Below are positions 1 to 41,421 of a DNA stretch of 41,421 bases, piece after piece. The stretch lies in the IMG/VR virus record IMGVR_UViG_3300043932_000066, one strand, 5' to 3'. The stretch is from a virus. The translations under genes and the position numbers were made by a program. Under the pieces are notes generated by a model. It saw nothing but the letters and a program-made list of their open reading frames with translations, ran no database searches and had not been told where the DNA came from. Positions within the stretch are counted from its first letter, which is position 1, and the number at the start of each line of letters is the position of its first letter.

Positions 1-127
1 CACTCCATGACGCCGCACGACGTCAGCGTGGGGTACGTGAGCATCGTAAAGTACAGCCATTGCGCGGCCAGCGGGACGTTCCGGAAGTCGGGGTCATTCC
101 AGATCGTCAGATACACGCTCGCGTAGG
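1..127. repeat. Terminal direct repeat, copy 1 (identical to 41295..41421)
   Basis: Read by eye: cactccatgacgccgcacgacgtcagcg...cgctcgcgtagg occurs at both ends of the window. Confidence 0.95.
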
Positions 128-137
128 CTCTCGCCAT
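1..137 (-). CDS. 5' end of the replication-initiator gene (wrap-around, continues from 40505..41421)
   Basis: Minus-strand ATG at 137 follows AAGGAGGAGGA (141-150). It reads MARAYASVYLTIWNDPDF, in frame with ORF 40505..41410 across the terminal repeat. Confidence 0.6.
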   Translation of the reverse strand, partial: MARAYASVYLTIWNDPDFRNVPLAAQWLYFTMLTYPTLTSCGVME

Positions 138-270
138 AGTCCTCCTCCTTCCTCTCGCATTGGTGCACTTGCCGCATGTAGCGGGGTGCTGTGATCCGCT
201 GGTCGCAGTGGGGGCATCGGTGGATGGTGTTCTCGGCCAGCGCGTTGTCCCGTGTCAGGTAGGCGCTCAC
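94..270 (-). CDS. Small hypothetical protein (58 aa) with CPHC motif
   Basis: GTG at 270 follows AGGAGGAG and overlaps the upstream stop as GTGA. Reads VSAYLTRDNALAENTIHRCPHCDQRITAPRYMRQVHQCERKEED. High GC3 over most of its length. Confidence 0.5.
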   Translation of the reverse strand: MSAYLTRDNALAENTIHRCPHCDQRITAPRYMRQVHQCERKEEDYGESLRERVSDDLE

Positions 271-641
271 GGCTCCTCCTGGACTTGCATGGCGGCTCGG
301 GTGCGGACGGCGCGCGCTGCGGACAGCAGCGCGGCTGCGTAGTCGCGGCAGTCGCTCTCGGTGGCGTTGGCGATGTCCGTCTCGCAGAGCGTTCCTCGTG
401 GTGCTGTCACGTAGACGCCGGGGTCCTCGTCGATGGTCATGACCTGTCCGAGGTTTCCGTCGTAGTAGATGCGCCGGGTCTCGGTCTGCACGTACCCATT
501 GCTCCCACGTAGCGGCTTGTCGTACATGTAGGTGTCGGTGCGGATTGGGCTCACGGTGTCGATGGGTGCGAGCTGTGCAGCGATGTCCTCCACTTGGAGT
601 CGCAGTGCGCGCACGGATTCCTCCCACGGCTGATCGCTCAC
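267..641 (-). CDS. Hypothetical protein (~124 aa)
   Basis: The protein-like part of ORF 267..980 starts at a GTG that overlaps the RusA stop (GTGA), with GGAGGTGGA upstream. The rest of the listed ORF is Arg/Pro-rich out-of-frame junk. Confidence 0.65.
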   Translation of the reverse strand: MSDQPWEESVRALRLQVEDIAAQLAPIDTVSPIRTDTYMYDKPLRGSNGYVQTETRRIYYDGNLGQVMTIDEDPGVYVTAPRGTLCETDIANATESDCRDYAAALLSAARAVRTRAAMQVQEEP

Positions 642-1024
642 CACTCCACCTCCTGTTCGACGATGACGAGCCGGACACGGTGCCAGCCTTTCTGCGCTCG
701 CCCGATATCCCTGCGGTAGTCGGGGCCGATGAGGTATTCGGAGGAGTCGTCCTCCCACACCCCTGCGTCTGTCAGGCCGTCGAGACACGCTTTGACGGTG
801 GTGGACGCGTTGCCGGGGTCGGCTCGGCCCGTCGTGGGGTACTGGATGTGTGCTGTGACGTGGGCGATGCTGACCGGCTGGATGTGCTGGTTGCGCGCCG
901 TGAATGCCGCCCGCGTCCTGAGTGCCCTCGTTCGTCGCGCTTTCTCCGCCCAGTGCGTGCGCCCGTTCGCGGACAGCCACTCGTTCTGTGGCACGTCGAT
1001 GACTAGAACCTGGGTACCGCTCAT
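638..1024 (-). CDS. rusA: RusA-family Holliday junction resolvase
   Basis: 128 aa. LSANGRTHWAEKARRTRALR and DPGNASTTVKACLDGLTDAGVWEDD fit the RusA pattern. Typical end-of-early-operon position. Confidence 0.8.
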   Translation of the reverse strand: MSGTQVLVIDVPQNEWLSANGRTHWAEKARRTRALRTRAAFTARNQHIQPVSIAHVTAHIQYPTTGRADPGNASTTVKACLDGLTDAGVWEDDSSEYLIGPDYRRDIGRAQKGWHRVRLVIVEQEVEW

Positions 1025-1104
1025 TGCCGTGTCTCTCGGTAGTAGAAGTAGGCCCCCGTCGCGATTGCGATGGGGGCCATGATTGCGATGATGAGGGCGG
1101 TCAT
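1021..1104 (-). CDS. Tiny membrane peptide (27 aa)
   Basis: MTALIIAIMAPIAIATGAYFYYRETRQ. ATGA overlaps at both ends. One hydrophobic helix. Confidence 0.4.
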   Translation of the reverse strand: MTALIIAIMAPIAIATGAYFYYRETRQ

Positions 1105-1310
1105 GATCCGCCCCCGTATCGGACGTGCTGCTCTAGGGCGGTCACGTCTGTCACGAGGTCTACGAGGCCGCCGTAGTCCACGGGCCGCCACACGTGGCGC
1201 GATCCGGTCACGCGGTCCACGAGTTCCACGCGCGGCTGACCGGACTCCACCGTGACATGCAGGTCGAGCGACCCGGCACCCGGGATCGTGCGAGAGAAGG
1301 CGGCGGTCAT
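1101..1310 (-). CDS. Hypothetical protein (69 aa)
   Basis: MTAAFSRTIPGAGSLDLHVTVESGQPRVELVDRV.... ATGA overlap with the methyltransferase stop. Normal composition. Confidence 0.6.
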   Translation of the reverse strand: MTAAFSRTIPGAGSLDLHVTVESGQPRVELVDRVTGSRHVWRPVDYGGLVDLVTDVTALEQHVRYGGGS

Positions 1311-2035
1311 GCTGACCACTCTCCGAAGTCGAGGACACCCTGAGACAGGCGGCGTGCGGCGATCTCGCAATAGCGTTCCTCCAGCTCCACGCCGACCGCG
1401 TGGCGTCCGAGGCGCTTCGCGGCGACCAGCGTGCTGCCCGACCCCGCGAACGGGTCCGCGACCACCCACTCGGGCTTGCACTTCTTGAGGAGCCACTGCA
1501 TGAGGCCGATAGGCTTCGCGGTGGGGTGTCCGCCACGTTGAGCGTTGAGACGGAGACACGGGTTCGGGTCGACGAGGATGTTGCTGTCGACTCTTCCGTT
1601 GGTGAACTCGCTGGCCGTGTCTGCGAGCGCGTAAATCTCCTCGTCCTGCGTGATCCACGGCGATTTCTCAGCGCTCGCAAGAAGAGTTCCTGGAGCTGTC
1701 TTGACCCACAGGAGTCGCATGACGGTGCGCTCCGGTCGCGGCTTTCGCCAGTGACCGAACACTAGGGCTGGTCTCTCTCCCCATGCGCTGAGTGCCCAAT
1801 CGCGTGCGGACACGTCCTTGTCTGACTTGATTCTCTGCGTCCCCTGTTCGGCCATGAGGCGTGAGTTCGCGAGCCGATCCGCGCGAGTGACGCCAGTCAT
1901 GCGCCCCGCCTTATAATCAATCCCATATGGCGGGTCTGTGACGAGCACGTCCGCCCGCACCCACCATTCGGGGTGCTCTAGGCAGTCCCCGTGGTAGAGG
2001 GTGACGTGCTCGTCCTGGTAGTAGGGGTCGCTCAC
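1307..2035 (-). CDS. Orphan DNA methyltransferase (N6-adenine/N4-cytosine type, DPPY motif)
   Basis: DPPYGIDYK catalytic motif followed by a C-terminal ADPFAGSGSTLVAAKRLGR AdoMet motif. GTG start at 2035 (GTGA overlap, AAGGGGGCGGGG upstream). No restriction partner nearby. Confidence 0.85.
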   Translation of the reverse strand: MSDPYYQDEHVTLYHGDCLEHPEWWVRADVLVTDPPYGIDYKAGRMTGVTRADRLANSRLMAEQGTQRIKSDKDVSARDWALSAWGERPALVFGHWRKPRPERTVMRLLWVKTAPGTLLASAEKSPWITQDEEIYALADTASEFTNGRVDSNILVDPNPCLRLNAQRGGHPTAKPIGLMQWLLKKCKPEWVVADPFAGSGSTLVAAKRLGRHAVGVELEERYCEIAARRLSQGVLDFGEWSA

Positions 2036-2340
2036 TTCCCCGCCCCCTTGGTTGTCGCGTCCTGCCAGTAGGCGGGGTCGAAACTGATCCACACGTGCCG
2101 GTGTGACTTGGAGTCTGCGGCGGTGCGGGTTTGGATGCGGTAGGGGCGGGGGCAGGCCTTGCTGAGGGCGGCTGTGCGGGCGACGGGCAGGACGAGTGGG
2201 CGCCCCGCGTCGTCGGCCAACTGGAACGCGTGGCCGGGGTTACTGCGCATGGTGCGCAGCATGTCCGTGTCCACGATGTCGGTCCACAGGCTTCCCGCCC
2301 GCGTGACCTTCGCCGGCACCTTCCGGTCGAGCAGCTTCAC
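2032..2340 (-). CDS. Hypothetical protein (102 aa)
   Basis: GTG at 2340 follows GGAGGAGG with a GTGA overlap. Reads VKLLDRKVPAKVTRAGSLWTDIVDTDMLRTMRSNPGHAF.... Confidence 0.6.
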   Translation of the reverse strand: MKLLDRKVPAKVTRAGSLWTDIVDTDMLRTMRSNPGHAFQLADDAGRPLVLPVARTAALSKACPRPYRIQTRTAADSKSHRHVWISFDPAYWQDATTKGAGK

Positions 2341-2645
2341 GATGCCTCCTCCTTCCACTGGTTGAGGGTTTTTATGGGGATGCCGACGCTGTTGGCCCAA
2401 TAGACTTCGATTTGGGCGCCGCGGGAGGCTGTCCAGCCGGGCAGGACGCACACGGCGTCCGCCTCGGTGAGCAGGCGCATGGTTTGGCGCATGTAGTCCA
2501 ACCACGACGCGCCGTCGGCTAGCTGGACGTCGGCGGGGTTGATCGGGTCGTGCCCCAGCGACAGGAGCGTGTCCTCCGCCGCGTAGAACGCCGGCCGGTT
2601 CATTTCGGGGAGCCCGGTCATGGGCCCGGCAATGTAGGTCCTCAT
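2337..2645 (-). CDS. DUF4406-like (nucleoside 2-deoxyribosyltransferase-like fold) protein
   Basis: MRTYIAGPMTGLPEMNRPAFYAAEDTL...VLPGWTASRGAQIEVYWA matches the DUF4406 signature as I recall it. Confidence 0.7.
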   Translation of the reverse strand: MRTYIAGPMTGLPEMNRPAFYAAEDTLLSLGHDPINPADVQLADGASWLDYMRQTMRLLTEADAVCVLPGWTASRGAQIEVYWANSVGIPIKTLNQWKEEAS

Positions 2646-3280
2646 GCCGCCGGCTCCGGATCATCGAAGGGGACTCCCGTCTCCGGGTCCGCGGGCTCGT
2701 CGTGGTGGCCGGTGAGGGCTTCGATGGTGACGGTCGCCGGGATGGGCTCGGGGCGGTCTGGGCGGCCGTCCTGGTCGACGCTGGCGCCGAGCTCTTCGGG
2801 GACGTACAAGGCGCCGGACAGGACCTCGCTGGCGCCCTCGCGGACGACCTCGCTGATGGCGCGGGCCTTGAGCATGGCGGCCGGGTACGTCTTCCACACG
2901 GCCTTACTGGTCAGTCCGGCAGACTGGGCGCGCTGCATGGTCCACACGGCTGTGAACGCGAAGTCTGGATCGTCGGCCCGGATGAGGGTTGCCTTCGCCG
3001 CGGTCCCGTCGTTGCTCATCTGGACGCGGAGCCGGTGGCCGGCGCGGCGTACGAGGGCGGCCATGAGGTGAGATGACAGGGACGGCTTTCCGTCGATCAC
3101 GTAGATGTCGGTGAGGGCGTTCATGCGGCCGATCCCGAGCTCGTCGGCGTACTCGGCGGCGACGAGGAGGTTTGCGGGCTGCTTCTGGTACTGGCGGGGG
3201 AGCATGGTGGAGGGGGCAACGGCGCGCGCCCAGTCCATGACCTCTCCGAGGCTTGTCGTGGTGGTGATATCGGTGCTCAT
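2642..3280 (-). CDS. recT: RecT-family single-strand annealing recombinase
   Basis: 212 aa from the ATG at 3280 (ATGA overlap). AVWKTYPAAMLKARAISEVVREGASEVLSGALYVPEE is RecT-like. Paired with the upstream exonuclease. Confidence 0.8.
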   Translation of the reverse strand: MSTDITTTTSLGEVMDWARAVAPSTMLPRQYQKQPANLLVAAEYADELGIGRMNALTDIYVIDGKPSLSSHLMAALVRRAGHRLRVQMSNDGTAAKATLIRADDPDFAFTAVWTMQRAQSAGLTSKAVWKTYPAAMLKARAISEVVREGASEVLSGALYVPEELGASVDQDGRPDRPEPIPATVTIEALTGHHDEPADPETGVPFDDPEPAA

Positions 3281-4110
3281 TGCTGCTCCTGGATCTGGTC
3301 TTCGTCGTGCTGGATGACCGCCCACTTGGGGAGGTCGATGAGTTGGGGTGCGGTGGGATAGCCGGGCCACTGGTCGGATGCCGTGGCCTGGACGTACAGG
3401 CGGCGTGCCCGGGCCGACTTCTCGGCGCCGACACGGAGGGCCTCCACGTCGAGCTGATAGATGCCGACGAGATAGGGCGGTGTCTTCTCCTGGCAGACGA
3501 ACACGAAGGGCACGTCGCGGGCGTCCTTGAGGACGCTGACGGCGTCGAGGTACCACGCGGCCTGCACCTCGTAGCTGAACGTGGCAACCGCCTTCTGGAA
3601 GCCGCGTGGGCTCGCGTCGGCGGTCGTCTTGTAGTCGACGATCAGGTCCCAGTCGTAGGTGGCGAGGTCGGGGCGGGCGCGGCACGAGCACCCGGTGTCG
3701 GGGTCCTCCCACCACATGGACAGCTCCGCCATCGTGTCGTCGCGCTCGAAGAGCGGCCCGGCGACAGGATGGTCGGCGAGTGCCTCGCGCATGTCCTGGA
3801 CCTGCCTCCACTCCGAGGCGAGGAGCGGCGTCCGGCCCTCCGCGATCGCGAGGTCGCGCTGCTCCCTCGACTCTTTGGCGCGCCACGAGTCGGCGTCAAC
3901 GACCTCGAACTCGTCGCCGATCCCGAGGGTCAAGGTGTGGGCGGCGTGGCCAAGCTCAAACGCCGCCACGTAGGGGCGTGGATGGTCCATGTCCCACCGG
4001 AATCGGGCGGGGGACTGGAGGATCTTCCGGGCGCCGGAGGATGAGAGGCTGTCCCGATCCGCGTGGTACTCGGTGTCTGAGATGGCTGCATACGTCCCCG
4101 GATCTCTCAC
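3277..4110 (-). CDS. RecE-like PD-(D/E)xK exonuclease (DUF3799/Che9c gp60-like)
   Basis: 277 aa. YHADRDSLSSSGARKIL, DLIVDYKTT and QAAWY motifs. Sits immediately upstream of recT. Confidence 0.75.
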   Translation of the reverse strand: MRDPGTYAAISDTEYHADRDSLSSSGARKILQSPARFRWDMDHPRPYVAAFELGHAAHTLTLGIGDEFEVVDADSWRAKESREQRDLAIAEGRTPLLASEWRQVQDMREALADHPVAGPLFERDDTMAELSMWWEDPDTGCSCRARPDLATYDWDLIVDYKTTADASPRGFQKAVATFSYEVQAAWYLDAVSVLKDARDVPFVFVCQEKTPPYLVGIYQLDVEALRVGAEKSARARRLYVQATASDQWPGYPTAPQLIDLPKWAVIQHDEDQIQEQQ

Positions 4111-4214
4111 CGCTCTCTCCTTTCGTCGTGTTGTGCTTGTGCCTGTGTGAGGTCGCGTGGGAGGCGCGGCTGGCCCAGGGAGCGGGCCAGGAGGCGGAGG
4201 AGATGGGCAATCAT
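4107..4214 (-). CDS. Possible 35-aa ORF bridging two genes
   Basis: MIAHLLRLLARSLGQPRLPRDLTQAQAQHDERRER. ATGA overlap upstream and GTGA overlap downstream. Otherwise this is an unexplained ~100-bp gap. Confidence 0.3.
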   Translation of the reverse strand: MIAHLLRLLARSLGQPRLPRDLTQAQAQHDERRER

Positions 4215-4516
4215 GAGCGGACCTCGATGTGGACTGGGTGGCTGCTGGTCACGGTCACGGTCACGCCGTCATGGGCGCGCCAGTACGTGACGGCCTCGCG
4301 CCAGCCCTGCACGACAGCGGCCTGCTGGAGGCTCCGCTCGGGCTCTGGGAGGCTGTCTCCGAGCACGCTGCGTGCCGCCCTGTCCAGGTCGTCCCAGCTC
4401 GTGCAGACATCGACCATGCCCTCGTAGACCTGCACGCTGATCGGCTCGATCCTGTCGATGCCGAGCTGGTCCACGGCGTCGCGCGCCCAGCTCCACGACT
4501 CATCCCACAGGCTCAT
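4211..4516 (-). CDS. Hypothetical protein (101 aa)
   Basis: MSLWDESWSWARDAVDQLGIDRIEPISVQVYEG.... AGGAAAGGAA lies upstream of the ATG. Confidence 0.7.
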   Translation of the reverse strand: MSLWDESWSWARDAVDQLGIDRIEPISVQVYEGMVDVCTSWDDLDRAARSVLGDSLPEPERSLQQAAVVQGWREAVTYWRAHDGVTVTVTSSHPVHIEVRS

Positions 4517-4748
4517 GTGATTTCCTTTCCTGCTGTCGCGCCATGGCGCACAGCCAGGCGGCGAGCGTCCTCATCTGGTGGGGCGCCATGGGGATGTCGA
4601 TGCTCACGGGGATGTCGTCGCGCTCACCCATGCGGTTGGTGATGGCGGCCTCCGTGTCGACGATCAGGCCGTCCTGGTCGGGGGTGACGCGCACGCGCGT
4701 GACCCCCTGATCCACGTCGATGCTCAGGCCGAGACTGCTCTCACTCAT
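4500..4748 (-). CDS. Hypothetical protein (82 aa)
   Basis: MSESSLGLSIDVDQGVTRVRVTPDQDGLIVDTEAAITNRMGERDD.... ATGA overlap with the upstream small ORF. Confidence 0.6.
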   Translation of the reverse strand: MSESSLGLSIDVDQGVTRVRVTPDQDGLIVDTEAAITNRMGERDDIPVSIDIPMAPHQMRTLAAWLCAMARQQERKSHEPVG

Positions 4749-4888
4749 GGCAGGCACCCCCACAAGGCGAGGAGCGCGATGCCGGCGAGGGCGGCGAGCC
4801 ATAGTGGGCCGCCGGATTCGAGGAGGGCGGCGGCCGTGACGGCCACGCACCCGCACGACACAGCTAAAGACTCGCGGCGGCGCGTCAC
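4745..4888 (-). CDS. Small membrane protein (47 aa)
   Basis: VTRRRESLAVSCGCVAVTAAALLESGGPLWLAALAGIALLALWGCLP. GTGA and ATGA overlaps at its ends. Two hydrophobic segments. Confidence 0.4.
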   Translation of the reverse strand: MTRRRESLAVSCGCVAVTAAALLESGGPLWLAALAGIALLALWGCLP

Positions 4889-5262
4889 GACTGGTCACCG
4901 CCGTTCGCGATCTCCAGGAGCACGTCGGCGTGGCACGGCTGGTCGAGCGGGCACCAGCACGCCAGGTCACGCCCAGCCAGTTCTCGTCGGATGTCCTGGG
5001 CGATGGGTGAGCGGAACCTGATCATGCCCAGCGGGTCCACGAGCCCGGTCGTGATGTAGCGGCGGTAGAGGTCCACGGCCTGCTGCGGGGTGTCCGCGAG
5101 GAGCGTCATCTCGGCTTCCATGCCGCCGAGATCGCCGCGGATCACGGAGTCCTTCCCGACCTTGAAGGGATTGCCCCACTTCGACCCGCGCCCCACGTAG
5201 ATCGCGCCGGCGGGCATGCGCCAGCCGAGGGTCCGGCGGCGCTGGATTCTCCGCGGCGTCAT
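4885..5262 (-). CDS. DUF4326-domain protein
   Basis: IYVGRGSKWGNPFKVG ... LACWCPLDQPCHADVLLEIAN matches the DUF4326 signature as I recall it. Confidence 0.7.
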   Translation of the reverse strand: MTPRRIQRRRTLGWRMPAGAIYVGRGSKWGNPFKVGKDSVIRGDLGGMEAEMTLLADTPQQAVDLYRRYITTGLVDPLGMIRFRSPIAQDIRRELAGRDLACWCPLDQPCHADVLLEIANGGDQS

Positions 5263-5591
5263 GAGTGGGCCTCCAGGTCGAGTGCGGTCTGCCCGAGGAG
5301 CGCGTACTCCCGGTCCCTGACGCGGATCTCCTGGTCCCGCTCGGACAGGAGGACACGCAGGCGGTCGACCTCACCGGCCAGCCACTGGATGTCCTCGGGC
5401 GCGTGGGCGATCAGCTCGGCGTCGGCTGCGTTTGGCGGCCAATCGTCGGTCGTCTTGAGGACATTCAGATCGTGATACCCCTCGTTTGGATGCGCGATCG
5501 TCACTCCCGACGTCCCGTATCCGACGACCTCCCACGGCCCGGGTGTTGCCTTGTCGAGGCGCGCGCGGATCTCCGACAGGCGGTCACTCAT
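5259..5591 (-). CDS. Ead/Ea22-like protein
   Basis: MSDRLSEIRARLDKATPGPWEV ... NAADAELIAHAPEDIQWLAGEVDRLR. An alternative start at 5609 is possible. Confidence 0.6.
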   Translation of the reverse strand: MSDRLSEIRARLDKATPGPWEVVGYGTSGVTIAHPNEGYHDLNVLKTTDDWPPNAADAELIAHAPEDIQWLAGEVDRLRVLLSERDQEIRVRDREYALLGQTALDLEAHS

Positions 5592-5823
5592 CGGAGTCCC
5601 CACCGTCATTGGTCAGGGTGACGGGACGCGCCATGCCCCGCGACAACCAGTCGAGCATCGTCTGGCGGCCGGTCCCGCGCTCGTGGAGACCGGCGATGCG
5701 CCGCTGGCTCCCGATCATGCTGAGTGGGTGCGTGCGCCCGACATCCGACCGGTGGCGCGCCGTGTACGGCTCGCGCTCATCCGGCCACTCGACATCCTGG
5801 GGGTCGATCTGCTCGATGCTCAT
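5584..5823 (-). CDS. Hypothetical protein (79 aa)
   Basis: ATG at 5823 follows GAAGGAGAAGACCA. Reads MSIEQIDPQDVEWPDEREPYTARHRSDVGRTHPLSMIG.... Confidence 0.65.
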   Translation of the reverse strand: MSIEQIDPQDVEWPDEREPYTARHRSDVGRTHPLSMIGSQRRIAGLHERGTGRQTMLDWLSRGMARPVTLTNDGGDSDE

Positions 5824-5847
5824 TGGTCTTCTCCTTCGCTGAAATGG

Positions 5848-5877
5848 AGCGCCCCCGCCGTCGTCGGCAGGGGCGCT
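5848..5877. terminator. Strong GC hairpin (12 bp, tetraloop) just upstream of gene 5584..5823
   Basis: agcgcccc-c-gccg tcgt cggc-a-ggggcgct. A U-rich stretch follows on the plus strand (gtgttgatctgatgttg), and ccatttc follows on the minus strand. Confidence 0.45.
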
Positions 5878-6268
5878 GTGTTGATCTGATGTTGTGGTGG
5901 ACTCGGCGGCGGGGGACACGGGGCGCGACGACGACGTTCACTCATCACGTCAGCCACAGCAGCACGCCCAGTCGGATCAAACCGCCTGTCCCACCAGCGG
6001 TCGCGGTCGTCATCCGACCCGTCCCACACAGGCGGGCGCCGACGCTCATACGGGCTCCTCACGATGGGTCCTTGGCTTGTGTTGCCAACCGTGATCGAGA
6101 ATCTAGGACCTTAGTCCTGATTGGCGTGAACTTGTGCGACTCGACCACTAGATGTGGTGGCGACACGCCGAAGCGTCCACTAGATAGGGGATATGTCCCT
6201 CGTAGTCTGTATATGCGGGGTCGCACAAGCGGCTCCGCTTCGCACGAGGACGAGAGGAGGTGAAGGCC

Positions 6269-6382
6269 ATGGCGAAGAACTCGAAGTCCGGCGGACACTA
6301 CCGCTCGGCCAAGACCGGCGAGTACGTCACCGAGGCGTACGGGAAGAGCCACCCCAGCACGACCGTCAAGGAATCCAAGTAG
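6269..6382 (+). CDS. Small basic protein (37 aa), plus-strand island
   Basis: GAGGAGGTGAAGGCC then ATG. Reads MAKNSKSGGHYRSAKTGEYVTEAYGKSHPSTTVKESK. Below the ORF-track size cutoff. Confidence 0.55.
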   Translation: MAKNSKSGGHYRSAKTGEYVTEAYGKSHPSTTVKESK

Positions 6383-6410
6383 CCGCTTGCGATTTCGATC
6401 GGTCCCGATG

Positions 6411-6456
6411 TGCGGGGTGGCCTCTACCGGCAGTCTACCGGCAACGCCACCCCGCA
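6411..6456. terminator. Bidirectional-type hairpin between convergent genes 6269..6382(+) and 6465..6653(-)
   Basis: 11-bp stem tgcggggtggc/gccaccccgca. The loop contains the direct repeat ctaccggca x2. No clear U-tract. Confidence 0.5.
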
Positions 6457-6464
6457 CCACACAT

Positions 6465-6653
6465 TCAGCCCTGCGCGTCATCATCACCCCGCATCCACGC
6501 ATCCACGTCCTCCGCGAAATAGCGGACAAGACGCCGCCCGCGCCTCGAAAACCGCGGGCCACCCCCATCAGCCCGCCACCGCTCCAACGTCTTCACCGAC
6601 ACCTGCAACCGCTCAGCCACCTCAGCCGGCGTCAACCACACGCCGCCCATCAC
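6465..6653 (-). CDS. Excisionase/MerR-type HTH DNA-binding protein (candidate Xis/RDF)
   Basis: WLTPAEVAERLQVSVKTLERWRADGGGPRFSRRGRRLVRYFAEDVDAWM is a typical HTH_17/excisionase pattern. Confidence 0.65.
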   Translation of the reverse strand: MMGGVWLTPAEVAERLQVSVKTLERWRADGGGPRFSRRGRRLVRYFAEDVDAWMRGDDDAQG

Positions 6654-6967
6654 GCGCCCACCCTTCTGGCAGCCGCGAGCGCGTGGCGCATGCCTTCACG
6701 CGCCGTCGGGTCCGCCCGATGCTGATCACTGATCGTCGCCGGATCGAGCCGTGGGCCACCGAGCTTCTGCCTGCGCGGCGCCACACACACACGCCGCCCA
6801 TCACCCGGCGCACGACCCGCGAGCGCCGTCTCGATGATGTTCCACTCCGACGGCTCGATCCCGGACTCGTAGACCTGCCGAGCGACCTTGCGGACCTGCG
6901 TGCCGCTCAGCGTCGGACACGTGTCGGCGACCCTCTCCTGGAGCTCGCCGCGAGACAATCTGGGCAT
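6650..6967 (-). CDS. Hypothetical protein (105 aa)
   Basis: MPRLSRGELQERVADTCPTLSGTQVRKVARQVYESGIEPSEWNIIETALAG.... GTGA overlap with the downstream HTH gene. The C-terminal part is less protein-like. Confidence 0.5.
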   Translation of the reverse strand: MPRLSRGELQERVADTCPTLSGTQVRKVARQVYESGIEPSEWNIIETALAGRAPGDGRRVCVAPRRQKLGGPRLDPATISDQHRADPTAREGMRHALAAARRVGA

Positions 6968-7024
6968 GGCTATGCCCCTCTCTCTTCCTCGTAATCGAGG
7001 AAGGTAAGTAGTACGGGTAGGGGG

Positions 7025-7249
7025 TCAGGCGGTCTTGCGGTGGTGTGCCTGTTGTGAGCGTTCCGTGCGGCGCATGTCGGGTCGGACCGTGCGCGCTGCG
7101 ATGTAGTCGGCGAGGTTCTGCTCGGTGAACCGGATGCGGCGCCCCACCCTCACGTGCGGGATCTCCCTGCGCCCAGCCATCCGCTTGATGGTTTGTGCAG
7201 TCAAGCCGAGCTGGGTGGCCATCCACGCCGCATCGTGCGTCTCGGGCAT
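7025..7249 (-). CDS. Excisionase-type HTH DNA-binding protein (second copy)
   Basis: MPETHDAAWMATQLGLTAQTIKRMAGRREIPHVRVGRRIRFTEQNLADYI. GGAGGAAGAGTA precedes the ATG, and TAATG overlaps the upstream stop. Confidence 0.7.
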   Translation of the reverse strand: MPETHDAAWMATQLGLTAQTIKRMAGRREIPHVRVGRRIRFTEQNLADYIAARTVRPDMRRTERSQQAHHRKTA

Positions 7250-7641
7250 TACTCTTCCTCCATGTCGGCGGCGAGCCGGTTGGCCCTTTCGCGGAGTCGG
7301 TTGATCTGGTCGCGCTTGCGAGCGTTCCTGCGTCGCGCGTTCGCCACGGTGACGGGATGCCAGTCGACGTCGGTCTCGACGAGGATCGCGGCGCCGCCCC
7401 ACCGGTTGATGAGGTCGACCCTGTGCTGAGCGCTGGAGCGGGACCGGTAGATGGGCCGGTCGGATGGGATGAAGAACGGGTGGGGCTCGCCCCACACCTG
7501 CTGGCAGTGCTCGTCCCAGCCCTTCGGCGCGCCCTCAGCCTCGGTCTTCGGGGCCGCGGGGACGGTCTCCGTCCAGTCCTCCAGGACCTCGACGTTGGCG
7601 TCCGGGAAGTCGGCGACGTCCATGGCCTTGTAGAGCCTCAT
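7249..7641 (-). CDS. Hypothetical protein (130 aa)
   Basis: MRLYKAMDVADFPDANVEVLEDWTETVPAAPKTE.... GAAGGAGATCGCAGC precedes the ATG. ATGA overlap with the antirepressor stop. Confidence 0.7.
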   Translation of the reverse strand: MRLYKAMDVADFPDANVEVLEDWTETVPAAPKTEAEGAPKGWDEHCQQVWGEPHPFFIPSDRPIYRSRSSAQHRVDLINRWGGAAILVETDVDWHPVTVANARRRNARKRDQINRLRERANRLAADMEEE

Positions 7642-8450
7642 GCTGCGATCTCCTTCGTGAGGGTGAGGGTCCCGTGTTCGAGGGCGTAGGCGGTGAGCCC
7701 GTCCCACAGGCGGGCCTCGCCCTTGGGTGTGAGGCGGGGCGTGACCTTGCGGACGGTCCCGTGGTGGGCGGTGTCGATGAGGGTCTCGGCGACGGTCGCC
7801 CACCCGGCTTCCACGGCTTGGCTGGTGGGCTGGTTGTGGCGGATGGTGTTGCCGCGGATGAGGATCCCGAGGCGTCCGGCGTGGTCCCAGACGTCGTCGT
7901 GCTTGACGGGCATGCCGGGGAAGCGGCTTGCGGCGTAGGCCTTGAAGCGGTTCGCGACGTCGCCGATGAGCTGGAGGCCTTCGCTGGAGCGGTAGAAGTC
8001 GCGCTCGGCGGCCGGCCCCTCCAGTGCGAGGGCCCGGGCTTCGGCGGCCTGCGCTCGGTTGAGCGCGGCCTTCCCCGCGTCGAGGATCGCGGAGATCCCG
8101 TCCAGGGTCGTGATGTCCATCGACGGGGCGCCGTAGCTGCCGGTCCGGCGGATGCTGGGGAGGACGTCGGTCGTCAGCCATCGGCGGAAGGGCTTCGCCT
8201 TCGGGCTGTCGCTGCGGATGATGACCTCGTACATGCCCGGCTCGTTGACGACGTTCATGGAGCGGGTCTGCCCTCCGGACCTGATGTCCGCCTGACGGAC
8301 GTCAGCTTCTTCGAGTCGGGCGGCGACGTTGCGGGTGTTGGTGATGTCGAGGACGGCGCACAGGTCGTTGAGCACGGCCCACGGCTCACCCTCTATGTCG
8401 AGCACCCGAACTGCGGTACCCTCGTAGGTGAAGGGGATCAGGTCTTGCAT
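7638..8450 (-). CDS. Prophage antirepressor (Bro-N domain + KilAC domain)
   Basis: Bro-N-like: LIPFTYEGTAVRVLDIEGEPWAVLNDLCAVLDI...KPFRRWLTTDVLPSIRRTG. The C-terminal half is KilAC-like. An alternative ATG lies at 8465. Confidence 0.85.
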   Translation of the reverse strand: MQDLIPFTYEGTAVRVLDIEGEPWAVLNDLCAVLDITNTRNVAARLEEADVRQADIRSGGQTRSMNVVNEPGMYEVIIRSDSPKAKPFRRWLTTDVLPSIRRTGSYGAPSMDITTLDGISAILDAGKAALNRAQAAEARALALEGPAAERDFYRSSEGLQLIGDVANRFKAYAASRFPGMPVKHDDVWDHAGRLGILIRGNTIRHNQPTSQAVEAGWATVAETLIDTAHHGTVRKVTPRLTPKGEARLWDGLTAYALEHGTLTLTKEIAA

Positions 8451-8517
8451 AATGCTTCCTTTCATCGCTCCCGTCGGCTGGTCCCGGCGGGAGTCTCTTG
8501 TTGGGTAGGGTTCGGGC

Positions 8518-9075
8518 ATGGACTGGACTGTTGTGGCATCGTGGGCCGGTGCCGTCGTCTCGCTGCTCTCGCTCGCCGCGACACTGTGGTTGCAGTGGTG
8601 GCGGCGCCCCACTGTCGACTGGATCTGCGACGGGTGGATGAACAAGCGGGGCGCCATCGGGAGCAGAGTCCGCGAGGGTGGGTTCCCCGTGTACCTGACG
8701 CTGGCCAACTGCGGGGACGGCGCCGCCTTCGGTGTGGAGACGCTGCGATGCCACGGGGGAGCGAAGGAGCCGTACCGCGTTTTCGAGGCTGGCGTGGTAC
8801 CGGCGGGCGGGCAGATCGAGGTGCGGCTCATGGTTGAACTCGCTGATCTGGAGTCCGCGTGGGTAGAGGTGGACTACACATCCAGCCCGACTCTTCGCTC
8901 CACACGCAGACACTCACGCCGCTTTTACCCGGCAGTAGAACTCGCTGACCATGCTCGACGGAGGCCCGGCTACGATCCGACACAGGTCGGTCCCCAGTGG
9001 GGAGAAACGTCTCGGATCCCGGGTCCCATCGCCACGCGGCAAGAGGACGATCACGGTCCTGGCGACGCTCAGTGA
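8518..9075 (+). CDS. Plus-strand membrane-anchored protein (185 aa), candidate lysogen-expressed moron
   Basis: N-terminal TM segment WTVVASWAGAVVSLLSLAATLWLQWW. GC3 is about 88% over 8518-8820 by my count and falls where it overlaps the convergent gene. Confidence 0.6.
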   Translation: MDWTVVASWAGAVVSLLSLAATLWLQWWRRPTVDWICDGWMNKRGAIGSRVREGGFPVYLTLANCGDGAAFGVETLRCHGGAKEPYRVFEAGVVPAGGQIEVRLMVELADLESAWVEVDYTSSPTLRSTRRHSRRFYPAVELADHARRRPGYDPTQVGPQWGETSRIPGPIATRQEDDHGPGDAQ

Positions 9076-9190
9076 GCCACGATGTTCGGGAGCGGCGCGC
9101 CCGCCGAATCGACACGAAGGACCCGACGCACACGGCCAGTGAGACGAGCGTGACGCCGAGGCACACGAGCTGGAACGCGAACACGCTCAT
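8828..9190 (-). CDS. Membrane protein (120 aa), third gene of the Cro-side operon
   Basis: GAAGGAG then tcgtg then ATG. N-terminal TM segment MSVFAFQLVCLGVTLVSLAVCVGSFVSI with about 88% GC3. The 3' 248 bp overlap gene 8518..9075 antisense. Confidence 0.55.
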   Translation of the reverse strand: MSVFAFQLVCLGVTLVSLAVCVGSFVSIRRARRSRTSWLTERRQDRDRPLAAWRWDPGSETFLPTGDRPVSDRSRASVEHGQRVLLPGKSGVSVCVWSEESGWMCSPPLPTRTPDQRVQP

Positions 9191-9372
9191 CACGACTCCT
9201 TCGGTTCGAGGAGGTCACGCAGGCGGATGCTCCTGTTGTGTCGGTTGCGGCGCGACTTCTTGTTGTCCGCGTCGCTGAGGACGCGGATCGAGGCGGCGCG
9301 GTCAGGAACGGTCCGGAGGATGTCGGACACTCCGGCGAGCGGGCGGCGCGACGAGTGGAAGATGTCGACCAT
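9190..9372 (-). CDS. Hypothetical basic protein (60 aa)
   Basis: MVDIFHSSRRPLAGVSDILRTVPDRAASIRVLSDADNKKSRRNRHNRSIRLRDLLEPKES. High GC3. TGATG/GTGA junction with the Cro-like gene. Confidence 0.6.
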   Translation of the reverse strand: MVDIFHSSRRPLAGVSDILRTVPDRAASIRVLSDADNKKSRRNRHNRSIRLRDLLEPKES

Positions 9373-9611
9373 CACGCCGCCACCGTCTCGAAGAACTCGG
9401 TGGGGAGGAGCGCGCCCGGGGTGATGCCGAGGGCGCGAGCAATCTTGCGGAGGTCCTCCACGTTGAAGGGGCGGTCGCCGTGGATCTTGTTCTGGAGGGT
9501 CGTGTACGGGATCCCGCTCTTCCGCGACACGCTGGTCTGACTCTCGCCTGCGGCGAGGATGGCCTGCGCCACCGCCTGGGCGGTTCGCTCGGTGAGATTG
9601 TCTCTTGCCAT
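9372..9611 (-). CDS. Cro-like XRE-family HTH regulator (first gene of the early leftward operon)
   Basis: SQTSVSRKSGIPYTTLQNKIHGDRPFNVEDLRKIARALGI is an XRE HTH. Divergent from the ImmR-like gene. An alternative start at 9632 lies inside a palindrome. Confidence 0.7.
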   Translation of the reverse strand: MARDNLTERTAQAVAQAILAAGESQTSVSRKSGIPYTTLQNKIHGDRPFNVEDLRKIARALGITPGALLPTEFFETVAA

Positions 9612-9624
9612 GCGGCCAGAGTAC

Positions 9625-9696
9625 CTATCCATACGGATAGAGTCAAGCGGGGGTGTCGACCTATTTGGATCGACACTCTATCCAAAATGGTGGTAG
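9625..9696. promoter_or_regulatory. Divergent switch region with three operator-like dyads
   Basis: CTATCCatacGGATAG (9625-9640). GTGTCGA-n10-TCGACAC (9653-9676) enclosing CTATttGGAT. CTATCCaaaatggtGGTAG (9678-9696). The region looks AT-richer than its surroundings. Confidence 0.5.
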
Positions 9697-9706
9697 TGTC
9701 ATCCGC

Positions 9707-10033
9707 ATGGATGAAGAGATGGAGCAGGACGCGGCCGCGTACAACGCCGCCGTCGGCGCGCAGATACGCGCGGAAGCTGCGAAGAAACGAATCTCCCTGG
9801 TGCAGCTCGCCAAGCTCTCCGGCGTTGGAGAGGCCAGCGTGAATCGCTACGTCGCGGGCAATCGGGCGATCCCAATCCCAGCCCTCTACGCGATCGCTGC
9901 CGCACTGGGTGTGCCGCCCGACGTGATCCTGGACCGTGCCGCCGAAGACATGGAGACCCCCGAGTGGATGCTGGCGGCGCACCATAATCCGGATCGTCGT
10001 CGTGAGGCGGAGGGTCGGGAGGACTCCATCTGA
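9707..10033 (+). CDS. ImmR/CI-like XRE-family repressor
   Basis: RISLVQLAKLSGVGEASVNRYVAGNRAIPIPALYAIAAALGV is an HTH_XRE. Co-oriented with the ImmA-like protease, with a 1-nt overlap. Confidence 0.75.
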   Translation: MDEEMEQDAAAYNAAVGAQIRAEAAKKRISLVQLAKLSGVGEASVNRYVAGNRAIPIPALYAIAAALGVPPDVILDRAAEDMETPEWMLAAHHNPDRRREAEGREDSI

Positions 10034-10458
10034 TGGTGGGGGTGCGCACAATGGGGTGCATGATCCCGACGATGGATGATCTGCTGGAGGAATGCGACGG
10101 GCTGTCCGTCCGCGTGAAGTGGGCACCCCTGCCTCCCGAGATGGACGGCGCGTTCCTCCTCCCGCGCCGCACCATCATCCTCAGCGACGACCTGGCCGAC
10201 TACCAGCAGCGGCCCGCGCTCGCCCACGAGATCGAGCACGCCAGGCGCGGCGATGACGGGCCACAGCCGCCACGAGTCGAGCAGCACATCGACGAGATCG
10301 TCGCCTGCCGCTTCGTCGACTTCATGGCCTACGCGCGGTCAGAAACCGAGCGCGGATGGAACACCCCCGCGATCGCGCGGGACCTCGACCTCCCGCGCTG
10401 GGTTATCCAGGCCTACCGCCGCGCCCTAGAGAAAGCGGTCCGCAAGGTCAGCGCGTAA
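10033..10458 (+). CDS. ImmA/IrrE-family zinc metallopeptidase (anti-repressor protease)
   Basis: HEXXH motif within ALAHEIEHARRGDD. About 140 aa. Immediately downstream of the XRE repressor, which is the classic ImmR-ImmA arrangement. Confidence 0.8.
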   Translation: MVGVRTMGCMIPTMDDLLEECDGLSVRVKWAPLPPEMDGAFLLPRRTIILSDDLADYQQRPALAHEIEHARRGDDGPQPPRVEQHIDEIVACRFVDFMAYARSETERGWNTPAIARDLDLPRWVIQAYRRALEKAVRKVSA

Positions 10459-10478
10459 ACGCTGATATTGGTCGGATA

Positions 10479-11696
10479 TCACGCTTCGATCTGGGGGAGC
10501 GCCTGAGACAAGGCAAGCGTCATGGCGGCGGCGATGGCCTCCCCTCGGCCTGGGAGGAGATCGGCGTACAGGTCGCTCGTCGTCTGGATGGACTCATGCC
10601 CGAGCTGGTACTGCACGTCCTGCAATGTCGCGCCCGCGCTGATCATCCACGAGGCCGCGGTGTGGCGACAGTCATGGATGCGCGGCCACTTCCCCAACGT
10701 CGCGCCTCGCTGGGCCGGGCGGATCCCGTCCCACATTGACCCCGAGGCGGGGTGGTGGTCGCGGCCCTTGTCTGGCCAGCCTGGCTTCCCGTTTGCCAGT
10801 CGGAGGGCGGGGGCCCACACGTCCGGGTAGAACGTCGAGTGCTTGATCCGCCCCCCGCGCGGCGTCGTGAACAGCAGCTCCTGAGGATCCCGAGCCTTCT
10901 GGTCGCCGCAGTAAGGGCATAGCTGGGCGGGCGTCACGATCGTGCGGCGCCCGCGTCGAGTCTTCGGCGGCCCGACCTCCCACCCGCCAGGCACCTTCTT
11001 CCACGCCTTCGACACGCGCAGGGTCCCAGCACTCTCGTCGTAGTCGGCGACCGTGAGGGCCGTCGCCTCAGAGAATCGCATGCCCGTGCCAAGCAGCGCG
11101 GTGACGAACGAGCGATACGGGGGCGGAATACAGCCGAGAAGGATCGCCGCCTCGCTCTGCGTCAGGCTCACGCGCTCCTCGCGGACATCGTCCTTGCGGA
11201 GGTGCCGGCCTGTCTCCTCGCAGGGGTTGCGAGCGAGCCCCGTCTCCGGATCCCGGGCCGCATGGTCGAGGACTGACGAGAGGAAGCCGTGCTTGTTCCG
11301 GATGGTCTTCGCGCTCGCTCCTTGCCTCTCCAGGCCGCGGACCCACGCTTGGACGCGCGCCTCGGTGATCATGTCCACGGGGATTCGTCCGAGCGAGCGG
11401 AGGTCGGTGCGGATGATCGCGTGGTAGCGGTGGCGTGTGCCCTCTGTGATGCCGGTGCGCCGGTCGACGTCGGCCGTCGCGTAGTCGACGAGCAGCGGAG
11501 ATTTCGGGCTGCCGTCTTCGTTGGCGGCGAGGATCTCTAGGGCAGCTTCGAGGCCGAGCTGATCTACGGAGCGTAGCCAGTCGTCGCGGCCCTTGGCGGT
11601 GGGGAAGGTGGCGGATCGCTGGCGTCCGTGGTCGCGGTAGAGGGCTTGCCAGGCGATTGTGCCGTCAGCACGGACGCGCTCTCTTTTTGACGCCAT
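10479..11696 (-). CDS. int: Tyrosine integrase
   Basis: C-terminal HDCRHTAASWMISAGATLQDVQYQLGHESIQTTSDLYADL (HxxR...H...Y). Likely ATG at 11696 after GGGAGG. The ORF track extends it to 11729. Confidence 0.9.
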   Translation of the reverse strand: MASKRERVRADGTIAWQALYRDHGRQRSATFPTAKGRDDWLRSVDQLGLEAALEILAANEDGSPKSPLLVDYATADVDRRTGITEGTRHRYHAIIRTDLRSLGRIPVDMITEARVQAWVRGLERQGASAKTIRNKHGFLSSVLDHAARDPETGLARNPCEETGRHLRKDDVREERVSLTQSEAAILLGCIPPPYRSFVTALLGTGMRFSEATALTVADYDESAGTLRVSKAWKKVPGGWEVGPPKTRRGRRTIVTPAQLCPYCGDQKARDPQELLFTTPRGGRIKHSTFYPDVWAPALRLANGKPGWPDKGRDHHPASGSMWDGIRPAQRGATLGKWPRIHDCRHTAASWMISAGATLQDVQYQLGHESIQTTSDLYADLLPGRGEAIAAAMTLALSQALPQIEA

Positions 11697-11713
11697 TCCG
11701 ACCGACCTCCCGT

Positions 11714-11768
11714 GTTGACATGTCAACAATTAGACCCCGTCTAGACACTTGTCAACGCCTCTCAACGC
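11714..11768. repeat. attP left arm: clustered (G/C)TCAAC(A/G)C motifs (candidate arm-type integrase sites)
   Basis: Palindrome TTGACATGTCAA (11715-11726). GTCAACGC (11751-11758). CTCAACGC (11761-11768). An inverted GTTGAC lies at 11816-11821. Confidence 0.45.
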
Positions 11769-11837
11769 AACGAATGGTCGGGGTGTTTTCCCTGGTTATC
11801 AGGGTAATTCCGCCAGTTGACAGGCACAAGGGGTCTA

Positions 11838-11863
11838 GGGTTCGAATCCCCCATCCTCCGCCA
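11838..11863 (+). other. attP core: 3' end of a tRNA (T-loop + acceptor + CCA), probably the crossover region
   Basis: GGGTTCGAATCCCCCATCCTCCGCCA. No matching 5' acceptor strand (GGAGGAT) or D/anticodon arms upstream, so this is a fragment and not a gene. Adjacent to int. Confidence 0.7.
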
Positions 11864-11864
11864 A

Positions 11865-11910
11865 GCGTTTGTGCAGGTCAGACCACCAAATAGAAGACCC
11901 GCACAAACGC
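11865..11910 (+). terminator. Hairpin immediately after the tRNA 3' fragment
   Basis: gcgtttgtgc-a-ggtc ...16 nt... gacc-c-gcacaaacgc (14 bp). It would follow the reconstituted tRNA after integration. Confidence 0.45.
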
Positions 11911-11912
11911 AC

Positions 11913-11993
11913 GTCAACACCAGCAATCAACATATCGCCGACGTGACAAGGCGCAAAGACGCGCGTCAACACCACCTCAACGCCACTCAACAC
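11913..11993. repeat. attP right arm: five (G/C/A)TCAAC(A/G)(C/T) motifs
   Basis: GTCAACAC 11913-11920, ATCAACAT 11926-11933, GTCAACAC 11965-11972, CTCAACGC 11976-11983, CTCAACAC 11986-11993. Confidence 0.45.
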
Positions 11994-12027
11994 GCCATCT
12001 GCCTACGCTCACCCGTACCTTGTGGGC

Positions 12028-12489
12028 ATGGATGATCCCTGGCGGTGGACTGGCCCTCCTGGGAGGCGCGTGCACCTGCCGCCGGTGGGTGAGTGCCCGG
12101 TGTGTGGGGACCGGTGGGTGGATGACACGCGGGTGGGGCCGCGTCCGGGCGTCCTGGTGTGCCGGTGCGCGGGTCCTGCTGTGCGGCATGACTCGTGGGT
12201 GTGCTGGCGGTGTGGGTCGGTGCTGGCGGAGGGCTGCCTGGACGTAGGGGCGTGGGTCGATGCCGCGCACAGCGCATACCGCCTGGGCCAGGATGCGATC
12301 GACGCGATGCTGGAGCGTGGGTCGGTGGCTTGGGAGTGGAGGGCCGGGGTCGAGCGGGTGATGATGGCGGGGCGGCGCGGGGACATCGAGCATGGGACGG
12401 AGCGGTCCTGGGCGGTGTGCGGCTGCTGCTGCCCGCAGTGTCGGCGGGCGCACTGGAGGCGGGTCGCCGAGGGCGAGGCGCAGGGGTGA
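12028..12489 (+). CDS. Cys-rich (zinc-binding-like) protein, 153 aa
   Basis: High GC3 in this frame. CPVCGDRW, CRC, WVCWRCGS and AVCGCCCPQCRRAHWRR motifs. Plus strand, next to attP. Confidence 0.6.
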   Translation: MDDPWRWTGPPGRRVHLPPVGECPVCGDRWVDDTRVGPRPGVLVCRCAGPAVRHDSWVCWRCGSVLAEGCLDVGAWVDAAHSAYRLGQDAIDAMLERGSVAWEWRAGVERVMMAGRRGDIEHGTERSWAVCGCCCPQCRRAHWRRVAEGEAQG

Positions 12490-12521
12490 CGGAGTGTTAC
12501 CGGATTGTGACCTCACACCCC

Positions 12522-12557
12522 GTATATGGGTAGACAGATGAGTGTCTACCCATATAC
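12522..12557. promoter_or_regulatory. Perfect 15+15 bp palindrome with a 6-nt spacer (operator or terminator)
   Basis: GTATATGGGTAGACA gatgag TGTCTACCCATATAC. AT-rich in a GC-rich genome. Lies between genes 12028..12489 and 12594..12935. No U-tract. Confidence 0.5.
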
Positions 12558-12593
12558 ACTGGTGTCATCGGCGAGGGAGAAAGGGCCCCAGAG

Positions 12594-12935
12594 ATGATCA
12601 CCAAGAGGACCGGCAGGTACAGCGAGACCGACACCCGCGACTCCTTCATCTACGAGATCGCCGACGAGGACGGGATCGCCGCCGACCTCTACATCGACAC
12701 CGACTCCCACCTCATCATGAACATCGAGGTCCGCGCCGACCGACAGGGCGAGGGCCTGGCCCGCAGCCTCTACGAGCACGCCAAGCAGGACCTCGGCGAC
12801 ATCTACCACATCCCCGCATGGGGCTGCACCGAGGACGGCATCGGATTCGCCCACGCCATGGGCGGCGACATCATGGACGACGATCAGGCCGCAGCCATCG
12901 TCGGCATGGACCTCAGCATCTACGACATGGACTGA
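12594..12935 (+). CDS. Acidic 113-aa protein, possible mini-GNAT (YjdJ-like) fold
   Basis: IMNIEVRADRQGEGLARSLYEHAKQ resembles GNAT motif A (R/Q-x-x-G-x-G/A). The family assignment is tentative. Confidence 0.6.
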   Translation: MITKRTGRYSETDTRDSFIYEIADEDGIAADLYIDTDSHLIMNIEVRADRQGEGLARSLYEHAKQDLGDIYHIPAWGCTEDGIGFAHAMGGDIMDDDQAAAIVGMDLSIYDMD

Positions 12936-12947
12936 CAGGAGCACATC

Positions 12948-13313
12948 ATGCAGATCACCGACGAGACCCGCACCTACCTCGACGGTCACGGCACCGAGGA
13001 GCAGCAGGGGCTTTTCCAGCGGGCGGCGGAGCGCATCCGTGAGATCTACCGGGAGCAGGAGTCCGACGCCCCGGAGGACGAGGCGGGCATGACGGCCGAG
13101 CAGCTGGTCGGGGCCGCCCAGTACGCGCTCGGAGATGGCGCGCTGGAGGATCTGGGCGAGGAGGCGCGGGCTGCCCAGATGAGGTACCTGGCGGCACTGG
13201 ACCGCCTGGCGGGTGCGATGGTCGCCGCCGACCTCCAGGGCGTGCCGATCGTCCAGATCGCTGAGCGCGCCCACGTCACCCGGCCCACCGTCTACAAGAG
13301 GCTGGGGAGGTGA
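12948..13313 (+). CDS. Protein with a C-terminal HTH (121 aa)
   Basis: The C-terminus VPIVQIAERAHVTRPTVYKRLGR is a resolvase/Hin-type HTH. The N-terminal part is acidic. Confidence 0.65.
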   Translation: MQITDETRTYLDGHGTEEQQGLFQRAAERIREIYREQESDAPEDEAGMTAEQLVGAAQYALGDGALEDLGEEARAAQMRYLAALDRLAGAMVAADLQGVPIVQIAERAHVTRPTVYKRLGR

Positions 13314-14020
13314 CCACGTGGGACGCGGCGCGATGCGCCCGGGAGATCGGGGTGCTGGCCGCGACATGGAGCACCTACGCCTCCCGAGGTCTGGTGCCCG
13401 CCTCGGTGGCGCGCGGACTGTGGGACGCGGACGAGGTCCGGGCATGGGCATACCCCCGCATCCCGGAGCCGGACCCCACCACTCCTGATAGCACCTACGG
13501 GGCCCGCGATGGTCATGGCCGGTACGGGATCCTCGACCAGGCTGAGGACGGTCGCCTCATCTGCCACGAGTGCGGCAGAGGTGTGTGGCACCTCGCCAGC
13601 CACCTCCACACCAGCCACCAGATCGACACCCACACCTACCGACAGTCACACGGCCTGCCCCTCACGGCGCCGCTCGTCTCCACTCCCGTGCGGGGGCGCA
13701 TGGGTGAGTCATGGAGTGGGCACGCCTCCCAGCATCTCGCGCGCCTGGCCGCCACCCGAGACCCCCAGCGCGCCACGCAGGCCAGCCATGGCGTGCAGCG
13801 CTCAGCAGCCACGCGCCACACCATGCAGCACCCCAGGGGCCGCGCGCTCACCGACGCGGAGGCCCGCCTCCTGGACGCAGCACCCGACCTGGACACCTGG
13901 GCACGCATCGCCCGTGGCCTCCTCGACGATGGGGCGAGTGGCGCCACCATCAGCGCGGCCACCGGGATCCGCGAGGGCACAGTGCACGCCAGAGTCGCCC
14001 GCCTCGCACCCCGCACATGA
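13310..14020 (+). CDS. Multi-domain regulator with a Ros/MucR-type zinc finger
   Basis: LICHECGRGVWHLASHLHTSHQIDTHTYRQSHGLPLTAPLVS aligns by eye to Ros [42 protein letters not shown]. N-terminal excisionase-like HTH and C-terminal HTH (TISAATGIREGTVHARVARL). Confidence 0.7.
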   Translation: MTTWDAARCAREIGVLAATWSTYASRGLVPASVARGLWDADEVRAWAYPRIPEPDPTTPDSTYGARDGHGRYGILDQAEDGRLICHECGRGVWHLASHLHTSHQIDTHTYRQSHGLPLTAPLVSTPVRGRMGESWSGHASQHLARLAATRDPQRATQASHGVQRSAATRHTMQHPRGRALTDAEARLLDAAPDLDTWARIARGLLDDGASGATISAATGIREGTVHARVARLAPRT

Positions 14021-14027
14021 CAAAAGC

Positions 14028-14068
14028 CGCCCCCACCCGGGCCGTTGTGGCTCAGGTGGGGGCGGTAT
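14028..14068 (-). terminator. Intrinsic terminator ending the late (lysis) operon, between convergent genes
   Basis: 12-bp stem gccgcccccacc/ggtgggggcggt. On the minus strand it is followed by CTTTTGT. Confidence 0.7.
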
Positions 14069-14109
14069 ATTCCCCGGCATAAAATCCGGAATCGCGGTGT
14101 TTGTGCTGG

Positions 14110-14529
14110 TCAGGGCTTGTCTAGGGCCTGCCAGATTCGGTGGTGCTCCTCCGTGGCGCGGGACTCGACGCCCTCGACTCGCCTCTCCGTCTGGATCTGG
14201 CGGTCATGGACCTCCCCGAACTGGTGATCCATCCGACGGAATCCCTCCCGCATCTCCTCACCCTGCGCGATGACCAGGTCGCGGATCTCGTCCATGTCGT
14301 TCCGCAAGTTCGTCCCGTGGGAATTCGACACCTGCTCTTTCACCTCGGCAACGTGCTCACCCTGCTGATCCAGGCGCCTCGTCAGCATCCGCGACAGGGC
14401 CACGAACCCGGCGGTGACGACGCCGATGATCGCGACGACCATTGCGCCCAGCGCCGTGAGGACCTCGGGCCGGGCGAGGACAGCATCCCACGGGGGAGAC
14501 AGTGCCCCCGCCGCAGCCCAGGAGATCAT
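14110..14529 (-). CDS. Lysis-cassette membrane protein (N-terminal TM + coiled coil)
   Basis: LTALGAMVVAIIGVVTAGFVAL, then HVAEVKEQVSNSHGTNLRNDMDEIRDL. ATGA overlap with the holin. It resembles the actinophage DUF2746-type proteins I recall. Confidence 0.7.
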   Translation of the reverse strand: MISWAAAGALSPPWDAVLARPEVLTALGAMVVAIIGVVTAGFVALSRMLTRRLDQQGEHVAEVKEQVSNSHGTNLRNDMDEIRDLVIAQGEEMREGFRRMDHQFGEVHDRQIQTERRVEGVESRATEEHHRIWQALDKP

Positions 14530-14900
14530 CCCGCAGTCACCTCCGTGAGGCTGTCGGCGATCACGGCGTCCAGGTCCTCACCGGCATAGTCCACGGTGTC
14601 GGCGATCGGCGTCTCTGAGGTGACGGTGGCCGTACTGTCGACGGTCGCATACGAGGTGACGCCTGCCGGCACGAGGTCGTACAGGCCGGACGCGGACAGG
14701 GCGTAGATGACGCCGCGTGCGACGGCCGCGAACAGCTCCGTGTCCCCGTAGAGGACGACCAGGACGTTCAGGGCCACGCCGAGGAAGATCGCCACGACGG
14801 GCGACCACTTCGACGGTAGCCCCACCGACTTGGCGAGGTTGACGAGGGCGACGATCGCGGGCACGCTCGCGATGAGCGTCACGACATCAATGGTTTCCAT
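14526..14900 (-). CDS. Holin
   Basis: 124 aa from the ATG at 14900 (AAGGAGAACACCTC upstream). 2-3 TM segments (VVTLIASVPAIVALVNLA, SPVVAIFLGVALNVLVVLY). Directly downstream of the endolysin. Confidence 0.7.
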   Translation of the reverse strand: METIDVVTLIASVPAIVALVNLAKSVGLPSKWSPVVAIFLGVALNVLVVLYGDTELFAAVARGVIYALSASGLYDLVPAGVTSYATVDSTATVTSETPIADTVDYAGEDLDAVIADSLTEVTAG

Positions 14901-14920
14901 GAGGTGTTCTCCTTGTTCTG

Positions 14921-15673
14921 TCAGCGGACCCGGACGCCGAAAGCGGCGGGATTGGCGACCTTGTTGGAACCGCTGCCGCCGAGCGTCTTCCACTCGACGA
15001 CCTTCCCGCCGGACTTCTCCAAGACGTTGCGCGTGTCCCGGAGCGTGCGGTTACTGGACATGGCGCGATACGTGCCGGCCAGCACGTCGGCGATGAAAAT
15101 CGTCTTGCCGTCGTTGAAGATAATGTGCGTGGCTTTCAGGGCCATGATGACCTCCTCAAGGTCGTCGAGGGTCGCGACCGAGGCGGCCGCGGTCGTGGTG
15201 GTGGTGGCGCTCGCGGGCGGGCGCAGGAGGTGCGTCCACTGCGATCGGTAGGGGTGGGCGGAGGCGTTGGCGAGCCGGGTCTCCTGCCCGGTCTGGTCCC
15301 CGGGTGTCCCGCCTGTCGTGGCGCCGGACTCGTTGATCCATGCCTCGGCGAGAGTGTCGGTGCCGACGCACATGGCCGTGTGGTGCCCTTCCCAGAGGAG
15401 GACGTCACCGAGCTGGGGTGTGGTCGAGGCCGGAAGTTGACTCCATCCGCGCTCGATGAGACGTGGACGGAGGTTCCCTGTGTAGGTGTCCTGCCCTAGG
15501 GGGTCGAGGCCCGCTTGATTGAGGGCCCAGGCGACGAGGCTGGAGCAGTCGGCGGCCCCGCCGTCGCGGATGTCCCACCTGCCACCCGTGCCAGATCCCT
15601 GCCCGTAGCCGAGCGACCAGTCCCGCACGGCAGTGACCATGCGTGAGGCGGCCCGGTTAATGTCCAGTGTCAT
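14921..15673 (-). CDS. Endolysin: N-terminal CHAP/Amidase_5-like cysteine peptidoglycan hydrolase + C-terminal binding domain
   Basis: GGAADCSSLVAWAL (Cys nucleophile), LWEGHHTAMCVG (His), GDQTGQE. Thr-rich linker. ATG at 15673 follows GAGGAGGGCGCAC. Confidence 0.8.
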   Translation of the reverse strand: MTLDINRAASRMVTAVRDWSLGYGQGSGTGGRWDIRDGGAADCSSLVAWALNQAGLDPLGQDTYTGNLRPRLIERGWSQLPASTTPQLGDVLLWEGHHTAMCVGTDTLAEAWINESGATTGGTPGDQTGQETRLANASAHPYRSQWTHLLRPPASATTTTTAAASVATLDDLEEVIMALKATHIIFNDGKTIFIADVLAGTYRAMSSNRTLRDTRNVLEKSGGKVVEWKTLGGSGSNKVANPAAFGVRVR

Positions 15674-15741
15674 GTGCGCCCTCCTCGGGGCATAGGTGAA
15701 GCCCCTGCCAGTCGGCGGGGGCTTGCGCGTGTTTTTGCTGG

Positions 15742-16407
15742 TCAGGCCATGGTGATGGGGAATGCGATGACGTTGAAACGGCACAGGCGGGCTGCGGTGT
15801 CGCCGACGATGTTGATCGTTCCGGATCCTCCGCCGCCCGCGATGAGGGAGAGGTGGAGGTCGGGGTCGGTTCCGGCAGTGACGATGCTCATGCAGATGGA
15901 GGTCTGTGTGGCCATCTCGTCACTGCCGAATGCGCTGCGCGTGCCGAGGATTCCTCCGACTCTGGAGACGAGCTGAACGCGGCCGGCGGTGACCTGCCCG
16001 TTGGCCTGTCCGAAGGCGAGCATGAGCCGGTCGTAGGGGCGCGCGCTGATGCTTGAATCCCCGTCGAGGAGGTTCGTGTACGTTGTCCCGTTAACCGTGT
16101 AGGTGCCGCCCGTGGAAGTGGTGAGGATCATGCGTTCCGGCTCGTTGACGAGCCGCATCACCCACGCGCTGTCGTTCTTCGTGCCGTCTGACCAGTAGAG
16201 GTTTCCGCCGATATTGAAGTATGCCGGGTAATCTGGGGTTGGTGCGCTCCCGGCAGTCTCGGCCGCGGTCAGCATGGCGCGGGCGGCGGCGATGCTGGAT
16301 GCGACGGTGACGATCCCGGTCGTGTCGAGCATGGCGGGCCATGACTCTAGGATCGGGTCGTCGCCCACGCTGGGGATTGTGGGCCCCTTCCAGTGCTGCG
16401 TGCTCAT
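15742..16407 (-). CDS. Tail-tip associated protein (221 aa), function unknown
   Basis: MSTQHWKGPTIPSVGDDPILESWPAML.... Located between the tail fibre and the lysis cassette. Confidence 0.65.
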   Translation of the reverse strand: MSTQHWKGPTIPSVGDDPILESWPAMLDTTGIVTVASSIAAARAMLTAAETAGSAPTPDYPAYFNIGGNLYWSDGTKNDSAWVMRLVNEPERMILTTSTGGTYTVNGTTYTNLLDGDSSISARPYDRLMLAFGQANGQVTAGRVQLVSRVGGILGTRSAFGSDEMATQTSICMSIVTAGTDPDLHLSLIAGGGGSGTINIVGDTAARLCRFNVIAFPITMA

Positions 16408-16427
16408 TGTGTGCTCCCCTCTCCGGA

Positions 16428-18707
16428 TTATGCCGGAATGATGTAGACGGCGCGCGTATTCGAATACAGGCTGATTTGTCCGGAACCGCCAGACCGGGCG
16501 CGCACGTGAACGTACACGCCATATTCTTGGCCGATCGTCAATCCAGTTACGCGCTGCATTGCGATCAATTGCAAAGGCCCGCCAGATTCGATCTGAGCCC
16601 AAATATAATTCGTCGTCCCGACGCGCGCGAAGTCGGTCCCTCCGCTGGTCAGGACGCCGGTCGCGGTCATGATCCCCGCAAGCGCTTTCGAATACGCTTT
16701 TACTGCGGCGAATAGCAAGACATTTGATGACGTGGCCGTGTAAGTCACCGCCATGGAATCTTTATACCAGTCGCCCCAACCGCCGCCTGACGCGCTCGTG
16801 TGAGTGATTTCTCCGGAATGCTCGAAGATTTTCGTTCCGAAAAGCATATCCGACGTTGAAATGAGACTCCCGGACGACGGTTCCATGACTTTCAAGCCGC
16901 TCGTCGCGTCCATGCTCAGCAGCGTCGATTGGTCGCCGGTGAGCATGGAGAACTCCGGGCCTGCCGGAGTGACTGCGAGGTACGCTGAGCCGGTCGCATT
17001 GCTGTTCGGCGTCGACAAATATACGCCGTAACTGTCGCCCTGTCCGGGCGTCCCAGACGCGGGGCCCACCAGGATCTGGGGGAGCGAGCCGCCACCAGCC
17101 GTCAGGACAGCACCCGACAGGATCTTCCCGATCAGCGTGTCCACCATCATGTCCCCGGTGATGACGGCGTGCCCAGCTGTCAGCATTTCGGTAGTGATCT
17201 CAGCGAACTTTGCGACTCCTGCCCAGATTTTCTGCGCGACCGCGTCCCCGATGTTGGCCGTGTCGGCGGTGAGCTGACCCACGTCAAGCTGGAGGAACTG
17301 CGCGACCGCGGCCGCCACAGTCTGCGCGTCCAGGCGGCTCGTGTCGATCGTGCCAGCCGTGATCCGGTCCGCGTTCAGCTCGATGACGTTCGCGATTGCG
17401 ACGGCCAGCTTGTTGATGACCGCCTCGTTCACGCTCGCATCGTCGGCCACCAACCGGGACACGTTGAGCTGAATCACGTTCGCGATCTGCGCTGCCAGAG
17501 TCCCCACGTTGAGGCGCGCATTGTCCAGCGTCCCCTCAGTCAGGCGCGCCGCATCCCGCATGTCATCCTGAAGCCCCGGCAGGGTCTCGTCGTTCAGCGT
17601 CGCGATGCTGCCCTGCGCCTCACCGATCTGGGTCTGCGCGGCCGCAAGATTCGTCTCCAGAGTGGACACGCGCGACTTCAAAGCGTCCGCCGCCGCTTGC
17701 GCGGCCACAGCCTCCGTCACGTCACGCACAGACGCGGCAGACAGTCGGTACGCCCCGTCGCCGATGGCGCGATACCGCGCCTTCTGCCACGTGCTCCCAG
17801 ACGGATGCACGTAGTCGAAGGAGTATTGCTCCCATTCGGTGGTCAGGGGCCAAGAAGAATTTCCGCCGGGCGGTATGATGCCATCATACCACTCTCCCGC
17901 GTACATGCTCATTCGCTTGTACAGGACGGCACCGGGGGCGTCCCCCTTGGCCCACACGCTAAACCGGTAAGTGTGGCCGGGTACGAGAGACACCAGGCCA
18001 GAGTTGATGTGCTCACCGATAATGCCAGTACCGACAACATGTGACGCCACAACCCCGGGGAATGGGACATCTGTTGAATCTAGGCTGGCCTGCGCGTGGG
18101 TCAGCCAGCCCGTATAGTCGTCAACAAAACTTCCATTGACGACCATTTCTTGCGCGTTCGCCATGGCCTGGTCCGCGCGCGCCTGAGCCGACGCGGCAGC
18201 CTCCTCCACGCTCCCCACGCGCTCCGTCAAAGCGGGCAGCTTCGTCTCATCCAGCACAGTCAGCCGATCCGTGTTCTCAGCAAGCTTCCCATCCAACTCC
18301 ACCTTGTCCGCCGCCTGCTGCGCCCGCGCCGACTCAAGCCCAGCATCCAGAGCCGCCGTCGTCGCATCCAACTGGACCAGCCGCTCACCCGTCACACCCA
18401 CACTGAACAGCACGGCACCAGACGGGATGGAGTCCGGGATCGACACGTGCGTCACGCGGCCAGTCGAGTCCCGCCACGCCCGCACCGCAGCACCCACAGC
18501 CGAGACGCCGGACTCAGACGGCACGACCACGTCAGGCTCCGTCGACCCCGACAGGTGCGCCGACACGCGCGTCGCATCCACCTGCCCCGTGATCGTCGCC
18601 TCAGACCACCGGTCAGACTGCGTGAGCTGACGGTCCACGCGCGCCGACTCCCGCTCCGGGTGCAGGTCGATCCACGGGTTCAGGTCCGGCATCCCATCAA
18701 GGCCCAT
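16428..18707 (-). CDS. Tail fibre / minor tail protein with coiled-coil repeats and a CBM-like jelly-roll insert
   Basis: 759 aa from the ATG at 18707 (AAGGAGGGG upstream). Repeats such as NVIQLNVSRLVADDASV / NVIELNADRITAGTIDT. VVNGSFVDDYTGW...YRFSVWAKG resembles CBM_4_9. Confidence 0.8.
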   Translation of the reverse strand: MGLDGMPDLNPWIDLHPERESARVDRQLTQSDRWSEATITGQVDATRVSAHLSGSTEPDVVVPSESGVSAVGAAVRAWRDSTGRVTHVSIPDSIPSGAVLFSVGVTGERLVQLDATTAALDAGLESARAQQAADKVELDGKLAENTDRLTVLDETKLPALTERVGSVEEAAASAQARADQAMANAQEMVVNGSFVDDYTGWLTHAQASLDSTDVPFPGVVASHVVGTGIIGEHINSGLVSLVPGHTYRFSVWAKGDAPGAVLYKRMSMYAGEWYDGIIPPGGNSSWPLTTEWEQYSFDYVHPSGSTWQKARYRAIGDGAYRLSAASVRDVTEAVAAQAAADALKSRVSTLETNLAAAQTQIGEAQGSIATLNDETLPGLQDDMRDAARLTEGTLDNARLNVGTLAAQIANVIQLNVSRLVADDASVNEAVINKLAVAIANVIELNADRITAGTIDTSRLDAQTVAAAVAQFLQLDVGQLTADTANIGDAVAQKIWAGVAKFAEITTEMLTAGHAVITGDMMVDTLIGKILSGAVLTAGGGSLPQILVGPASGTPGQGDSYGVYLSTPNSNATGSAYLAVTPAGPEFSMLTGDQSTLLSMDATSGLKVMEPSSGSLISTSDMLFGTKIFEHSGEITHTSASGGGWGDWYKDSMAVTYTATSSNVLLFAAVKAYSKALAGIMTATGVLTSGGTDFARVGTTNYIWAQIESGGPLQLIAMQRVTGLTIGQEYGVYVHVRARSGGSGQISLYSNTRAVYIIPA

Positions 18708-18721
18708 CAGACGCCCCTCCT

Positions 18722-19804
18722 TCACCAGTTGAGTTCCTGCACGTCCACGCGCATCCGCGACGACGGATCTGAGAGCGACACGCTGTAGGCGGTGATGCGG
18801 CCCACGATCGTCTCGTCATCGGTGACGGCGGCGATCACGTCCCCCACCTCCAGGCGCGGGTCCATCGCGATCTCCAGGCTGCGGGTCCGAGTCGTGAGGG
18901 CGAGATTGCGCAGGCGGGTCTGCATCGCGGCTGTCACCGCAGTCTGCCCGTCCGCGCTGTTCAGCTCGAAACGGCTCGCGACCAGCCCGTATTCGCTGAT
19001 GCTGTAGGGCGGTTCGGTCGCATCCCCTTGAGCCACCCACTGCGTCTCCACGTCGCCCTCAGTCTTGCTGCCGACGACGACGATCCGGTTCGCCCGACGC
19101 TCCACCGCCTGCCGAGGGGCCGATAGGAGCAGGTCCCTCGCCGTGTAGGTCGCCACCGGAGCCCGCCCATCCCGCTGAGCCCACACGTGCAGGTACCCGT
19201 CCGGCTTCACGCCGTACTCCAGCCCGTAGGACTCGCATAGGTCGCGCACCGCCTCAGCCCGATCCGTCCCCCACTCGAACGTCCTGGGAATCCCCCGATC
19301 CACCGGGTCATCGAGGACCACGGGGAGACTGTGCCCCTCACCGACATTGCACAAGCGGCGCAGCTCAGACAGCAGGGACGCGCCGGCGGGAGGCGAGCTC
19401 GGCCACGTCATCGGCGCCTCCACCAGGGTTTGCATGAGATCCAGGGCCGTCACCTGCACCGTGTCGCCATCCCCAGGCTCCCACGTGTCGATCTGGAACC
19501 ATCCCAGCTCCACCTCGCTGGGCGTCCCGTCCACATCGAGGAGCGCAGTCGCGTGCGCTCTCTGCCCGAAATTGCTCAGCGGCGAGAGCGGGTGATCCAC
19601 TGCGCGCACCGTGCCCCCCGCAGAATCCGTCCACTCCATGGGCGCCGTGAACTCGAGTTTCCCCGGCACGACGCGGTCGGCAGTCACGTCCAGCACCACG
19701 TCGCGCACCGGCACGTCCACGGCCAAAACCTGCCGTCCGCGCGTGACCTCCACGCGCGCACCCACAGCCACAGAGCCGCGCAGATCAGCAGGACCCGGAC
19801 GCAT
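18722..19804 (-). CDS. Minor tail / baseplate hub-like protein (360 aa)
   Basis: GAGGTGATCGC precedes the ATG at 19804. Assigned by position between the distal tail protein and the fibre. Normal composition. Confidence 0.7.
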   Translation of the reverse strand: MRPGPADLRGSVAVGARVEVTRGRQVLAVDVPVRDVVLDVTADRVVPGKLEFTAPMEWTDSAGGTVRAVDHPLSPLSNFGQRAHATALLDVDGTPSEVELGWFQIDTWEPGDGDTVQVTALDLMQTLVEAPMTWPSSPPAGASLLSELRRLCNVGEGHSLPVVLDDPVDRGIPRTFEWGTDRAEAVRDLCESYGLEYGVKPDGYLHVWAQRDGRAPVATYTARDLLLSAPRQAVERRANRIVVVGSKTEGDVETQWVAQGDATEPPYSISEYGLVASRFELNSADGQTAVTAAMQTRLRNLALTTRTRSLEIAMDPRLEVGDVIAAVTDDETIVGRITAYSVSLSDPSSRMRVDVQELNW

Positions 19805-19857
19805 GCGATCACCTCAAATCGTCAGATGTGGGATGGCTGTTGGCGTAGGTTGAGGCC

Positions 19858-20364
19858 ATGCCAGAGGGAAGACCCGCAATCCCGCGCGCGCTCGCCCGCG
19901 CAGTCAAAGAAGAAGCCGGACACCGATGCGCGATTCCCACGTGCAAAGCAACATCGGCCCTTGAAATCGCCCACATCAGACCGTGGGCAGAGGTTCACGA
20001 ACACACCTTCGACAACCTCATCTACCTGTGCGCCATCTGCCATACCAGATACGACCGTGGAGAGATCGATCGGCAATCCATGCTTGCGTACAAGCAAAAT
20101 CTCAGCGTCCTCAACAGTCGCTACAGCGACTTCGAGCGACGCATCCTCCAGACCCTCCAAGGCAGAGGTCCCGGGAGCGCGATCCCGCTGCAGAGCGTTG
20201 ATCCGATGCTCTTCCTGTATCTCGTCGAAGATGGGCTGCTCGTAGAAGTCTTCTCCCAGGGTGGACAGCTTCTCATCAACGGGATCAACCCCACGCGCCA
20301 TTGGACACTGACAGAGCAGGGATGGGACTTCGTCAACCGCTGGTTCTCGGGTCAGACCCTGTGA
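19858..20364 (+). CDS. HNH-nuclease domain protein with a C-terminal winged-helix-like domain (reverse-oriented moron)
   Basis: HRCAIPTC...LEIAHIRPW...FDNLIYLCAICHTRYDRGEI is a beta-beta-alpha-Me/HNH pattern. 4 AGA codons and lower GC3 than its neighbours. Confidence 0.75.
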   Translation: MPEGRPAIPRALARAVKEEAGHRCAIPTCKATSALEIAHIRPWAEVHEHTFDNLIYLCAICHTRYDRGEIDRQSMLAYKQNLSVLNSRYSDFERRILQTLQGRGPGSAIPLQSVDPMLFLYLVEDGLLVEVFSQGGQLLINGINPTRHWTLTEQGWDFVNRWFSGQTL

Positions 20365-20509
20365 AGCGGAGCTCGTCGCGCACGAGAGAGGCCGCAGAGT
20401 CATAGACCCCAGCCACTGATCCCACCCAGCCCGGGGGTGTCGCGCGGGACTCGTCCACCAACAGCTCGATGACTTCTCGCAGGGTCTCCTGCCGAACGTC
20501 CGCGTTCAT
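20333..20509 (-). CDS. Small ORF (58 aa) coupled to the distal tail protein gene
   Basis: ATGA overlap at 20506-20509. Reads MNADVRQETLREVIELLVDESRATPPGWVGSVAGVYDSAASLVRDELRF. Its 3' end overlaps the HNH gene by 32 bp. Confidence 0.4.
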   Translation of the reverse strand: MNADVRQETLREVIELLVDESRATPPGWVGSVAGVYDSAASLVRDELRFTGSDPRTSG

Positions 20510-21189
20510 GACGGCATCCCAGCCACGATGCGGCACAGGTCCAGCATCGAGTAGTCCTGCCAGCCCTCGCCGAGGGCCTGATACTCGCCCCACGTCACCA
20601 CAGGGCACGCGCCAGACCGCGACACGGCAGACCGCGACTCAGTCCACGACACGTCGAACAACAGCTCGCCCCGCCGACCGATCCGCGACCTCGACACGCT
20701 GTCCACCGTCACGCAGCGCAGGGACACGCCAGGCGTCGACTGGTCCGGCGCAATGATGATCGGCGCGTGAGAGCGCAGGACCCGCCACACGTCAGCCTCC
20801 CGCGCCGGATCAGTGAGCACGACCTGCCCGACACCACTCACCAGGGGATCGCTCAGTGACCAGCGCTCGACACGATCATTGAACCGGCTGACCGAGCTTG
20901 ACCAAGCGAGCTTGTCCCCGTTGTTCGCGTAGATCAGGCCTGGAATCCCGCGCCCCCGAGCATTCGTGAGGAACGCCTGCCCCAGCCCGCCAGCCGCCCG
21001 CACCAGCGTGATCAACTCGGAGCCGACCCGGTACTCGGTCGCCACGCCGGGCTCAGCCAGCGCATCCGACAGGAGCACCGGAGCAGTCCCATCAGCCAGC
21101 ACACGGCCACCCACGCTCACACGCACAGGATCCGAACTGTAAATACTCGGCAATCCCGTATGCGACGCCACCCAACCGACCACCGACAT
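20506..21189 (-). CDS. Distal tail protein (Dit-like) / minor tail protein
   Basis: 227 aa immediately downstream of the TMP (TGATG junction). Called by position; no motif recognised. Confidence 0.65.
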   Translation of the reverse strand: MSVVGWVASHTGLPSIYSSDPVRVSVGGRVLADGTAPVLLSDALAEPGVATEYRVGSELITLVRAAGGLGQAFLTNARGRGIPGLIYANNGDKLAWSSSVSRFNDRVERWSLSDPLVSGVGQVVLTDPAREADVWRVLRSHAPIIIAPDQSTPGVSLRCVTVDSVSRSRIGRRGELLFDVSWTESRSAVSRSGACPVVTWGEYQALGEGWQDYSMLDLCRIVAGMPS

Positions 21190-24080
21190 CAGTACCGCCC
21201 CCTAATCACGCGCACAGCCTGATCGCGGACAGTCGCCCGCACCTGATCACCCGTCCACGGATTCTCGACATACACCGCCGGCAGTGTGGATGCGGCGTTC
21301 CCCGACGGCACGTACGGGCTCACAGACGCCGCCGGGATCACGCTCCCCGACAACTCTGCCTGGAGGCGCGCGCCCATCGACCCGACGTCGCCCATGACGT
21401 TCTGGAACTCACGCTCCAGGCCCGTCCCGAGGCCCTGCATGATCCACCCGCCATTCGGGATGAGCAGCCGCAGGTCGTACGCCTTCGGGCCCTTGTGCTC
21501 CTGAATCCACGAGGCGATCCCGCCGACCCACGACTTGACCGCCTCAAACGCGCTCTTCATGCCATTCCACAGGCCGCTGATGATCGACGACCCGGCATTC
21601 CACAGGAGCGACCCGACGCTGCCCAGTGCCGACACCATTCGCCCAGGCAACTCACCCATCTTGGACGCCACCTGCGGGAATGCTTGCGCCAGGCCGGTCA
21701 CCAGTTGGCCGATCGCGCTCAGCCCAGCCTGCACGAGGGCGGGGAAATTGTCGCCGAGGACCTGCACGATCGTCGCGATGATCTGCGGGACCATGACGAT
21801 CAACTGGGGCAGGGCGTCGACAAGCCCGGTGATCAGCGCAACGAGGAGCTGGATCCCCGCATCGATGATGGCGGGCAGGTTCTGGACGAGAGTGTTCACA
21901 ATCCCCGTGATGATCGTCGGCAGCATCGCGACCAACTGCGGAATCGAGCTCACAATGCCCTGGATCAGGGCCGTCAGGATCTGCACACCCGCCAGCAGGA
22001 TCTGCGGGAGGGCTCCGATCAGGGTCGACACGAGGGTCACGATGATCTGCGGTATCGCCGCGATCAGTTGGGGGAGCGCCGTCACAATGCCCTGGATCAG
22101 GCCCACCAGGAGGTCCATGCCGGACTGGATGATCTGGGGGAGCATCTGGACGAGCCCGAGGACCAGTGTCGTGATGACTTGGACGGCCATCGGAATCAGT
22201 GTCGGGAGGGCCGCGCCGAGCCCAGAGACGAGGGTCGAGAGGATGTCGGCAGCGCCCTGGAGAATGGCCGGAAGGTTCTGGATGATCCCCGTCAGGAGCG
22301 CCATGATCACGTCGACGCCCGTCTGCATGAAGACCGGCATCTGCGACGACAACTGGCCGACGAGATCAGCGATCTTGCCCGGCAGTTCAGCCATGGTCGC
22401 GCTGAACTGGGCGAGCATCTCCCCGCCGCCCTGACTCATGAGAGCGCCGAGACCAGCGACCACTGCCGCCACGAGAGCCCCGAGCCCGAAGAACTTCATG
22501 AAGTTGCCCGGCTTGAAAAACTTGCCGATCAGGTCCCCGACCTTGCCGAGGCCCGACTGAAGAGGACCGGACACGCCATCGAAGAGCCCGCCGAACACGT
22601 TCCCAATCCCGGATTTCACGGGTGAGAGAGCCCCGGTGATCTTCTCGCCAACCGCAGAGATCCGCGACGTGACGGGCGACGCGAAGTCCCCGACCTTCGA
22701 CGCAGCAGACCTCAGCGCGTCACCCACGGACGACATGCCGCTCCCGGCCTTGACCTTCGCGGCCTCGAAATTGCTGGAGATCGCTGACGTGAACGGCGCC
22801 ATCCACCCCGAAACCTTGGTGCCGATCGACTTGAACGGCGCTCCGAGCTGAGACAGCCCAGTCTGGACGCGCTGGACCGCCGCACCGAACGGGTCACCGT
22901 CCATCGTGGCGGCCTCAGCGAGATCCCGGTGGAACAGCATGTCGACGCCGTTGATGAATGCCCCGCCCTTCGACGAGACAGCCCCGGCGGCTGATGACAA
23001 TGAGTCTCCAACCTTACCAGGAAGCTTGTTGAAGACCTCAAGAACCGAGGAGACGTCATCCCAGTTCTTCAGTGCCGCACCAGCCGCACCAGCCGCAGCA
23101 ACGCCACCTGCGACGGTGACGAGTGAACGCCCGAACACGTCAAGATCACCGACGTTCTGAGCCCGGTTGATCGTGTTCGAAATCTTGTCGCCAAGCGTCA
23201 CAATGCCGCTCGACGCCTCGTTGATCTTCGAGGCGATATCCTCCGCGCCGACAGCCTGGATGACCGCGCTCATGGCCTTCGACGTGCGGTTCCGGACGTT
23301 GTCGAGAGCCGTCTGGATGCCCTTGGTGGCGTCTTGAGCCTGCTGGGAGAACGACGCGAACCCGTTGACGCCTTCCTTGTCGAGCTGGAGCATCGCGTCG
23401 TTGAAGTCCTGGAAAGAGACCTTCCCGTCCATCATTGCGCTGTAAAGGTCGTTGCTGTTCGCGGTCGTCCCGAGGAGCGCGTGCGCCATTTGGTCGAGCT
23501 GGCCGGGCATGACCTCCTGCATGGTCCGCCAGGCCATCATGTCCGGCTTGCCCTTGCTGAGCATCTGCGTGTACTGGAGCATTGCGCGCGACTGGTCCGC
23601 CGTGGACTTGCCGGACGCCAGGAGCATGTCGTTGAACGCGAGGCCGACGTTGGTCGCCTCGTCCATGCCGGACGTGATCGGCGCGAGCTGCTGCACCATG
23701 CTCACGACGCCGTCAAGAGACGAGGGGAGCCCGTCGAGCCGGTCGCTGATCTTCTTCACTGAGGCTTCGGCGTCATCGGCCGAGTAGCCCAGGTTCTGCA
23801 TGATCTTCGGGAAGTTGTTGAGTATGTCTGTTCTGGACACGGCCCGCCCAAGGTTCGCGACCGCCGCAGCGCCGACAGCTGCGAAAGCCGCTACGCCCGT
23901 CTTCGCGACAGCCGAGAATGCTGACCCGATGCCGCTCGTGATCTTCGAGCCCATGCCCCTCGTCGCCGGGGAGATGTCCACCCCGCCCAGGGCCTTGTTG
24001 ATGGCCGGTGCGACGCCGTTCATCGCGGGGACGACGTTCAGCCAGGCGTTGCCGATGGGGATGCCGCCAGCAGTGCCCAT
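21189..24080 (-). CDS. Tape measure protein
   Basis: 963 aa. Long hydrophobic periodic repeats (ALPQLIAAIPQIIVTLVSTLIGALPQILLAGVQILTALIQGIV...). GGAGGctgatc precedes the ATG at 24080. Confidence 0.9.
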   Translation of the reverse strand: MGTAGGIPIGNAWLNVVPAMNGVAPAINKALGGVDISPATRGMGSKITSGIGSAFSAVAKTGVAAFAAVGAAAVANLGRAVSRTDILNNFPKIMQNLGYSADDAEASVKKISDRLDGLPSSLDGVVSMVQQLAPITSGMDEATNVGLAFNDMLLASGKSTADQSRAMLQYTQMLSKGKPDMMAWRTMQEVMPGQLDQMAHALLGTTANSNDLYSAMMDGKVSFQDFNDAMLQLDKEGVNGFASFSQQAQDATKGIQTALDNVRNRTSKAMSAVIQAVGAEDIASKINEASSGIVTLGDKISNTINRAQNVGDLDVFGRSLVTVAGGVAAAGAAGAALKNWDDVSSVLEVFNKLPGKVGDSLSSAAGAVSSKGGAFINGVDMLFHRDLAEAATMDGDPFGAAVQRVQTGLSQLGAPFKSIGTKVSGWMAPFTSAISSNFEAAKVKAGSGMSSVGDALRSAASKVGDFASPVTSRISAVGEKITGALSPVKSGIGNVFGGLFDGVSGPLQSGLGKVGDLIGKFFKPGNFMKFFGLGALVAAVVAGLGALMSQGGGEMLAQFSATMAELPGKIADLVGQLSSQMPVFMQTGVDVIMALLTGIIQNLPAILQGAADILSTLVSGLGAALPTLIPMAVQVITTLVLGLVQMLPQIIQSGMDLLVGLIQGIVTALPQLIAAIPQIIVTLVSTLIGALPQILLAGVQILTALIQGIVSSIPQLVAMLPTIITGIVNTLVQNLPAIIDAGIQLLVALITGLVDALPQLIVMVPQIIATIVQVLGDNFPALVQAGLSAIGQLVTGLAQAFPQVASKMGELPGRMVSALGSVGSLLWNAGSSIISGLWNGMKSAFEAVKSWVGGIASWIQEHKGPKAYDLRLLIPNGGWIMQGLGTGLEREFQNVMGDVGSMGARLQAELSGSVIPAASVSPYVPSGNAASTLPAVYVENPWTGDQVRATVRDQAVRVIRGRY

Positions 24081-24103
24081 GATCAGCCTCCGATCGCTCC
24101 AGA

Positions 24104-24757
24104 ATGGCCGCGCTGGGCCGTAGAATTGGGCGCATGGCCCATCGACTCACTGCCGCGCTGGCGGCCGCCCTGCTCGCCGTCGGACTCTCCGCGTGTGGGG
24201 GAGGAGGCGATCAGTCGGCCGATGTGGCCGCGGTCCCAGACGTCGTCGGCATGACTGCCTCTGACGCCCAGACCGAGCTTCTGAGCGCCGGATACACGGC
24301 GACCGTCACCGACGAGGACGGGAAGATCAGCGTCGACTCGACGCTGACTGTGCTCAGCCAGGACCCGGCCGCCGGCGCTGAGGTGAAGCCGTACAGTGGC
24401 ACGCCCGTGAAGCTCACCGTCCCCACGACCGACAAACCCACTCCGACGCCGGCCGCGACCGAGACGGCGGAGCCTGCGCCGTCTCGGACCGAGCAGGCGA
24501 CGACCGGAGGACTCACGGAGACCTATGCCATGACCGCCTGCGACCAGTACGGGGAGCAGCAGTTCCCCTACGGGTACGACGCGCACTGGGTCCTCGGAGT
24601 GCTCGCCAGCGAATACCAGCCGGACACGGACGAGTGGTACTTCAAGGTCGAGGCCGACGTCACCAACGAGTACAACGCCGAGCAGACCGTCAACGTGGAG
24701 TGCTACGTGACCGGCACCGAAGATGCGCCCGTCGTGAACGACTTCCTCGCCTACTGA
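24104..24757 (+). CDS. Secreted lipoprotein with a PASTA domain (reverse-oriented moron)
   Basis: Signal peptide plus lipobox ...LLAVGLSAC. PASTA-like VPDVVGMTASDAQTELLSAGYTATV...SQDPAAGAEVKPYSGTPVKLTV. An alternative ATG lies at 24134. High GC3. Confidence 0.75.
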   Translation: MAALGRRIGRMAHRLTAALAAALLAVGLSACGGGGDQSADVAAVPDVVGMTASDAQTELLSAGYTATVTDEDGKISVDSTLTVLSQDPAAGAEVKPYSGTPVKLTVPTTDKPTPTPAATETAEPAPSRTEQATTGGLTETYAMTACDQYGEQQFPYGYDAHWVLGVLASEYQPDTDEWYFKVEADVTNEYNAEQTVNVECYVTGTEDAPVVNDFLAY

Positions 24758-25472
24758 TCGGCTGGGACGCGGGGGAGCGCCAGGCGGCGGCGGACCTCAT
24801 CCACCGGCATTGAGACGACTTCGGACTTCGCGCCGTACCCGGTGATGCCGGGGCGCGGGATCGGTTTGGGCCGCGGGGACGCGCTCCTCCGGCCCCTGTT
24901 CCCGCGTTGCCAGTTCGCCACGTTCAGGGCATCCACCTCGGCCGCCAGGAGCTGGTTCACGATCATGCCCCACTGCCAGTCCGGGACGAGCCTCCGGTGC
25001 GTCCACGACTCTGGCTGGCGGATCATCGCCGCACACCATGCGGCCGCCAGGCTCATCGGCACGTCGTGGACGTCCGGCACGCCGTAGAACCGCTGGAAGT
25101 CCGCACTCAGCTCGTCGGGCGCCTCACGCATGCACCCGACGAGCGTGATCAGTTTGGGGAGTCCTCCGACAGGGCCTCCATCGCCTGTTCGAGGTAGCTG
25201 CCCATCTTCTCGGCGGACACGATCCCGTTGTCCCCGCGAGCCTTCGCGCGGAACCGATCGTAGGACGCGCCGAAGAGCCGGCGCATCACGCGGATCGCGG
25301 CCGCCGTGTTCCCGTCCTGCGCCTCGGCCATGTCCACACCGAGATCCCAGTCGTCATCGATGTCGGTCGGGAACACGATCTTGATGCCGTCGATCGTCAC
25401 GCCCTTCTCGGCGCCGGCCTTCGGCTTGTGGTCCTGTGGAATCTTCCTCGGCGTCACGCTCTTTGTGGCCAT
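24751..25472 (-). CDS. Tail assembly chaperone G-T fusion made by a -1 programmed frameshift at 25152-25158
   Basis: The T frame (ORF 24751..25131) stays open upstream through the end of the G ORF and lies in the -1 frame relative to G. Confidence 0.7.
25110..25158 (-). promoter_or_regulatory. -1 frameshift signal: slippery heptamer C CCA AAC plus a 13-bp stem-loop 7 nt downstream
   Basis: Minus strand: tcC CCA AAC tga (25158-25152), spacer tgatcac, then stem gctcgtcgggtgc / gcgcccgacgagc (25144-25110) with a 9-nt loop. Confidence 0.7.
25149..25472 (-). CDS. Tail assembly chaperone (gpG analogue)
   Basis: 107 aa, acidic. Between the major tail protein and TMP genes. Ends 3 nt after the slippery heptamer. 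Confidence 0.8.
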   Translation of the reverse strand: MATKSVTPRKIPQDHKPKAGAEKGVTIDGIKIVFPTDIDDDWDLGVDMAEAQDGNTAAAIRVMRRLFGASYDRFRAKARGDNGIVSAEKMGSYLEQAMEALSEDSPN

Positions 25473-25521
25473 GCCATGCCCCTATCTATCGTCGTTTCGC
25501 CATGCCACTGTGTAGGTGTTG

Positions 25522-25564
25522 CACCCGGGGCGGGCGGGCATGGCGTCGACTCCCGCCCCGGGTG
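25522..25564 (-). terminator. 13-bp perfect hairpin directly after the major tail protein gene (attenuator/terminator)
   Basis: cacccggggcggg ...17 nt... cccgccccgggtg. It starts 4 nt past the stop on the minus strand. No U-tract. Confidence 0.55.
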
Positions 25565-25568
25565 GTCA

Positions 25569-26135
25569 TCAGGAGCCAGACTGGATGCTGGCGATGTACT
25601 CGTACGCCGTGTTCCCCTCGGCGTCCGGGTAGGCGACGAGGGTCGTCTCATAGCCGATCGGATCACCGTCCGTGTACGACACGTCCGCGACCTCGCTCAC
25701 CTGCCCGTCCGGGACGACGATCCGCTTCACGCGGTCGCCCGTCAGCAGGATCTCGAACACGTAGAGGCGGTGAGGAAGCTCCGCGGAGGAGTGCTTGATC
25801 GTCAGGCCCGTCTCCAAGGTTCCCGACACGGCGTCCTGCCCGTACGCCTCCTTCAGGACGTTCACGTTCAGCGCCTCGATCAGCGTGTACTTGAACGACT
25901 CCTTGCGGGACGTGCGGACGCTGAGGACGACGTCCCCGCCCCAAGCCTTGATGTCGTTGCTGTCCGTCTCGATGCTGTTGACCAGCCCCGAGTCGTTCGC
26001 GTAGCCCAGCTCTCCGAACGCTGCCGCCAGCGCGGTTGTCGCGTCAGTCGGGGCCGTGGTCCCGGAGACTGCCGAGAAGATTGCGCCCGCCGCGACGGGC
26101 TTGCCCACCGACACGTTGCTTGCAGTGCCGCTCAT
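25569..26135 (-). CDS. Major tail (tube) protein
   Basis: 188 aa from the ATG at 26135 (TTGGAGGGAAAC upstream). Upstream of the chaperones. Beta-rich composition. Confidence 0.8.
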   Translation of the reverse strand: MSGTASNVSVGKPVAAGAIFSAVSGTTAPTDATTALAAAFGELGYANDSGLVNSIETDSNDIKAWGGDVVLSVRTSRKESFKYTLIEALNVNVLKEAYGQDAVSGTLETGLTIKHSSAELPHRLYVFEILLTGDRVKRIVVPDGQVSEVADVSYTDGDPIGYETTLVAYPDAEGNTAYEYIASIQSGS

Positions 26136-26189
26136 GTTTCCCTCCAAGGAGATGCCATGCCCCTTTGTGGAGGTGACCGCCCGTCGCGG

Positions 26190-26567
26190 TCAGATCATCA
26201 GCACGCCGGTGACGACGAGCTGCGTCCTCTCCTGCCCCGAATCCGGGTCAGGGAAGTGATACGAGGTGGTCACGTCGACCGACGCCACGCGCCCGTCGAG
26301 AGCCACCCTGCGGATGATGACGTCGGCCACCATGTCCGCCATGTCGGCCGCGTCCGAGCGCGCGGACCGAGTGCCGTGGGCCGCACCCCAGCACTGGACC
26401 GCCCACGTCGGATGATCCATGATCCGGTCACGCTGCCCACCCGTGCGCTCCACGGTCACGAACCGCGCAGGTCGAGTGGCGGGGACCGCGCCGTACGCCG
26501 TCACTCCGTCCGCGACGAGTTCCGGCGCCGCGTTCAGCAGGCCGATGAGAATGGACTCAGAGCTCAT
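26190..26567 (-). CDS. Tail terminator / tail completion protein
   Basis: 125 aa immediately upstream of the major tail gene. Called by synteny. Confidence 0.6.
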   Translation of the reverse strand: MSSESILIGLLNAAPELVADGVTAYGAVPATRPARFVTVERTGGQRDRIMDHPTWAVQCWGAAHGTRSARSDAADMADMVADVIIRRVALDGRVASVDVTTSYHFPDPDSGQERTQLVVTGVLMI

Positions 26568-26570
26568 TCG

Positions 26571-26795
26571 TCAGCCTCCCTGCGCCGCCTTCAGGAGCGT
26601 GTTATTCCGCGCGTTGTCGACGCGCGCCTCGTACGTGGTCGCGCGGACCGCACCGTGCGGGCGGTCCGTCCAGATCACGTCCCCCACGTAGCCGTCGCCG
26701 GCGCGTGCGGCAATCTCCTGCGTCTTCTGCTCAATCGCGTCCTCAGTGAGTCGCGCGATCGCCTCGTAGTCGAGGTCCAGGCGTACATTCGCCAC
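26571..26795 (-). CDS. Neck protein (HK97 gp10-like position), 74 aa
   Basis: MANVRLDLDYEAIARLTEDAIEQKTQEIAARAGDGYVGDV.... Called by synteny only. Confidence 0.5.
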   Translation of the reverse strand: MANVRLDLDYEAIARLTEDAIEQKTQEIAARAGDGYVGDVIWTDRPHGAVRATTYEARVDNARNNTLLKAAQGG

Positions 26796-26798
26796 GGG

Positions 26799-27164
26799 TC
26801 AGCCCTCCGTGTTCTTCAGGTAGCAGGGCCGGTTCCACGCGCCCGGCGTGTTCGCCGCCGTGTACGGCTGAGGGTCGCCCACGACCTCGTACGTCGTGCC
26901 GCGCACCTCGACGCGCTTCCCACGCAGCGATGCCGTGTAGGTCTTCGGCCAGTGCAAGGCGAGCACGACCTCGACACCCTCAGGCCGTGTGGACCCGTCC
27001 AGGTCGTCCGTGGACGACGGGCCGACAAGAACGTTGCCCACCGTCTGCTCAGGCGCCCACGCGTAGATCGGCGTGTTCATGTCGTCGCGCCCTACCTCCG
27101 CGTACGCGAGGACCGTCACCGTCTCACCCGAGATGACCGAGGGGAACGCGCCGAGATCCATCAC
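26799..27164 (-). CDS. Head closure / head-tail adaptor protein
   Basis: 121 aa, ending ...GKRVEVRGTTYEVVGDPQPY, which is typical of head-tail joining proteins. Synteny agrees. Confidence 0.6.
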   Translation of the reverse strand: MMDLGAFPSVISGETVTVLAYAEVGRDDMNTPIYAWAPEQTVGNVLVGPSSTDDLDGSTRPEGVEVVLALHWPKTYTASLRGKRVEVRGTTYEVVGDPQPYTAANTPGAWNRPCYLKNTEG

Positions 27165-27565
27165 GCCCCCCGATTCGCGAGCAGGTCAACCTCGAACGCG
27201 CGCTGCCCAGGGATGCCGAGCCGCTTCCTATGAACCTTCGTGAAGGACAAGGACCCGACCGCGCTCGCGTACTTCAGGGTCGCCTGATATGGCCCGGCGC
27301 CCTGCTGCACGCTCTCCACGCCGACATCCGGCCCCGCCTGCGCGTAGGCCACCATGTCGCACACGACGTCCGCCACGAGGTCCGCGTCGACGCGGCCACT
27401 GGCGATCCACTCGTCAATGTCCACGCCCGCGTTCTTGCATTCGGCGCGCACGATCCTCGACGCCCGCGCCAGCAAGGAAGGCAGACCATCGAACGCAGGG
27501 CCGAACCCGCCCTCCGTGTAGTGCGTCGGGTCAGCCAACGGCTCCAGGACGTCAGCCATGGTCAC
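27161..27565 (-). CDS. Head-tail connector (gp6-like) protein
   Basis: 134 aa. Position after the capsid gene. Overlapping start/stop junctions on both sides. Confidence 0.6.
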   Translation of the reverse strand: MTMADVLEPLADPTHYTEGGFGPAFDGLPSLLARASRIVRAECKNAGVDIDEWIASGRVDADLVADVVCDMVAYAQAGPDVGVESVQQGAGPYQATLKYASAVGSLSFTKVHRKRLGIPGQRAFEVDLLANRGA

Positions 27566-27801
27566 GCCTCCTTCACGGGAGCCTTCCGACGCGGCGAGCG
27601 CTTCGGCTTCGAAGGGTCTTCGCCAGTCTCGATGGGCTCGATGTCGCCAGTGTCGACGTCGGGGACGATGACCCCCATGTCGGCAGGCAGGCGCCGCAGA
27701 AGCTCAGCCGTCTCCTCGTCGACCTCGGCCACGCCATCCACGAACTGGACTCGCGGCGCCAAGACCAGCAAACCCGGATACTTCGATGACTCGATACGCA
27801 T
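27562..27801 (-). CDS. Hypothetical head-module protein (~79 aa)
   Basis: GGAGGAC, then ATGATG. Reads MRIESSKYPGLLVLAPRVQFVDGVAEVDEETAELLRRLP.... Basic C-terminal tail. Confidence 0.55.
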   Translation of the reverse strand: MRIESSKYPGLLVLAPRVQFVDGVAEVDEETAELLRRLPADMGVIVPDVDTGDIEPIETGEDPSKPKRSPRRKAPVKEA

Positions 27802-27823
27802 CATGTCCTCCAATGGTTGGGTG

Positions 27824-27855
27824 CCGGGGGCGCAGCGCGACGGCCACGCCCCCGG
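27824..27855 (-). terminator. 9-bp GC hairpin directly after the major capsid gene
   Basis: ccgggggcg ...14 nt... cgcccccgg, lying between the MCP stop (27863) and the next start. Confidence 0.5.
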
Positions 27856-27862
27856 AGGTAGG

Positions 27863-28837
27863 TCACGGCGTAGGAGTCGCCACGGTCAAGACGCCGTGCT
27901 TCCACTCCGCCCCGTACTTGAGCCCGATCTCCCCGTACAGCTGCGACTTCTCAGACGCGCCCGTCTTCGCCAGCGGCTCCGCGAAGAAGTGCCCCTTGCC
28001 GGGGATCTCCAGGAACCGCGGGGCGAGCTCTTCCAGTGACACGACCGCCATCTTCGTGGCGGGCATGTAGCGGTCGAGCATGATGTTCGCCCGCCCGAAA
28101 TCCGTCTCGAACGTCTGGAGGTTCACACCGCCGACATTCCGAGTGGACTCCTCGTAATTCGCGTCCTTGATGAAGATCCGCGTCAGCGCGCGCTTGAGTG
28201 CGGCGTTCACGATGACCGTGCGGGTCTCGGACTCCTGGATGCCGTTGTTCTCCCACACCGTCTGGAACAGGTCCAGGATCTCGTCCTCCGTGAGGGTTTC
28301 GGCGGTGTTCGTGGAGGTCGCCACGTTCGTGGTGATGGCCTCCAGCAGGCCACGCGTCTTGCGAGGCGCCGTGTTGTCGGTCGGCAGCGCGTACGTGCCC
28401 GTGATGAACGTCTTCTCCACGTCGCGGGCGATCTGCTTGAGCTGCTGGGCGATCTGCCACGCAGCCTCCGACTGGACGTTCGACGCCCCACCAGTCGGCA
28501 CGTTCGCCACACCGTCGGTCGCACGCTCTCCGGTCGCCGCGAGCTTCGTGTACGACACAGACACGGACTCCTGGTGGATCTCCACCACGTTGGACGCGTT
28601 GTACCGCTTCCGCTGCTCAGCCTCGGGCGCGTCCGCGCCCTCCAAGCGTTGCCGACCATCGTCGGCTTCGCGCAGGTCGTAGCCGCTCCACTCGAACATG
28701 CGGGCCTTGACGGACTCGCCGCCCGTCAGGCCGCCGATCGCGGACAGTAGCGGAGTGTCCTCAGGGGACGCGCCGATCAGCGGCCCCACGTAATTGGGCA
28801 GATTGTAAGTCGTGCCCATTCCAGTGATTCCAGGCAT
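27863..28837 (-). CDS. Major capsid protein (HK97-fold type)
   Basis: 324 aa following a scaffold gene. MPGITGMGTTYNLPNYVGPLI...MFEWSGYDL is typical of the actinophage MCP family (DUF5309-like, as I recall it). Confidence 0.85.
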   Translation of the reverse strand: MPGITGMGTTYNLPNYVGPLIGASPEDTPLLSAIGGLTGGESVKARMFEWSGYDLREADDGRQRLEGADAPEAEQRKRYNASNVVEIHQESVSVSYTKLAATGERATDGVANVPTGGASNVQSEAAWQIAQQLKQIARDVEKTFITGTYALPTDNTAPRKTRGLLEAITTNVATSTNTAETLTEDEILDLFQTVWENNGIQESETRTVIVNAALKRALTRIFIKDANYEESTRNVGGVNLQTFETDFGRANIMLDRYMPATKMAVVSLEELAPRFLEIPGKGHFFAEPLAKTGASEKSQLYGEIGLKYGAEWKHGVLTVATPTP

Positions 28838-28854
28838 GGAATACCCCTATCTCC

Positions 28855-29442
28855 TCATCGCTTCGAGGCCGAGATCTCGGCCAGTTTCTGTGCATTGAGC
28901 TGATTCACCAGCGCCCAGTCCTGCTTCTCGGTCGCCACCTTGATCTGGGCGTCCAGAGTCGCGGGCCCCGGGTTCTCGGGCTGATTGCCGAGCTGTGGGA
29001 CTACGCCAGACGGCGACCCCTTATCGGAGTCATTCGCCTGCGACTCTCCCCGCCACTTGGCGAGTGCGTCCGCGAACGCCTCCGGGTCATCGCCAGGGCC
29101 GGACAGCAGTTCAACGGGAACGCCCGTCTTTGCTGCCGCCTCAGCGACCGCCCGGGCCGCCTTCTCCGCCGCGAGCTCGCGCTGTGCAGCAGCGAGCGCA
29201 TCCGCCTGCTTCTGGGCCTCGGTCTTCTGGGACTCCTCGATCTCATGGAGTCGATCGGCGGCGTCCTTGTTGGCCTTCGCCCTCTGCTCCCACTTCCGGG
29301 CCTGTGCCTTCCAGTCCGTCTGGTCCTCCTGTGCGGGAGGCTCCGGGGCTGGGGTCTTCGGCTCGATCTTGATCGAGGCGTCTTCCACGGACGTGCCCTC
29401 AGTGGGGGTGGTGTTCTCGGCTGGCGTGCTGATGGTGCTCAT
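28855..29442 (-). CDS. Scaffolding protein
   Basis: Ala/Glu/Lys/Gln-rich coiled coil (KAQARKWEQRAKANKDAADRLHEIEESQKTEAQKQADALAAAQRELAAEKAARA). Immediately upstream of the MCP. Confidence 0.75.
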   Translation of the reverse strand: MSTISTPAENTTPTEGTSVEDASIKIEPKTPAPEPPAQEDQTDWKAQARKWEQRAKANKDAADRLHEIEESQKTEAQKQADALAAAQRELAAEKAARAVAEAAAKTGVPVELLSGPGDDPEAFADALAKWRGESQANDSDKGSPSGVVPQLGNQPENPGPATLDAQIKVATEKQDWALVNQLNAQKLAEISASKR

Positions 29443-29531
29443 TGCAGTGTTTCCTTCCATGCGGAATCACTCAGATGCCCGGGAGGGCAACTGAGCGCGG
29501 TTGATGCCCACGCTGTGCGGCAGTGGGAGAC

Positions 29532-30314
29532 TTAGGCGGCCGCCTTCATAAGGTCAGCGCGCATTTCGTCGAGTAGGTCGGTGTTGTTCGTCAGCCACCG
29601 GTTCACGTCGTCACGGTGGTTGTCCAGGACGCGCTGCGCCTGCCTCTGTTTCTTCGGATCAGACGGGTCAGCGGCGCGTGCGCGCACCTTCTCCATCCGG
29701 TCCGATGCCCGGTAGGCCATGGCCGGAACCTCACGCGCCGACGGATCCCACGACGGGACCGCCGTACACCGGCAATGACCGTGCGCCGCGAACGTCGCCG
29801 TCTTCTCCGACCGGTACACGCCCCCGCGATCAGCGAGCATCAGGCAGAAATCGCAGGACCGTGCGTGGGCGATCCGCTGCCACCCATACCCCTGCGGATC
29901 CGCCGCCGCGCTCGACGTGATCGTGTCCCGCCCGGGGAGCAGCACAGCGCGGACCAGTAGGCCGGTCAGCAGCTCCAGGACACCGGATGTCTCGCCAGTC
30001 CACAGGCCGCCGACAAGAGCACGCGTCGACGACTGGACCGCCGTGGTCGATGCCGCGTCTGCCGGGCGCGCACTGAAGCTGCCCGGCACGCGCTCCGTGG
30101 ACCGCATGTCGTCGTACCACTCCGCCGCCAGCGCGGCGTTCGCGTCACCCCATGTCTGAGCGAGCGCAGGAACGAACTCCAGAAGTCCATCACGCGCCGA
30201 CTCTGGGCGCGCCAGGTCCAGCGCGTCGAAGTACGTGGCGAGGTCGTCAGTCGCCAGACTCGCCAGCCGATTGCTGTTCGCCCTGAACTCCTGCGCTGCC
30301 ACCATCGACACCAT
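29532..30314 (-). CDS. MuF/SPP1 gp7-like minor head morphogenesis protein
   Basis: SCDFC ... HGHCRCT zinc-type motif characteristic of Phage_Mu_F. Downstream of the portal. AGGAGG lies 10 nt before the ATG at 30314. Confidence 0.8.
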   Translation of the reverse strand: MVSMVAAQEFRANSNRLASLATDDLATYFDALDLARPESARDGLLEFVPALAQTWGDANAALAAEWYDDMRSTERVPGSFSARPADAASTTAVQSSTRALVGGLWTGETSGVLELLTGLLVRAVLLPGRDTITSSAAADPQGYGWQRIAHARSCDFCLMLADRGGVYRSEKTATFAAHGHCRCTAVPSWDPSAREVPAMAYRASDRMEKVRARAADPSDPKKQRQAQRVLDNHRDDVNRWLTNNTDLLDEMRADLMKAAA

Positions 30315-31734
30315 CAGTCGACACCTCCTGACGCTGGCGAGCCGACGACAGGGCCTCACGAACCGTCTGCGCCGCCGACGCCACCTTGATCTGGGCGCGA
30401 ATACGGCGGATCTGCTCGTCTGTGTAGCCCAGCTCCTCCAACGCCACGTCTGTCTGCGCCAGGTCGGGGATTGCAGAGATCTGCTTCACCATCGCGTCCG
30501 ACTGAGACACGACACTCGGCATCGACGGGTTCCGCCACTTTGTCGATAGCCCAGCCAGCTCCTCGGGAACCTCAACCAGTCCGTCGCGCAGCATCACGAC
30601 GTTCTGATACACGCGGTTCAGCGCGTACCCGTTGACGCGGTTCGCGTTCTGAGCCTCAATGACGAGCTCCTCCTTCGCCGCGTAGATTGCCTCCGCACTC
30701 GATGGATTGTCCTGCACAATTCCAAGCTGGGAGATCGGAATTGACGTCACGCCCGAGAACTCCGCCGCCAGGGCGCGCATCCTCTCAGTAAACGGCTGGG
30801 ACGACTGCTGGGGGAGCGCCGTCACCTCCGGAACCAATCCCTCCTCGTCACGAGACACGCCCTTGATCGCAGCCATCTTCCACGTCCAGGACTTCGACAG
30901 GTCATCGAACGCCTCCTTGGTGATCCCGCGCAGCAGCAGGCCAGGCGTCGTGAACAACTCGTCTGCAACGTCGCCGCGCAGCATCGAACGGATCGCCCTG
31001 TCCGTGATGTTCATGACCGGCCGAGAGATACGCGACCTGCCGAATGGGCGATCCAGCGCCGGCCGAAACGGCAGAACCTCCATCGGCACACGCTTCAACT
31101 GGTGGTCCACAACCGAACTCTGTACCCACCCGTCACCGACGTCGCGCAGCTCGATCACCGCATCGCGCGTCAGCATCGTCAGACGTGTAGGCCGCCCATA
31201 GTCATCCACTTCGTCAATCGTCATGGCGAACGACACGGACCGTGTCCGGCGATCCCACAAGGCCGTCGCCCACTCCGCCGAATGCGGCATCACAACCACC
31301 GGAGGCTCGCCGGCGGACTCATCCCCGAGAGTCGTCGATACGAAGACGCACGAGTGCGTCATCTCTGAAGCGATCGCCTGCTCGACCTCAACGTCAAACC
31401 TGTTCGCGCGCAGGATCTCGCTCAACTCAAACGGGTCATCAGACCCGCCCGGAGCCGTCACACCGTCCCACTGGCACAGATTCGCCAGACTGTAGACGGC
31501 CTTTTCCGGCCACCCGCACACCATGTCCAATAGGTCAGCGATCTCATCAGACACGGAGATGTCAAGGTTCTTCACCAGGACGCGCGAATCGAGGTATGCC
31601 TGACGCAGGATATTGCGCGGACGCTTCCGCGACCACACTTCCACCAGCTTGTTCAGCTCATCCTGATGCGCGAACTTTGGAATCTGCGGCGCAGCGAACA
31701 TCAGCGGCGACGACATGAGTCCAGATTGAGTCAT
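30247..31734 (-). CDS. Portal protein
   Basis: 495 aa from the ATG at 31734 (AGGAGGTGATGGC, ATGA overlap with the TerL stop). Size and position are typical. The ORF-track N-terminal extension is junk. Confidence 0.9.
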   Translation of the reverse strand: MTQSGLMSSPLMFAAPQIPKFAHQDELNKLVEVWSRKRPRNILRQAYLDSRVLVKNLDISVSDEIADLLDMVCGWPEKAVYSLANLCQWDGVTAPGGSDDPFELSEILRANRFDVEVEQAIASEMTHSCVFVSTTLGDESAGEPPVVVMPHSAEWATALWDRRTRSVSFAMTIDEVDDYGRPTRLTMLTRDAVIELRDVGDGWVQSSVVDHQLKRVPMEVLPFRPALDRPFGRSRISRPVMNITDRAIRSMLRGDVADELFTTPGLLLRGITKEAFDDLSKSWTWKMAAIKGVSRDEEGLVPEVTALPQQSSQPFTERMRALAAEFSGVTSIPISQLGIVQDNPSSAEAIYAAKEELVIEAQNANRVNGYALNRVYQNVVMLRDGLVEVPEELAGLSTKWRNPSMPSVVSQSDAMVKQISAIPDLAQTDVALEELGYTDEQIRRIRAQIKVASAAQTVREALSSARQRQEVSTDGVDGGSAGVQGEQQSAGESGD

Positions 31735-33179
31735 GCCATCACCTCCTGTTTCCGTCCCGGTACTCGGTTCGTTGTCTTCGCGGCCCACAAGGCGCAGGAG
31801 ACGGCCTCGATCGGGGTCTCGTCCCCGTCCTCCGTCGTCGACTCCCAGCCCCACGCGCCAGACGTGCCACGCTTCCGCTGGTCGCACACCGCCACCGAAC
31901 TTTCGAGAGCATCCTCCATCGGATCCTCCACGCGCGGGTGAGTCACCGACCCGTCACGCACAGACTCCAGCAGCATCGCGCACGCGGTCGTGTACTCCGC
32001 CGTCGTCATCACGTGCACCTGCTTCCGGTTGCGCACGCCACGATCACGCAGAGCATCCGCCAGCACAGTCGCGCCAGCGTTCCCACACAGCACGATCATC
32101 GCCGCGCTGGCCCGCCTATCAGCCAGCCAATCCGCCACGGCCTTCACGCCAGCCTCAGTGTTACCCGTCAGCGTGCCCACAACCTCCACATGCACGCCAT
32201 CCGCGGTCTTCATCGCAGCCGCCACCGCCTGCCGTGATCCGTCCTGACTGAACGTCACCGCGAACGACCGGATGCCATCCTCCGGGCCCTCGTCCACCGC
32301 GCACGCGTCCCACAAGTCCGCCGGGATGCCGCGGCGCGCGCCCGCCTGATCCCAGATTCCCAGGGCCTCACGCTTGAACCCCTCGTCGTCCAACTGCTCA
32401 CGCAACCGGAAGATAGCGTCCTCGTCCGTACGCCCAGGGAAGGAAGGATTTGCCTTCGCCCACTGCGACTGGTCGTCAAGGTCAGCGTCATCATCCGCTG
32501 AGAACTCCACATACAGCATGTTGGAACCACGCCCATTGAGCGCCTTCGCCCGACGATCCTTGAAGACTTCCCCCTGGTCCTCTGGCCGAGGAGGCGTCCC
32601 CATCATGAACGTCAACGCGTTCTTCACCGTGTTCATGGTCGGCACCATGTCGTGCAGGGTGTTCTCTCGAAGATGCTGGGCCTCATCGAACACGACAACG
32701 CCGACCCCCGGCTCCCCTCGGCCCTGCTGCTTGTCTCGGGACCCAACCTTGATTCGCGATCCATTCCGGAAACGAATGGTCTGATTTCCGTTCCCCAAAT
32801 ACGCCTTGTCAACGAACGGAGCGACCTTGGGGAGTTCAGTCAAGGAGACCATCGACATGTACGTCTCATCCGACGTCGACAGTCTCTGGGCAGTCCATAG
32901 AACCTTGAGGCCCGGCTGACGAAGGCACATCGCGAAGATAATCATTGCCACCAGGAACGTCTTGCCCGACTGCCGAGGTATCGACAGCACCGCGCCACCC
33001 CGGGTGATCGCGTACGAACCGTTCGCCCGTTTCCCGAAGATCACGTAACCGAGCTGATCCTGCCAGTCGTCGAACTCGACACCCATCTCCACGCATTGCG
33101 CCCTGATCGCCGGCCAGCCCGTCGACTCGATCCCGGAAGGCAGGCATACATACCTGGCTGCGTCAGATAGCCGTCGCAT
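31731..33179 (-). CDS. terL: Terminase large subunit
   Basis: Walker A SIPRQSGKTFLV and Walker B GVVVFDEAQHL. Start ATG at 33179 follows GAGGAG. C-terminal nuclease-size domain. Confidence 0.9.
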   Translation of the reverse strand: MRRLSDAARYVCLPSGIESTGWPAIRAQCVEMGVEFDDWQDQLGYVIFGKRANGSYAITRGGAVLSIPRQSGKTFLVAMIIFAMCLRQPGLKVLWTAQRLSTSDETYMSMVSLTELPKVAPFVDKAYLGNGNQTIRFRNGSRIKVGSRDKQQGRGEPGVGVVVFDEAQHLRENTLHDMVPTMNTVKNALTFMMGTPPRPEDQGEVFKDRRAKALNGRGSNMLYVEFSADDDADLDDQSQWAKANPSFPGRTDEDAIFRLREQLDDEGFKREALGIWDQAGARRGIPADLWDACAVDEGPEDGIRSFAVTFSQDGSRQAVAAAMKTADGVHVEVVGTLTGNTEAGVKAVADWLADRRASAAMIVLCGNAGATVLADALRDRGVRNRKQVHVMTTAEYTTACAMLLESVRDGSVTHPRVEDPMEDALESSVAVCDQRKRGTSGAWGWESTTEDGDETPIEAVSCALWAAKTTNRVPGRKQEVMA

Positions 33180-33453
33180 CGAACTCCTCGTCCGCGACGA
33201 CAGTAAGCTCCTTCCGGCCCCGCTCGCTCTTCCTATCGAACTCACGAACCAGACCGTCAAGTCGCTCCACGTCATCCGCGAGCCGCCCCAATGCATGAGG
33301 AGGAACTCCCGAATCGATCGCCTCGGCAACCGTGTCCCGGAGCTTCACAAGAAGGTCGCGGCGGCCAAGTTCAGCCGCCTCAACAAGAGTGGCGGGGGGC
33401 TCGTGACCATGACCGTCCAGAGCGTCCGGGACTGCTTGAATCTTGCGGGGCAT
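33163..33453 (-). CDS. Putative terminase small subunit
   Basis: 96 aa with a strong RBS (AAGGAGGtcatgtc then ATG). Overlaps the TerL start by 17 nt. Assigned by position only. Confidence 0.55.
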   Translation of the reverse strand: MPRKIQAVPDALDGHGHEPPATLVEAAELGRRDLLVKLRDTVAEAIDSGVPPHALGRLADDVERLDGLVREFDRKSERGRKELTVVADEEFDATAI

Positions 33454-33618
33454 GACATGACCTCCTTATTACCATTGTTTGGCGAAGTGCTTTTTTTGAG
33501 TGCGGGGAGAGATTTCGCAGTGCCTCCGGGTGCGGCCGTGGGCCGGGGGGAGGGGGTCACCCCCTTGTTGGTAAAGGATTGGTCAAGCGTTTGCCACTGT
33601 CTCACATGTTGAGACGTC

Positions 33619-33963
33619 TCACCATTCGATCAACGTTGTCGTTGACTTGAATGGTCTGACGACGCGATGCTGACGCTTGTCGCTGAGCGAGCTGTTGCAG
33701 TGCTGGCACATGACGTTTGGTTGACCGTCAACTGTGCGCAGATTGTCCATGTCGTCAGCCTCAGCGAGTCGACCAAGGCGACGCATCGTCGCGTAGGGAA
33801 CGCGATGGTCGACCGTCACGCGCCACGGTGAGCGTGATCCTCGGGTGTAGTCCATGGGGTGCCCGCAGCGTGGGCACCGGGTGATGCCCAGGGCCTGAGC
33901 CTCGGCTTTGATGCGGGCCGCGTTGCGAAGGTACTTCGTTGTGCCTGTCCTGCTGGTGGACAT
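33619..33963 (-). CDS. HNH endonuclease (terminase-associated)
   Basis: CPRCGHPMD...VDHRVPY...DNLRTV...CQHCNSSLSDK. Located just upstream of terS/terL. Confidence 0.85.
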   Translation of the reverse strand: MSTSRTGTTKYLRNAARIKAEAQALGITRCPRCGHPMDYTRGSRSPWRVTVDHRVPYATMRRLGRLAEADDMDNLRTVDGQPNVMCQHCNSSLSDKRQHRVVRPFKSTTTLIEW

Positions 33964-34081
33964 GGGGGCGCCTCCCGATCGGTGCCGGGCATGCCCCGGG
34001 TGTTCGCGACAGGGCCCCCGGATTCTGGAAGATCTAGCCCATCACCTGCCCCTGGGACTCGATGGTCCCGGGGGCTTGGTG

Positions 34082-34167
34082 TGGCGGAAGACGGAGGATT
34101 CGAACCCCTGCCCGTGTGGGCCGCGCGGTTTTCGAGGCCGTTCCCTCGCCTTGAGGGTTCGTCTTCC
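34082..34167 (-). tRNA. Class-II tRNA-like gene, anticodon CGA (Ser) if folded conventionally; imperfect stems
   Basis: 86 nt. Perfect 7-bp acceptor (GGAAGAC/GTCTTCC), G73, encoded CCA, GGTTCGAATCC T-loop, D-loop GG, 4-bp variable arm. The anticodon stem has only 3 Watson-Crick pairs (two A-C mismatches). Confidence 0.55.
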
Positions 34168-34206
34168 AGGCCCCGGCTTGCCGTGCGGGGTGGACGGTGA
34201 TGCGTG

Positions 34207-34446
34207 TCAGTCGAATGCATGCTTGCGTGCTCGGCGCAGGTATTCGATGAGCTGGTCGAGTTTGCCGGGGTCGATGACTTGCCACATGGCGTTGAGGTGC
34301 TCTTCGTGGCGGGGGCCGACGGTTCCGTCGGCGTCGACGTGTTCGGCTTGGACGGTCTCGTCGATGGTGATGGTGACGAGTTGACCGTGCTGTGCCCAGG
34401 CGACTTCGATGCCGTCGCCGTTGGTCTTGATCTTGTCCTTGGGCAT
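34207..34446 (-). CDS. Hypothetical protein (79 aa)
   Basis: ACGGAGGGCGTG precedes the ATG. Reads MPKDKIKTNGDGIEVAWAQHGQLVTITIDETVQAEHVDADG.... Confidence 0.65.
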   Translation of the reverse strand: MPKDKIKTNGDGIEVAWAQHGQLVTITIDETVQAEHVDADGTVGPRHEEHLNAMWQVIDPGKLDQLIEYLRRARKHAFD

Positions 34447-34550
34447 CACGCCCTCCGTTCTGCCCCATCTCGGGGCGGTTGGTGGTTCGTTTCCCTCCGG
34501 GGACTGGCGTTGTGGGGATAGCGTCAGAGTGACTAGGGGGGGGTGATCGA

Positions 34551-34709
34551 ATGAGCTATTACCACTCGACGAATCCGTCGGACCCGGACGTGTATCACTG
34601 GCACGAAAACTGTCCGACGGGGCAGCAGATCCCGGCTCGGAACCGGGAGTCCGGTAAGGGTGTTGGGAACCGTCCTTGCGAGCATTGCAAGGCGATGGGC
34701 GGTTCCTGA
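34551..34709 (+). CDS. Small zinc-ribbon-like protein (52 aa), plus-strand island
   Basis: G-rich RBS, then ATG. Reads MSYYHSTNPSDPDVYHWHENCPTGQQIPARNRESGKGVGNRPCEHCKAMGGS. Followed by its own terminator. Confidence 0.6.
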   Translation: MSYYHSTNPSDPDVYHWHENCPTGQQIPARNRESGKGVGNRPCEHCKAMGGS

Positions 34710-34716
34710 TGTGAGT

Positions 34717-34747
34717 GACCCCCGGAGCCTGTGTGGTTCCGGGGGTC
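34717..34747 (+). terminator. Terminator hairpin after the small plus-strand gene
   Basis: Perfect 10-bp stem gacccccgga/tccgggggtc with an 11-nt loop, followed by tcttc. Confidence 0.6.
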
Positions 34748-34849
34748 TCTTCACGTGGCGAGAGCCGGGTGCCTCGACGTTGGCGACCCGGCTCTGTGGT
34801 GGGGACACTTCATCCCCAGCGCGATACTACAGCAGTGTGGTTCTGCTTG

Positions 34850-35668
34850 TCATGCGGCGTTCGGCGTGTCTCCTTTCCGCTTCTGGCCGTAGGCGAGGCG
34901 CTCGATGATCCACTGGTTGGCGAGGGCGAGCAGGTAGGTTGCGGGCTTGCCGGGGCGTTTGATGAGGTGCCCGCGTTGGGCCCAGACTTCCAGGGTCTTG
35001 CGTTCGACGCCCGTGATGGGGCTGTCGTCGGGCTCGTGCCAGATGTCGACGAGGCGGTCCATGGTGGCGGTGCCGGGCGCGTCGGGTCTGCGCATCTCCT
35101 GCTGCCAGTGCTGGTGTGCCTGGCGGGCGATGTCGTCCTGGTCGGCGTACCACTGGCCGCACTGCTCGCATTCACCGTGCTCGGGGATGCCGTCGCGTGT
35201 GGGCGTGGTGAGGATGCGGGCGTGGTCCCAGGGGCAGGTGCCGATTTGGGCGTCTGTGTGTCCGGTGATCCGTCCGATGACTTGGTGGGCTTGGTGGATG
35301 GTTTCGCACAGGGCGTCCCAGTCGTCGTGCTGCTGGGCGTACTCGAGCACGCCGGCCTGCTGGAGGTAGGCGAGGGCGCTTCGGGGTTGGGGGTCGTGCT
35401 TGCTGTCGGCGATCTGGCGGGCCCAGCTCATGAGCACCTCGTCGAGGCCGCGCGGGGTGCGGATCCCGGACGCGCCCTCGTCTGTGCGGTCGAGGATGCT
35501 GTCGAGGCGGAATGGGAGCGCGTCTGATGCTCCTCCGCCGCCGGGCGTGAACCTCGGTGAGGACACGCCGAGGACGGTTGCGGCCGCGTCGGACAGGAGC
35601 GGCCGCCAGGCTGCGAGGTCCTGGAGTTCTCGGCGCACGGTCTGGATGTCAGTGGTCGGCATACGCAT
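34850..35668 (-). CDS. Hypothetical protein (~270 aa) with CxxC pair and possible C-terminal HTH
   Basis: Protein-like throughout. HGECEQCGQWYADQDD. The better RBS (GAGGAGG) favours the ATG at 35662. Confidence 0.7.
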   Translation of the reverse strand: MRMPTTDIQTVRRELQDLAAWRPLLSDAAATVLGVSSPRFTPGGGGASDALPFRLDSILDRTDEGASGIRTPRGLDEVLMSWARQIADSKHDPQPRSALAYLQQAGVLEYAQQHDDWDALCETIHQAHQVIGRITGHTDAQIGTCPWDHARILTTPTRDGIPEHGECEQCGQWYADQDDIARQAHQHWQQEMRRPDAPGTATMDRLVDIWHEPDDSPITGVERKTLEVWAQRGHLIKRPGKPATYLLALANQWIIERLAYGQKRKGDTPNAA

Positions 35669-35906
35669 CCTCCTCGCGGACGTGTCGGATGATGGCGGTG
35701 ATTGACCAGCCGGTGAGGGCTTCGGTGAGCCATTTGTTGAGGGCGTTGGCGGTGGCCCAGATTCCGGCGAGGTAGAGCACGGCGAAGAGTGCGACCGCCC
35801 ACCATGTGCCGACGATGGCGTAGACGCCGGCGGCGATGAGGAACAGGGCGGTGCTGGTCGAGTAGGCGGCGACGCGCATGGCGTTCCCGGCGTTGCGGCG
35901 GTTCAC
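35649..35906 (-). CDS. Membrane protein (85 aa, 2 TM)
   Basis: AGGAGGacacgaa then GTG (GTGA overlap). TALFLIAAGVYAIVGTWWAVALFAVLYLAGIW. Confidence 0.6.
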   Translation of the reverse strand: MNRRNAGNAMRVAAYSTSTALFLIAAGVYAIVGTWWAVALFAVLYLAGIWATANALNKWLTEALTGWSITAIIRHVREEDAYADH

Positions 35907-36310
35907 TTCGTGTCCTCCTGCCAGTCGGTGACGAGGCGGGTCCACCCTTCGGGTGCAAACATCGACCGCCGCGCGCCGTGCACGTCCTCCTCGTGGAGTC
36001 CAAGCCCCTGGACGACGCGGCGGGCGGACTCTCGTGCGATCCGCTGCTCCCAGTCACTCGACGGCACACCGTCGAAGGTGCAGAGGTCGAGGACGCGCGG
36101 CCTGCCCCACGCGCCGGGGTCGATGAGTCGTGCGACCTGCTCGATAATCTGGCCCTCACTCATCGCTGGGCGCAGCTCGGCAATCACGCGGTCGGCAAAC
36201 GTCAGCGATTCCGCTCGAATGTCCTGGTCTGCGGATGGCTCCCCCGAGTCCTCGAATTCCCACATGCCCTCTGCGATGATCTTCGCGATCCGCTCTCTCA
36301 GCTCACTCAT
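35903..36310 (-). CDS. Hypothetical protein (135 aa)
   Basis: MSELRERIAKIIAEGMWEFEDSGEPSADQDIRAESLTFADRVIAEL.... Normal composition. Confidence 0.7.
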   Translation of the reverse strand: MSELRERIAKIIAEGMWEFEDSGEPSADQDIRAESLTFADRVIAELRPAMSEGQIIEQVARLIDPGAWGRPRVLDLCTFDGVPSSDWEQRIARESARRVVQGLGLHEEDVHGARRSMFAPEGWTRLVTDWQEDTK

Positions 36311-36500
36311 GGCTGCTCTCTTTCACAGACGTAGCGGGACGCCAGTGGTGAACCGCTCCGCATTCACAACGCTTCCCACTCCCGGCCAGAGACCACACAT
36401 ATGCCTCCGTCACTACGTCGCAAAACGGGCAACGAATCCCCACCCGCGACCGTCCTGTCTCGCTCACCCGGTACGCGACCTCGTACAACCGCTCACTCAT
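36303..36500 (-). CDS. Zinc-ribbon protein (65 aa)
   Basis: GAAGGAGGccgcg then ATG. Reads MSERLYEVAYRVSETGRSRVGIRCPFCDVVTEAYVWSLAGSGKRCECGAVHHW. Confidence 0.65.
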   Translation of the reverse strand: MSERLYEVAYRVSETGRSRVGIRCPFCDVVTEAYVWSLAGSGKRCECGAVHHWRPATSVKESSHE

Positions 36501-36717
36501 CGCGGCCTCCTTCGCGGATGATGCGGGCGTAGATCGTGGCGAAGTCGCGGGATGCGTCGCCCGCGTAGTTCTGCGCTTCCGCCTCGATCTCCTGCGCGCA
36601 CTGCTCGCGGACCTCCCGATCGTGGGCGGCAAGCCACAAGTCCCAGAACCCCCGCGCCTCGTCCCGTGCATACGCTTGTCCGGTCACCATGGCTCCCGAG
36701 ACGAACAGCTCTTTCAC
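36493..36717 (-). CDS. Hypothetical protein (up to 74 aa; start uncertain)
   Basis: About 82% GC3 in this frame by my count. Reads ...GQAYARDEARGFWDLWLAAHDREVREQCAQEIEAEAQNYAGD.... The whole gene is overlapped out of frame by ORF 36497..37009. Confidence 0.55.
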   Translation of the reverse strand: MKELFVSGAMVTGQAYARDEARGFWDLWLAAHDREVREQCAQEIEAEAQNYAGDASRDFATIYARIIREGGRDE

Positions 36718-37009
36718 GTCGTCTTCGGCCAGTCAGGTGGTTGGTGAGGGCGGTGATGGCGTCACGGGCGATGCGGCGCCAGTGCTCTTGGGTGGGGTCG
36801 TCTGCGTGCCTGTCCCACTTGAGCCGGTTTCCGCGTCCCTCGAACATGGCGATCGCGAAGGCTTCCACGGTCTCAGGGTCGGGGTCAGTGAGCTGGTCGA
36901 GAAGCCACTGGACGCCGTCGACGAATGCCACGTCAGGAGCCCACGGGCCTCCGCTGTCACCGGTGAGGGTGAGGTCGGCCTCGGCGCGCGCCTGGTCGAT
37001 GATGCTCAT
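36497..37009 (-). CDS. Hypothetical protein; the frame runs on about 220 nt across the next gene (possible indel or frameshift)
   Basis: MSIIDQARAEADLTLTGDSGGPWAPDVAFVDGVQWLLDQL... is protein-like to about 36720. Beyond that it is Arg-rich with low GC3 (about 45%) until the first in-frame stop at 36497. Confidence 0.55.
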   Translation of the reverse strand: MSIIDQARAEADLTLTGDSGGPWAPDVAFVDGVQWLLDQLTDPDPETVEAFAIAMFEGRGNRLKWDRHADDPTQEHWRRIARDAITALTNHLTGRRRRERAVRLGSHGDRTSVCTGRGAGVLGLVACRPRSGGPRAVRAGDRGGSAELRGRRIPRLRHDLRPHHPRRRPR

Positions 37010-37227
37010 CGCGCACCGTCCTCCGAGTCTTCTGCCATTACGGGCAGGATCCAGTAGGCGTTCCACCAAACCTGATGGTCTTCGTCTTCTTCGTCAGCGG
37101 TGCGGACGAATCCGTGATGTGGGCCGGTCATTGATTGGATGGCCGATTCTCGTGTGGCGTGTAGGTCGCCGTCCCAGTCGATAGCGTGCGTTTCCCTATC
37201 GACGATGACGTATCCGATGATGCTCAT
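37006..37227 (-). CDS. Hypothetical protein (73 aa)
   Basis: MSIIGYVIVDRETHAIDWDGDLHATRESAIQSM...SEDGAR. Bounded by the junction cassette at both ends. Confidence 0.65.
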   Translation of the reverse strand: MSIIGYVIVDRETHAIDWDGDLHATRESAIQSMTGPHHGFVRTADEEDEDHQVWWNAYWILPVMAEDSEDGAR

Positions 37228-37409
37228 CGCGCACCGGCCTCCCAGCCGCATTCGTGGCAGGTCACAGGGAGCGCGTAGCTGGTGACGTGGCGCGTGTCAG
37301 CGTCAAGCGTCATGGCGTCGGACTCCCACCACTCGGACCCGCACCTCGGGCACGCGAGATTGGTGGACTTGTTGTCGAGGCCGGGGAACGTGATGACGTT
37401 GTCACTCAT
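37224..37409 (-). CDS. Zinc-ribbon protein (61 aa)
   Basis: MSDNVITFPGLDNKSTNLACPRCGSEWWES...VTCHECGWEAGAR. Confidence 0.65.
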   Translation of the reverse strand: MSDNVITFPGLDNKSTNLACPRCGSEWWESDAMTLDADTRHVTSYALPVTCHECGWEAGAR

Positions 37410-37657
37410 CGCGCACCGTCCTTGCAGGCTTCGTGTGTGAAGTCCGGTTCCCACGACCTGGCCTCCGCTTCGACGGATGCGGCAACTGCCGAGTGCGCCT
37501 CATATCCGGACATGTTGGGCGTGATGGCTGGGTGATACGGGTTGACCGTTTGCTCGAACGTTCGCTGCCTCTGGACGCGCTTGCCGCAGATCGGGCACTT
37601 GCCCGATCGCTTCGCGTACCGACGAATGGGATGGAACCGAGTCGTGTATGTGCTCAT
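37406..37657 (-). CDS. Hypothetical protein (83 aa) with CPIC motif
   Basis: MSTYTTRFHPIRRYAKRSGKCPICGKRVQRQRTFEQTVNPYHP...CKDGAR. Confidence 0.65.
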   Translation of the reverse strand: MSTYTTRFHPIRRYAKRSGKCPICGKRVQRQRTFEQTVNPYHPAITPNMSGYEAHSAVAASVEAEARSWEPDFTHEACKDGAR

Positions 37658-37842
37658 CGCGCACCGTCCTCTTCCATGATCATGCGCAGGAGTTGCGCGC
37701 TATACGGATTGGCGGGCCTTTCAAATAGGCCGGTCTCCTCGGCCTCTTTCATGGCCCGTGCCATTGCAGCCGCGCCTTCCCGCCATGCCGCACTGGCCAG
37801 TGCAAGCCCTTCGCGCGTCTCGATCGGATCGTCCACGCTCAT
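37654..37842 (-). CDS. Hypothetical protein (62 aa)
   Basis: MSVDDPIETREGLALASAAWREGAAAMARAMKEAEETGLFERPANPYSAQLLRMIMEEDGAR. Confidence 0.65.
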   Translation of the reverse strand: MSVDDPIETREGLALASAAWREGAAAMARAMKEAEETGLFERPANPYSAQLLRMIMEEDGAR

Positions 37843-38594
37843 CGCGCACCGTCCTCGTGGTCGCCGAGCCAGGTGAGCAGCGCCTCGATAGAAGCATCCG
37901 ATGCGATCTGACCGCACCAATTGGGTGCTCTCAGCCCCTCGATCAGCTTGGTGGGCACGGCGGTGAGCGGGACAGCCTCATCGAGGCGGTCGTCCCCCAA
38001 ATTCTTGAAGATCAAAAAGTTGGTGCCGGCACCCTGAAACCCGTTGTCGCGCAGGACCGCGACACCCTCCACCGGGTAGCCCGCGTCGACTCCGCGCACC
38101 CAGTACAGTCCCGGCTCGGTCGGCCACTCAACAGGCGCAGGCTCAGGCTCCTCGGCGGGCGCGGGCGTCAACCACTCCGGGGCAACATACTGTCTTTTGA
38201 GCAGGCCAGCACTGTCGCGGGCCTCGACTTTCAGGTCGCCGTCTTCGTCCGGGCCATCCGTGATCTCGCCGGTCGTCTCGCAACCGAAGTACACGTCATC
38301 GCCGCACACGGTCTTCGCGTCACGACTCACGACAACCCGATCGCCCATACGGAACTCGCGTGCGGCGTTCTGCGGGGCGTCAACTGTGTCACCCTCCCGA
38401 GTGGGCGGGTCCGGGGCGAAAGTGTCTCCACGGGCCTGCTGGGTGCCTTCCCGGGGGTTCAGGGGCTGCCCGTAGTCGTGCGGGTCGTGGCAAATGGGGG
38501 AAGTGTCGATGCTGCGAAGCATCTCGCTGATATCGCGGAGGATCCGGACGGCTGCGGCGACCTCCCCGACAATCGTGGTGTCAGTGTCGGTCAT
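37839..38594 (-). CDS. Hypothetical protein (251 aa)
   Basis: CAAGGAGAACACC precedes the ATG. Reads MTDTDTTIVGEVAAAVRILRDISEMLRSID.... Ends with HEDGAR within the junction cassette. Confidence 0.75.
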   Translation of the reverse strand: MTDTDTTIVGEVAAAVRILRDISEMLRSIDTSPICHDPHDYGQPLNPREGTQQARGDTFAPDPPTREGDTVDAPQNAAREFRMGDRVVVSRDAKTVCGDDVYFGCETTGEITDGPDEDGDLKVEARDSAGLLKRQYVAPEWLTPAPAEEPEPAPVEWPTEPGLYWVRGVDAGYPVEGVAVLRDNGFQGAGTNFLIFKNLGDDRLDEAVPLTAVPTKLIEGLRAPNWCGQIASDASIEALLTWLGDHEDGAR

Positions 38595-38665
38595 GGTGTT
38601 CTCCTTGCATGGTCAGAGCCGCCTCCAGACGGGGACGGCTCGTTGGTATTTCTGTTGGTCATGGC

Positions 38666-39211
38666 CTAAAAGGGCGGATTCGGGTTCTGCGGCTGCGGGA
38701 ATCCCTGGTCCGCGCCCCACCCCGCCTGCTGCGGCTGCGGAGCCTGCTGGTAGGCCTGCTGCTGGGCGGCGCGGAACTGCTCCTGCGACACCTGCTGGGC
38801 GGGAGGCTGCTGACCTTGCGCGCCCCACGGATCCTGCTGAGACTGCGGCGCGTAGGCAGGCTGAGACTGCTGCTGGGCTCGCGGGATGACGCCGAGGAAC
38901 CGGGCGCCAGTCAGCTCCAGGGACTCGCCCACCCCGCCGTCCTGCCGCTGGTAGGTGCGCCGCGACAACGTGCCCTCCACGGTGACCTTCGAGCCCTTGC
39001 GCAGCTGCTCGGCAAGGCGCTCGGCCTCTTGCTCCCAGAACGTTGCGCGAACCCACAGGTCCTCGCCCACGTTCTCCCACTCGTTCGTCTGCTTGTTGAG
39101 TCGGCGCGGCGTGCATCCGATGCTCAGCCCAAGGATCGCCTTGCCCTGCTGGGACCAGCGCAGTTCCGGGTCCTGACCGAGGTTGCCGGTCACGGTGATG
39201 TGAGCGCTCAT
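38666..39211 (-). CDS. ssb: Single-stranded DNA-binding protein
   Basis: OB-fold N-terminus (MSAHITVTGNLGQDPELRWSQQGKAILGLSIG...TFWEQEAERLAEQLRKGSKVTVEG). Gln/Pro-rich tail ending in PPF. Confidence 0.9.
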   Translation of the reverse strand: MSAHITVTGNLGQDPELRWSQQGKAILGLSIGCTPRRLNKQTNEWENVGEDLWVRATFWEQEAERLAEQLRKGSKVTVEGTLSRRTYQRQDGGVGESLELTGARFLGVIPRAQQQSQPAYAPQSQQDPWGAQGQQPPAQQVSQEQFRAAQQQAYQQAPQPQQAGWGADQGFPQPQNPNPPF

Positions 39212-40512
39212 TGCTGTGCCTTCCTGGTGTCGTCGTCGATGAGGCGGGCGTGGCGGCCGTCTCTGAACATGGGGATCGTCCCCGTGCGGCCCTGCCGGTT
39301 CTTCGCGAGGATCGCGTCGATGGGGACCTCGTCGGGCAGAACGCCACTGTCGTCGGCGTCAATGAGCTGGTGGAGGAGGATCACGGCGTCCGCGTCCTGC
39401 TCGATGCTCCCTGACTCCCGCAAGGCCGCGAGGTCGGGGCGTCCACTGCCCTTCGTGGACTCGCGGTTGAGCTGGCTGGCGACGATGACGGGGCAGTCGA
39501 ACTCCTGGGCCATGAGCTTCAGGTCCCGCGTGAAGCCACTGACCTCTTGGGCGCGGGACTCGACGCGGCGCCCACTGCTCATGAGCTGGAGGTAGTCCAC
39601 GACGATGCCAGCCAGCGGGCCACCTTGGGCGGCCTCCCGGGCGTGCTCGCGCACGTCCAGCGGCGTCGTCACACCGCGGTCCCCGAACCTCAGGCCCAGC
39701 CCAGCGATGTAGGCGGCCGCCTCACTGACGGTCTGCCAGTCCGCCGGCGACAGGGGCGACGTCCCGTCCTCCCGGCGGCCCTGGAGCTTGCCCAGTGGCA
39801 CGCCGGACACCTGGGAGACGAGCCGGGTCATCACCTCCGTGGGGCGCATCTCGATGGTCTCCAGGAGGACCGGACCGCGCCGGGCGAGGTCCAAGGCTGA
39901 GGCCTGGAGCATCAGGGACTTCCCGACGCCGGGGCGGGCGCCGACGATGTACAGGCCGCCCGGGCGCCACCCGCGCAGGCCCCGGTTGAGTCCGCGCCAC
40001 GGCGTGGGCACGTAGGGCGTCGCCTCGTCGAGTTGATCGATCATCTGTTCTGCCACGGTTTCTCCTGTGAGGATCGTTGGATTGTTGTCATCGACGGCTT
40101 GGAGGCCCTGGAGGGCTTCGAGTCGGACCTCCCGCACGCTGGCGTTGCCTTGGAGGAGCTGCCAGGCGCGGGAGAGGGTGTCGCCCACTTGCTGGCGCTG
40201 GTGGCGTTCGTGGAGTTGGGCGGCGTAGGTCTCACCGAGGTGGCCGACGGGCGCCGACTGGTAGCAGTCGAACAGCCAGATCAGGTTCACCGTGGGGCGG
40301 GTGAGTTCGTCCATGAGGCCCGCGTTGCCCATGACGGTCTGCGGGTCCACGGGCTCGCCCTCACCGGAGAGGTGCTGGATGACGCGCCACGTCTCGCGGC
40401 ACCGAGGGTCGCGGAACCATTCGGCCCGCACGGCGTGGAGGTCCGCGAGGTCCCTGGGGGACTGGAACGCGATCCCCACGACCTGACGCTCAATGTCGGG
40501 CGCCTCACTCAT
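39208..40512 (-). CDS. dnaB: DnaB-family replicative helicase
   Basis: 434 aa. Walker A GARPGVGKSLMLQ. IVVDYLQLM and ESGSIEQDADAVILLH motifs. Confidence 0.9.
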   Translation of the reverse strand: MSEAPDIERQVVGIAFQSPRDLADLHAVRAEWFRDPRCRETWRVIQHLSGEGEPVDPQTVMGNAGLMDELTRPTVNLIWLFDCYQSAPVGHLGETYAAQLHERHQRQQVGDTLSRAWQLLQGNASVREVRLEALQGLQAVDDNNPTILTGETVAEQMIDQLDEATPYVPTPWRGLNRGLRGWRPGGLYIVGARPGVGKSLMLQASALDLARRGPVLLETIEMRPTEVMTRLVSQVSGVPLGKLQGRREDGTSPLSPADWQTVSEAAAYIAGLGLRFGDRGVTTPLDVREHAREAAQGGPLAGIVVDYLQLMSSGRRVESRAQEVSGFTRDLKLMAQEFDCPVIVASQLNRESTKGSGRPDLAALRESGSIEQDADAVILLHQLIDADDSGVLPDEVPIDAILAKNRQGRTGTIPMFRDGRHARLIDDDTRKAQQ

Positions 40513-41421
40513 CGTCAGGACCGAACCCGTAGACGACCGGGCGGGCTGGAGTGTCGAGTCCGCCTGCCGGTCTCAGGAGCCCGTCGCGGGCCGCGTACTC
40601 GACGGCGTTGGTCAACCAGTTCCGGAACGCGGCGTCCCAGTCTGAGTAGCGCCTGTCGTTGGCCAGTGCCGAGGACCGGAACTTGTCGACTTGGCGCTGG
40701 AGGTCGAGGTGGAGGCTCGCTGCTTTCTCCGCGTGAGCTTCGTTCGGGGTCCAGTCGTCAGGCAGTGAGGTCTTCGGTCGCTTCCGGCTCTTCGATGTCT
40801 GAGTTCCCGCGTCAGCGGGAACCGGGCTCAGACACGTTAGTGTCTGGGTGCTGGTACTGGTGCTGGGGGAGGAACCAAATTGGAAGGGTTCCCCCTCCAT
40901 CAGGGGGATTATGGATTGAACCGAATCGGAACCGGAATGGAACCAATCGGGAACCAAATCGGAAGGGTTCCCAATCGGTTCCGGGAACTGCTTCGCCACC
41001 GGACTCGCGAACGAGGCGCCCCGATAGTCCGGATGTTCTTCGATGGTCCGACGGACCTCGATGGACACCAACTCCATGAGCTTCTGAGACGCGATCGTCG
41101 CGTGGTCGCGGACGATCATCTTCGCGATGTTGGGAGACTTAAGCCCCCCGTCGTGACGGACGAACGACCGGACCAACGCCTCCTCCGTGTCCGGGTCCAC
41201 GGCGATGAGTCGATGCTGACCGAGCCTCCACGCCGCTTCCCTGAGCGTGGGGATGTCCAGCCCCTCGGCCATCTTGATGAGCTTCGGCTCCCGCCACTCC
41301 ATGACGCCGCACGACGTCAGCGTGGGGTACGTGAGCATCGTAAAGTACAGCCATTGCGCGGCCAGCGGGACGTTCCGGAAGTCGGGGTCATTCCAGATCG
41401 TCAGATACACGCTCGCGTAGG
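40505..41421 (-). CDS. Replication initiator / replisome organiser (5' end cut by the window edge; true start wraps to 137)
   Basis: Immediately upstream of dnaB (8-nt overlap). Two protein-like domains flank a low-complexity linker that coincides with the iteron array. Assigned by synteny only. Confidence 0.65.
   Translation of the reverse strand, partial: YASVYLTIWNDPDFRNVPLAAQWLYFTMLTYPTLTSCGVMEWREPKLIKMAEGLDIPTLREAAWRLGQHRLIAVDPDTEEALVRSFVRHDGGLKSPNIAKMIVRDHATIASQKLMELVSIEVRRTIEEHPDYRGASFASPVAKQFPEPIGNPSDLVPDWFHSGSDSVQSIIPLMEGEPFQFGSSPSTSTSTQTLTCLSPVPADAGTQTSKSRKRPKTSLPDDWTPNEAHAEKAASLHLDLQRQVDKFRSSALANDRRYSDWDAAFRNWLTNAVEYAARDGLLRPAGGLDTPARPVVYGFGPDDE
40803..40988. repeat. Iteron/dyad array inside the initiator ORF (probable origin of replication)
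   Basis: GGAACCAAAT(T/C)GGAAGGGTTCCC at 40871-40893 and 40950-40972. Extra GGAACC/GGTTCC half-sites at 40928, 40939, 40977. Dyads gttcccgc-gtca-gcgggaac (40803-40822) and cagacac-gtta-gtgtctg (40829-40846). Confidence 0.6.
41295..41421. repeat. Terminal direct repeat, copy 2 (identical to 1..127)
   Basis: Same 127-nt string as the window start. It lies inside the replication-initiator ORF, so that gene is split by the linearisation point. Confidence 0.95.

Follow-up and report, generated by a model that had tools for sequence, protein, structure and literature searches.

Two open reading frames (ORFs) that run towards each other beside the immunity switch of a phage share the last 248 bp of their coding sequence, and this raises the question of whether both strands of the shared DNA encode functional protein or whether the overlap is a by-product of the way the locus arose. 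The window, by which we mean the whole analysed stretch of 41,421 nucleotides (IMG/VR virus record IMGVR_UViG_3300043932_000066), has a GC content of 66%, and the part of it considered here is the control region of a temperate phage (Table 1). A sequence-only reading made earlier had described the two ORFs, their overlap and an N-terminal transmembrane (TM) helix in each, all of which are present in the ORF list and in the AF2 models, and its hand counts of third-position GC content (GC3; about 88% outside and about 60% inside the overlap) agree with the values obtained here, which are 0.86 and 0.61 for the 5′ part and the overlap of the plus ORF and 0.90 and 0.55 for those of the minus ORF. 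The locus is most likely a phage add-on of an ordinary kind and falls short of a proven two-strand gene pair. On balance we favour an accessory plus gene lying backwards in the operon, an orphan minus ORF, an overlap that is a by-product, and exclusive expression in the lysogenic and the lytic state.

Table 1. Features of the control region, with positions in the window.
Feature	Position	Strand	Basis
Tyrosine integrase ORF	10479-11729	-	ORF list / Pfam
IrrE/ImmA-like peptidase	10033-10458	+	ORF list / Pfam
XRE-type repressor	9653-10033	+	ORF list / Pfam
Promoter-like site for minus-strand operon	9702-9675	-	promoter scan
Cro-like HTH gene, heads lytic-strand operon	9372-9632	-	Pfam HTH_3
61-aa early gene; stop coupled to minus-ORF start (TGATG)	9190-9375	-	
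Shine-Dalgarno GAAGGAG of minus ORF, within 3′ end of 61-aa gene	9196-9202	-	
Minus ORF, 120 aa from ATG 9190 (121 aa from 9193)	8828-9190/9193	-	
Plus gene, 185 aa, reversed relative to early operon	8518-9075	+	
3′-3′ overlap of plus gene and minus ORF, 248 bp	8828-9075		
Candidate -10 box TAGGGT, -12 to -7 of plus ATG	8506-8511	+	
11-bp GC-rich hairpin, then TCTTGTTG, in the 67-bp gap between ant start and plus start	8467-8494	+	
Bro-N/KilAC antirepressor (ant), next lytic-strand gene	7638-8450	-	Pfam Bro-N 1.6e-20, ANT 3.4e-7

The plus gene is nested between cro, the 61-aa gene and the minus ORF on one side and ant on the other, all of them on the minus strand, and this orientation bears out the earlier proposal that it is read against the Cro-side operon. 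Transcription of the lytic strand can reach ant only by passing antisense across the plus gene. The hairpin in the gap between the ant and plus starts (dG -21.1 kcal/mol) is the strongest local hairpin within 8400-9300. A second plus-strand hairpin followed by TCTTGTTG is found at 9235-9256, inside the 61-aa gene and beyond both the plus gene and the minus ORF, and the pair of hairpins might serve to insulate the plus transcript and to end it. A search of the phage records with 8400-9400 gave no relative at the nucleotide level.

Judged by sequence comparison, the plus gene is genuine over its whole length. Its protein has 28 representative relatives by phmmer (115-214 aa, plus one 1390-aa match), distributed in Actinomycetota and their viruses, and the best match (1.3e-61) covers residues 4-174. 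The closest relative, P0007, is 55% identical over residues 4-174, with 56% identity in residues 29-103, 62% in residues 104-140, which lie inside the overlap, and 47% in residues 141-185. Since the protein sequence encoded there is conserved in relatives, the overlapped DNA belongs to the plus gene. The AF2 model built with the family alignment (mean pLDDT 82.8) has a TM helix at residues 3-28 and an Ig-like beta-sandwich from residue 35 to about 140, whose pLDDT stays above 90 as far as about residue 140; the C-terminal tail (residues ~150-185) is disordered and Arg/Pro-rich.

No match for the plus protein was found in PADLOC, PHROG, Pfam or NCBIfam, and a Foldseek search of the PDB with the model gave nothing below E 1e-3, just generic Ig-like matches. 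The nearest kinds of domain to the sandwich at residues 35-140 are the Ig-like domains CARDB, DUF11 and TRAP-beta, all of them sub-threshold. The motif N-x-G-D-G-x-A resembles a strand motif of CARDB, and the structural neighbours in the Atlas carry CARDB or DUF11 at a TM score of about 0.5. Among 18 family members searched against Pfam, the best E-values were 0.034 for CARDB and 0.021 for TRAP_beta, and sub-threshold matches were obtained in 3-4 of the 18. The gathering score of CARDB (PF07705) or DUF11 is not reached, the protein falls into none of the Pfam families, and the resemblance is structural only. Back-translated scans of viral and genome contigs for the loci of the closest homologues (P0007, P0002, P0008 and P0009) gave no match, and the scan of metagenomes was the only one that yielded loci of the family, the closest of which (L003) has the gene cut at residue 147. 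In two other loci (L004, 4532-5371, and L006, 4517-5008) a distant family member is followed by a same-strand membrane or lipoprotein-like gene without Pfam match, and the family may travel in small envelope-protein clusters.

A 397-aa ORF (7638-8831) was considered as the real ant, with the plus ORF as its shadow, and was rejected on four grounds: the 270-aa form has a Shine-Dalgarno sequence of its own, and its Bro-N domain begins at residue 14; the N-terminal extension of 127 aa is rich in Pro, Ser, Thr and Arg; the plus frame is still conserved past 8831, where that antisense frame has stops; and AF2 gives the plus protein a confident fold. The extension is a third-position-matched shadow frame of the 5′ half of the plus gene and looks non-coding, and it illustrates how convincing shadow ORFs appear at 66% GC. 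The TGA of the minus ORF and the ATG of the 397-aa frame overlap as ATGA (8828-8831).

The only family member in a described phage is gp06 of Microbacterium phage Min1 (YP_001294766, uncharacterised), which matches the plus protein in tblastn (33% over residues 30-134, E 8e-6) and in Foldseek, where the plus model finds Min1 A6N1W4 at E 1e-10. Similarity over most of the length and a matching architecture of TM helix and beta-sandwich place the plus protein in the same family. The position is also the same, as gp06 is flanked by cro and ant and reads against both. In contrast to the plus gene, gp06 is not overlapped, since the convergent gp05 ends 54 bp away, and gp05 encodes a non-hydrophobic protein of 54 aa that is unrelated to the minus ORF. 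It is duplicated on the other side of gp06 as gp07, within 189-nt direct repeats (L002, 3704-3892 and 4457-4645; 83% identity, spacing 753 bp), and the gp05 and gp07 proteins are nearly identical. The repeat looks like the footprint of a cassette insertion or duplication.

Both phage members carry a TANNNT box 6-7 nt upstream of the start and both are without a clear Shine-Dalgarno sequence. In Min1 the box is TAGAGT, at -13 to -8 relative to the ATG matching the family start in the alignment. A generic sigma-70 scan detected no promoter at the start of the plus gene, and TAGGGT is a consensus match only. By comparison with the leaderless genes of actinobacteria, the arrangement suggests a promoter abutting the plus ORF and a leaderless transcript. 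The family starts with M-[DE]-[WL], compared with MGMELW in the annotated gp06 (L002, 3911-3917), and the annotated start is probably two codons too early, as TAGAGT precedes the second ATG.

The minus ORF is of a different kind. Its first 37 codons (9190-9080) encode a TM helix followed by the motif RRARRSR at a GC3 of 0.89, and the coding appearance of the ORF is limited to about these codons. Codons 39-120 are the antisense of the last 82 codons of the plus gene. AF2 gives a helix at residues 2-46, with pLDDT about 90 over residues 1-30. In both products an Arg cluster directly follows the hydrophobic N-terminal helix, which suggests the same membrane topology. Searches for a homologue of the minus ORF found none among 5.8 billion proteins, at lengths near its own or shorter, none by tblastn of phage records and none by six-frame scans of viral and genome contigs, and its best look-alike in the Atlas scores 0.75, which is within the range often reached by shuffled proteins. 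Min1, L004 and L006 have the family gene without such a partner ORF, the neighbours in L004 and L006 being co-directional, and no diverged copy with both genes was found; synonymous sites are saturated at about 50% identity. The expectation that both frames would be conserved in relatives is thus borne out for the plus frame and fails for the minus frame, which has no relative.

The start signals of the minus ORF are sound. As the sequence-only reading had noted, it has the ribosome binding site GAAGGAG and is coupled to the Cro-side operon; GAAGGAG lies 5 nt upstream of the ATG at 9190, and the TGA of the 61-aa gene (9192-9190) shares one base with this ATG. Among phage records the nearest relative is G001, in which the 61-aa gene, GAAGGAG and the ATG are about 95% identical to those here; the homology ends exactly after the shared ATG, with complete divergence beyond. 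The shared start serves an excisionase-type HTH gene in G001, which is without the minus ORF, the plus gene and ant. Because the ribosome binding site and ATG are kept in G001 before a different gene, they are inherited from the upstream module, and anything placed downstream of them will be translated. In place of the single 65-aa excisionase-type HTH gene of G001 (L001, 1909-2106), there are about 2.1 kb here (~7000-9188), which hold the minus ORF, the plus gene, ant, a 130-aa ORF and an HTH gene.

That the two ORFs form a defence and counter-defence pair, like Tha/Ith or Tai/Ati, we regard as unlikely. The plus protein would block a step of infection in the lysogen, the lytic TM peptide would neutralise it, the tail-to-tail overlap would enforce reciprocal expression, and the minus peptide could act alone or together with its tail. 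The architecture fits published noncontiguous operons, and both products are single-pass membrane proteins with the Arg cluster after the helix. The partner is, however, not conserved: in Min1 its place is taken by the unrelated, non-overlapping gene for a non-hydrophobic 54-aa protein, the co-directional neighbours in L004 and L006 do not fit the scheme, the minus ORF is an orphan, and no defence family was matched.

Genuine dual coding, in which the whole 120-aa minus protein is functional and its overprinted tail is selected, so that the third positions of the plus gene are pulled off G/C, is improbable in our estimation. The codon positions of the overlap pair 1 with 1, 2 with 3 and 3 with 2, and its GC content by plus codon position is 0.71/0.56/0.61. 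The fall of GC3 in the minus frame is trivial: every third position there is a second position of the plus frame (GC 0.56), and the GC3 of the minus tail (0.55) merely equals plus GC2. The plus frame is another matter. Its maximum-likelihood GC3 change point falls after codon 105 (support 86-124; permutation P=0.002) and the overlap begins at plus codon 104; in the minus ORF the change point falls after codon 34 (support 25-39) and the overlap begins at codon 39. Within the well-supported genes of this phage, only 1.6% of the GC3 windows are at or below 0.70 and the minimum is 0.62, so that the 0.61 seen over the 82 codons of the plus overlap is extreme and exceptional for this phage. On the other hand, the tail of the non-overlapped Min1 gp06 falls from 0.83 to 0.54 (P=0.018), the fall in the plus gene beginning earlier than that in gp06. 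Since a similar drop occurs there with no overlap, dual constraint is not demonstrated by plus GC3, and the earlier view of the GC3 fall as the signature of such constraint is not supported in that form. The collapse of plus GC3 at the overlap boundary is nevertheless the one sign of double constraint and has to be reckoned with.

The absence of stops in the 82 antisense codons points in the same direction. In the same antisense frame of the phage's own genes there are 0.034 stops per codon, and 82 open codons occur at 8% of positions. When the plus protein was resampled with synonymous codons at the codon usage of the phage, the frame was open in 53% of the versions, and when the actual codons of the plus tail were shuffled it was open in 7% (0 stops seen against 2.2 expected, P=0.07). 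Stops are, however, equally depleted where there is no partner, namely in the 5′ part of the plus gene beyond the minus stop (0 against 2.6 expected, P=0.047) and in the tail of L004 (0 against 3.2 expected, P=0.02), and of five family members, four have no stop in this antisense frame over their C-terminal region. Stop avoidance does not go beyond expectation in these comparisons, and the open antisense frame (P 0.07-0.53) is compatible with chance.

The lowered GC3 places the composition of the minus tail (score 0.09) midway between antisense junk (-0.52) and real proteins (0.61), and the single-sequence AF2 model of the minus ORF has a beta-hairpin at residues 81-110 (pLDDT 70-77), both of which would suit a functional tail. 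Against this, the composition is no better than that of GC3-matched synonymous versions of the plus tail (P=0.62), and of the two frames only the plus frame is conserved, the minus ORF being without homologue in all collections searched. The claim of the sequence-only reading that both frames look truly coding is upheld for both 5′ parts and not for the minus tail, which has no homologue and the composition of its controls. The joint claim, that there is true two-strand coding and that the lysogen plus protein and an induced minus protein with a functional tail form a defence and antidote pair with interlocked 3′ ends, the collapse of plus GC3 at the boundary being the footprint of the double constraint, we consider quite improbable.

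That the minus ORF is an artefact or is untranslated, a base or indel error near 9077-9100 hiding the true stop or there being no gene at all, is very unlikely. Stops lie at 9069 and about 9055 in the other minus frames, and one indel would end the minus ORF at 9069; if the TGG at 9079-9077 were TGA or TAG, the ORF would end at that codon. The coding signal of the ORF also ends at codon 34-39, and its ribosome binding site and ATG come with the upstream module. However, the identical 120-aa product is encoded on two JGI contigs and the identical 185-aa product on three contigs from two sources, so that an assembly error is less likely, and the first 38 minus codons (GC3 0.89) encode a clean TM helix.

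Even less probable is an arrangement resembling a type I toxin-antitoxin system, in which the minus ORF would give a toxic hydrophobic peptide that is repressed in lysogens by the 3′ part or the read-through of the plus mRNA acting as antisense. The N-terminal TM helix and basic tail of the minus product recall small membrane toxins, and the plus transcript would pair with two thirds of the minus ORF or more. Neither strand of 8828-9190, including the stretch from the plus stop to the minus start, yielded a terminator. Such systems have a hydrophobic toxin of less than 60 aa, a promoter of its own and a dedicated antisense RNA, and the minus ORF departs from each of these: it has 120 aa, it is translationally coupled in an operon without its own promoter, and the RNA antisense to it is an mRNA that encodes a conserved protein. 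An Rfam scan gave no match, nor did Pfam. Recent recombination importing a low-GC3 tail has no support, as identity to relatives is no higher in the tail than elsewhere.

The by-product reading, which we favour, would run as follows. The plus gene would be a self-contained accessory ("moron") gene inserted backwards in the early lytic operon of a temperate phage of actinobacteria, and its product would cross the membrane once and carry an Ig-like beta-sandwich. The minus ORF would be a lineage-specific gene for a small membrane peptide, or a fragment of a gene, whose beginning coincides with a mosaic junction and whose ribosome site and ATG are those of the conserved upstream gene. Past about 37 gene-like codons the ribosomes would meet no stop and would read 82 codons antisense to the plus tail. 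The codon of Trp38 (TGG, 9079-9077) is outside the plus ORF, 2 nt beyond the plus stop, and a single change from stop to Trp at this codon could have yielded the present minus ORF. A stop there would remove the overlapping tail and leave the plus protein untouched. The overlap would most likely be a by-product of the module junction or of a lost stop, and there is probably no selected dual-coding design. Two observations sit less comfortably with it: the plus GC3 change at the start of the overlap fits dual constraint neatly and is partly unexplained otherwise, and the P of 0.07 from the codon shuffle is lowish.

In the lysogen the plus gene would be made from its own promoter, and after induction transcription from the cro promoter would cross the plus gene antisense on its way to ant, so that the lysogenic and lytic states would be mutually exclusive, as in noncontiguous operons. 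The sequence-only reading had proposed such exclusivity through convergent transcription, and this seems a reasonable interpretation given that the architecture is documented in prophages (PMC11087260, PMC11364771). From position and architecture, the plus protein is most plausibly an exclusion or defence factor of the prophage at the membrane. If the ordinary reading is true, the locus defines an uncharacterised membrane-anchored Ig-like family of actinobacterial prophages, with a fixed reversed site between cro and ant, and this site would make the family a reasonable candidate for an exclusion or defence factor expressed in lysogens. It also carries a caution, since in phage DNA of 66% GC an antisense overlap of 250 bp and a dip in GC3 are alone insufficient for dual coding. 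Were the minus tail functional, the pair would be among the few supported long antiparallel coding overlaps in phage.

The overlap can be compared with the long antiparallel ORFs of GC-rich prokaryotes (Moshensky and Alexeevski, bioRxiv 10.1101/724807; P. aeruginosa, PMC8850804), where a stop-free frame likewise lies opposite a real gene and the same statistical question is posed, stop avoidance or chance, as here at 66% GC. Those differ from the present case in that the minus ORF is not embedded: it begins outside the gene, with a functioning start and a 5′ part that looks real.

The arrangement of the plus gene can be compared to the noncontiguous operons of prophage defence genes, namely Tha/Ith of S. 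aureus 80alpha, in which reciprocal expression in the lysogenic and lytic states was shown (PMC11087260), and Tai/Ati of phi80, a noncontiguous operon of prophage accessory genes with reciprocal expression (PMC11364771). In such operons a gene on the opposite strand is nested within one operon, as the plus gene is, and has its own promoter, for which the box TAGGGT is a candidate here; overlapping antisense transcription makes the two states exclusive, as it would in our case. Neither system is related in sequence or fold to the plus and minus products. The layouts also differ: the nested gene of Tha/Ith is the antidote, within the cI operon, and the nested plus gene is the candidate lysogenic gene, within the lytic operon.

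What the first reader, a model, noticed from the sequence alone, without database searches (positions are those of the whole stretch)
19858..20364. HNH nuclease plus winged-helix-like ORF embedded antisense in the tail-tip block, with foreign-looking codon usage
Seen in sequence: a 168-aa plus-strand ORF lies between the Dit-like gene (with its coupled 58-aa ORF) and the hub-like gene. The N-terminal half has a full beta-beta-alpha-Me pattern (HRCAIPTC, EIAHIRPW, FDNLIYLCAICHTRYDRG). The C-terminal ~90 aa (FERRILQTLQGRGPGSAIPLQSVDPMLFLYLVEDGLLVEV...) looks like a winged helix. It has 4 AGA Arg codons and visibly more A/T-ending codons than the flanking tail genes, which suggests acquisition from elsewhere. 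Its 3' end overlaps the convergent 58-aa ORF (20333..20509) by 32 bp. The phage already carries a separate terminase-associated HNH (33619..33963), so this one is not needed for packaging. Inference: it could be a moron acting as a nuclease-based defence or exclusion effector, or a decayed homing endonuclease.
Basis: partly seen in the sequence, partly recalled or inferred. Interest (0 to 1): 0.65.

Follow-up and report, generated by a model that had tools for sequence, protein, structure and literature searches.

The report
Mobile HNH nuclease moron in prophage
A small, intact DNA-cutting enzyme gene with its own promoter sits backwards between two tail genes of a temperate actinobacterial phage. 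Related phages have it, lack it or swap it, so it is either a weapon in phage-versus-phage conflict or a selfish homing gene; both are familiar kinds of phage add-on, though this protein family is unstudied.

Summary
ORF 19858..20364(+) is a real gene: it passes Pfam HNH, has about 940 full-length homologues and shows dN/dS of about 0.1. The rival antisense 193-aa frame has stops in relatives and is not coding. The protein is a zinc-finger HNH nuclease joined to a C-terminal MarR-like winged helix (AF2 pLDDT 92.5).

It lies in a ~540-bp insert, a leaderless promoter (TAGGTT, 6 nt before the ATG) plus the ORF, between a conserved 58-aa tail-operon gene and the hub gene. Relatives have the site empty (orf56 directly followed by hub), filled, or filled with other cargo. 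The HNH+orf58 block is 98-100% identical in phages whose flanking Dit genes are about 50% identical. Two near-identical phages differ mainly in the winged-helix half of the gene.

The family (~165-180 aa) occurs patchily in many phyla. It is found next to integrases, transposases and defence genes. In prophages it lies inside virion-gene operons, usually antisense. In high-GC loci 30 of 55 copies carry the same leaderless -10 signature.

The best reading is a prophage-expressed nuclease moron used in inter-phage conflict (0.45). The main rival is a free-standing homing endonuclease (0.35). It is not decayed. I score it a new member of a known kind, of moderate interest.

The parts
19858..20364 (+). 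Gene for a 168-aa HNH-winged-helix nuclease (stop codon included)
   Evidence: ORF. Pfam HNH and HNH_2 above their cut-offs. 941 homologues, mostly full length. dN/dS 0.10 in this frame only. AF2 model pLDDT 92.5.
19921..20055 (+). HNH beta-beta-alpha-metal core with a Cys4 zinc site (residues 22-66: C24, C29, H39, N53, C58, C61, H62)
   Evidence: Residues invariant or nearly invariant in 93 homologues. Foldseek and HMM matches to the HNH domains of Cap5, Cas9/IscB, EcoKMcrA, ScoMcrA, TagI and PtuB.
20119..20361 (+). C-terminal winged-helix domain (residues 88-168). Its beta1 loop and wing are the variable surfaces.
   Evidence: Domain-only AF2 model pLDDT 84.9. Foldseek matches to MarR-family, PadR, HxlR and eS10 winged helices, TM 0.5-0.59. 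Among four phage alleles, variable positions are 8/12 in the beta1 loop and 14/24 in the wing, against 6/66 in the N-arm plus HNH core.
19846..19851 (+). -10-like hexamer TAGGTT, ending 6 nt before the A of the ATG; candidate promoter of a leaderless mRNA
   Evidence: GGCGTAGGTTG is invariant in the window and five related phage loci, while the 5 nt after it (the SD-like GAGG) vary. TANNNT at spacing 6-7 occurs in 30 of 55 high-GC family loci, against 0.2 per offset as background. In the window only this gene and the other antisense gene (24134) have it. The sigma-70 consensus scan found nothing.
19805..20347 (.). Segment absent from empty-site relatives (about 541-543 bp: promoter plus nearly the whole HNH ORF). 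It replaces about 28 bp of the empty site.
   Evidence: L105 against L109: 93% identity in orf58 ends 15 nt before the orf58 stop and resumes at the hub ATG, so 541 bp stand against 28 bp. Junction alignment. Homology between the window and L019 breaks at 19800 and 20513.
20333..20509 (-). 58-aa tail-operon ORF, start overlapping the stop of the 227-aa gene (ATGA). A conserved small gene that also occurs without the HNH.
   Evidence: dN/dS 0.07-0.10 in this frame. Only 7 homologue clusters, all in this phage group. Present as orf56 directly upstream of hub in L109-L113. Co-transferred with the HNH.
20333..20364 (.). 32-bp convergent overlap. The last HNH codons and its stop lie antisense on the orf58 3' end, and orf58 has a new C-terminus (RTSG* instead of RL*).
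18722..19804 (-). Flank: 360-aa hub/Tal-like tail protein. Its SD (GAGGTG, 19810..19815 on the minus strand) lies in the 53-bp divergent spacer.
   Evidence: PHROG 1887 tail protein, 1.2e-24. Conserved spacer motif.
20506..21189 (-). Flank: 227-aa post-tape-measure protein (Dit-like by position only)
   Evidence: Gene order. No family hit.

Best explanation
Shown. The gene is an intact, selectively maintained, compact nuclease. It has an N-terminal zinc-finger HNH domain, a long linker helix and a C-terminal MarR-like winged helix. It sits in a ~540-bp autonomous unit (a -10 box for a leaderless mRNA plus the ORF). That unit is inserted in reverse orientation between a small tail-operon gene (orf58) and the hub gene of a temperate actinobacterial siphovirus, which also encodes an integrase and an antirepressor. 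The unit, usually together with orf58, is exchanged among related phages by recombination at the conserved Dit-end and hub-start sequences.

Inferred. Because it has its own promoter and runs against the late operon, it is made independently of virion genes, including from the prophage. The winged helix tethers the enzyme to a DNA feature, either a site or a modification. The HNH domain, probably acting as a dimer, cuts nearby. The substrate is incoming DNA of other, probably related, phages. Cut genomes are lost, which gives exclusion and benefits both prophage and host. Alternatively they are repaired from the prophage copy, which would also spread the cassette. Late-operon transcription through the gene would silence it during the phage's own lytic growth.
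For: Real and constrained:
- dN/dS is 0.10-0.19 against about 0.5 for the flanking tail genes, at equal synonymous divergence (dS 0.8-1.1). So it has been kept by selection for as long as its flanks.

Autonomous expression:
- TAGGTT at -6 is invariant in the window and five related phage loci.
- The same TANNNT signature at 6-7 nt is found in 30 of 55 high-GC family loci.
- In the window only the two antisense genes of the tail block have it, and neither has an SD.

Moron anatomy:
- Empty sites exist.
- Composition is foreign.
- A second leaderless antisense moron, a PASTA lipoprotein, lies in the same tail block.

Temperate setting:
- The phage has an integrase and a Bro/ANT antirepressor.
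- In IMG/VR the family is found mostly in isolate prophages, inside virion and packaging modules.
- It is antisense to most neighbours in 20 of 27 loci. The same arrangement occurs in Streptomyces prophages.

Conflict flavour:
- Cellular copies have no conserved partner and no regular methylase.
- They sit beside type I R-M, DISARM DrmA/DrmD, Mokosh MkoA, BrxH, EcoRV, SoFic, KAP NTPase, integrases and transposases.
- The HNH core is closest to McrA, ScoMcrA, TagI, Cap5, PtuB and IscB.
- Variation among phage alleles is concentrated on winged-helix surfaces.
- Two near-identical phages differ in just that part of the gene.

Precedent: winged-helix-nuclease fusions act as solitary type IV restriction enzymes (PMC11037411).
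Against: - There are no expression data and no phenotype.
- PADLOC matches only the HNH core (best 7.5e-5).
- Enrichment of defence neighbours is suggestive only: at most about 8 of 69 loci, from crude gene calls and with no control set.
- At this junction the alternative cargo in relatives is tail-strand ORFs, not other defence genes, unlike classical defence hot spots.
- No terminator was found.
- The helix that would read DNA is almost entirely hydrophobic, so the winged helix may not read DNA bases.
- No match to the DpnI/HhiV4I type of modification-sensing winged helix was found.
- The cassette's recent moves, with co-transferred flanks, fit homing equally well.
Confidence: 0.45

Rival explanations
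1. Free-standing homing endonuclease gene (selfish). The enzyme recognises a site at or near the uninterrupted orf56|hub junction of HNH-less relatives, or of other alleles, during co-infection or superinfection. It cuts there, and repair from the HNH-bearing genome copies the gene and some flanking DNA. Any exclusion effect is incidental.
For: - There is a precise presence/absence polymorphism at one intergenic site, with a 28-bp target loss and a new 3' end for the neighbouring gene. Mycobacteriophage free-standing HNH genes are described in just this way (PMC3706429).
- The HNH+orf58 block is 98-100% identical in phages whose Dit flank is 38-66% identical.
- A ~1-kb replacement tract is centred on the gene in otherwise identical phages.
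- Family members sit in several different slots of conserved virion and packaging operons.
- The nuclease-plus-C-terminal-DNA-binding layout and the size resemble I-HmuI (my own knowledge).
- Some relatives combine the N-terminal ~100 residues with other C-terminal domains.
Against: - Outside the four close phage clusters, the family is mostly in bacterial chromosomes and prophages. It is almost absent from sequenced phages: INPHARED gives one weak hit, and IMG/VR gives 27 of 2.9 million contigs.
- Both domains are conserved at about 50% identity across phyla, although insertion sites differ. That is odd for site-specific homing.
- Between the window and the L005/L008 lineages the gene is as old as its flanks and shows no decay.
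- It has reverse orientation with a promoter type shared by chromosomal copies.
- No near-isogenic filled/empty pair was found.
Confidence: 0.35
2. Restriction half of a split R-M pair. The HNH enzyme cuts a specific unmethylated site, and the phage's own N6/N4 DNA methyltransferase (1307..2092) protects phage and host DNA.
For: The window encodes a DNA methyltransferase (PF01555, 68 bits; PHROG 67).
Against: - The methylase is 18 kb away in the early region.
- It belongs to a family common in phages (at least 172 viral contigs). None of the 80 best methylase contigs listed is among the HNH-bearing IMG/VR contigs or L019's contig.
- Cellular homologues have no regular methylase neighbour.
Confidence: 0.05
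3. A nuclease serving the phage's own lytic cycle, such as recombination, host DNA breakdown or help with packaging, that happens to lie in the tail block.
For: HNH enzymes often assist terminases, and a few family members lie next to large terminase genes.
Against: - Close relatives do without it: L019 and L109-L113.
- The window already has an HNH beside its terminase.
- The gene runs antisense to the late operon.
- Most family members are not in phages.
Confidence: 0.07
4. An inactive or decaying remnant, or only a DNA-binding regulator that no longer cuts.
For: The composition is foreign, and the gene's 3' end was rebuilt from target sequence.
Against: - All catalytic and zinc ligands are conserved.
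- dN/dS is 0.10.
- Both domains are modelled with high confidence.
Confidence: 0.03

Closest known systems
Free-standing HNH homing endonuclease genes of actinobacteriophages (e.g. Cluster J mycobacteriophages, PMC3706429)
   Same: A solitary HNH gene inserted precisely between two conserved genes. It is present in some relatives and absent in others. Insertion can delete a few tens of bp and give the neighbour a new 3' end. There is no adjacent methylase.
   Different: Only the HNH core is alike in sequence. This gene is reversed relative to the operon, has a leaderless promoter, belongs to a family that is mainly chromosomal or prophage-borne, and has a winged-helix C-terminus. Homing has not been shown for either.
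Morons of temperate phages (independent promoter-gene units between late genes, e.g. lambda bor/lom and HK97 gp15; my own knowledge)
   Same: It is inserted between genes that are adjacent in relatives, has its own promoter and deviant base composition, and sits in a temperate phage. A second such unit (the PASTA lipoprotein) lies nearby.
   Different: No terminator was detected. The cargo is a nuclease rather than a membrane or exclusion protein. Expression in lysogens is untested.
EcoKMcrA, ScoMcrA and TagI: solitary HNH type IV restriction endonucleases (McrA is carried by the e14 prophage; my own knowledge)
   Same: An HNH core with a zinc site, closest by HMM and fold (6ghc 7.9e-4; 5zmm rmsd 2.7-2.9 A over about 80 residues at 23-26% identity). 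It is a single polypeptide of reader domain plus nuclease with no methylase partner.
   Different: The domain order is reversed (nuclease first). It is about half the size. The reader domain is unrelated (MarR-like winged helix rather than the McrA N-terminal domain, SBD or SRA). Dependence on modification is unknown.
Winged-helix fusion endonucleases (wH-HNH, PUA-wH-HNH such as HhiV4I, and DpnI): 6mA-dependent type IV enzymes (PMC11037411; PMC10101028 by title and abstract only)
   Same: A winged helix combined with an HNH nuclease in one chain. Methylases are rare nearby. One member (HhiV4I) is encoded by a virus.
   Different: Those enzymes are wH-then-HNH and 224-496 aa; this one is HNH-then-wH and 165-180 aa. 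No sequence or fold match to the DpnI-type winged helix was found. The putative recognition helix here is hydrophobic.
I-HmuI (phage SPO1 intron-encoded HNH nicking endonuclease; my own knowledge, cited as ref. 47 in PMC3706429)
   Same: A similar size (my recollection is about 170-175 aa), with an HNH catalytic module followed by helices and a C-terminal helix-turn-helix DNA-binding module.
   Different: It is not among the top 50 Foldseek PDB matches. I-HmuI is intron-encoded and lacks the Cys4 zinc site (my own knowledge).
HNH effector modules of defence systems (Cap5 of CBASS, PtuB of Septu/retron Ec78)
   Same: Best overall Foldseek matches for the nuclease half (8fmh 6.4e-3; 9nnh). Weak PADLOC PtuB hits.
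   Different: Those need a sensor partner (SAVED or PtuA). This gene has no conserved partner.

Membership tests
HNH (beta-beta-alpha-metal) nuclease superfamily | Profile match above the curated threshold | tested here: met
   PF01844 scores 34.2 bits against 21.4, and PF13391 scores 28.7 against 21.
HNH (beta-beta-alpha-metal) nuclease superfamily | Catalytic His, structural Asn and metal-binding His present, plus the Cys4 zinc site of the McrA-like branch | tested here: met
   H39, N53, H62, C24, C29 and C58 are invariant and C61 is at least 90% conserved in 93 homologues. The model shows beta-beta-alpha elements E35-39, E54-58 and H59-66.
Winged-helix (wHTH) fold | Helix / strand / helix / beta-hairpin wing topology matching solved winged helices | tested here: met
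   The domain model (pLDDT 84.9) matches ZitR, YusO, AdcR, MarR, HpaR, HucR and eS10 with TM 0.5-0.59 and probability up to 1.0. All E-values are 6e-3 or worse. The HTH is compact: one helix of the canonical three-helix core is replaced by a strand and loop.
Moron | Lies between two genes that are adjacent in related phages | tested here: met
   orf56 is followed by hub after 20-35 bp in L109-L113.
Moron | Own promoter | tested here: met
   By motif only: conserved TAGGTT 6 nt before the ATG, a family-wide signature. No transcript data.
Moron | Own terminator | tested here: not met
   No terminator-like site on either strand in 19500..20800. The 3' end overlaps orf58.
Moron | Expressed from the prophage | not testable with these tools
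   Needs RNA-seq or 5'-RACE of a lysogen.
Free-standing homing endonuclease | Nuclease gene with presence/absence polymorphism at a fixed site between conserved genes | tested here: met
Free-standing homing endonuclease | Evidence of recent lateral movement with co-converted flanks | tested here: inconclusive
   An identical cassette sits in divergent backbones, and a ~1-kb replacement tract sits in identical backbones. The window and L005 copies are as old as their flanks. Ordinary recombination at conserved gene ends explains the same pattern.
Free-standing homing endonuclease | Cleaves the gene-less allele near the insertion site | not testable with these tools
   Needs an enzyme assay on empty-site DNA.
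Type IV (modification-dependent) restriction endonuclease | Single chain with a nuclease and a separate DNA-reader domain, and no cognate methylase | tested here: met
   Architecture. No recurrent neighbour, and no methylase among the 25 commonest neighbour families.
Type IV (modification-dependent) restriction endonuclease | Reader domain related to a known modification sensor (DpnI-type wH, SRA, SBD, McrA N-terminal domain) | tested here: not met
   The family profile finds no PDB relative for the C-terminal domain. Fold matches are to MarR-type regulators and eS10 only.
Type IV (modification-dependent) restriction endonuclease | Cuts only modified DNA | not testable with these tools
   Needs in vitro or in vivo assays.
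Known anti-phage defence systems (PADLOC-DB v2) | Full-length match to a system component | tested here: not met
   Best hits are PDC-M68A 7.5e-5 and PtuB about 5e-3, covering residues 10-70 only.
Terminase-associated HNH (HK97 gp74 type) | Adjacent to the terminase and portal genes and co-oriented with them | tested here: not met
   The gene lies in the tail block on the opposite strand. A different HNH (33619..33963) occupies the terminase-side position.

The most novel reading that the evidence does not exclude
The 165-180-aa HNH-winged-helix proteins are an undescribed single-gene conflict system. Actinobacterial prophages carry them as leaderless, antisense morons inside their virion operons. 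The prophage-made nuclease cuts superinfecting related phages at a site read by the fast-changing winged-helix surfaces. This excludes the rival, and repair from the prophage copy spreads the gene into the rival. In that case homing and defence would be one mechanism.
Probability: 0.25. Interest if true: 0.65.

Novelty: new member of a known kind. Interest (0 to 1): 0.42.

Why it matters
If the nuclease is made by the prophage and cuts incoming phages, it adds a very small single-gene nuclease to the list of prophage-borne exclusion tools of Actinobacteria, a group in which few such tools are known. It would also give a testable case in which homing and defence may be the same act.

The material for that test already exists in nature. 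There are filled, empty and otherwise-filled junctions. The same cassette occurs in different phage backbones. Two near-identical phages differ almost only in the winged-helix half of the gene.

If it is only a homing endonuclease, it is an ordinary part of the phage mobilome. In that case the main practical value is for annotation: the plus-strand frame is the gene, the antisense 193-aa ORF is not, and the 58-aa ORF is real.

Tried and rejected
- Antisense ORF 19822..20403 and the other plus-strand frame as the true gene: rejected, because they have stops in relatives and dN/dS above 1.
- Close relatives among sequenced phages: megablast found none, and tblastn found one weak hit to the HNH core.
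- A defence-system assignment: PADLOC and NCBIfam matched only the HNH core.
- A conserved partner gene in 83 cellular loci: none was found. The one recurrent neighbourhood turned out to be a Streptomyces prophage structural module.
- orf58 as a family-wide partner or immunity gene: rejected. It has only 7 homologue clusters, all in this phage group, and it also occurs without the HNH.
- Sigma-70 promoter and intrinsic terminator scans: nothing found. The promoter case rests on the actinobacterial leaderless TANNNT signature.
- Target-site duplication at the insert ends: none. A 6-nt TCTGAC at both ends in the window is already present as two nearby near-copies in the empty site and is absent from L105, so I dropped it.
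- A link between the phage methylase and the HNH: none.
- A match of the C-terminal domain to a DpnI-type or other modification sensor: none.
- Higher identity of the cassette than its flanks (window against L005) as proof of recent transfer: rejected, because synonymous divergence equals that of the flanks, so the difference reflects stronger constraint. Recent transfer is shown instead by L008, L010 and L011.
- Pfam on the alternative cargo at the junction: no hits except a weak CBM_4_9.
- One context look-up found no record, and another returned only a short contig.
Full report
**1. The observation**

The window reads as a temperate actinobacterial siphovirus.
- Virion genes lie on the minus strand from about 33.3 kb down to 14.1 kb. 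There is an integrase at 10479..11729 and a Bro/ANT antirepressor at 7638..8831.
- The major capsid protein is 74% identical to that of Propionibacterium freudenreichii phages. The hub-like protein is 44% identical to one in Actinomyces phage LC001.

- The plus-strand ORF 19858..20364 (168 aa) lies between the 360-aa tail protein 18722..19804(-) and a 58-aa ORF 20333..20509(-). That ORF's start overlaps the stop of the 227-aa gene following the tape measure.
- Composition is deviant. GC is 58.8% against 64-68%, GC3 0.70 against 0.80-0.85, and CAI 0.53 against about 0.70.

**2. Which frame is the gene**

At 66% GC both strands carry long ORFs, so length alone proves nothing. Three results settle the frame.
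- Pfam HNH and HNH_2 pass their curated cut-offs.
- 941 proteins match, most over their full length and most 160-185 aa long.
- Against the 83%-identical copy in contig L005, differences fall 22/10/76 by codon position, giving dN/dS 0.10. The 193-aa antisense frame and the other plus-strand frame acquire stop codons and have dN/dS above 1.

The 58-aa ORF is also real, with dN/dS 0.07-0.10 in its own frame.

**3. The protein**

AlphaFold2 with 93 homologues gives pLDDT 92.5.

Residues 1-66 form an N-terminal arm and a beta-beta-alpha-metal core.
- C24, C29, C58, H39, N53 and H62 are invariant across the family, and C61 is nearly so.
- By HMM and by fold the core is nearest to the HNH modules of IscB/Cas9, EcoKMcrA, ScoMcrA, TagI, Cap5 and PtuB.

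A long helix (residues 72-88) leads to residues 88-168.
- Modelled alone (pLDDT 84.9), this domain matches MarR-family regulators, PadR/HxlR proteins and ribosomal protein eS10 (TM 0.5-0.59), all of which I know as winged-helix folds.
- Its sequence carries what I recognise as the usual wHTH marks (LxxLxxDGLL, then LTxxGxxF).
- The fit is not strong: no E-value is below 1e-3.
- One helix of the canonical HTH is reduced to a strand and loop, and the would-be recognition helix is hydrophobic.
- No sequence relative of this domain exists in the PDB, and there is no match to DpnI-type sensors.

**4. The insert**

Related contigs place the same gene at the same spot: 227-aa gene, orf58, HNH on the opposite strand, then hub.

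Other relatives show the alternatives.
- In L109-L113 an orf56, 74-80% identical to orf58, is followed after 20-35 bp by the hub gene, with no HNH.
- In L024 and L020-22 the two tail genes abut or nearly so.
- The window's closest relative, L019 (90% and 88% nucleotide identity in the flanks), has about 1.95 kb of tail-strand ORFs instead. Homology with the window breaks at 19800 and 20513, which are the gene ends.

Filled against empty (L105 against L109):
- Identity is 93% in orf58 and stops 15 nt before its stop codon. It resumes at the hub ATG.
- So 541 bp replace 28 bp.

The insert is therefore little more than a promoter and the ORF. The last four or five HNH codons and its stop are read from the antisense of the pre-existing orf56 end, and orf58 gained a new C-terminus. 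I found no target duplication. Mycobacteriophage free-standing HNH genes have been described with just such junctions, including a 35-bp target loss that remade a neighbour's 3' end (PMC3706429).

**5. Expression signals**

- The general sigma-70 and terminator scan found nothing.
- The 11 nt GGCGTAGGTTG are invariant in the window and five related phage loci, while the following five bases, including the SD-like GAGG, vary.
- TAGGTT ends 6 nt before the A of the ATG. To my knowledge this is the geometry of actinobacterial leaderless transcripts.
- The signature runs through the family. In 55 non-redundant high-GC loci, TANNNT ends 6 nt (18 loci) or 7 nt (12 loci) before the start codon. The background is about 0.2 loci per offset.
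- Of 28 called genes in 20 kb of the window, only two have this signature and lack an SD. One is this gene. The other is the second plus-strand gene in the tail block, a PASTA-domain lipoprotein starting at 24134. TANNNT occurs at 0.0011 per position in the window.

Independent transcription is therefore well supported by motif. When it happens is not known.

**6. The family elsewhere**

- A scan of one genome per species found 348 loci across Actinomycetota, Proteobacteria, Chloroflexota, Planctomycetota, Cyanobacteria, Acidobacteriota and others.
- A search of all representatives found 305 clusters (at 50% identity) with E no greater than 1e-30. Some of these join the N-terminal ~100 residues to other C-terminal domains.
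- No partner gene recurs.
- Direct neighbours in 69 loci include five integrases, several transposases, HsdS, EcoRV, DrmA, DrmD, MkoA, BrxH, SoFic and a PLD-helicase. Named examples lie inside a type I R-M operon, beside a KAP NTPase, and beside an integrative conjugative element.
- The one recurrent neighbourhood, in about a dozen Streptomyces genomes, is a prophage structural module. There the gene lies antisense between a tail-terminator gene and a head-completion-like gene.
- In IMG/VR, 27 contigs carry it, and many derive from isolate genomes. Neighbours within two genes are major tail, tape measure, connector, neck, terminase, portal, sheath, endolysin and integrase genes. In 20 of 27 contigs most neighbours are on the other strand.
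- Sequenced phages in INPHARED essentially lack the family.

Two caveats apply. The gene calls in these loci are my own crude ones, and no matched control was run, so the defence-neighbour signal is only suggestive.

**7. Evolutionary dynamics**

Between the window and the L005/L008 lineages, synonymous divergence is the same for hub (0.87-0.91), HNH (0.89-1.12), orf58 (0.83-1.07) and Dit (1.05). dN/dS is 0.10-0.19 for the HNH against about 0.5 for the tail genes. Here the gene is as old as its flanks and more constrained than they are. It is not decaying.

Elsewhere the locus turns over.
- L008, L010 and L011 share an HNH+orf58 block that is 98-100% identical. Their Dit flanks are 38-66% identical and their hub flanks 66-94%. 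Breakpoints fall at the Dit stop and the hub 5' end.
- Conversely, L005 and L008 are near-identical phages (Dit dS 0.00, hub dS 0.05). They carry a ~1-kb patch of divergence centred on the gene. Identity falls to 46-80% across the part encoding the linker helix and winged helix (from about residue 61).
- Among the four phage alleles, the N-arm and HNH core vary at 6 of 66 positions, the beta1 loop at 8 of 12 and the wing at 14 of 24.

**8. Interpretation**

Some things are established. This is an intact nuclease gene, an autonomous promoter-plus-ORF unit, inserted and exchanged at a tail-gene junction that is a cargo hot spot. It is kept by selection, and its variation is focused on the surfaces of the second domain.

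The enzyme's target and the time at which it is made are not established.

I favour a prophage-expressed nuclease used against incoming phage DNA (0.45). The reasons are:
- the temperate setting;
- the reverse orientation;
- the promoter type, shared with a neighbouring lipoprotein moron and with chromosomal copies;
- the company the gene keeps in cellular genomes;
- the kinship of its nuclease core to solitary type IV enzymes and defence effectors;
- the long-term constraint.

Solitary winged-helix-nuclease fusions acting as type IV enzymes are a published precedent. They have the opposite domain order and a different winged helix (PMC11037411).

The main rival is a free-standing homing endonuclease (0.35). 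It explains the precise polymorphism, the recent moves with co-transferred flanks and the many slots in conserved virion operons. It fits less well with the family's mostly non-phage distribution and with the conservation of the second domain across different insertion sites.

The two readings are not exclusive. A prophage-made enzyme that cuts related superinfecting phages would both exclude them and spread itself.

Minor rivals are a split R-M pair with the phage methylase, a lytic-cycle nuclease, and a dead remnant. Each is contradicted by specific results.

**9. Verdict**

In kind this is familiar: a solitary HNH gene added to a phage genome. It belongs to an uncharacterised family, and nature offers a clean set of variants for experiments. 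I score it a new member of a known kind, with interest 0.42.

Noticed in passing
window 24134..24757 (+): A second antisense gene lies inside the tail block, between the tape measure and the chaperone-like genes. It encodes 207 aa with a lipoprotein signal and lipobox (…AVGLSACG) and a PASTA domain. TAGAAT ends 7 nt before the ATG and there is no SD. It looks like a leaderless moron and a candidate superinfection-exclusion lipoprotein.
   Followed up: partly
window 1307..2092 (-): An orphan N6/N4 DNA methyltransferase (PF01555, 68 bits; PHROG 67) from a family common in phages. None of the 80 best contigs listed for it carries the HNH.
   Followed up: partly
window 19805..20512 and loci L016-L024, L105-L113: The junction between the post-tape-measure gene and the hub gene is a cargo hot spot in this phage group. 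It can be empty, hold orf56 only, hold orf58+HNH, hold 1.9-2.2 kb of uncharacterised tail-strand ORFs (one with a weak CBM_4_9 hit), or follow a Dit-like gene with a large internal insertion.
   Followed up: partly
window 20506..20560 (-); L016 5890-5946; L018 5822-6001: The C-terminal motif W(Q/E)xYSxLDLxRxIAGMP(S/A) of the Dit-like protein lies at the C-terminus of the last ORF before the hub gene in L016 and L018, and at the Dit-like protein's own C-terminus in the window. In L018 it sits on a separate 59-aa ORF. With the conserved hub start it may act as a recombination linker or a docking peptide.
   Followed up: no
window 33619..33963 (-): The 114-aa ORF beside the terminase is recognised as an HNH endonuclease only by PHROGs (1e-12). 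Pfam gives no hit at E no greater than 1e-3.
   Followed up: partly
L065/L068 (Streptomyces sp. NPDC048611); L071/L072 (Kitasatospora sp. NBC_01560): One Streptomyces contig holds two copies, 39 kb apart, of a prophage-like structural block carrying a family member. A Kitasatospora chromosome has one copy near each end (within about 36 kb of each terminus).
   Followed up: no
L005 5251-5600 against L008 (same region): Two otherwise near-identical phage contigs differ by a ~1-kb patch centred on the winged-helix half of the HNH gene. This is a natural allele swap that could be used to map specificity.
   Followed up: partly
window 12948..14020 (+): A plus-strand block beside the integrase includes a ROS/MucR-family zinc-finger regulator (13310..14020), possibly the lysogeny regulator. 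A ROS/MucR gene also appears in the related contig L105.
   Followed up: no

Follow-up and report, generated by a model that had tools for sequence, protein, structure and literature searches.

To our knowledge, few prophage exclusion proteins are known from Gram-positive hosts: Ltp, Sie2009 and a handful in mycobacteriophages. In dairy, skin and gut Actinobacteria, exclusion proteins decide which phages work against a lysogen. Streptococcus phage TP-J34 encodes Ltp, a prophage lipoprotein whose target is the tape measure (PMC3952083; described in PMC11480721). In HK97, gene 15 is an exclusion moron in the slot between the chaperone and tape-measure genes, which is expressed from the prophage and blocks genome injection (PMC3594210); a moron, in the sense of Juhala et al. 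2000, is extra DNA between genes that are adjacent in related phages (PMC3594210). Gp41/gp39 of C. acnes phages was proposed as an Ltp-like exclusion factor on the basis of bioinformatics and qPCR (PMC11480721, PMC12426086), and gp41 of these essentially lytic phages is highly transcribed during infection (PMC11480721). Our literature search returned nothing relevant on the YPYG domain, or on PASTA domains in connection with prophage superinfection. Here we describe a gene encoding both domains in the tail operon of a temperate phage, a candidate for a new, widespread exclusion family with a modular build of anchor, optional PASTA domain and putative YPYG effector.

A reversed gene between the tail chaperone and tape-measure genes

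The window analysed here is a stretch of 41,421 nt (IMGVR_UViG_3300043932_000066). The phage carrying the PASTA-YPYG gene is a temperate actinobacterial siphophage that encodes an integrase (10479..11729) and a repressor/ImmA pair (9707..10458); an Rfam search of the window for RNA families and a tRNA search both returned nothing. On the minus strand, the tail block encodes tail assembly chaperone G (25149..25472), its −1 frameshift extension, chaperone T (24751..25131), and the 963-aa tape measure (21189..24080). Both chaperones matched PHROG tail assembly chaperones, the tape measure matched PHROG tape-measure/tail families with E down to 2e-74, and a canonical −1 slippery heptamer, C_CCA_AAC (CCCAAAC), was located at 25152..25158 in the G-T region.

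The slot upstream of the tape measure in this late operon contains a plus-strand ORF of 217 codons (24104..24757). As first noticed from the sequence, no other genuine gene on the plus strand separates the chaperones from the tape measure; an HNH endonuclease gene, also plus-strand (19858..20364), is found further down the tail block. Its TGA stop and the minus-strand TAG stop of chaperone T converge in the 7-bp overlap described originally (24751..24757), and an overlap of this length recurs in L001, L009 and L014. The positional GC of the ORF (0.67/0.51/0.85) follows that of the phage's other genes, and a search of 5.8 billion proteins recovered 22 homologues; the ORF is a real gene and no high-GC shadow ORF. 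With an overall GC of 0.676 against 0.660 for the window, it shows no compositional sign of recent import, and the values for the tape measure (0.643) and G-T (0.680) place it among its neighbours rather than apart from them, as the moron hallmark of deviating GC would have it.

The original prediction started the protein at ATG 24104, the longest ORF (217 aa), but ATG 24134 is the more likely start. A 100% identical protein in JGI data (P0001) was called from ATG 24134, and a −10 box lies 7 nt upstream of this codon. The preferred coding sequence therefore spans 24134..24757 on the plus strand and encodes a 207-aa PASTA-YPYG lipoprotein. The gene begins 23 nt (ATG 24104) or 53 nt (ATG 24134) from the tape-measure start, in close agreement with the 24–54 bp given before.

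The insert is a moron absent from most related phages

Comparison with 56 IMG/VR phages carrying a related T chaperone showed no insert in 53, of which 51 had at most 44 nt between the T stop and the tape-measure start and another had a 133-nt gap. L052 and L079, considered as carriers of other morons in the same slot, were rejected, their larger gaps being split tape-measure ORFs. The 683-nt insert was found among the 56 phages only in three loci of the window's own lineage. The PASTA-YPYG gene is thus a true moron, placed backwards in the late tail operon.

Against the closest relative, the moron was the most diverged gene of the region (74% identity, compared to 81–100% for the neighbours). 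Among three close relatives its divergence followed the G/T block and not the tape measure, and no co-variation of moron and tape measure was detected: the pair L001 and L009 is closest in its morons (87%) and furthest apart in its tape measures (76%). The tie to the tape measure that the original prediction had drawn from adjacency is positional only.

A putative leaderless promoter in a conserved spacer

The 53-nt divergent spacer separating the tape-measure and moron starts (24081..24133) holds the tape-measure ribosome-binding site (CCTCC on the plus strand, 24087-24091) together with a putative moron promoter. Only 4 of its 53 positions vary (three substitutions and one single-base indel) among relatives with moron proteins 74–76% identical to that of the window. 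The promoter candidate is a −10-like hexamer, TAGAAT, at 24121..24126 on the plus strand, positioned as for a leaderless mRNA. Such a −10 box at 6–7 nt precedes 0.5% of all ATG/GTG triplets in the window and 1 of 42 called genes, and the same geometry was seen at the phage's own HTH repressor (9707) and cro-like (9611) genes. All three lineages with a gene in the chaperone/tape-measure slot carry TANNNT 6–7 nt before the ATG, the slot genes of L014 and L022 having TAACCT+7 nt and TAGTGT+6 nt, respectively. A scan for σ70 consensus promoters found none.

We infer that the TAGAAT box drives transcription of the moron as a leaderless mRNA beginning at ATG 24134. A promoter inside the tape-measure 5′ region, as originally envisaged, would then not be required. 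Since the moron shares the promoter geometry of the repressor gene, it would be expressed in the lysogen. At the other end of the gene, a scan for terminator-like sites found none, including between the moron and T stops, RNA folding downstream of the moron stop was no better than that of shuffled sequences (z 0.46), and short inverted repeats were unconvincing; a terminator of its own, another moron hallmark, was not found. The result is an unusual regulatory layout, with a putatively leaderless antisense moron inside a tail operon.

The product combines a predicted lipoprotein anchor, one PASTA repeat and a YPYG domain

The predicted lipoprotein signal peptide was borne out. The criteria for a lipoprotein were a lipobox of the form [LVI][ASTVI][GAS]C among the first ~35 residues, preceded by a positive n-region and a hydrophobic h-region; here the n-region is MAHR, the h-region LTAALAAALLAVG and the lipobox L-S-A-C, in a signal peptide (24134..24196, plus strand) that reads MAHRLTAALAAALLAVGLSA up to the lipobox Cys. 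This Cys (codon 24194-24196) is residue 21 of the 207-aa form and, in the conservation check proposed earlier, was retained in homologues P0001-5, 7, 8, 10, 13, 15, 16 and 20. Lipidation of the product at Cys21 is predicted, which would fix the protein to the outside of the cytoplasmic membrane.

The next segment (24233..24421, plus strand) is a single PASTA domain, in line with the one repeat read initially: Pfam PF03793 matched residues 44-106 of the 217-aa form with E 5.6e-10 and 39.5 bits against a cutoff of 23.2, and AF2 modelled the domain with pLDDT 80-92. A match to the PADLOC profile PD-T4-6 was rejected, being confined to the TM/PASTA part of the profile (positions ~333-433 of 547; E 1.6e-7) and lacking the kinase domain. 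The Thr/Pro linker also held up: at 24422..24514 (plus strand) the protein is rich in Thr, Pro, Ala and Glu, AF2 pLDDT falls below 50 over residues 111-128, and both length and sequence vary in the homologue alignment A1.

The C-terminal 80 residues (24515..24754, plus strand), which the first reading could not place, correspond to the NCBIfam domain YPYG_dom (NF052676; E 5.5e-36; 122.5 bits, with the cutoff at 30), matching model positions 1-79 of 79 with residues 128-207 of the 207-aa form. AF2 modelling of the domain alone, one of the checks suggested at the outset, gave a confident fold of one helix on a five-stranded antiparallel sheet (pLDDT 95.6, pTM 0.83), but the accompanying Foldseek comparison was less informative: neither the full-length nor the domain-only model matched anything in the PDB below E 1e-3 (best E 0.08). 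The resemblance was generic, of cystatin/NTF2/VirB8-like type, with TM 0.5–0.6 for the cystatin/NTF2-like structures, and a profile (HMM) search of PDB sequences with the domain returned no match. The domain is very acidic (net charge −15) and contains a putative disulfide, C147-C200 in the 217-aa numbering.

YPYG proteins form a large family centred on lysogeny modules

YPYG_dom occurs in about 790 protein clusters (50% identity), always at the C terminus behind a lipobox or TM anchor and often with PASTA. Among 157 members, 47 had a lipobox and 85 a TM helix, and the window protein conforms to the family plan of an anchor, a variable spacer and a terminal domain ending in Tyr. The combination of PASTA with YPYG is no one-off and recurs in 68 of 150 family representatives. 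Other members, including those of L014 and L022 and gp30 of phage G4, have no PASTA; this domain is an optional accessory module of the family. The terminal Tyr was invariant in alignment A1 and nearly so among 155 domains, and homologues as distant as about 33% identity still shared seven invariant residues of the C-terminal domain. Two Cys-pair patterns, which exclude one another and are present in 102 and 33 of the 155 members, suggest by their covariation that the domain contains a disulfide. Negative charge was found in 93% of the family.

Near-identity DNA and full-length tblastn searches of 50,697 phage records gave no match, and homologues in cultured phages surfaced only when the domain alone was used as a tblastn query at relaxed E. 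At E≤10 this query hit 119 phage records, mostly from C. acnes phages, and in 116 the match covered 80% or more of the domain. The cultured phages representing the family are those of C. acnes together with G4, B22 and Doucette of P. freudenreichii.

The survey of whether homologues always sit beside tape-measure genes gave a negative answer, with most lying elsewhere and mainly in lysogeny modules. Six lineages placed the gene in repressor/integrase modules, three at lysin/prophage ends and two near GmrSD. The order HTH, ImmA, YPYG gene, integrase was seen in L006-8 and L017, a KilA-N gene replaced HTH in L018, L026/L038 had ImmA, YPYG gene and integrase, and in L020 the YPYG gene was directly upstream of the integrase. 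In G4, B22 and Doucette it directly follows the immunity repressor. Co-orientation with repressor/ImmA/integrase was observed in six lineages. The gene adjoins GmrSD defence genes in L024 and L033, is convergent to an endolysin gene in L021/L023 and L016/L035, and stands in ordinary chromosomal context in L005/L037, L032 and L036. A seemingly recurrent 359-aa acyltransferase beside YPYG genes was rejected, as the 359-aa neighbours were not homologous.

In known phages, lysogeny modules and prophage ends mostly harbour genes for immunity or exclusion. The predominance of the family in prophage lysogeny modules therefore points to a probable role in shielding the lysogen from further phages.

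Proposed function and alternatives

Superinfection exclusion is the best-supported candidate function, judged from sequence and context. In our preferred reading, to which we assign a probability of roughly 45%, the gene is a moron expressed in the lysogen, and its membrane-tethered PASTA-YPYG lipoprotein acts at the envelope as a post-adsorption exclusion factor. Of these points, the predicted expression in the lysogen and action at the envelope have good support. Expression would take place while late transcription is off, and hence without collision. The PASTA domain may dock the protein on peptidoglycan or lipid II, i.e. at sites of wall synthesis, and the YPYG domain, being the family's constant component, would be the effector. 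The protein could then hinder membrane penetration by the tail tip or tape measure, or DNA entry. In favour of exclusion are the lysogeny-module and GmrSD contexts of homologues, the HK97 slot precedent, the high divergence of the moron and the acidity of its YPYG domain. Counting against it are the missing co-variation with the tape measure, the lack of a terminator and of a compositional difference, the homologues in ordinary chromosomal contexts, the expression of a distant homologue by essentially lytic C. acnes phages, and a YPYG fold for which no informative solved relative was found. If so, a domain catalogued by NCBI with no assigned role would gain a function, and the precedent of HK97 for a moron in the chaperone/tape-measure slot would extend to Actinobacteria.

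A wider version of this proposal is more speculative, and we consider it doubtful as a whole: YPYG would be the effector of a large unrecognised exclusion family in Gram-positive temperate phages, blocking insertion of the tail tip or tape measure or DNA entry, with PASTA concentrating the protein at nascent peptidoglycan. Under it, capture of the slot would have been repeated, and the leaderless, antisense arrangement would serve as a lysogeny-only switch silenced by late transcription.

Somewhat less probable still is a lysogenic-conversion factor acting on host wall physiology with no direct anti-phage role. PASTA would bind muropeptides or lipid II. The target of the cystatin-like YPYG domain would be a protein of the host envelope (a PknB-type sensor, a peptidase or a peptidoglycan hydrolase, for example), bound or inhibited so as to alter wall turnover, stress or antibiotic tolerance in the lysogen. 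The strong enrichment of the family in lysogeny modules and at prophage ends argues against this, as do the two loci adjoining GmrSD. Moreover, since many YPYG members, such as those of L014 and L022 and G4 gp30, lack PASTA, wall sensing cannot be the core function.

We regard as improbable an accessory role in the lytic cycle, either in lysis timing or in sparing progeny or secondary phages from loss on an infected cell or its debris. T5 Llp keeps phages from being wasted in this way. The high transcription of C. acnes gp41 during infection (PMC11480721) would fit such a role, and so would the homologues convergent to endolysin genes. However, the promoter geometry of the moron is that of the repressor and cro-like genes and not of the late genes, six lineages keep the gene co-oriented with repressor/ImmA/integrase, and late transcription would collide with a moron that lies inside the late operon in antisense orientation. 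A component of the virion or of tail assembly, or a remnant without function in an insertion-tolerant slot, is suggested by the location inside the tail block and is very improbable given the signal peptide, lipobox and opposite orientation, the absence from 53 of the 56 phages whose chaperones are related, and the conservation of an intact ORF down to about 33% identity, with about 790 clusters containing the domain and no frequent frameshifts or stops among homologues.

Comparison with known systems

The exclusion moron of HK97 occupies the same slot, is likewise an extra gene absent from relatives, and encodes a membrane-associated product. HK97 gp15 is a small, YebO-like protein that crosses the inner membrane of its Gram-negative host once, whereas the window encodes a lipoprotein of 207 aa that has two folded domains outside the cytoplasm, from a gene that is antisense to the late operon and for which no terminator was found. 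A Pfam scan at E≤1 returned PASTA alone, with no relation to YebO/gp15.

The comparison with Ltp made by the original prediction stands in part. Both are lipoproteins encoded by prophages that combine a signal peptide and lipobox with a linker and an acidic effector outside the cytoplasm, and ltp lies between integrase and repressor genes, as do many YPYG genes. The negative charge of YPYG also resembles the negative surface of Ltp (PMC11480721). However, the Ltp effector consists of two helix-turn-helix repeats, in contrast to PASTA and a cystatin-like alpha+beta YPYG domain, and Pfam Lipoprotein_Ltp gave no match at E≤1, which places the window protein outside the Ltp family. Tab (PMC10884400), considered as a further analogue, was set aside; it is a cytoplasmic blocker of assembly whose gene lies between those for the terminase.

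PknB/PrkC/StkP kinases and class B PBPs share the extracytoplasmic, membrane-proximal PASTA domain, but the window protein has a single repeat and neither a kinase nor a transpeptidase domain.

Gp41 of C. acnes phage Aquarius (gp39-41 elsewhere) is a distant homologue of the C-terminal domain. It was the top Foldseek match in BFVD (E 1.3e-4, rmsd 2.8 Å over 91 columns) and hit YPYG_dom with E 4e-6 and 26.8 bits, under the NCBIfam cutoff of 30. It shares an N-terminal membrane anchor and a reported cystatin/VirB8-like fold, but has a TM anchor and a helical spacer, lacks PASTA, and is encoded in the early right arm of non-integrating phages. The view that no exclusion protein of this architecture had been described thus needs qualifying: a distant homologue has already been proposed as one (PMC11480721), though itself without PASTA.

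The closest homologue in cultured phages is gp30/gp32 of the temperate phages G4, B22 and Doucette, annotated as hypothetical. It is a lipoprotein with an L-T-A-C lipobox whose YPYG domain (45.6 bits) is accompanied by a Thr/Pro linker, and differs in having no PASTA, a Shine-Dalgarno leader, and a position next to the integrase and outside the tail operon. The exclusion proposed here would resemble that of Ltp and HK97 gp15 in logic, not in sequence.

Gene identity, start codon and putative promoter

The plus-strand ORF claimed by the original prediction is present at 24104..24757, between the minus-strand genes for the tape measure (21189..24080; PHROG tape-measure/tail families, E down to 2e-74) and the tail assembly chaperone T (24751..25131), itself the −1 frameshift extension of chaperone G (25149..25472, minus strand) through a canonical slippery heptamer, C_CCA_AAC (25152..25158). 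Its 7-bp overlap with the T stop and the 23 or 53 nt separating its two possible ATGs from the tape-measure start were also as described. The window is 66% GC, and ORF length by itself is weak evidence of a gene; coding-type positional GC (0.67/0.51/0.85), a PASTA match, an NCBIfam match and 22 homologues, several in unrelated genomic contexts, independently supported a real gene, hereafter the moron. Overlapping minus-strand ORFs (e.g. 24083..24586) were judged to be shadows.

JGI gene calls start at the second ATG, 24134 (P0001, an identical [100%] database protein), and the product read from it opens with a 20-residue signal peptide of textbook lipoprotein type, MAHR-LTAALAAALLAVG-LSA↓C. 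No Shine-Dalgarno sequence precedes this ATG; 7 nt upstream of it stands the hexamer TAGAAT (24121-24126). Leaderless mRNAs of Actinobacteria are recognised by a TANNNT −10 box lying only a few nucleotides before the A/GTG, as seen in mycobacterial and streptomycete TSS maps. This geometry was found at 0.5% of ATG/GTG codons in the window and at 1/42 called genes; both of the other phage lineages with a gene for a C-terminal YPYG domain in the slot between T and tape measure share it (L014, TAACCT+7 nt; L022, TAGTGT+6 nt). It also precedes, with TANNNT 6–7 nt before the ATG, the HTH_3 repressor candidate (9707..10033, plus strand) and the divergent cro-like HTH gene (9372..9611, minus strand). 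Relatives with moron proteins 74–76% identical to that of the window show differences at only 4 positions of the 53-nt spacer. We infer that the moron has a putative promoter of its own, belonging to the class used by the immunity genes. The TAGAAT box and the ATG are flanked by a 9-nt imperfect inverted repeat (24111..24119/24136..24144; CGCTGGGCC/GGCCCATCG), which could be an operator, a 5′ hairpin or chance.

A terminator scan and folding of the downstream RNA found no terminator for the moron, so its transcript may run antisense into G/T. Late transcription necessarily passes antisense through the moron, a layout that would favour its expression in the lysogen and its silencing in late lytic growth.

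Lifestyle and other genes of the window

The phage is, as judged from gene content, temperate; it carries an integrase (10479..11729), the repressor/ImmA pair, a Bro/ANT gene, a lysis cassette, and terminase, portal and DnaB genes. An ImmA/IrrE-like metalloprotease gene (10033..10458, plus strand) directly follows the repressor candidate, and 9372..10458 is probably the genetic switch, both of its HTH genes having leaderless geometry. Three co-oriented plus-strand genes (12594..14020) separate the integrase/attP region from the lysis cassette; one gives a weak HTH_7 match (12948..13313), another encodes a zinc-finger regulator domain of ROS/MucR type (13310..14020; E 5e-8), and together they may form a further lysogen-expressed or moron block. 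A candidate 185-aa plus-strand ORF without family match (8518..9075), with TAGGGT+6 nt leaderless geometry and a hydrophobic N-terminus (MDWTVVASWAGAVVSLLSLAATLWLQWW), overlaps in part with the Bro/ANT gene of the opposite strand (7638..8831).

The minus-strand tail block holds a second plus-strand gene, 19858..20364, between 18722..19804 and 20506..21189; it encodes an HNH endonuclease (Pfam HNH, E 2.9e-8), has TAGGTT 6 nt before its ATG and looks like a homing-endonuclease-type insertion. The overlapping minus-strand ORF 19822..20403, without family match, is probably a shadow.

Protein architecture and the YPYG family

In the AF2 model, built on a 21-sequence alignment (217-aa numbering), the N-terminus including the signal peptide and the Thr/Pro linker (residues 111–128) were disordered, the PASTA repeat (Pfam, E 5.6e-10) reached pLDDT 80–92, and the C-terminal domain was very confident. 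Modelled alone (pLDDT 95.6, pTM 0.83), this domain consists of a single helix lying against a sheet of five antiparallel strands. It matched NCBIfam NF052676 'YPYG_dom' (E 5.5e-36), making the protein, by sequence, a member of an already catalogued family. Profile searching of the PDB gave no solved relative, and fold comparison gave only a generic cystatin/NTF2/VirB8-like resemblance (best E 0.08, TM 0.5–0.6).

A profile search of 1.84 billion representatives returned 791 clusters, 424 with E≤1e-10. The domain invariably forms the very C-terminal end; 47 of 157 members examined carry a lipobox and 85 an N-terminal TM helix (most of the rest look truncated), and Pfam PASTA occurs in 68/150. 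From these counts, the family logic would be anchor, optional PASTA, linker and candidate YPYG effector. Two mutually exclusive cysteine-pair patterns (102/155 and 33/155, with few singletons) suggest alternative disulfides and therefore an extracytoplasmic domain. The domain is acidic, with a net charge of −15 in the moron protein (family median −6; negative in 93% of members). Ten giant proteins of 1,575–6,147 aa (P0023, P0024, P0033, P0044, P0057, P0065, P0068, P0080, P0089, P0116) matched only profile positions ~46–87, in 10–29 repeated stretches with high total scores; these may represent a repeat that arose from the YPYG domain, or beta-hairpin repeats with no relation to it.

Insertion into the slot and divergence

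Among 56 IMG/VR loci encoding a T relative, only the three of the window's own lineage have 683 nt separating T stop and tape-measure start, a gap that holds the YPYG gene. The gap was −17 to +44 nt in 51 of the other 53 and 133 nt in one; larger gaps at L052 and L079 were rejected as other inserts, reflecting split tape-measure ORFs. In L042 (T 49% identical), the nearest relative with an empty slot, the gap is 44 nt and holds the tape-measure ribosome-binding site alone. On this comparison of gene order, the moron is an insertion.

It is also the most diverged of the genes compared with the nearest relative (MCP 100%, MTP 93%, tape measure 92%, T 83%, G 81%, moron 74%), which fits either fast evolution or block exchange. 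Across three relatives its identity does not track that of the tape measure; between L001 and L009 the moron is 87% identical, T and G 93–95% and the tape measure 76%. A 199-aa HNH endonuclease gene between head-tail connector genes of these two loci (L001 6141..6740, L009 11056..11655) is missing from the window at about 27161..27165; this indel apart, the structural modules are nearly identical (MCP 100% identical to L001).

Genomic positions of homologues

Homologues do not generally adjoin tape-measure genes, an arrangement that the original prediction had proposed surveying; they generally occupy lysogeny-expressed or moron positions. Antisense slot genes occurred in the window lineage (L001/13/41, L009/10, L011/39, L012/40), in L014 (57% GC, TM anchor, no PASTA, the same 7-bp overlap) and in L022 (TM anchor, no PASTA, 756-aa tape measure, 4-bp overlap). 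As the chaperones of the window and L014 are homologous, perhaps no more than one or two ancestral insertions account for these genes.

Co-oriented genes in lysogeny modules followed the order HTH, ImmA, YPYG gene, integrase (L006-8, L017), had a KilA-N protein in the HTH position (L018/19), ran ImmA, YPYG gene, integrase (L026/L038, Actinomyces ruminis) or lay directly upstream of the integrase (L020). In G4, B22 and Doucette, which are cultured phages of P. freudenreichii, the immunity repressor gp31 is followed by the YPYG-domain lipoprotein gp30, which faces the integrase gp29. At prophage ends, the gene followed the integrase convergent with a GH25 endolysin (L021/23), was convergent with an amidase endolysin (L016/L035, Pseudoclavibacter) or lay at the host junction after tail fibre and acyltransferase genes (L003). 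In two unrelated loci, GmrSD type IV restriction genes (L024 7628..8866, L033 10654..12939) are no more than about 2 kb away from the YPYG gene; L024 also has an integrase nearby. Ordinary chromosomal contexts were found in Bifidobacterium and Plantibacter, and essentially all C. acnes phages carry a distant homologue (gp39-41).

Candidate function and relation to known systems

A predicted exported, membrane-tethered, wall-binding product, autonomous expression from a putative promoter, and association with lysogeny are each well supported. YPYG genes occupy positions like those of ltp and sie genes (PMC3952083), the exclusion moron gene 15 of HK97 occupies the same slot (PMC3594210), two loci place the gene beside a defence gene, and the product would be membrane-tethered; by analogy, we infer a candidate superinfection exclusion factor. 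Such a tether, lying beneath a thick wall, would be better placed to block infection after adsorption than to mask a receptor. Caution is warranted because moron identity does not track the tape measure and because the 'Ltp-like' proposal for C. acnes gp41 is based on BLAST at E~1 and qPCR (PMC11480721), with a second paper calling for more evidence (PMC12426086).

The moron protein belongs to neither the Ltp nor the gp15/YebO family, a Pfam scan at E≤1 giving PASTA alone, and identity with PADLOC PD-T4-6 was rejected, as the matches span only the TM/PASTA segment of that system. The family offers a testable candidate with cultured representatives. As a kind of element, a prophage moron for an envelope protein and candidate exclusion factor is already known; new are the candidate YPYG effector, its combination with PASTA and the inferred leaderless antisense layout.

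Follow-up and report, generated by a model that had tools for sequence, protein, structure and literature searches.

A repeated stop/start junction as a probable portable connector of small early genes in an uncultured phage genome

Why should one short sequence recur at the borders of a run of small, unrelated early phage genes? The mosaicism of phage genomes is a long-running question, in which homologous exchange at short linkers is set against random illegitimate recombination followed by selection, and the small early genes of phages often have host-takeover or counter-defence functions. Linkers have rarely been found at mosaic boundaries (PMC3029335). The locus described here lies in a viral DNA stretch of 41,421 nucleotides (IMG/VR record IMGVR_UViG_3300043932_000066; hereafter ‘the window’), in which a sequence of about 20 bp marks five gene borders. 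From sequence comparison, we propose that this repeat is probably a portable stop/start junction, combining translational coupling with a short homology linker for cassette shuffling. The locus would then be a natural and uncommonly clean illustration of the linker view, with one 20-nt sequence at no fewer than 11 gene adjacencies, in which the linker doubles as an expression signal (ribosome-binding site, stop and start) that would make each incoming small gene functional at once.

The repeat, CTCATCGCGCACCG(T/G)CCT, occurs at plus-strand positions 37005, 37223, 37405, 37653 and 37838 (n = 5), in agreement with the initial annotation, which had been made from the letters of the window (Table 1). 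These are the five matches to CTCATCGCGCACCGKCCT in the window, where 0.20 would be expected by chance; five or more were reached in 0 of 100 shuffles. All copies share one orientation and lie within 850 bp, and a repeat search of the window recovers the identical family, with spacings of 218, 182, 248 and 185 nt. A genome-wide search with mismatches, one of the checks that the annotation had proposed, returned the five copies and no further site within four mismatches of the junction 19-mer anywhere in the 41.4-kb window. Up to five borders of a single genome agree at 19–20 of the 20 positions. The longer match annotated for the copies at 37005 and 37223 also holds: since the first 13 nt of gE and gF are identical, the two copies match over 28 nt with a single mismatch.

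Table 1. Coordinates of the junction copies, their flanking genes and the recombination genes in the window
Feature	Coordinates	Strand	Description
gA	37839..38594	-	Conserved anchor, encoded downstream of SSB; 251 aa, phrog_20471, unknown function
Junction copy 1 (gA/gB)	37837..37856	-	GAGGACGGTGCGCGATGAGC; native gA 3′ end (…HEDGAR-stop), ATGA overlap, gB start
gB cassette	37654..37842	-	62 aa; no homologue beyond identical contigs
Junction copy 2 (gB/gC)	37652..37671	-	GAGGACGGTGCGCGATGAGC
gC cassette	37406..37657	-	83 aa, zinc-binding, phrog_35236, Cys4-type zinc ribbon
Junction copy 3 (gC/gD)	37404..37422	-	AGGACGGTGCGCGATGAGT; left edge of the 98–99% block common to L271, L282 and L286
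gD cassette	37224..37409	-	61 aa, Cys4-type zinc ribbon
Junction copy 4 (gD/gE)	37222..37241	-	GAGGCCGGTGCGCGATGAGC, GGCC variant; forms a direct repeat of 28 nt with copy 5 when the following 9 nt are included
gE cassette	37006..37227	-	73 aa; a truncated form of the gE-like gene in L287 (131 aa); the motif follows …MAED
Junction copy 5 (gE/gF)	37004..37023	-	GAGGACGGTGCGCGATGAGC
gF (MSIIDQ…)	36733..37009	-	Conserved downstream anchor of the variable region
gG-family junction	36493..36516	-	cgcgaaggaggccgcgATGAgtga, …IREGGRDE-stop/MSE…, native, 8-nt ATGAGTGA overlap
RecE-type exonuclease	3277-4110	-	phrog_412, E=5e-96
RecT-like annealing protein	2642-3280	-	phrog_561, E=2.5e-45

Read on the coding (minus) strand, each copy has the form (G)AGGACGGTGCGCG-ATGA-GY. 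Its codons are GAG or AAG, GAC or GCC, GGT, GCG, CGA and TGA, with GGT and CGA being rare codons; the next ATG overlaps the stop as ATGA and is followed by AGC or AGT. Upstream proteins end in HEDGAR, EEDGAR, CKDGAR, WEAGAR or SEDGAR, and all proteins downstream of the junctions begin with MS. Counted from the ATG, all five copies have AGGA at −13 and GGTG at −8, and the spacer within the junction, CGGTGCGCG, is 9 nt long. The annotated arrangement of …GAR-stop, Shine–Dalgarno (SD) sequence, ATGA overlap and MS start is thereby present at every copy, and with it the architecture proposed for translational coupling, an ATGA overlap with a strong SD inside the upstream gene. Predicted anti-SD pairing of the copies is −11.8 to −13.1 kcal/mol, whereas 33 other starts average −9.1.

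ATGA overlaps support termination–reinitiation, for which an SD located within the upstream gene is usually needed (PMC6728339). The operon runs from a replication initiator through DnaB, SSB and gA to the small genes, and the ATGA-overlap pattern holds for almost every junction in it and in the relatives’ operons; the repeat shares with such junctions the 4-nt overlap and the SD inside the upstream gene. Generic ATGA junctions, however, each have their own spacer, whereas here one 19–20-mer is reused across borders and across diverged genomes. At the RNA level, the junction would be an ordinary but strong translational-coupling module: the SD (AGGA…GGUG) in the last five codons of the upstream gene would pair with the 3′ tail of 16S rRNA, and a ribosome terminating at the UGA, which overlaps the next AUG, would probably re-initiate on the next small gene.

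The genes flanking the copies are unrelated, and some encode zinc ribbons (gC and gD, both Cys4-type), as annotated. All-against-all blastp and blastn of gA–gF find only the 17–19-nt junction in common, and the proteins belong to different PHROG or Pfam families or to none, with differing lengths and cysteine patterns. As the six flanking genes are unrelated, the repeat is not duplicated coding sequence. Recent tandem paralogy, which the annotation had named as the case against its own proposal, could draw on the shared ends and on the 13 nt common to the starts of gE and gF; the all-against-all comparison rejects it, and we give it practically no credence.

The source of the motif appears instead to be gA, as the C-terminus of the gA family itself, W-x-x-D-H-E-D-G-A-R, supplies it. 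Distant gC homologues end in …CKAA-stop or …CETP-stop; the gC family thus has no DGAR tail of its own. The gD gene is 97% identical in amino acids and 98–99% in nucleotides between backbones whose gA is only 72–86% identical, and just one other protein cluster was found for it among 5.8 billion. Neither gB nor gE has homologues among cultured phages. In the window, gE is bounded by the 28-nt direct repeat and its first codons have been converted to gF sequence; gF has no stop of its own there, and its frame is open to 36497.

Throughout a group of temperate actinophage-like genomes from uncultured phages, the 3′ end of gA natively carries the motif: the sequence is identical in L271, L280, L286 and L287, and in L282 and L288 it has one or two changes. 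The annotation had proposed testing whether gene content between fixed cassettes varies among relatives, and it does: gA and the motif are followed by gB, gD, a gE-like gene, gX or a gC-like gene. The window has the order A-B-C-D-E-F, L271 has A-D-F, L282 and L286 have A-D, L287 has A-E′-X, L280 has A-X, and L288 has A-C′, with its gC-like gene directly after gA. Taken over the window and its relatives, one junction serves 11 distinct gene adjacencies. The informative comparisons come from about six lineages, several of which are short contigs, and the A-D order in three lineages possibly reflects one event.

Blocks of identity begin and end at motif copies in L271, L282, L286, L287 and L288. 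Identity to L271 is 72% in gA, 98.1% in gD (exactly 37215-37422) and 72% in gF; at the motif, it changes from 79% to 99.0% in L282, from 86–93% to 99.4% in L286 and from 75% to 93.7% in L287. At copy 4, the gD identity block has its right edge and the gE block shared with L287 its left edge. Among seven gA lineages, mean pairwise identity is 0.92 in the motif and 0.70, 0.46 and 0.30 in adjacent gA sequence, and synonymous differences are fewer in the motif (6/94 versus 24/136). Copy number ranges from 0 to 5 across relatives and follows the count of inserted cassettes; L280 has a single copy and L030, L281 and L283 have none. Not all relatives keep the motif, and its absence from these three genomes argues against an indispensable regulatory site. 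Cultured phages include no close relative of the window, no INPHARED genome has several motif copies, and a search for the host through the cluster of P0009 and prophage-like genome matches returned nothing.

The relatives are best read as having swapped, lost or fused genes exactly at the junction, which would make it a reusable connector of early genes. The junction sequence would have begun as the natural 3′ end of gA. Standing at several borders, the same ~20 bp would offer identical homology for the deletion, insertion, swap or fusion of small genes, possibly within one genome, between co-infecting relatives or via excised circles. An incoming gene would gain a ribosome-binding site and a start codon, and its upstream neighbour a correctly placed stop; as a gene entering in this way gets its signals ready-made, the junction would spread through the hypervariable early run gA–gF. 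Either a phage RecE/RecT-like system or the host may drive the recombination. The window encodes a RecE/RecT-like pair, which is candidate machinery for short-homology recombination and might act at the motif, as well as a RusA-like gene. Phage Rad52-like annealases drive mosaicism at short or diverged homology, and the minimal efficient pairing segment is 23–27 bp for Red-beta and 31–34 bp for RecA (PMC3945230). At 19–20 bp, the motif is at or below these lengths, so recombination there would be rare.

Some breakpoints in the region fall off the motif, namely a gE/gG fusion in L287, a gF/g135 fusion in L271 and a gF/gG scar in the window, and illegitimate recombination with selection for working junctions must therefore also operate. 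It is possible, though unlikely, that this process accounts for the array, with surviving coupled junctions converging on one optimum so that the motif marks selection. The exact 17-mer, GGACGGTGCGCGATGAG, gives this reading some weight. About 20 unrelated viral contigs have it at gene junctions, where it joins unrelated gene pairs, and together with synonymous variants it recurs at junctions of unrelated genes, also in bacterial genomes; some of the copies in the window could be convergent for that reason. In 96 unselected high-GC ATGA junctions, the commonest choices are those of the motif: AGGA at −13, GGTG at −8 and a GGAR tail, with CGA as the last codon in 28/96 and AGC as the second codon in 38/96. 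The recurrence of the 17-mer is largely explained by its combining the favoured options of high-GC coupled junctions. Generic preferences account for much of the recurrence, but not all of it: the 17-mer is enriched at junctions over four spacer permutations, which do not recur likewise, and the control GGACGGTGGCGCATGAG matches generic junction preferences yet is rare at junctions. A Hamming-distance ‘attractor’ test was uninformative owing to spurious ORF junctions, and a GC3-filtered analysis was used instead. Genome and metagenome scans, used for junction-fraction statistics only, contained single-copy occurrences only among the matches listed (at least 120 each).

Four observations speak against convergence as the origin of the array. 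Other junctions of the same operons are equally well coupled but have quite different sequences, with no drift to the motif; the near-complete identity across borders extends to the rare codons GGT and CGA; cassettes of 98–99% identity bounded by the motif sit in 72–86% backbones, indicating recent transfer ending in the motif; and the direct repeat around gE is the trace expected from homologous insertion.

A more elaborate reading has an equally small chance. It holds that the array is a dedicated cassette system, in which circles of gene plus junction would re-insert at any copy through a RecET-like or sequence-specific factor, and that the 17-mer is also a widely used re-initiation adaptor of early operons. 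We keep it because of the ~20 unrelated gene pairs, the enrichment over permutations and L019, an unrelated 53%-GC phage contig with the 17-mer at six junctions, where the GC-rich sequence stands out from the genome. The sole contigs homologous to L019 are short and without the array.

Very improbable is a signal in the protein, in which a C-terminal …DGAR would tag the small proteins for degradation or interaction, or set the termination context, and the DNA repeat would be secondary. Two synonymous DGAR-stop variants are indeed enriched at junctions in viral contigs, among the matches listed (GCC, 15–16/20; GGC, 5–7/10), and one L019 copy has synonymous GAT for GAC. In the window group, however, synonymous variation is almost absent from the five codons, which include rare ones, and the tails vary (EDGAR, KDGAR, EAGAR and EGGAR; DGTR and DGTP in L019) while the nucleotides stay close. 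Conservation, moreover, runs past the stop into the first two codons of the next gene, and the gC family functions without the tail.

Coupling combined with linker exchange also has to be weighed against a regulatory operator, which we consider quite unlikely. Here, a protein or small RNA bound to the motif would co-regulate the five small genes, either at an mRNA translational operator (T4 RegA-like, or as proposed for start-associated sequences, SAS) or at a DNA site resembling the stoperators of cluster A, and shuffling would be a side effect. Conservation of the 9-nt spacer and of the second codon exceeds what the SD and the ATGA overlap require, the motif is conserved at the nucleotide level with synonymous sites included, it is asymmetric and in one orientation, like SAS and stoperators (PMC3203893), and zinc-ribbon proteins are encoded inside the array. 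However, copy number is 0, 1 or 2 in close relatives that share the operon, and it tracks cassettes and defines no fixed regulon; the motif is joined to different genes in different genomes, and all copies in the window are confined to the array. No candidate binding factor emerged. Nor did an Rfam search of the window give a match, the five 101-nt contexts adopt different folds that are no better than shuffles (z +1.6 to −1.0), and no inverted repeats were found at the junction copies. A genome-wide search for sequence complementary to the motif found neither a reverse-complement copy nor a near-copy on the other strand, and an antisense partner or small RNA encoded in the genome is rejected.

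The downstream frame is open 5′ of each ATG, which is why a programmed −1 frameshift joining the small ORFs was considered; it is rejected, as the motif has no slippery heptamer. Likenesses of the motif to 16S rRNA helix 45 and to lactococcal Chi were dropped as unsupported.

Among known systems, the junction is best read as a coding-embedded variant of boundary sequences and of the promoter-early stem-loops (PeSLs) of T4-type phages. Boundary or linker sequences have been proposed for modular exchange in mosaic phages, with the Susskind–Botstein model, lambdoid examples and a ~50-bp case in Island3/Brujita (PMC3029335). In both, a short sequence is common to the borders of unrelated genes, mosaic breakpoints fall there, and the enzymes presumed to act are those of general or phage recombination. 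The junction differs in being ~20 bp long and within coding sequence, where it spans a stop/start overlap, and in standing at up to five tandem borders with SD, stop and start, in at least 11 adjacencies. PeSLs have been described as ‘mobile regulatory cassettes’ (PMC2839356, PMC4122927). Like the junction, they are repeated expression signals around small non-essential ORFs in a hyperplastic region, inserted genes inherit the signal, insertions, deletions and replacements in relatives are bounded by the repeats, and direct repeats fit circle insertion; indels and replacements bounded in this way, around small ORFs of a hypervariable region, are what the array presents. PeSLs, however, lie between genes as transcription units that combine a sigma-70 promoter with a terminator hairpin, whereas the junction overlaps two reading frames and would act, if active, at the level of translation. 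A search of the array for promoter- or terminator-like sites found none, including the sigma-70-like promoter and stem-loop terminator of PeSLs.

SAS and ESAS are found in cluster K mycobacteriophages and cluster EF Microbacterium phages as 10–19 copies dispersed in the non-structural half of the genome, with consensus GGGATAGGAGCCC / GGGAAAGGACCCC, 3–7 bp from the start in non-coding gaps, and about half of SAS have upstream 17-bp inverted repeats (ESAS) (PMC3203893, PMC7302621). The junction resembles them as an asymmetric, one-orientation conserved motif at the ribosome-binding position of non-structural genes of different families, and in joining an SD core to conserved bases unable to pair with rRNA. 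It is nonetheless not an SAS: its sequence differs, its five copies are clustered, ESAS inverted repeats are absent, and it lies inside the last five codons of the upstream gene, with the stop/start overlap forming part of it. SAS are conserved throughout their cluster and attached to the same gene families in different members, whereas the junction varies across its phage group (0–5 copies) and precedes different genes. The initial annotation had suggested either a coupling or regulatory element, by analogy with cluster K SAS, or a recombination linker; the breaks at the motif favour the linker and the junction architecture favours coupling, and the analogy fails on several defining features.

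The junction also differs from two other repeat classes. Cluster A stoperators are asymmetric repressor sites of ~13 bp, present in 20–30 copies genome-wide and oriented with transcription, compared with only five local junction copies here. Integron attC sites are imperfect inverted repeats that form a hairpin recombination site, with IntI, attI and Pc adjacent; the junction copies have no inverted repeats, and the sole integrase of the window (10479-11729), of ordinary phage type, is ~25 kb from the array.

The junction suggests a simple route by which phages may build and reshuffle arrays of small early genes, and possibly a rule for designing synthetic polycistronic cassettes for high-GC hosts. 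A further site, at 36496, had been annotated as a degenerate copy, but it is a native gG-family junction that can be aligned to the motif only with indels. Junctions of this type are kept in the relatives L030, L280 and L281, and in L287 the gG-family tail at this place has been replaced by the motif (…LIREDGAR-stop).

On the plus strand, CTCATCGCGCACCG(T/G)CCT occurs at five places in the window, 37005, 37223, 37405, 37653 and 37838, in a single orientation. This agrees with the initial annotation and compares with 0.20 copies expected; five copies were not reached in any of 100 shuffles that preserve dinucleotides. A separate repeat search also picked out these copies, spaced 218, 182, 248 and 185 nt apart, and a search with the 19-mer on both strands of the entire 41.4-kb window found no additional site at <4 mismatches. 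The degenerate copy claimed at 36496 does not belong to the family: it aligns with indels only, and represents the junction native to a different gene family (…IREGGRDE-stop/MSE…, with an 8-nt ATGAGTGA overlap) that is kept in relatives. All genes in the array region lie on the minus strand, on which the copies read (G)AGGACGGTGCGCGATGAG(C/T), with a GGCC variant in one. The claimed architecture is present at all five: a 4-nt ATGA stop/start overlap inside the motif, upstream ORFs ending in …HEDGAR, …EEDGAR, …CKDGAR, …WEAGAR and …SEDGAR, and downstream ORFs that all start with Met-Ser. The longer match described for two copies, with one mismatch, spans 28 nt and joins those of lowest coordinates (37005 and 37223).

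The genes separated by these copies, gA to gF, are unrelated, as had been stated. All-against-all blastp and blastn comparisons find only the 17–19-nt junction in common, plus 13 nt at the gE and gF starts, which rules out tandem paralogy with near certainty; PHROG and Pfam matches assign the flanking genes to separate families or to none. The zinc ribbons noted among the small genes were recovered in two of them (see table). The window ends (1-127 and 41295-41421) are an identical 127 nt, indicating a complete circular assembly of ~41.3 kb (about 41,294 bp), the overlap probably being a k-mer remnant of the assembly; alignment to L275 passes unbroken across these ends. The genome carries SPP1-type portal and capsid genes, and an early operon in the order replication initiator, DnaB, SSB, gA and small genes. 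No cultured phage is close (top DnaB match 38% identity, in Microbacterium phages), and the window therefore represents an uncultured temperate phage, with a high-GC actinobacterium as its probable host.

Coordinates of the array genes and of recombination-related genes in the window
Feature	Coordinates	Strand	Length	Remark
RusA-like resolvase	638-1024
RecE-type exonuclease and RecT-like annealing protein	2642-4110
Integrase	10479-11729
HNH endonuclease	33619-33963
gF (MSIIDQ…)	from 37009 downwards; frame 36497-37009	minus
gE	37006-37227	minus	73 aa
gD	37224-37409	minus	61 aa	zinc ribbon
gC	37406-37657	minus	83 aa	zinc ribbon
gB	37654-37842	minus	62 aa
gA	37839-38594	minus	251 aa

The end of gF is irregular: its own stop is absent, and after …TNHL the frame continues for ~70 codons (relatives end …(G)ADHE-stop), overlapping the next gene (36493-36717), which uses another frame. 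That gene has a GTG start, an almost absent Shine–Dalgarno sequence (SD; -2.3 kcal/mol) and an N-terminus shorter than that of its homologue in the related contig L030. Gene callers disagree here, some giving 170 aa and others no gene, and the arrangement resembles either a pseudogene or the scar of a recent illegitimate recombination.

Junctions of the operon and of homologous operons in relatives are almost all 4-nt ATGA/GTGA or 8-nt ATGAGTGA overlaps; a purine-rich SD lies 6-9 nt ahead of each, and an ATGAGY start is very common, so the motif exemplifies a generic type of coupled junction. Its SD and stop/start overlap are seen directly. With an assumed sequence for the actinobacterial 16S 3′ tail, the motif is predicted to pair at -11.8 to -13.1 kcal/mol, through AGGA, one bulged C and GGUG; at 33 other starts of the genome the mean is -9.1 and the strongest -16.7 kcal/mol. 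Because ATGA overlaps with an SD within the upstream gene have been tied experimentally to termination–reinitiation (PMC6728339), there is good reason to think that the five junctions couple translation, with terminating ribosomes re-initiating at each.

Rfam returned zero matches in the window, no promoter- or terminator-like sites were found inside the array and no reverse-complement copy (an antisense partner) in the window, and the predicted folds of the five 101-nt contexts differ from one another and are no better than shuffles. The identical sequence seen at several borders might be taken for a dedicated operator, a regulatory binding site, which beside these results is unlikely. Inverted repeats are absent at the copies. 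The motif resembles neither stoperators nor attC sites.

Comparison of homologues indicates that the motif is native to gA, an origin visible directly in the gene's tails. Seven gA homologues with 47-60% amino-acid identity end in W-x-x-(D/N)-H-E-(D/A/G)-G-A-R, with CAC GAG GAC GGT GCG CGA TGA nearly invariant; remoter ones end in …HEEAGR, …HEEARG or …HEEARR. Mean pairwise identity across the seven lineages is 0.92 in the 20-nt motif and 0.70, 0.46 and 0.30 in upstream 21-nt blocks, and in codon pairs for identical residues synonymous differences are rarer in the motif (6/94) than upstream (24/136). Weighed against these synonymous sites, the shared C-terminal DGAR is very improbable as the selected feature, a peptide tag. 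Distant homologues of gC (Microbacterium phage FuzzBuster gp17 and Tsukamurella phage TPA4 orf53) end in …CKAA and …CETP, which implies that the DGAR tail of gC was grafted on. The gE-like gene of the relative L287 is a chimera of the gE N-terminus and the C-terminal half of the gG family, ending at a motif copy in …LIREDGAR and not in the gG-native …IREGGR(D/H)E. The window's gE is truncated relative to this version and flanked by a 28-nt direct repeat, and its first codons, ATGAGCATCATCG, are as in gF, unlike those in L287 (ATGAGCATCCTTG); repeat and gF-like start together are what insertion of the Campbell type, unequal crossing over or gene conversion leaves behind at the junction. The GGCC variant (Ala for Asp) lies at the gD/gE border in the window (37222-37241) and at the gA/gD border in L282 (2388-2407), a difference due either to mutations that arose independently or to gene conversion from copy to copy.

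Relatives were gathered via the motif, gA and gD. Five contigs carry the window-type array at 100% identity and therefore add nothing independent. The window order is gA-m-gB-m-gC-m-gD-m-gE-m-gF (m, motif copy); L271 (the same as L029) has gA-m-gD-m-gF, L282 and L286 have gA-m-gD, L287 has gA-m-gE'-m-gX-(other junction)-gF, L280 has gA-m-gX-(other junction)-gF, and L288 has gA-m'-gC', where m' is an altered copy, gE' and gC' are gE-like and gC-like, and gX is a further gene following the motif. These orders amount to 11 distinct adjacencies on one ~20-nt junction. The non-identical relatives differ from the window exactly at the motif, and there nucleotide identity also shifts sharply: from 72% (gA) to 98.1% over exactly 37215-37422 (gD) and back to 72% (gF) in L271, from 79% to 99.0% (gA to gD) in L282, from 86-93% to 99.4% (gA to gD) in L286, and from 75% to 93.7% (gA to gE) in L287. 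Near-identity, synonymous sites included, in backbones 14-28% diverged means that such a cassette must have moved recently; its end points lie in the motif. Conservation among relatives is partial: the motif is present in L271, L280, L282, L286, L287 and, as m', L288, and absent from L030, L281 and L283, which share the operon and whose gA ends in other sequences, L030 being 93% identical to the window in DnaB and 97.6% in structural genes. In L030 (IMGVR_UViG_3300044545_000029) the C-terminal half of gA is unrelated to the window's, with tail …DHGQTGE-stop and junction caggagaATGAccATGAgc.

Twenty-eight viral contigs, with 23 different flank contexts, contain the exact 17-mer GGACGGTGCGCGATGAG, and the flanking proteins are unrelated across contexts. 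Junctions in viral contigs were counted by an ORF criterion and a stricter GC3 criterion. The real 17-mer (29 occurrences) gave 25 ORF-criterion junctions and GC3 16/25; four composition-matched spacer permutations (0, 9, 18 and 8 occurrences) gave 0, 2, 3 and 1, with no GC3 enrichment (no occurrences, 0/9, 1/18 and 0/8; 1/35 overall); and two synonymous variants still encoding DGAR-stop gave 7 of 10 (GGC; GC3 5/10) and 16 of 20 (GCC; GC3 15/20). Among the matches listed in bacterial genomes and metagenomes, 35-38% of the GGAC form and 3-9% of the GGCC form lie at junctions. In a reference set of 96 GC3-supported ATGA junctions, none picked by motif scans, GGTG peaks at -9/-8 and AGGA at -13, and the top last codon is CGA (28/96), the top second codon AGC (38/96) and the top tail GGAR. 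The motif therefore approximates a concatenation of choices favoured at high-GC coupled junctions, which explains much of its independent recurrence, though incompletely: one control sequence fits these preferences yet is rare at junctions, and L019 (IMGVR_UViG_3300020049_007013), unrelated and of about 53% GC (52.6%), has six small-gene junctions that carry the motif or a close variant. Convergence on one junction sequence without homology-driven exchange draws on the same preferences; set beside the identity breaks in relatives, it is rather improbable for the array.

We consider it fairly probable, from these comparisons, that the motif is both translational coupler and recombination linker, the two roles proposed initially; gene orders, identity breaks and the ATGA-plus-SD architecture all point this way, the evidence being comparative only and from few lineages. 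The identical 20 bp would serve as a homologous recombination substrate for the host or for a phage annealase (the genome encodes RecE-, RecT- and RusA-like proteins), acting within one genome, between co-infecting relatives or prophages, or through excised circles, and genes arriving this way would be expressed at once, favouring propagation of the junction. Phage Rad52-like annealases form mosaics at short or diverged homology, and the minimal efficient pairing segment of Red-beta is 23-27 bp (PMC3945230); at 19-20 bp, or 28 bp for one copy pair, recombination at the motif would be rare. Further breakpoints in the region lie clearly off the motif. L271-type relatives have a YqaJ-type exonuclease in place of the RecE-like one, so the recombination module is mosaic too.

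The motif matches in function the short conserved boundary sequences proposed for phage mosaicism, which are rarely observed in practice (PMC3029335). It also parallels the promoter-early stem-loop cassettes of T4-type phages, repeated expression signals around small ORFs that mediate shuffling (PMC2839356), but has no promoter or terminator and lies within coding sequence. The suggested likeness to start-associated sequences of cluster K and cluster EF phages (PMC3203893, PMC7302621) holds for ribosome-binding-site position and over-conservation only, and fails for copy number and dispersion, for a non-coding location, for ESAS association and for cluster-wide conservation. The motif extends known kinds of element by a form embedded in coding sequence and does not call for a category of its own; it offers a clean, testable natural example for an old question in phage evolution.

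No cultured phage genome searched has several motif copies. In viral contigs L001-L028 and L324-L353, the 17-mer links ~20 unrelated gene pairs (…xDGAR-stop / M(S/R)…), and neighbouring junctions in L001, L006, L013, L020 and L023 are alike in form (for example, GGGCGGTGCCCGATGA, GGACGGTGGGCGATGA and GGGAGGTGCGTCATGA). L019, whose genes include those for a D5-type primase and a P2-like baseplate, and whose only homologous contigs are short and without the array, carries copies of GGACGGTGCGCGATG with <=3 mismatches at 4601-5619 (+) and 8160-9084 (-), 8 matches against 0.86 expected; the small genes there are often Cys-rich, with tails …TDGAR-stop, …DGTR-stop or …DGTP-stop, and one copy sits 30 nt within a gene (…IEDGARNAPQTEDAK-stop).

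Larger exchanges and other borders are also visible. The 43.6-kb contig L276 (JGI 3300045590 Ga0455771_00350) is 100% identical to window 27224-41421 (14.2 kb, capsid genes through early operon) and elsewhere has different genes, with 92-95% identity or none, which indicates very recent large-scale exchange among co-occurring phages. The gF-like gene of L271 (10183-10494) joins the gF N-terminus (window 36855-37027) to the last 13 codons (…RLVTDWKEDTK-stop) of the 135-aa gene at 35903-36310, at 97% over 39 nt (35903-35941); a further border conserved in all relatives is the …TDWQED(TK/AQ/AG)-stop end, which has a caggaggac SD. A second recurring junction, the 8-nt ATGAGTGA overlap with …(D/H)E-stop tails upstream and MS(E/D) starts downstream, is found at window 5584-5591, 40505-40512, 36493-36500 and 36303-36310, and at several borders in L280, L281, L283 and L030 as well.
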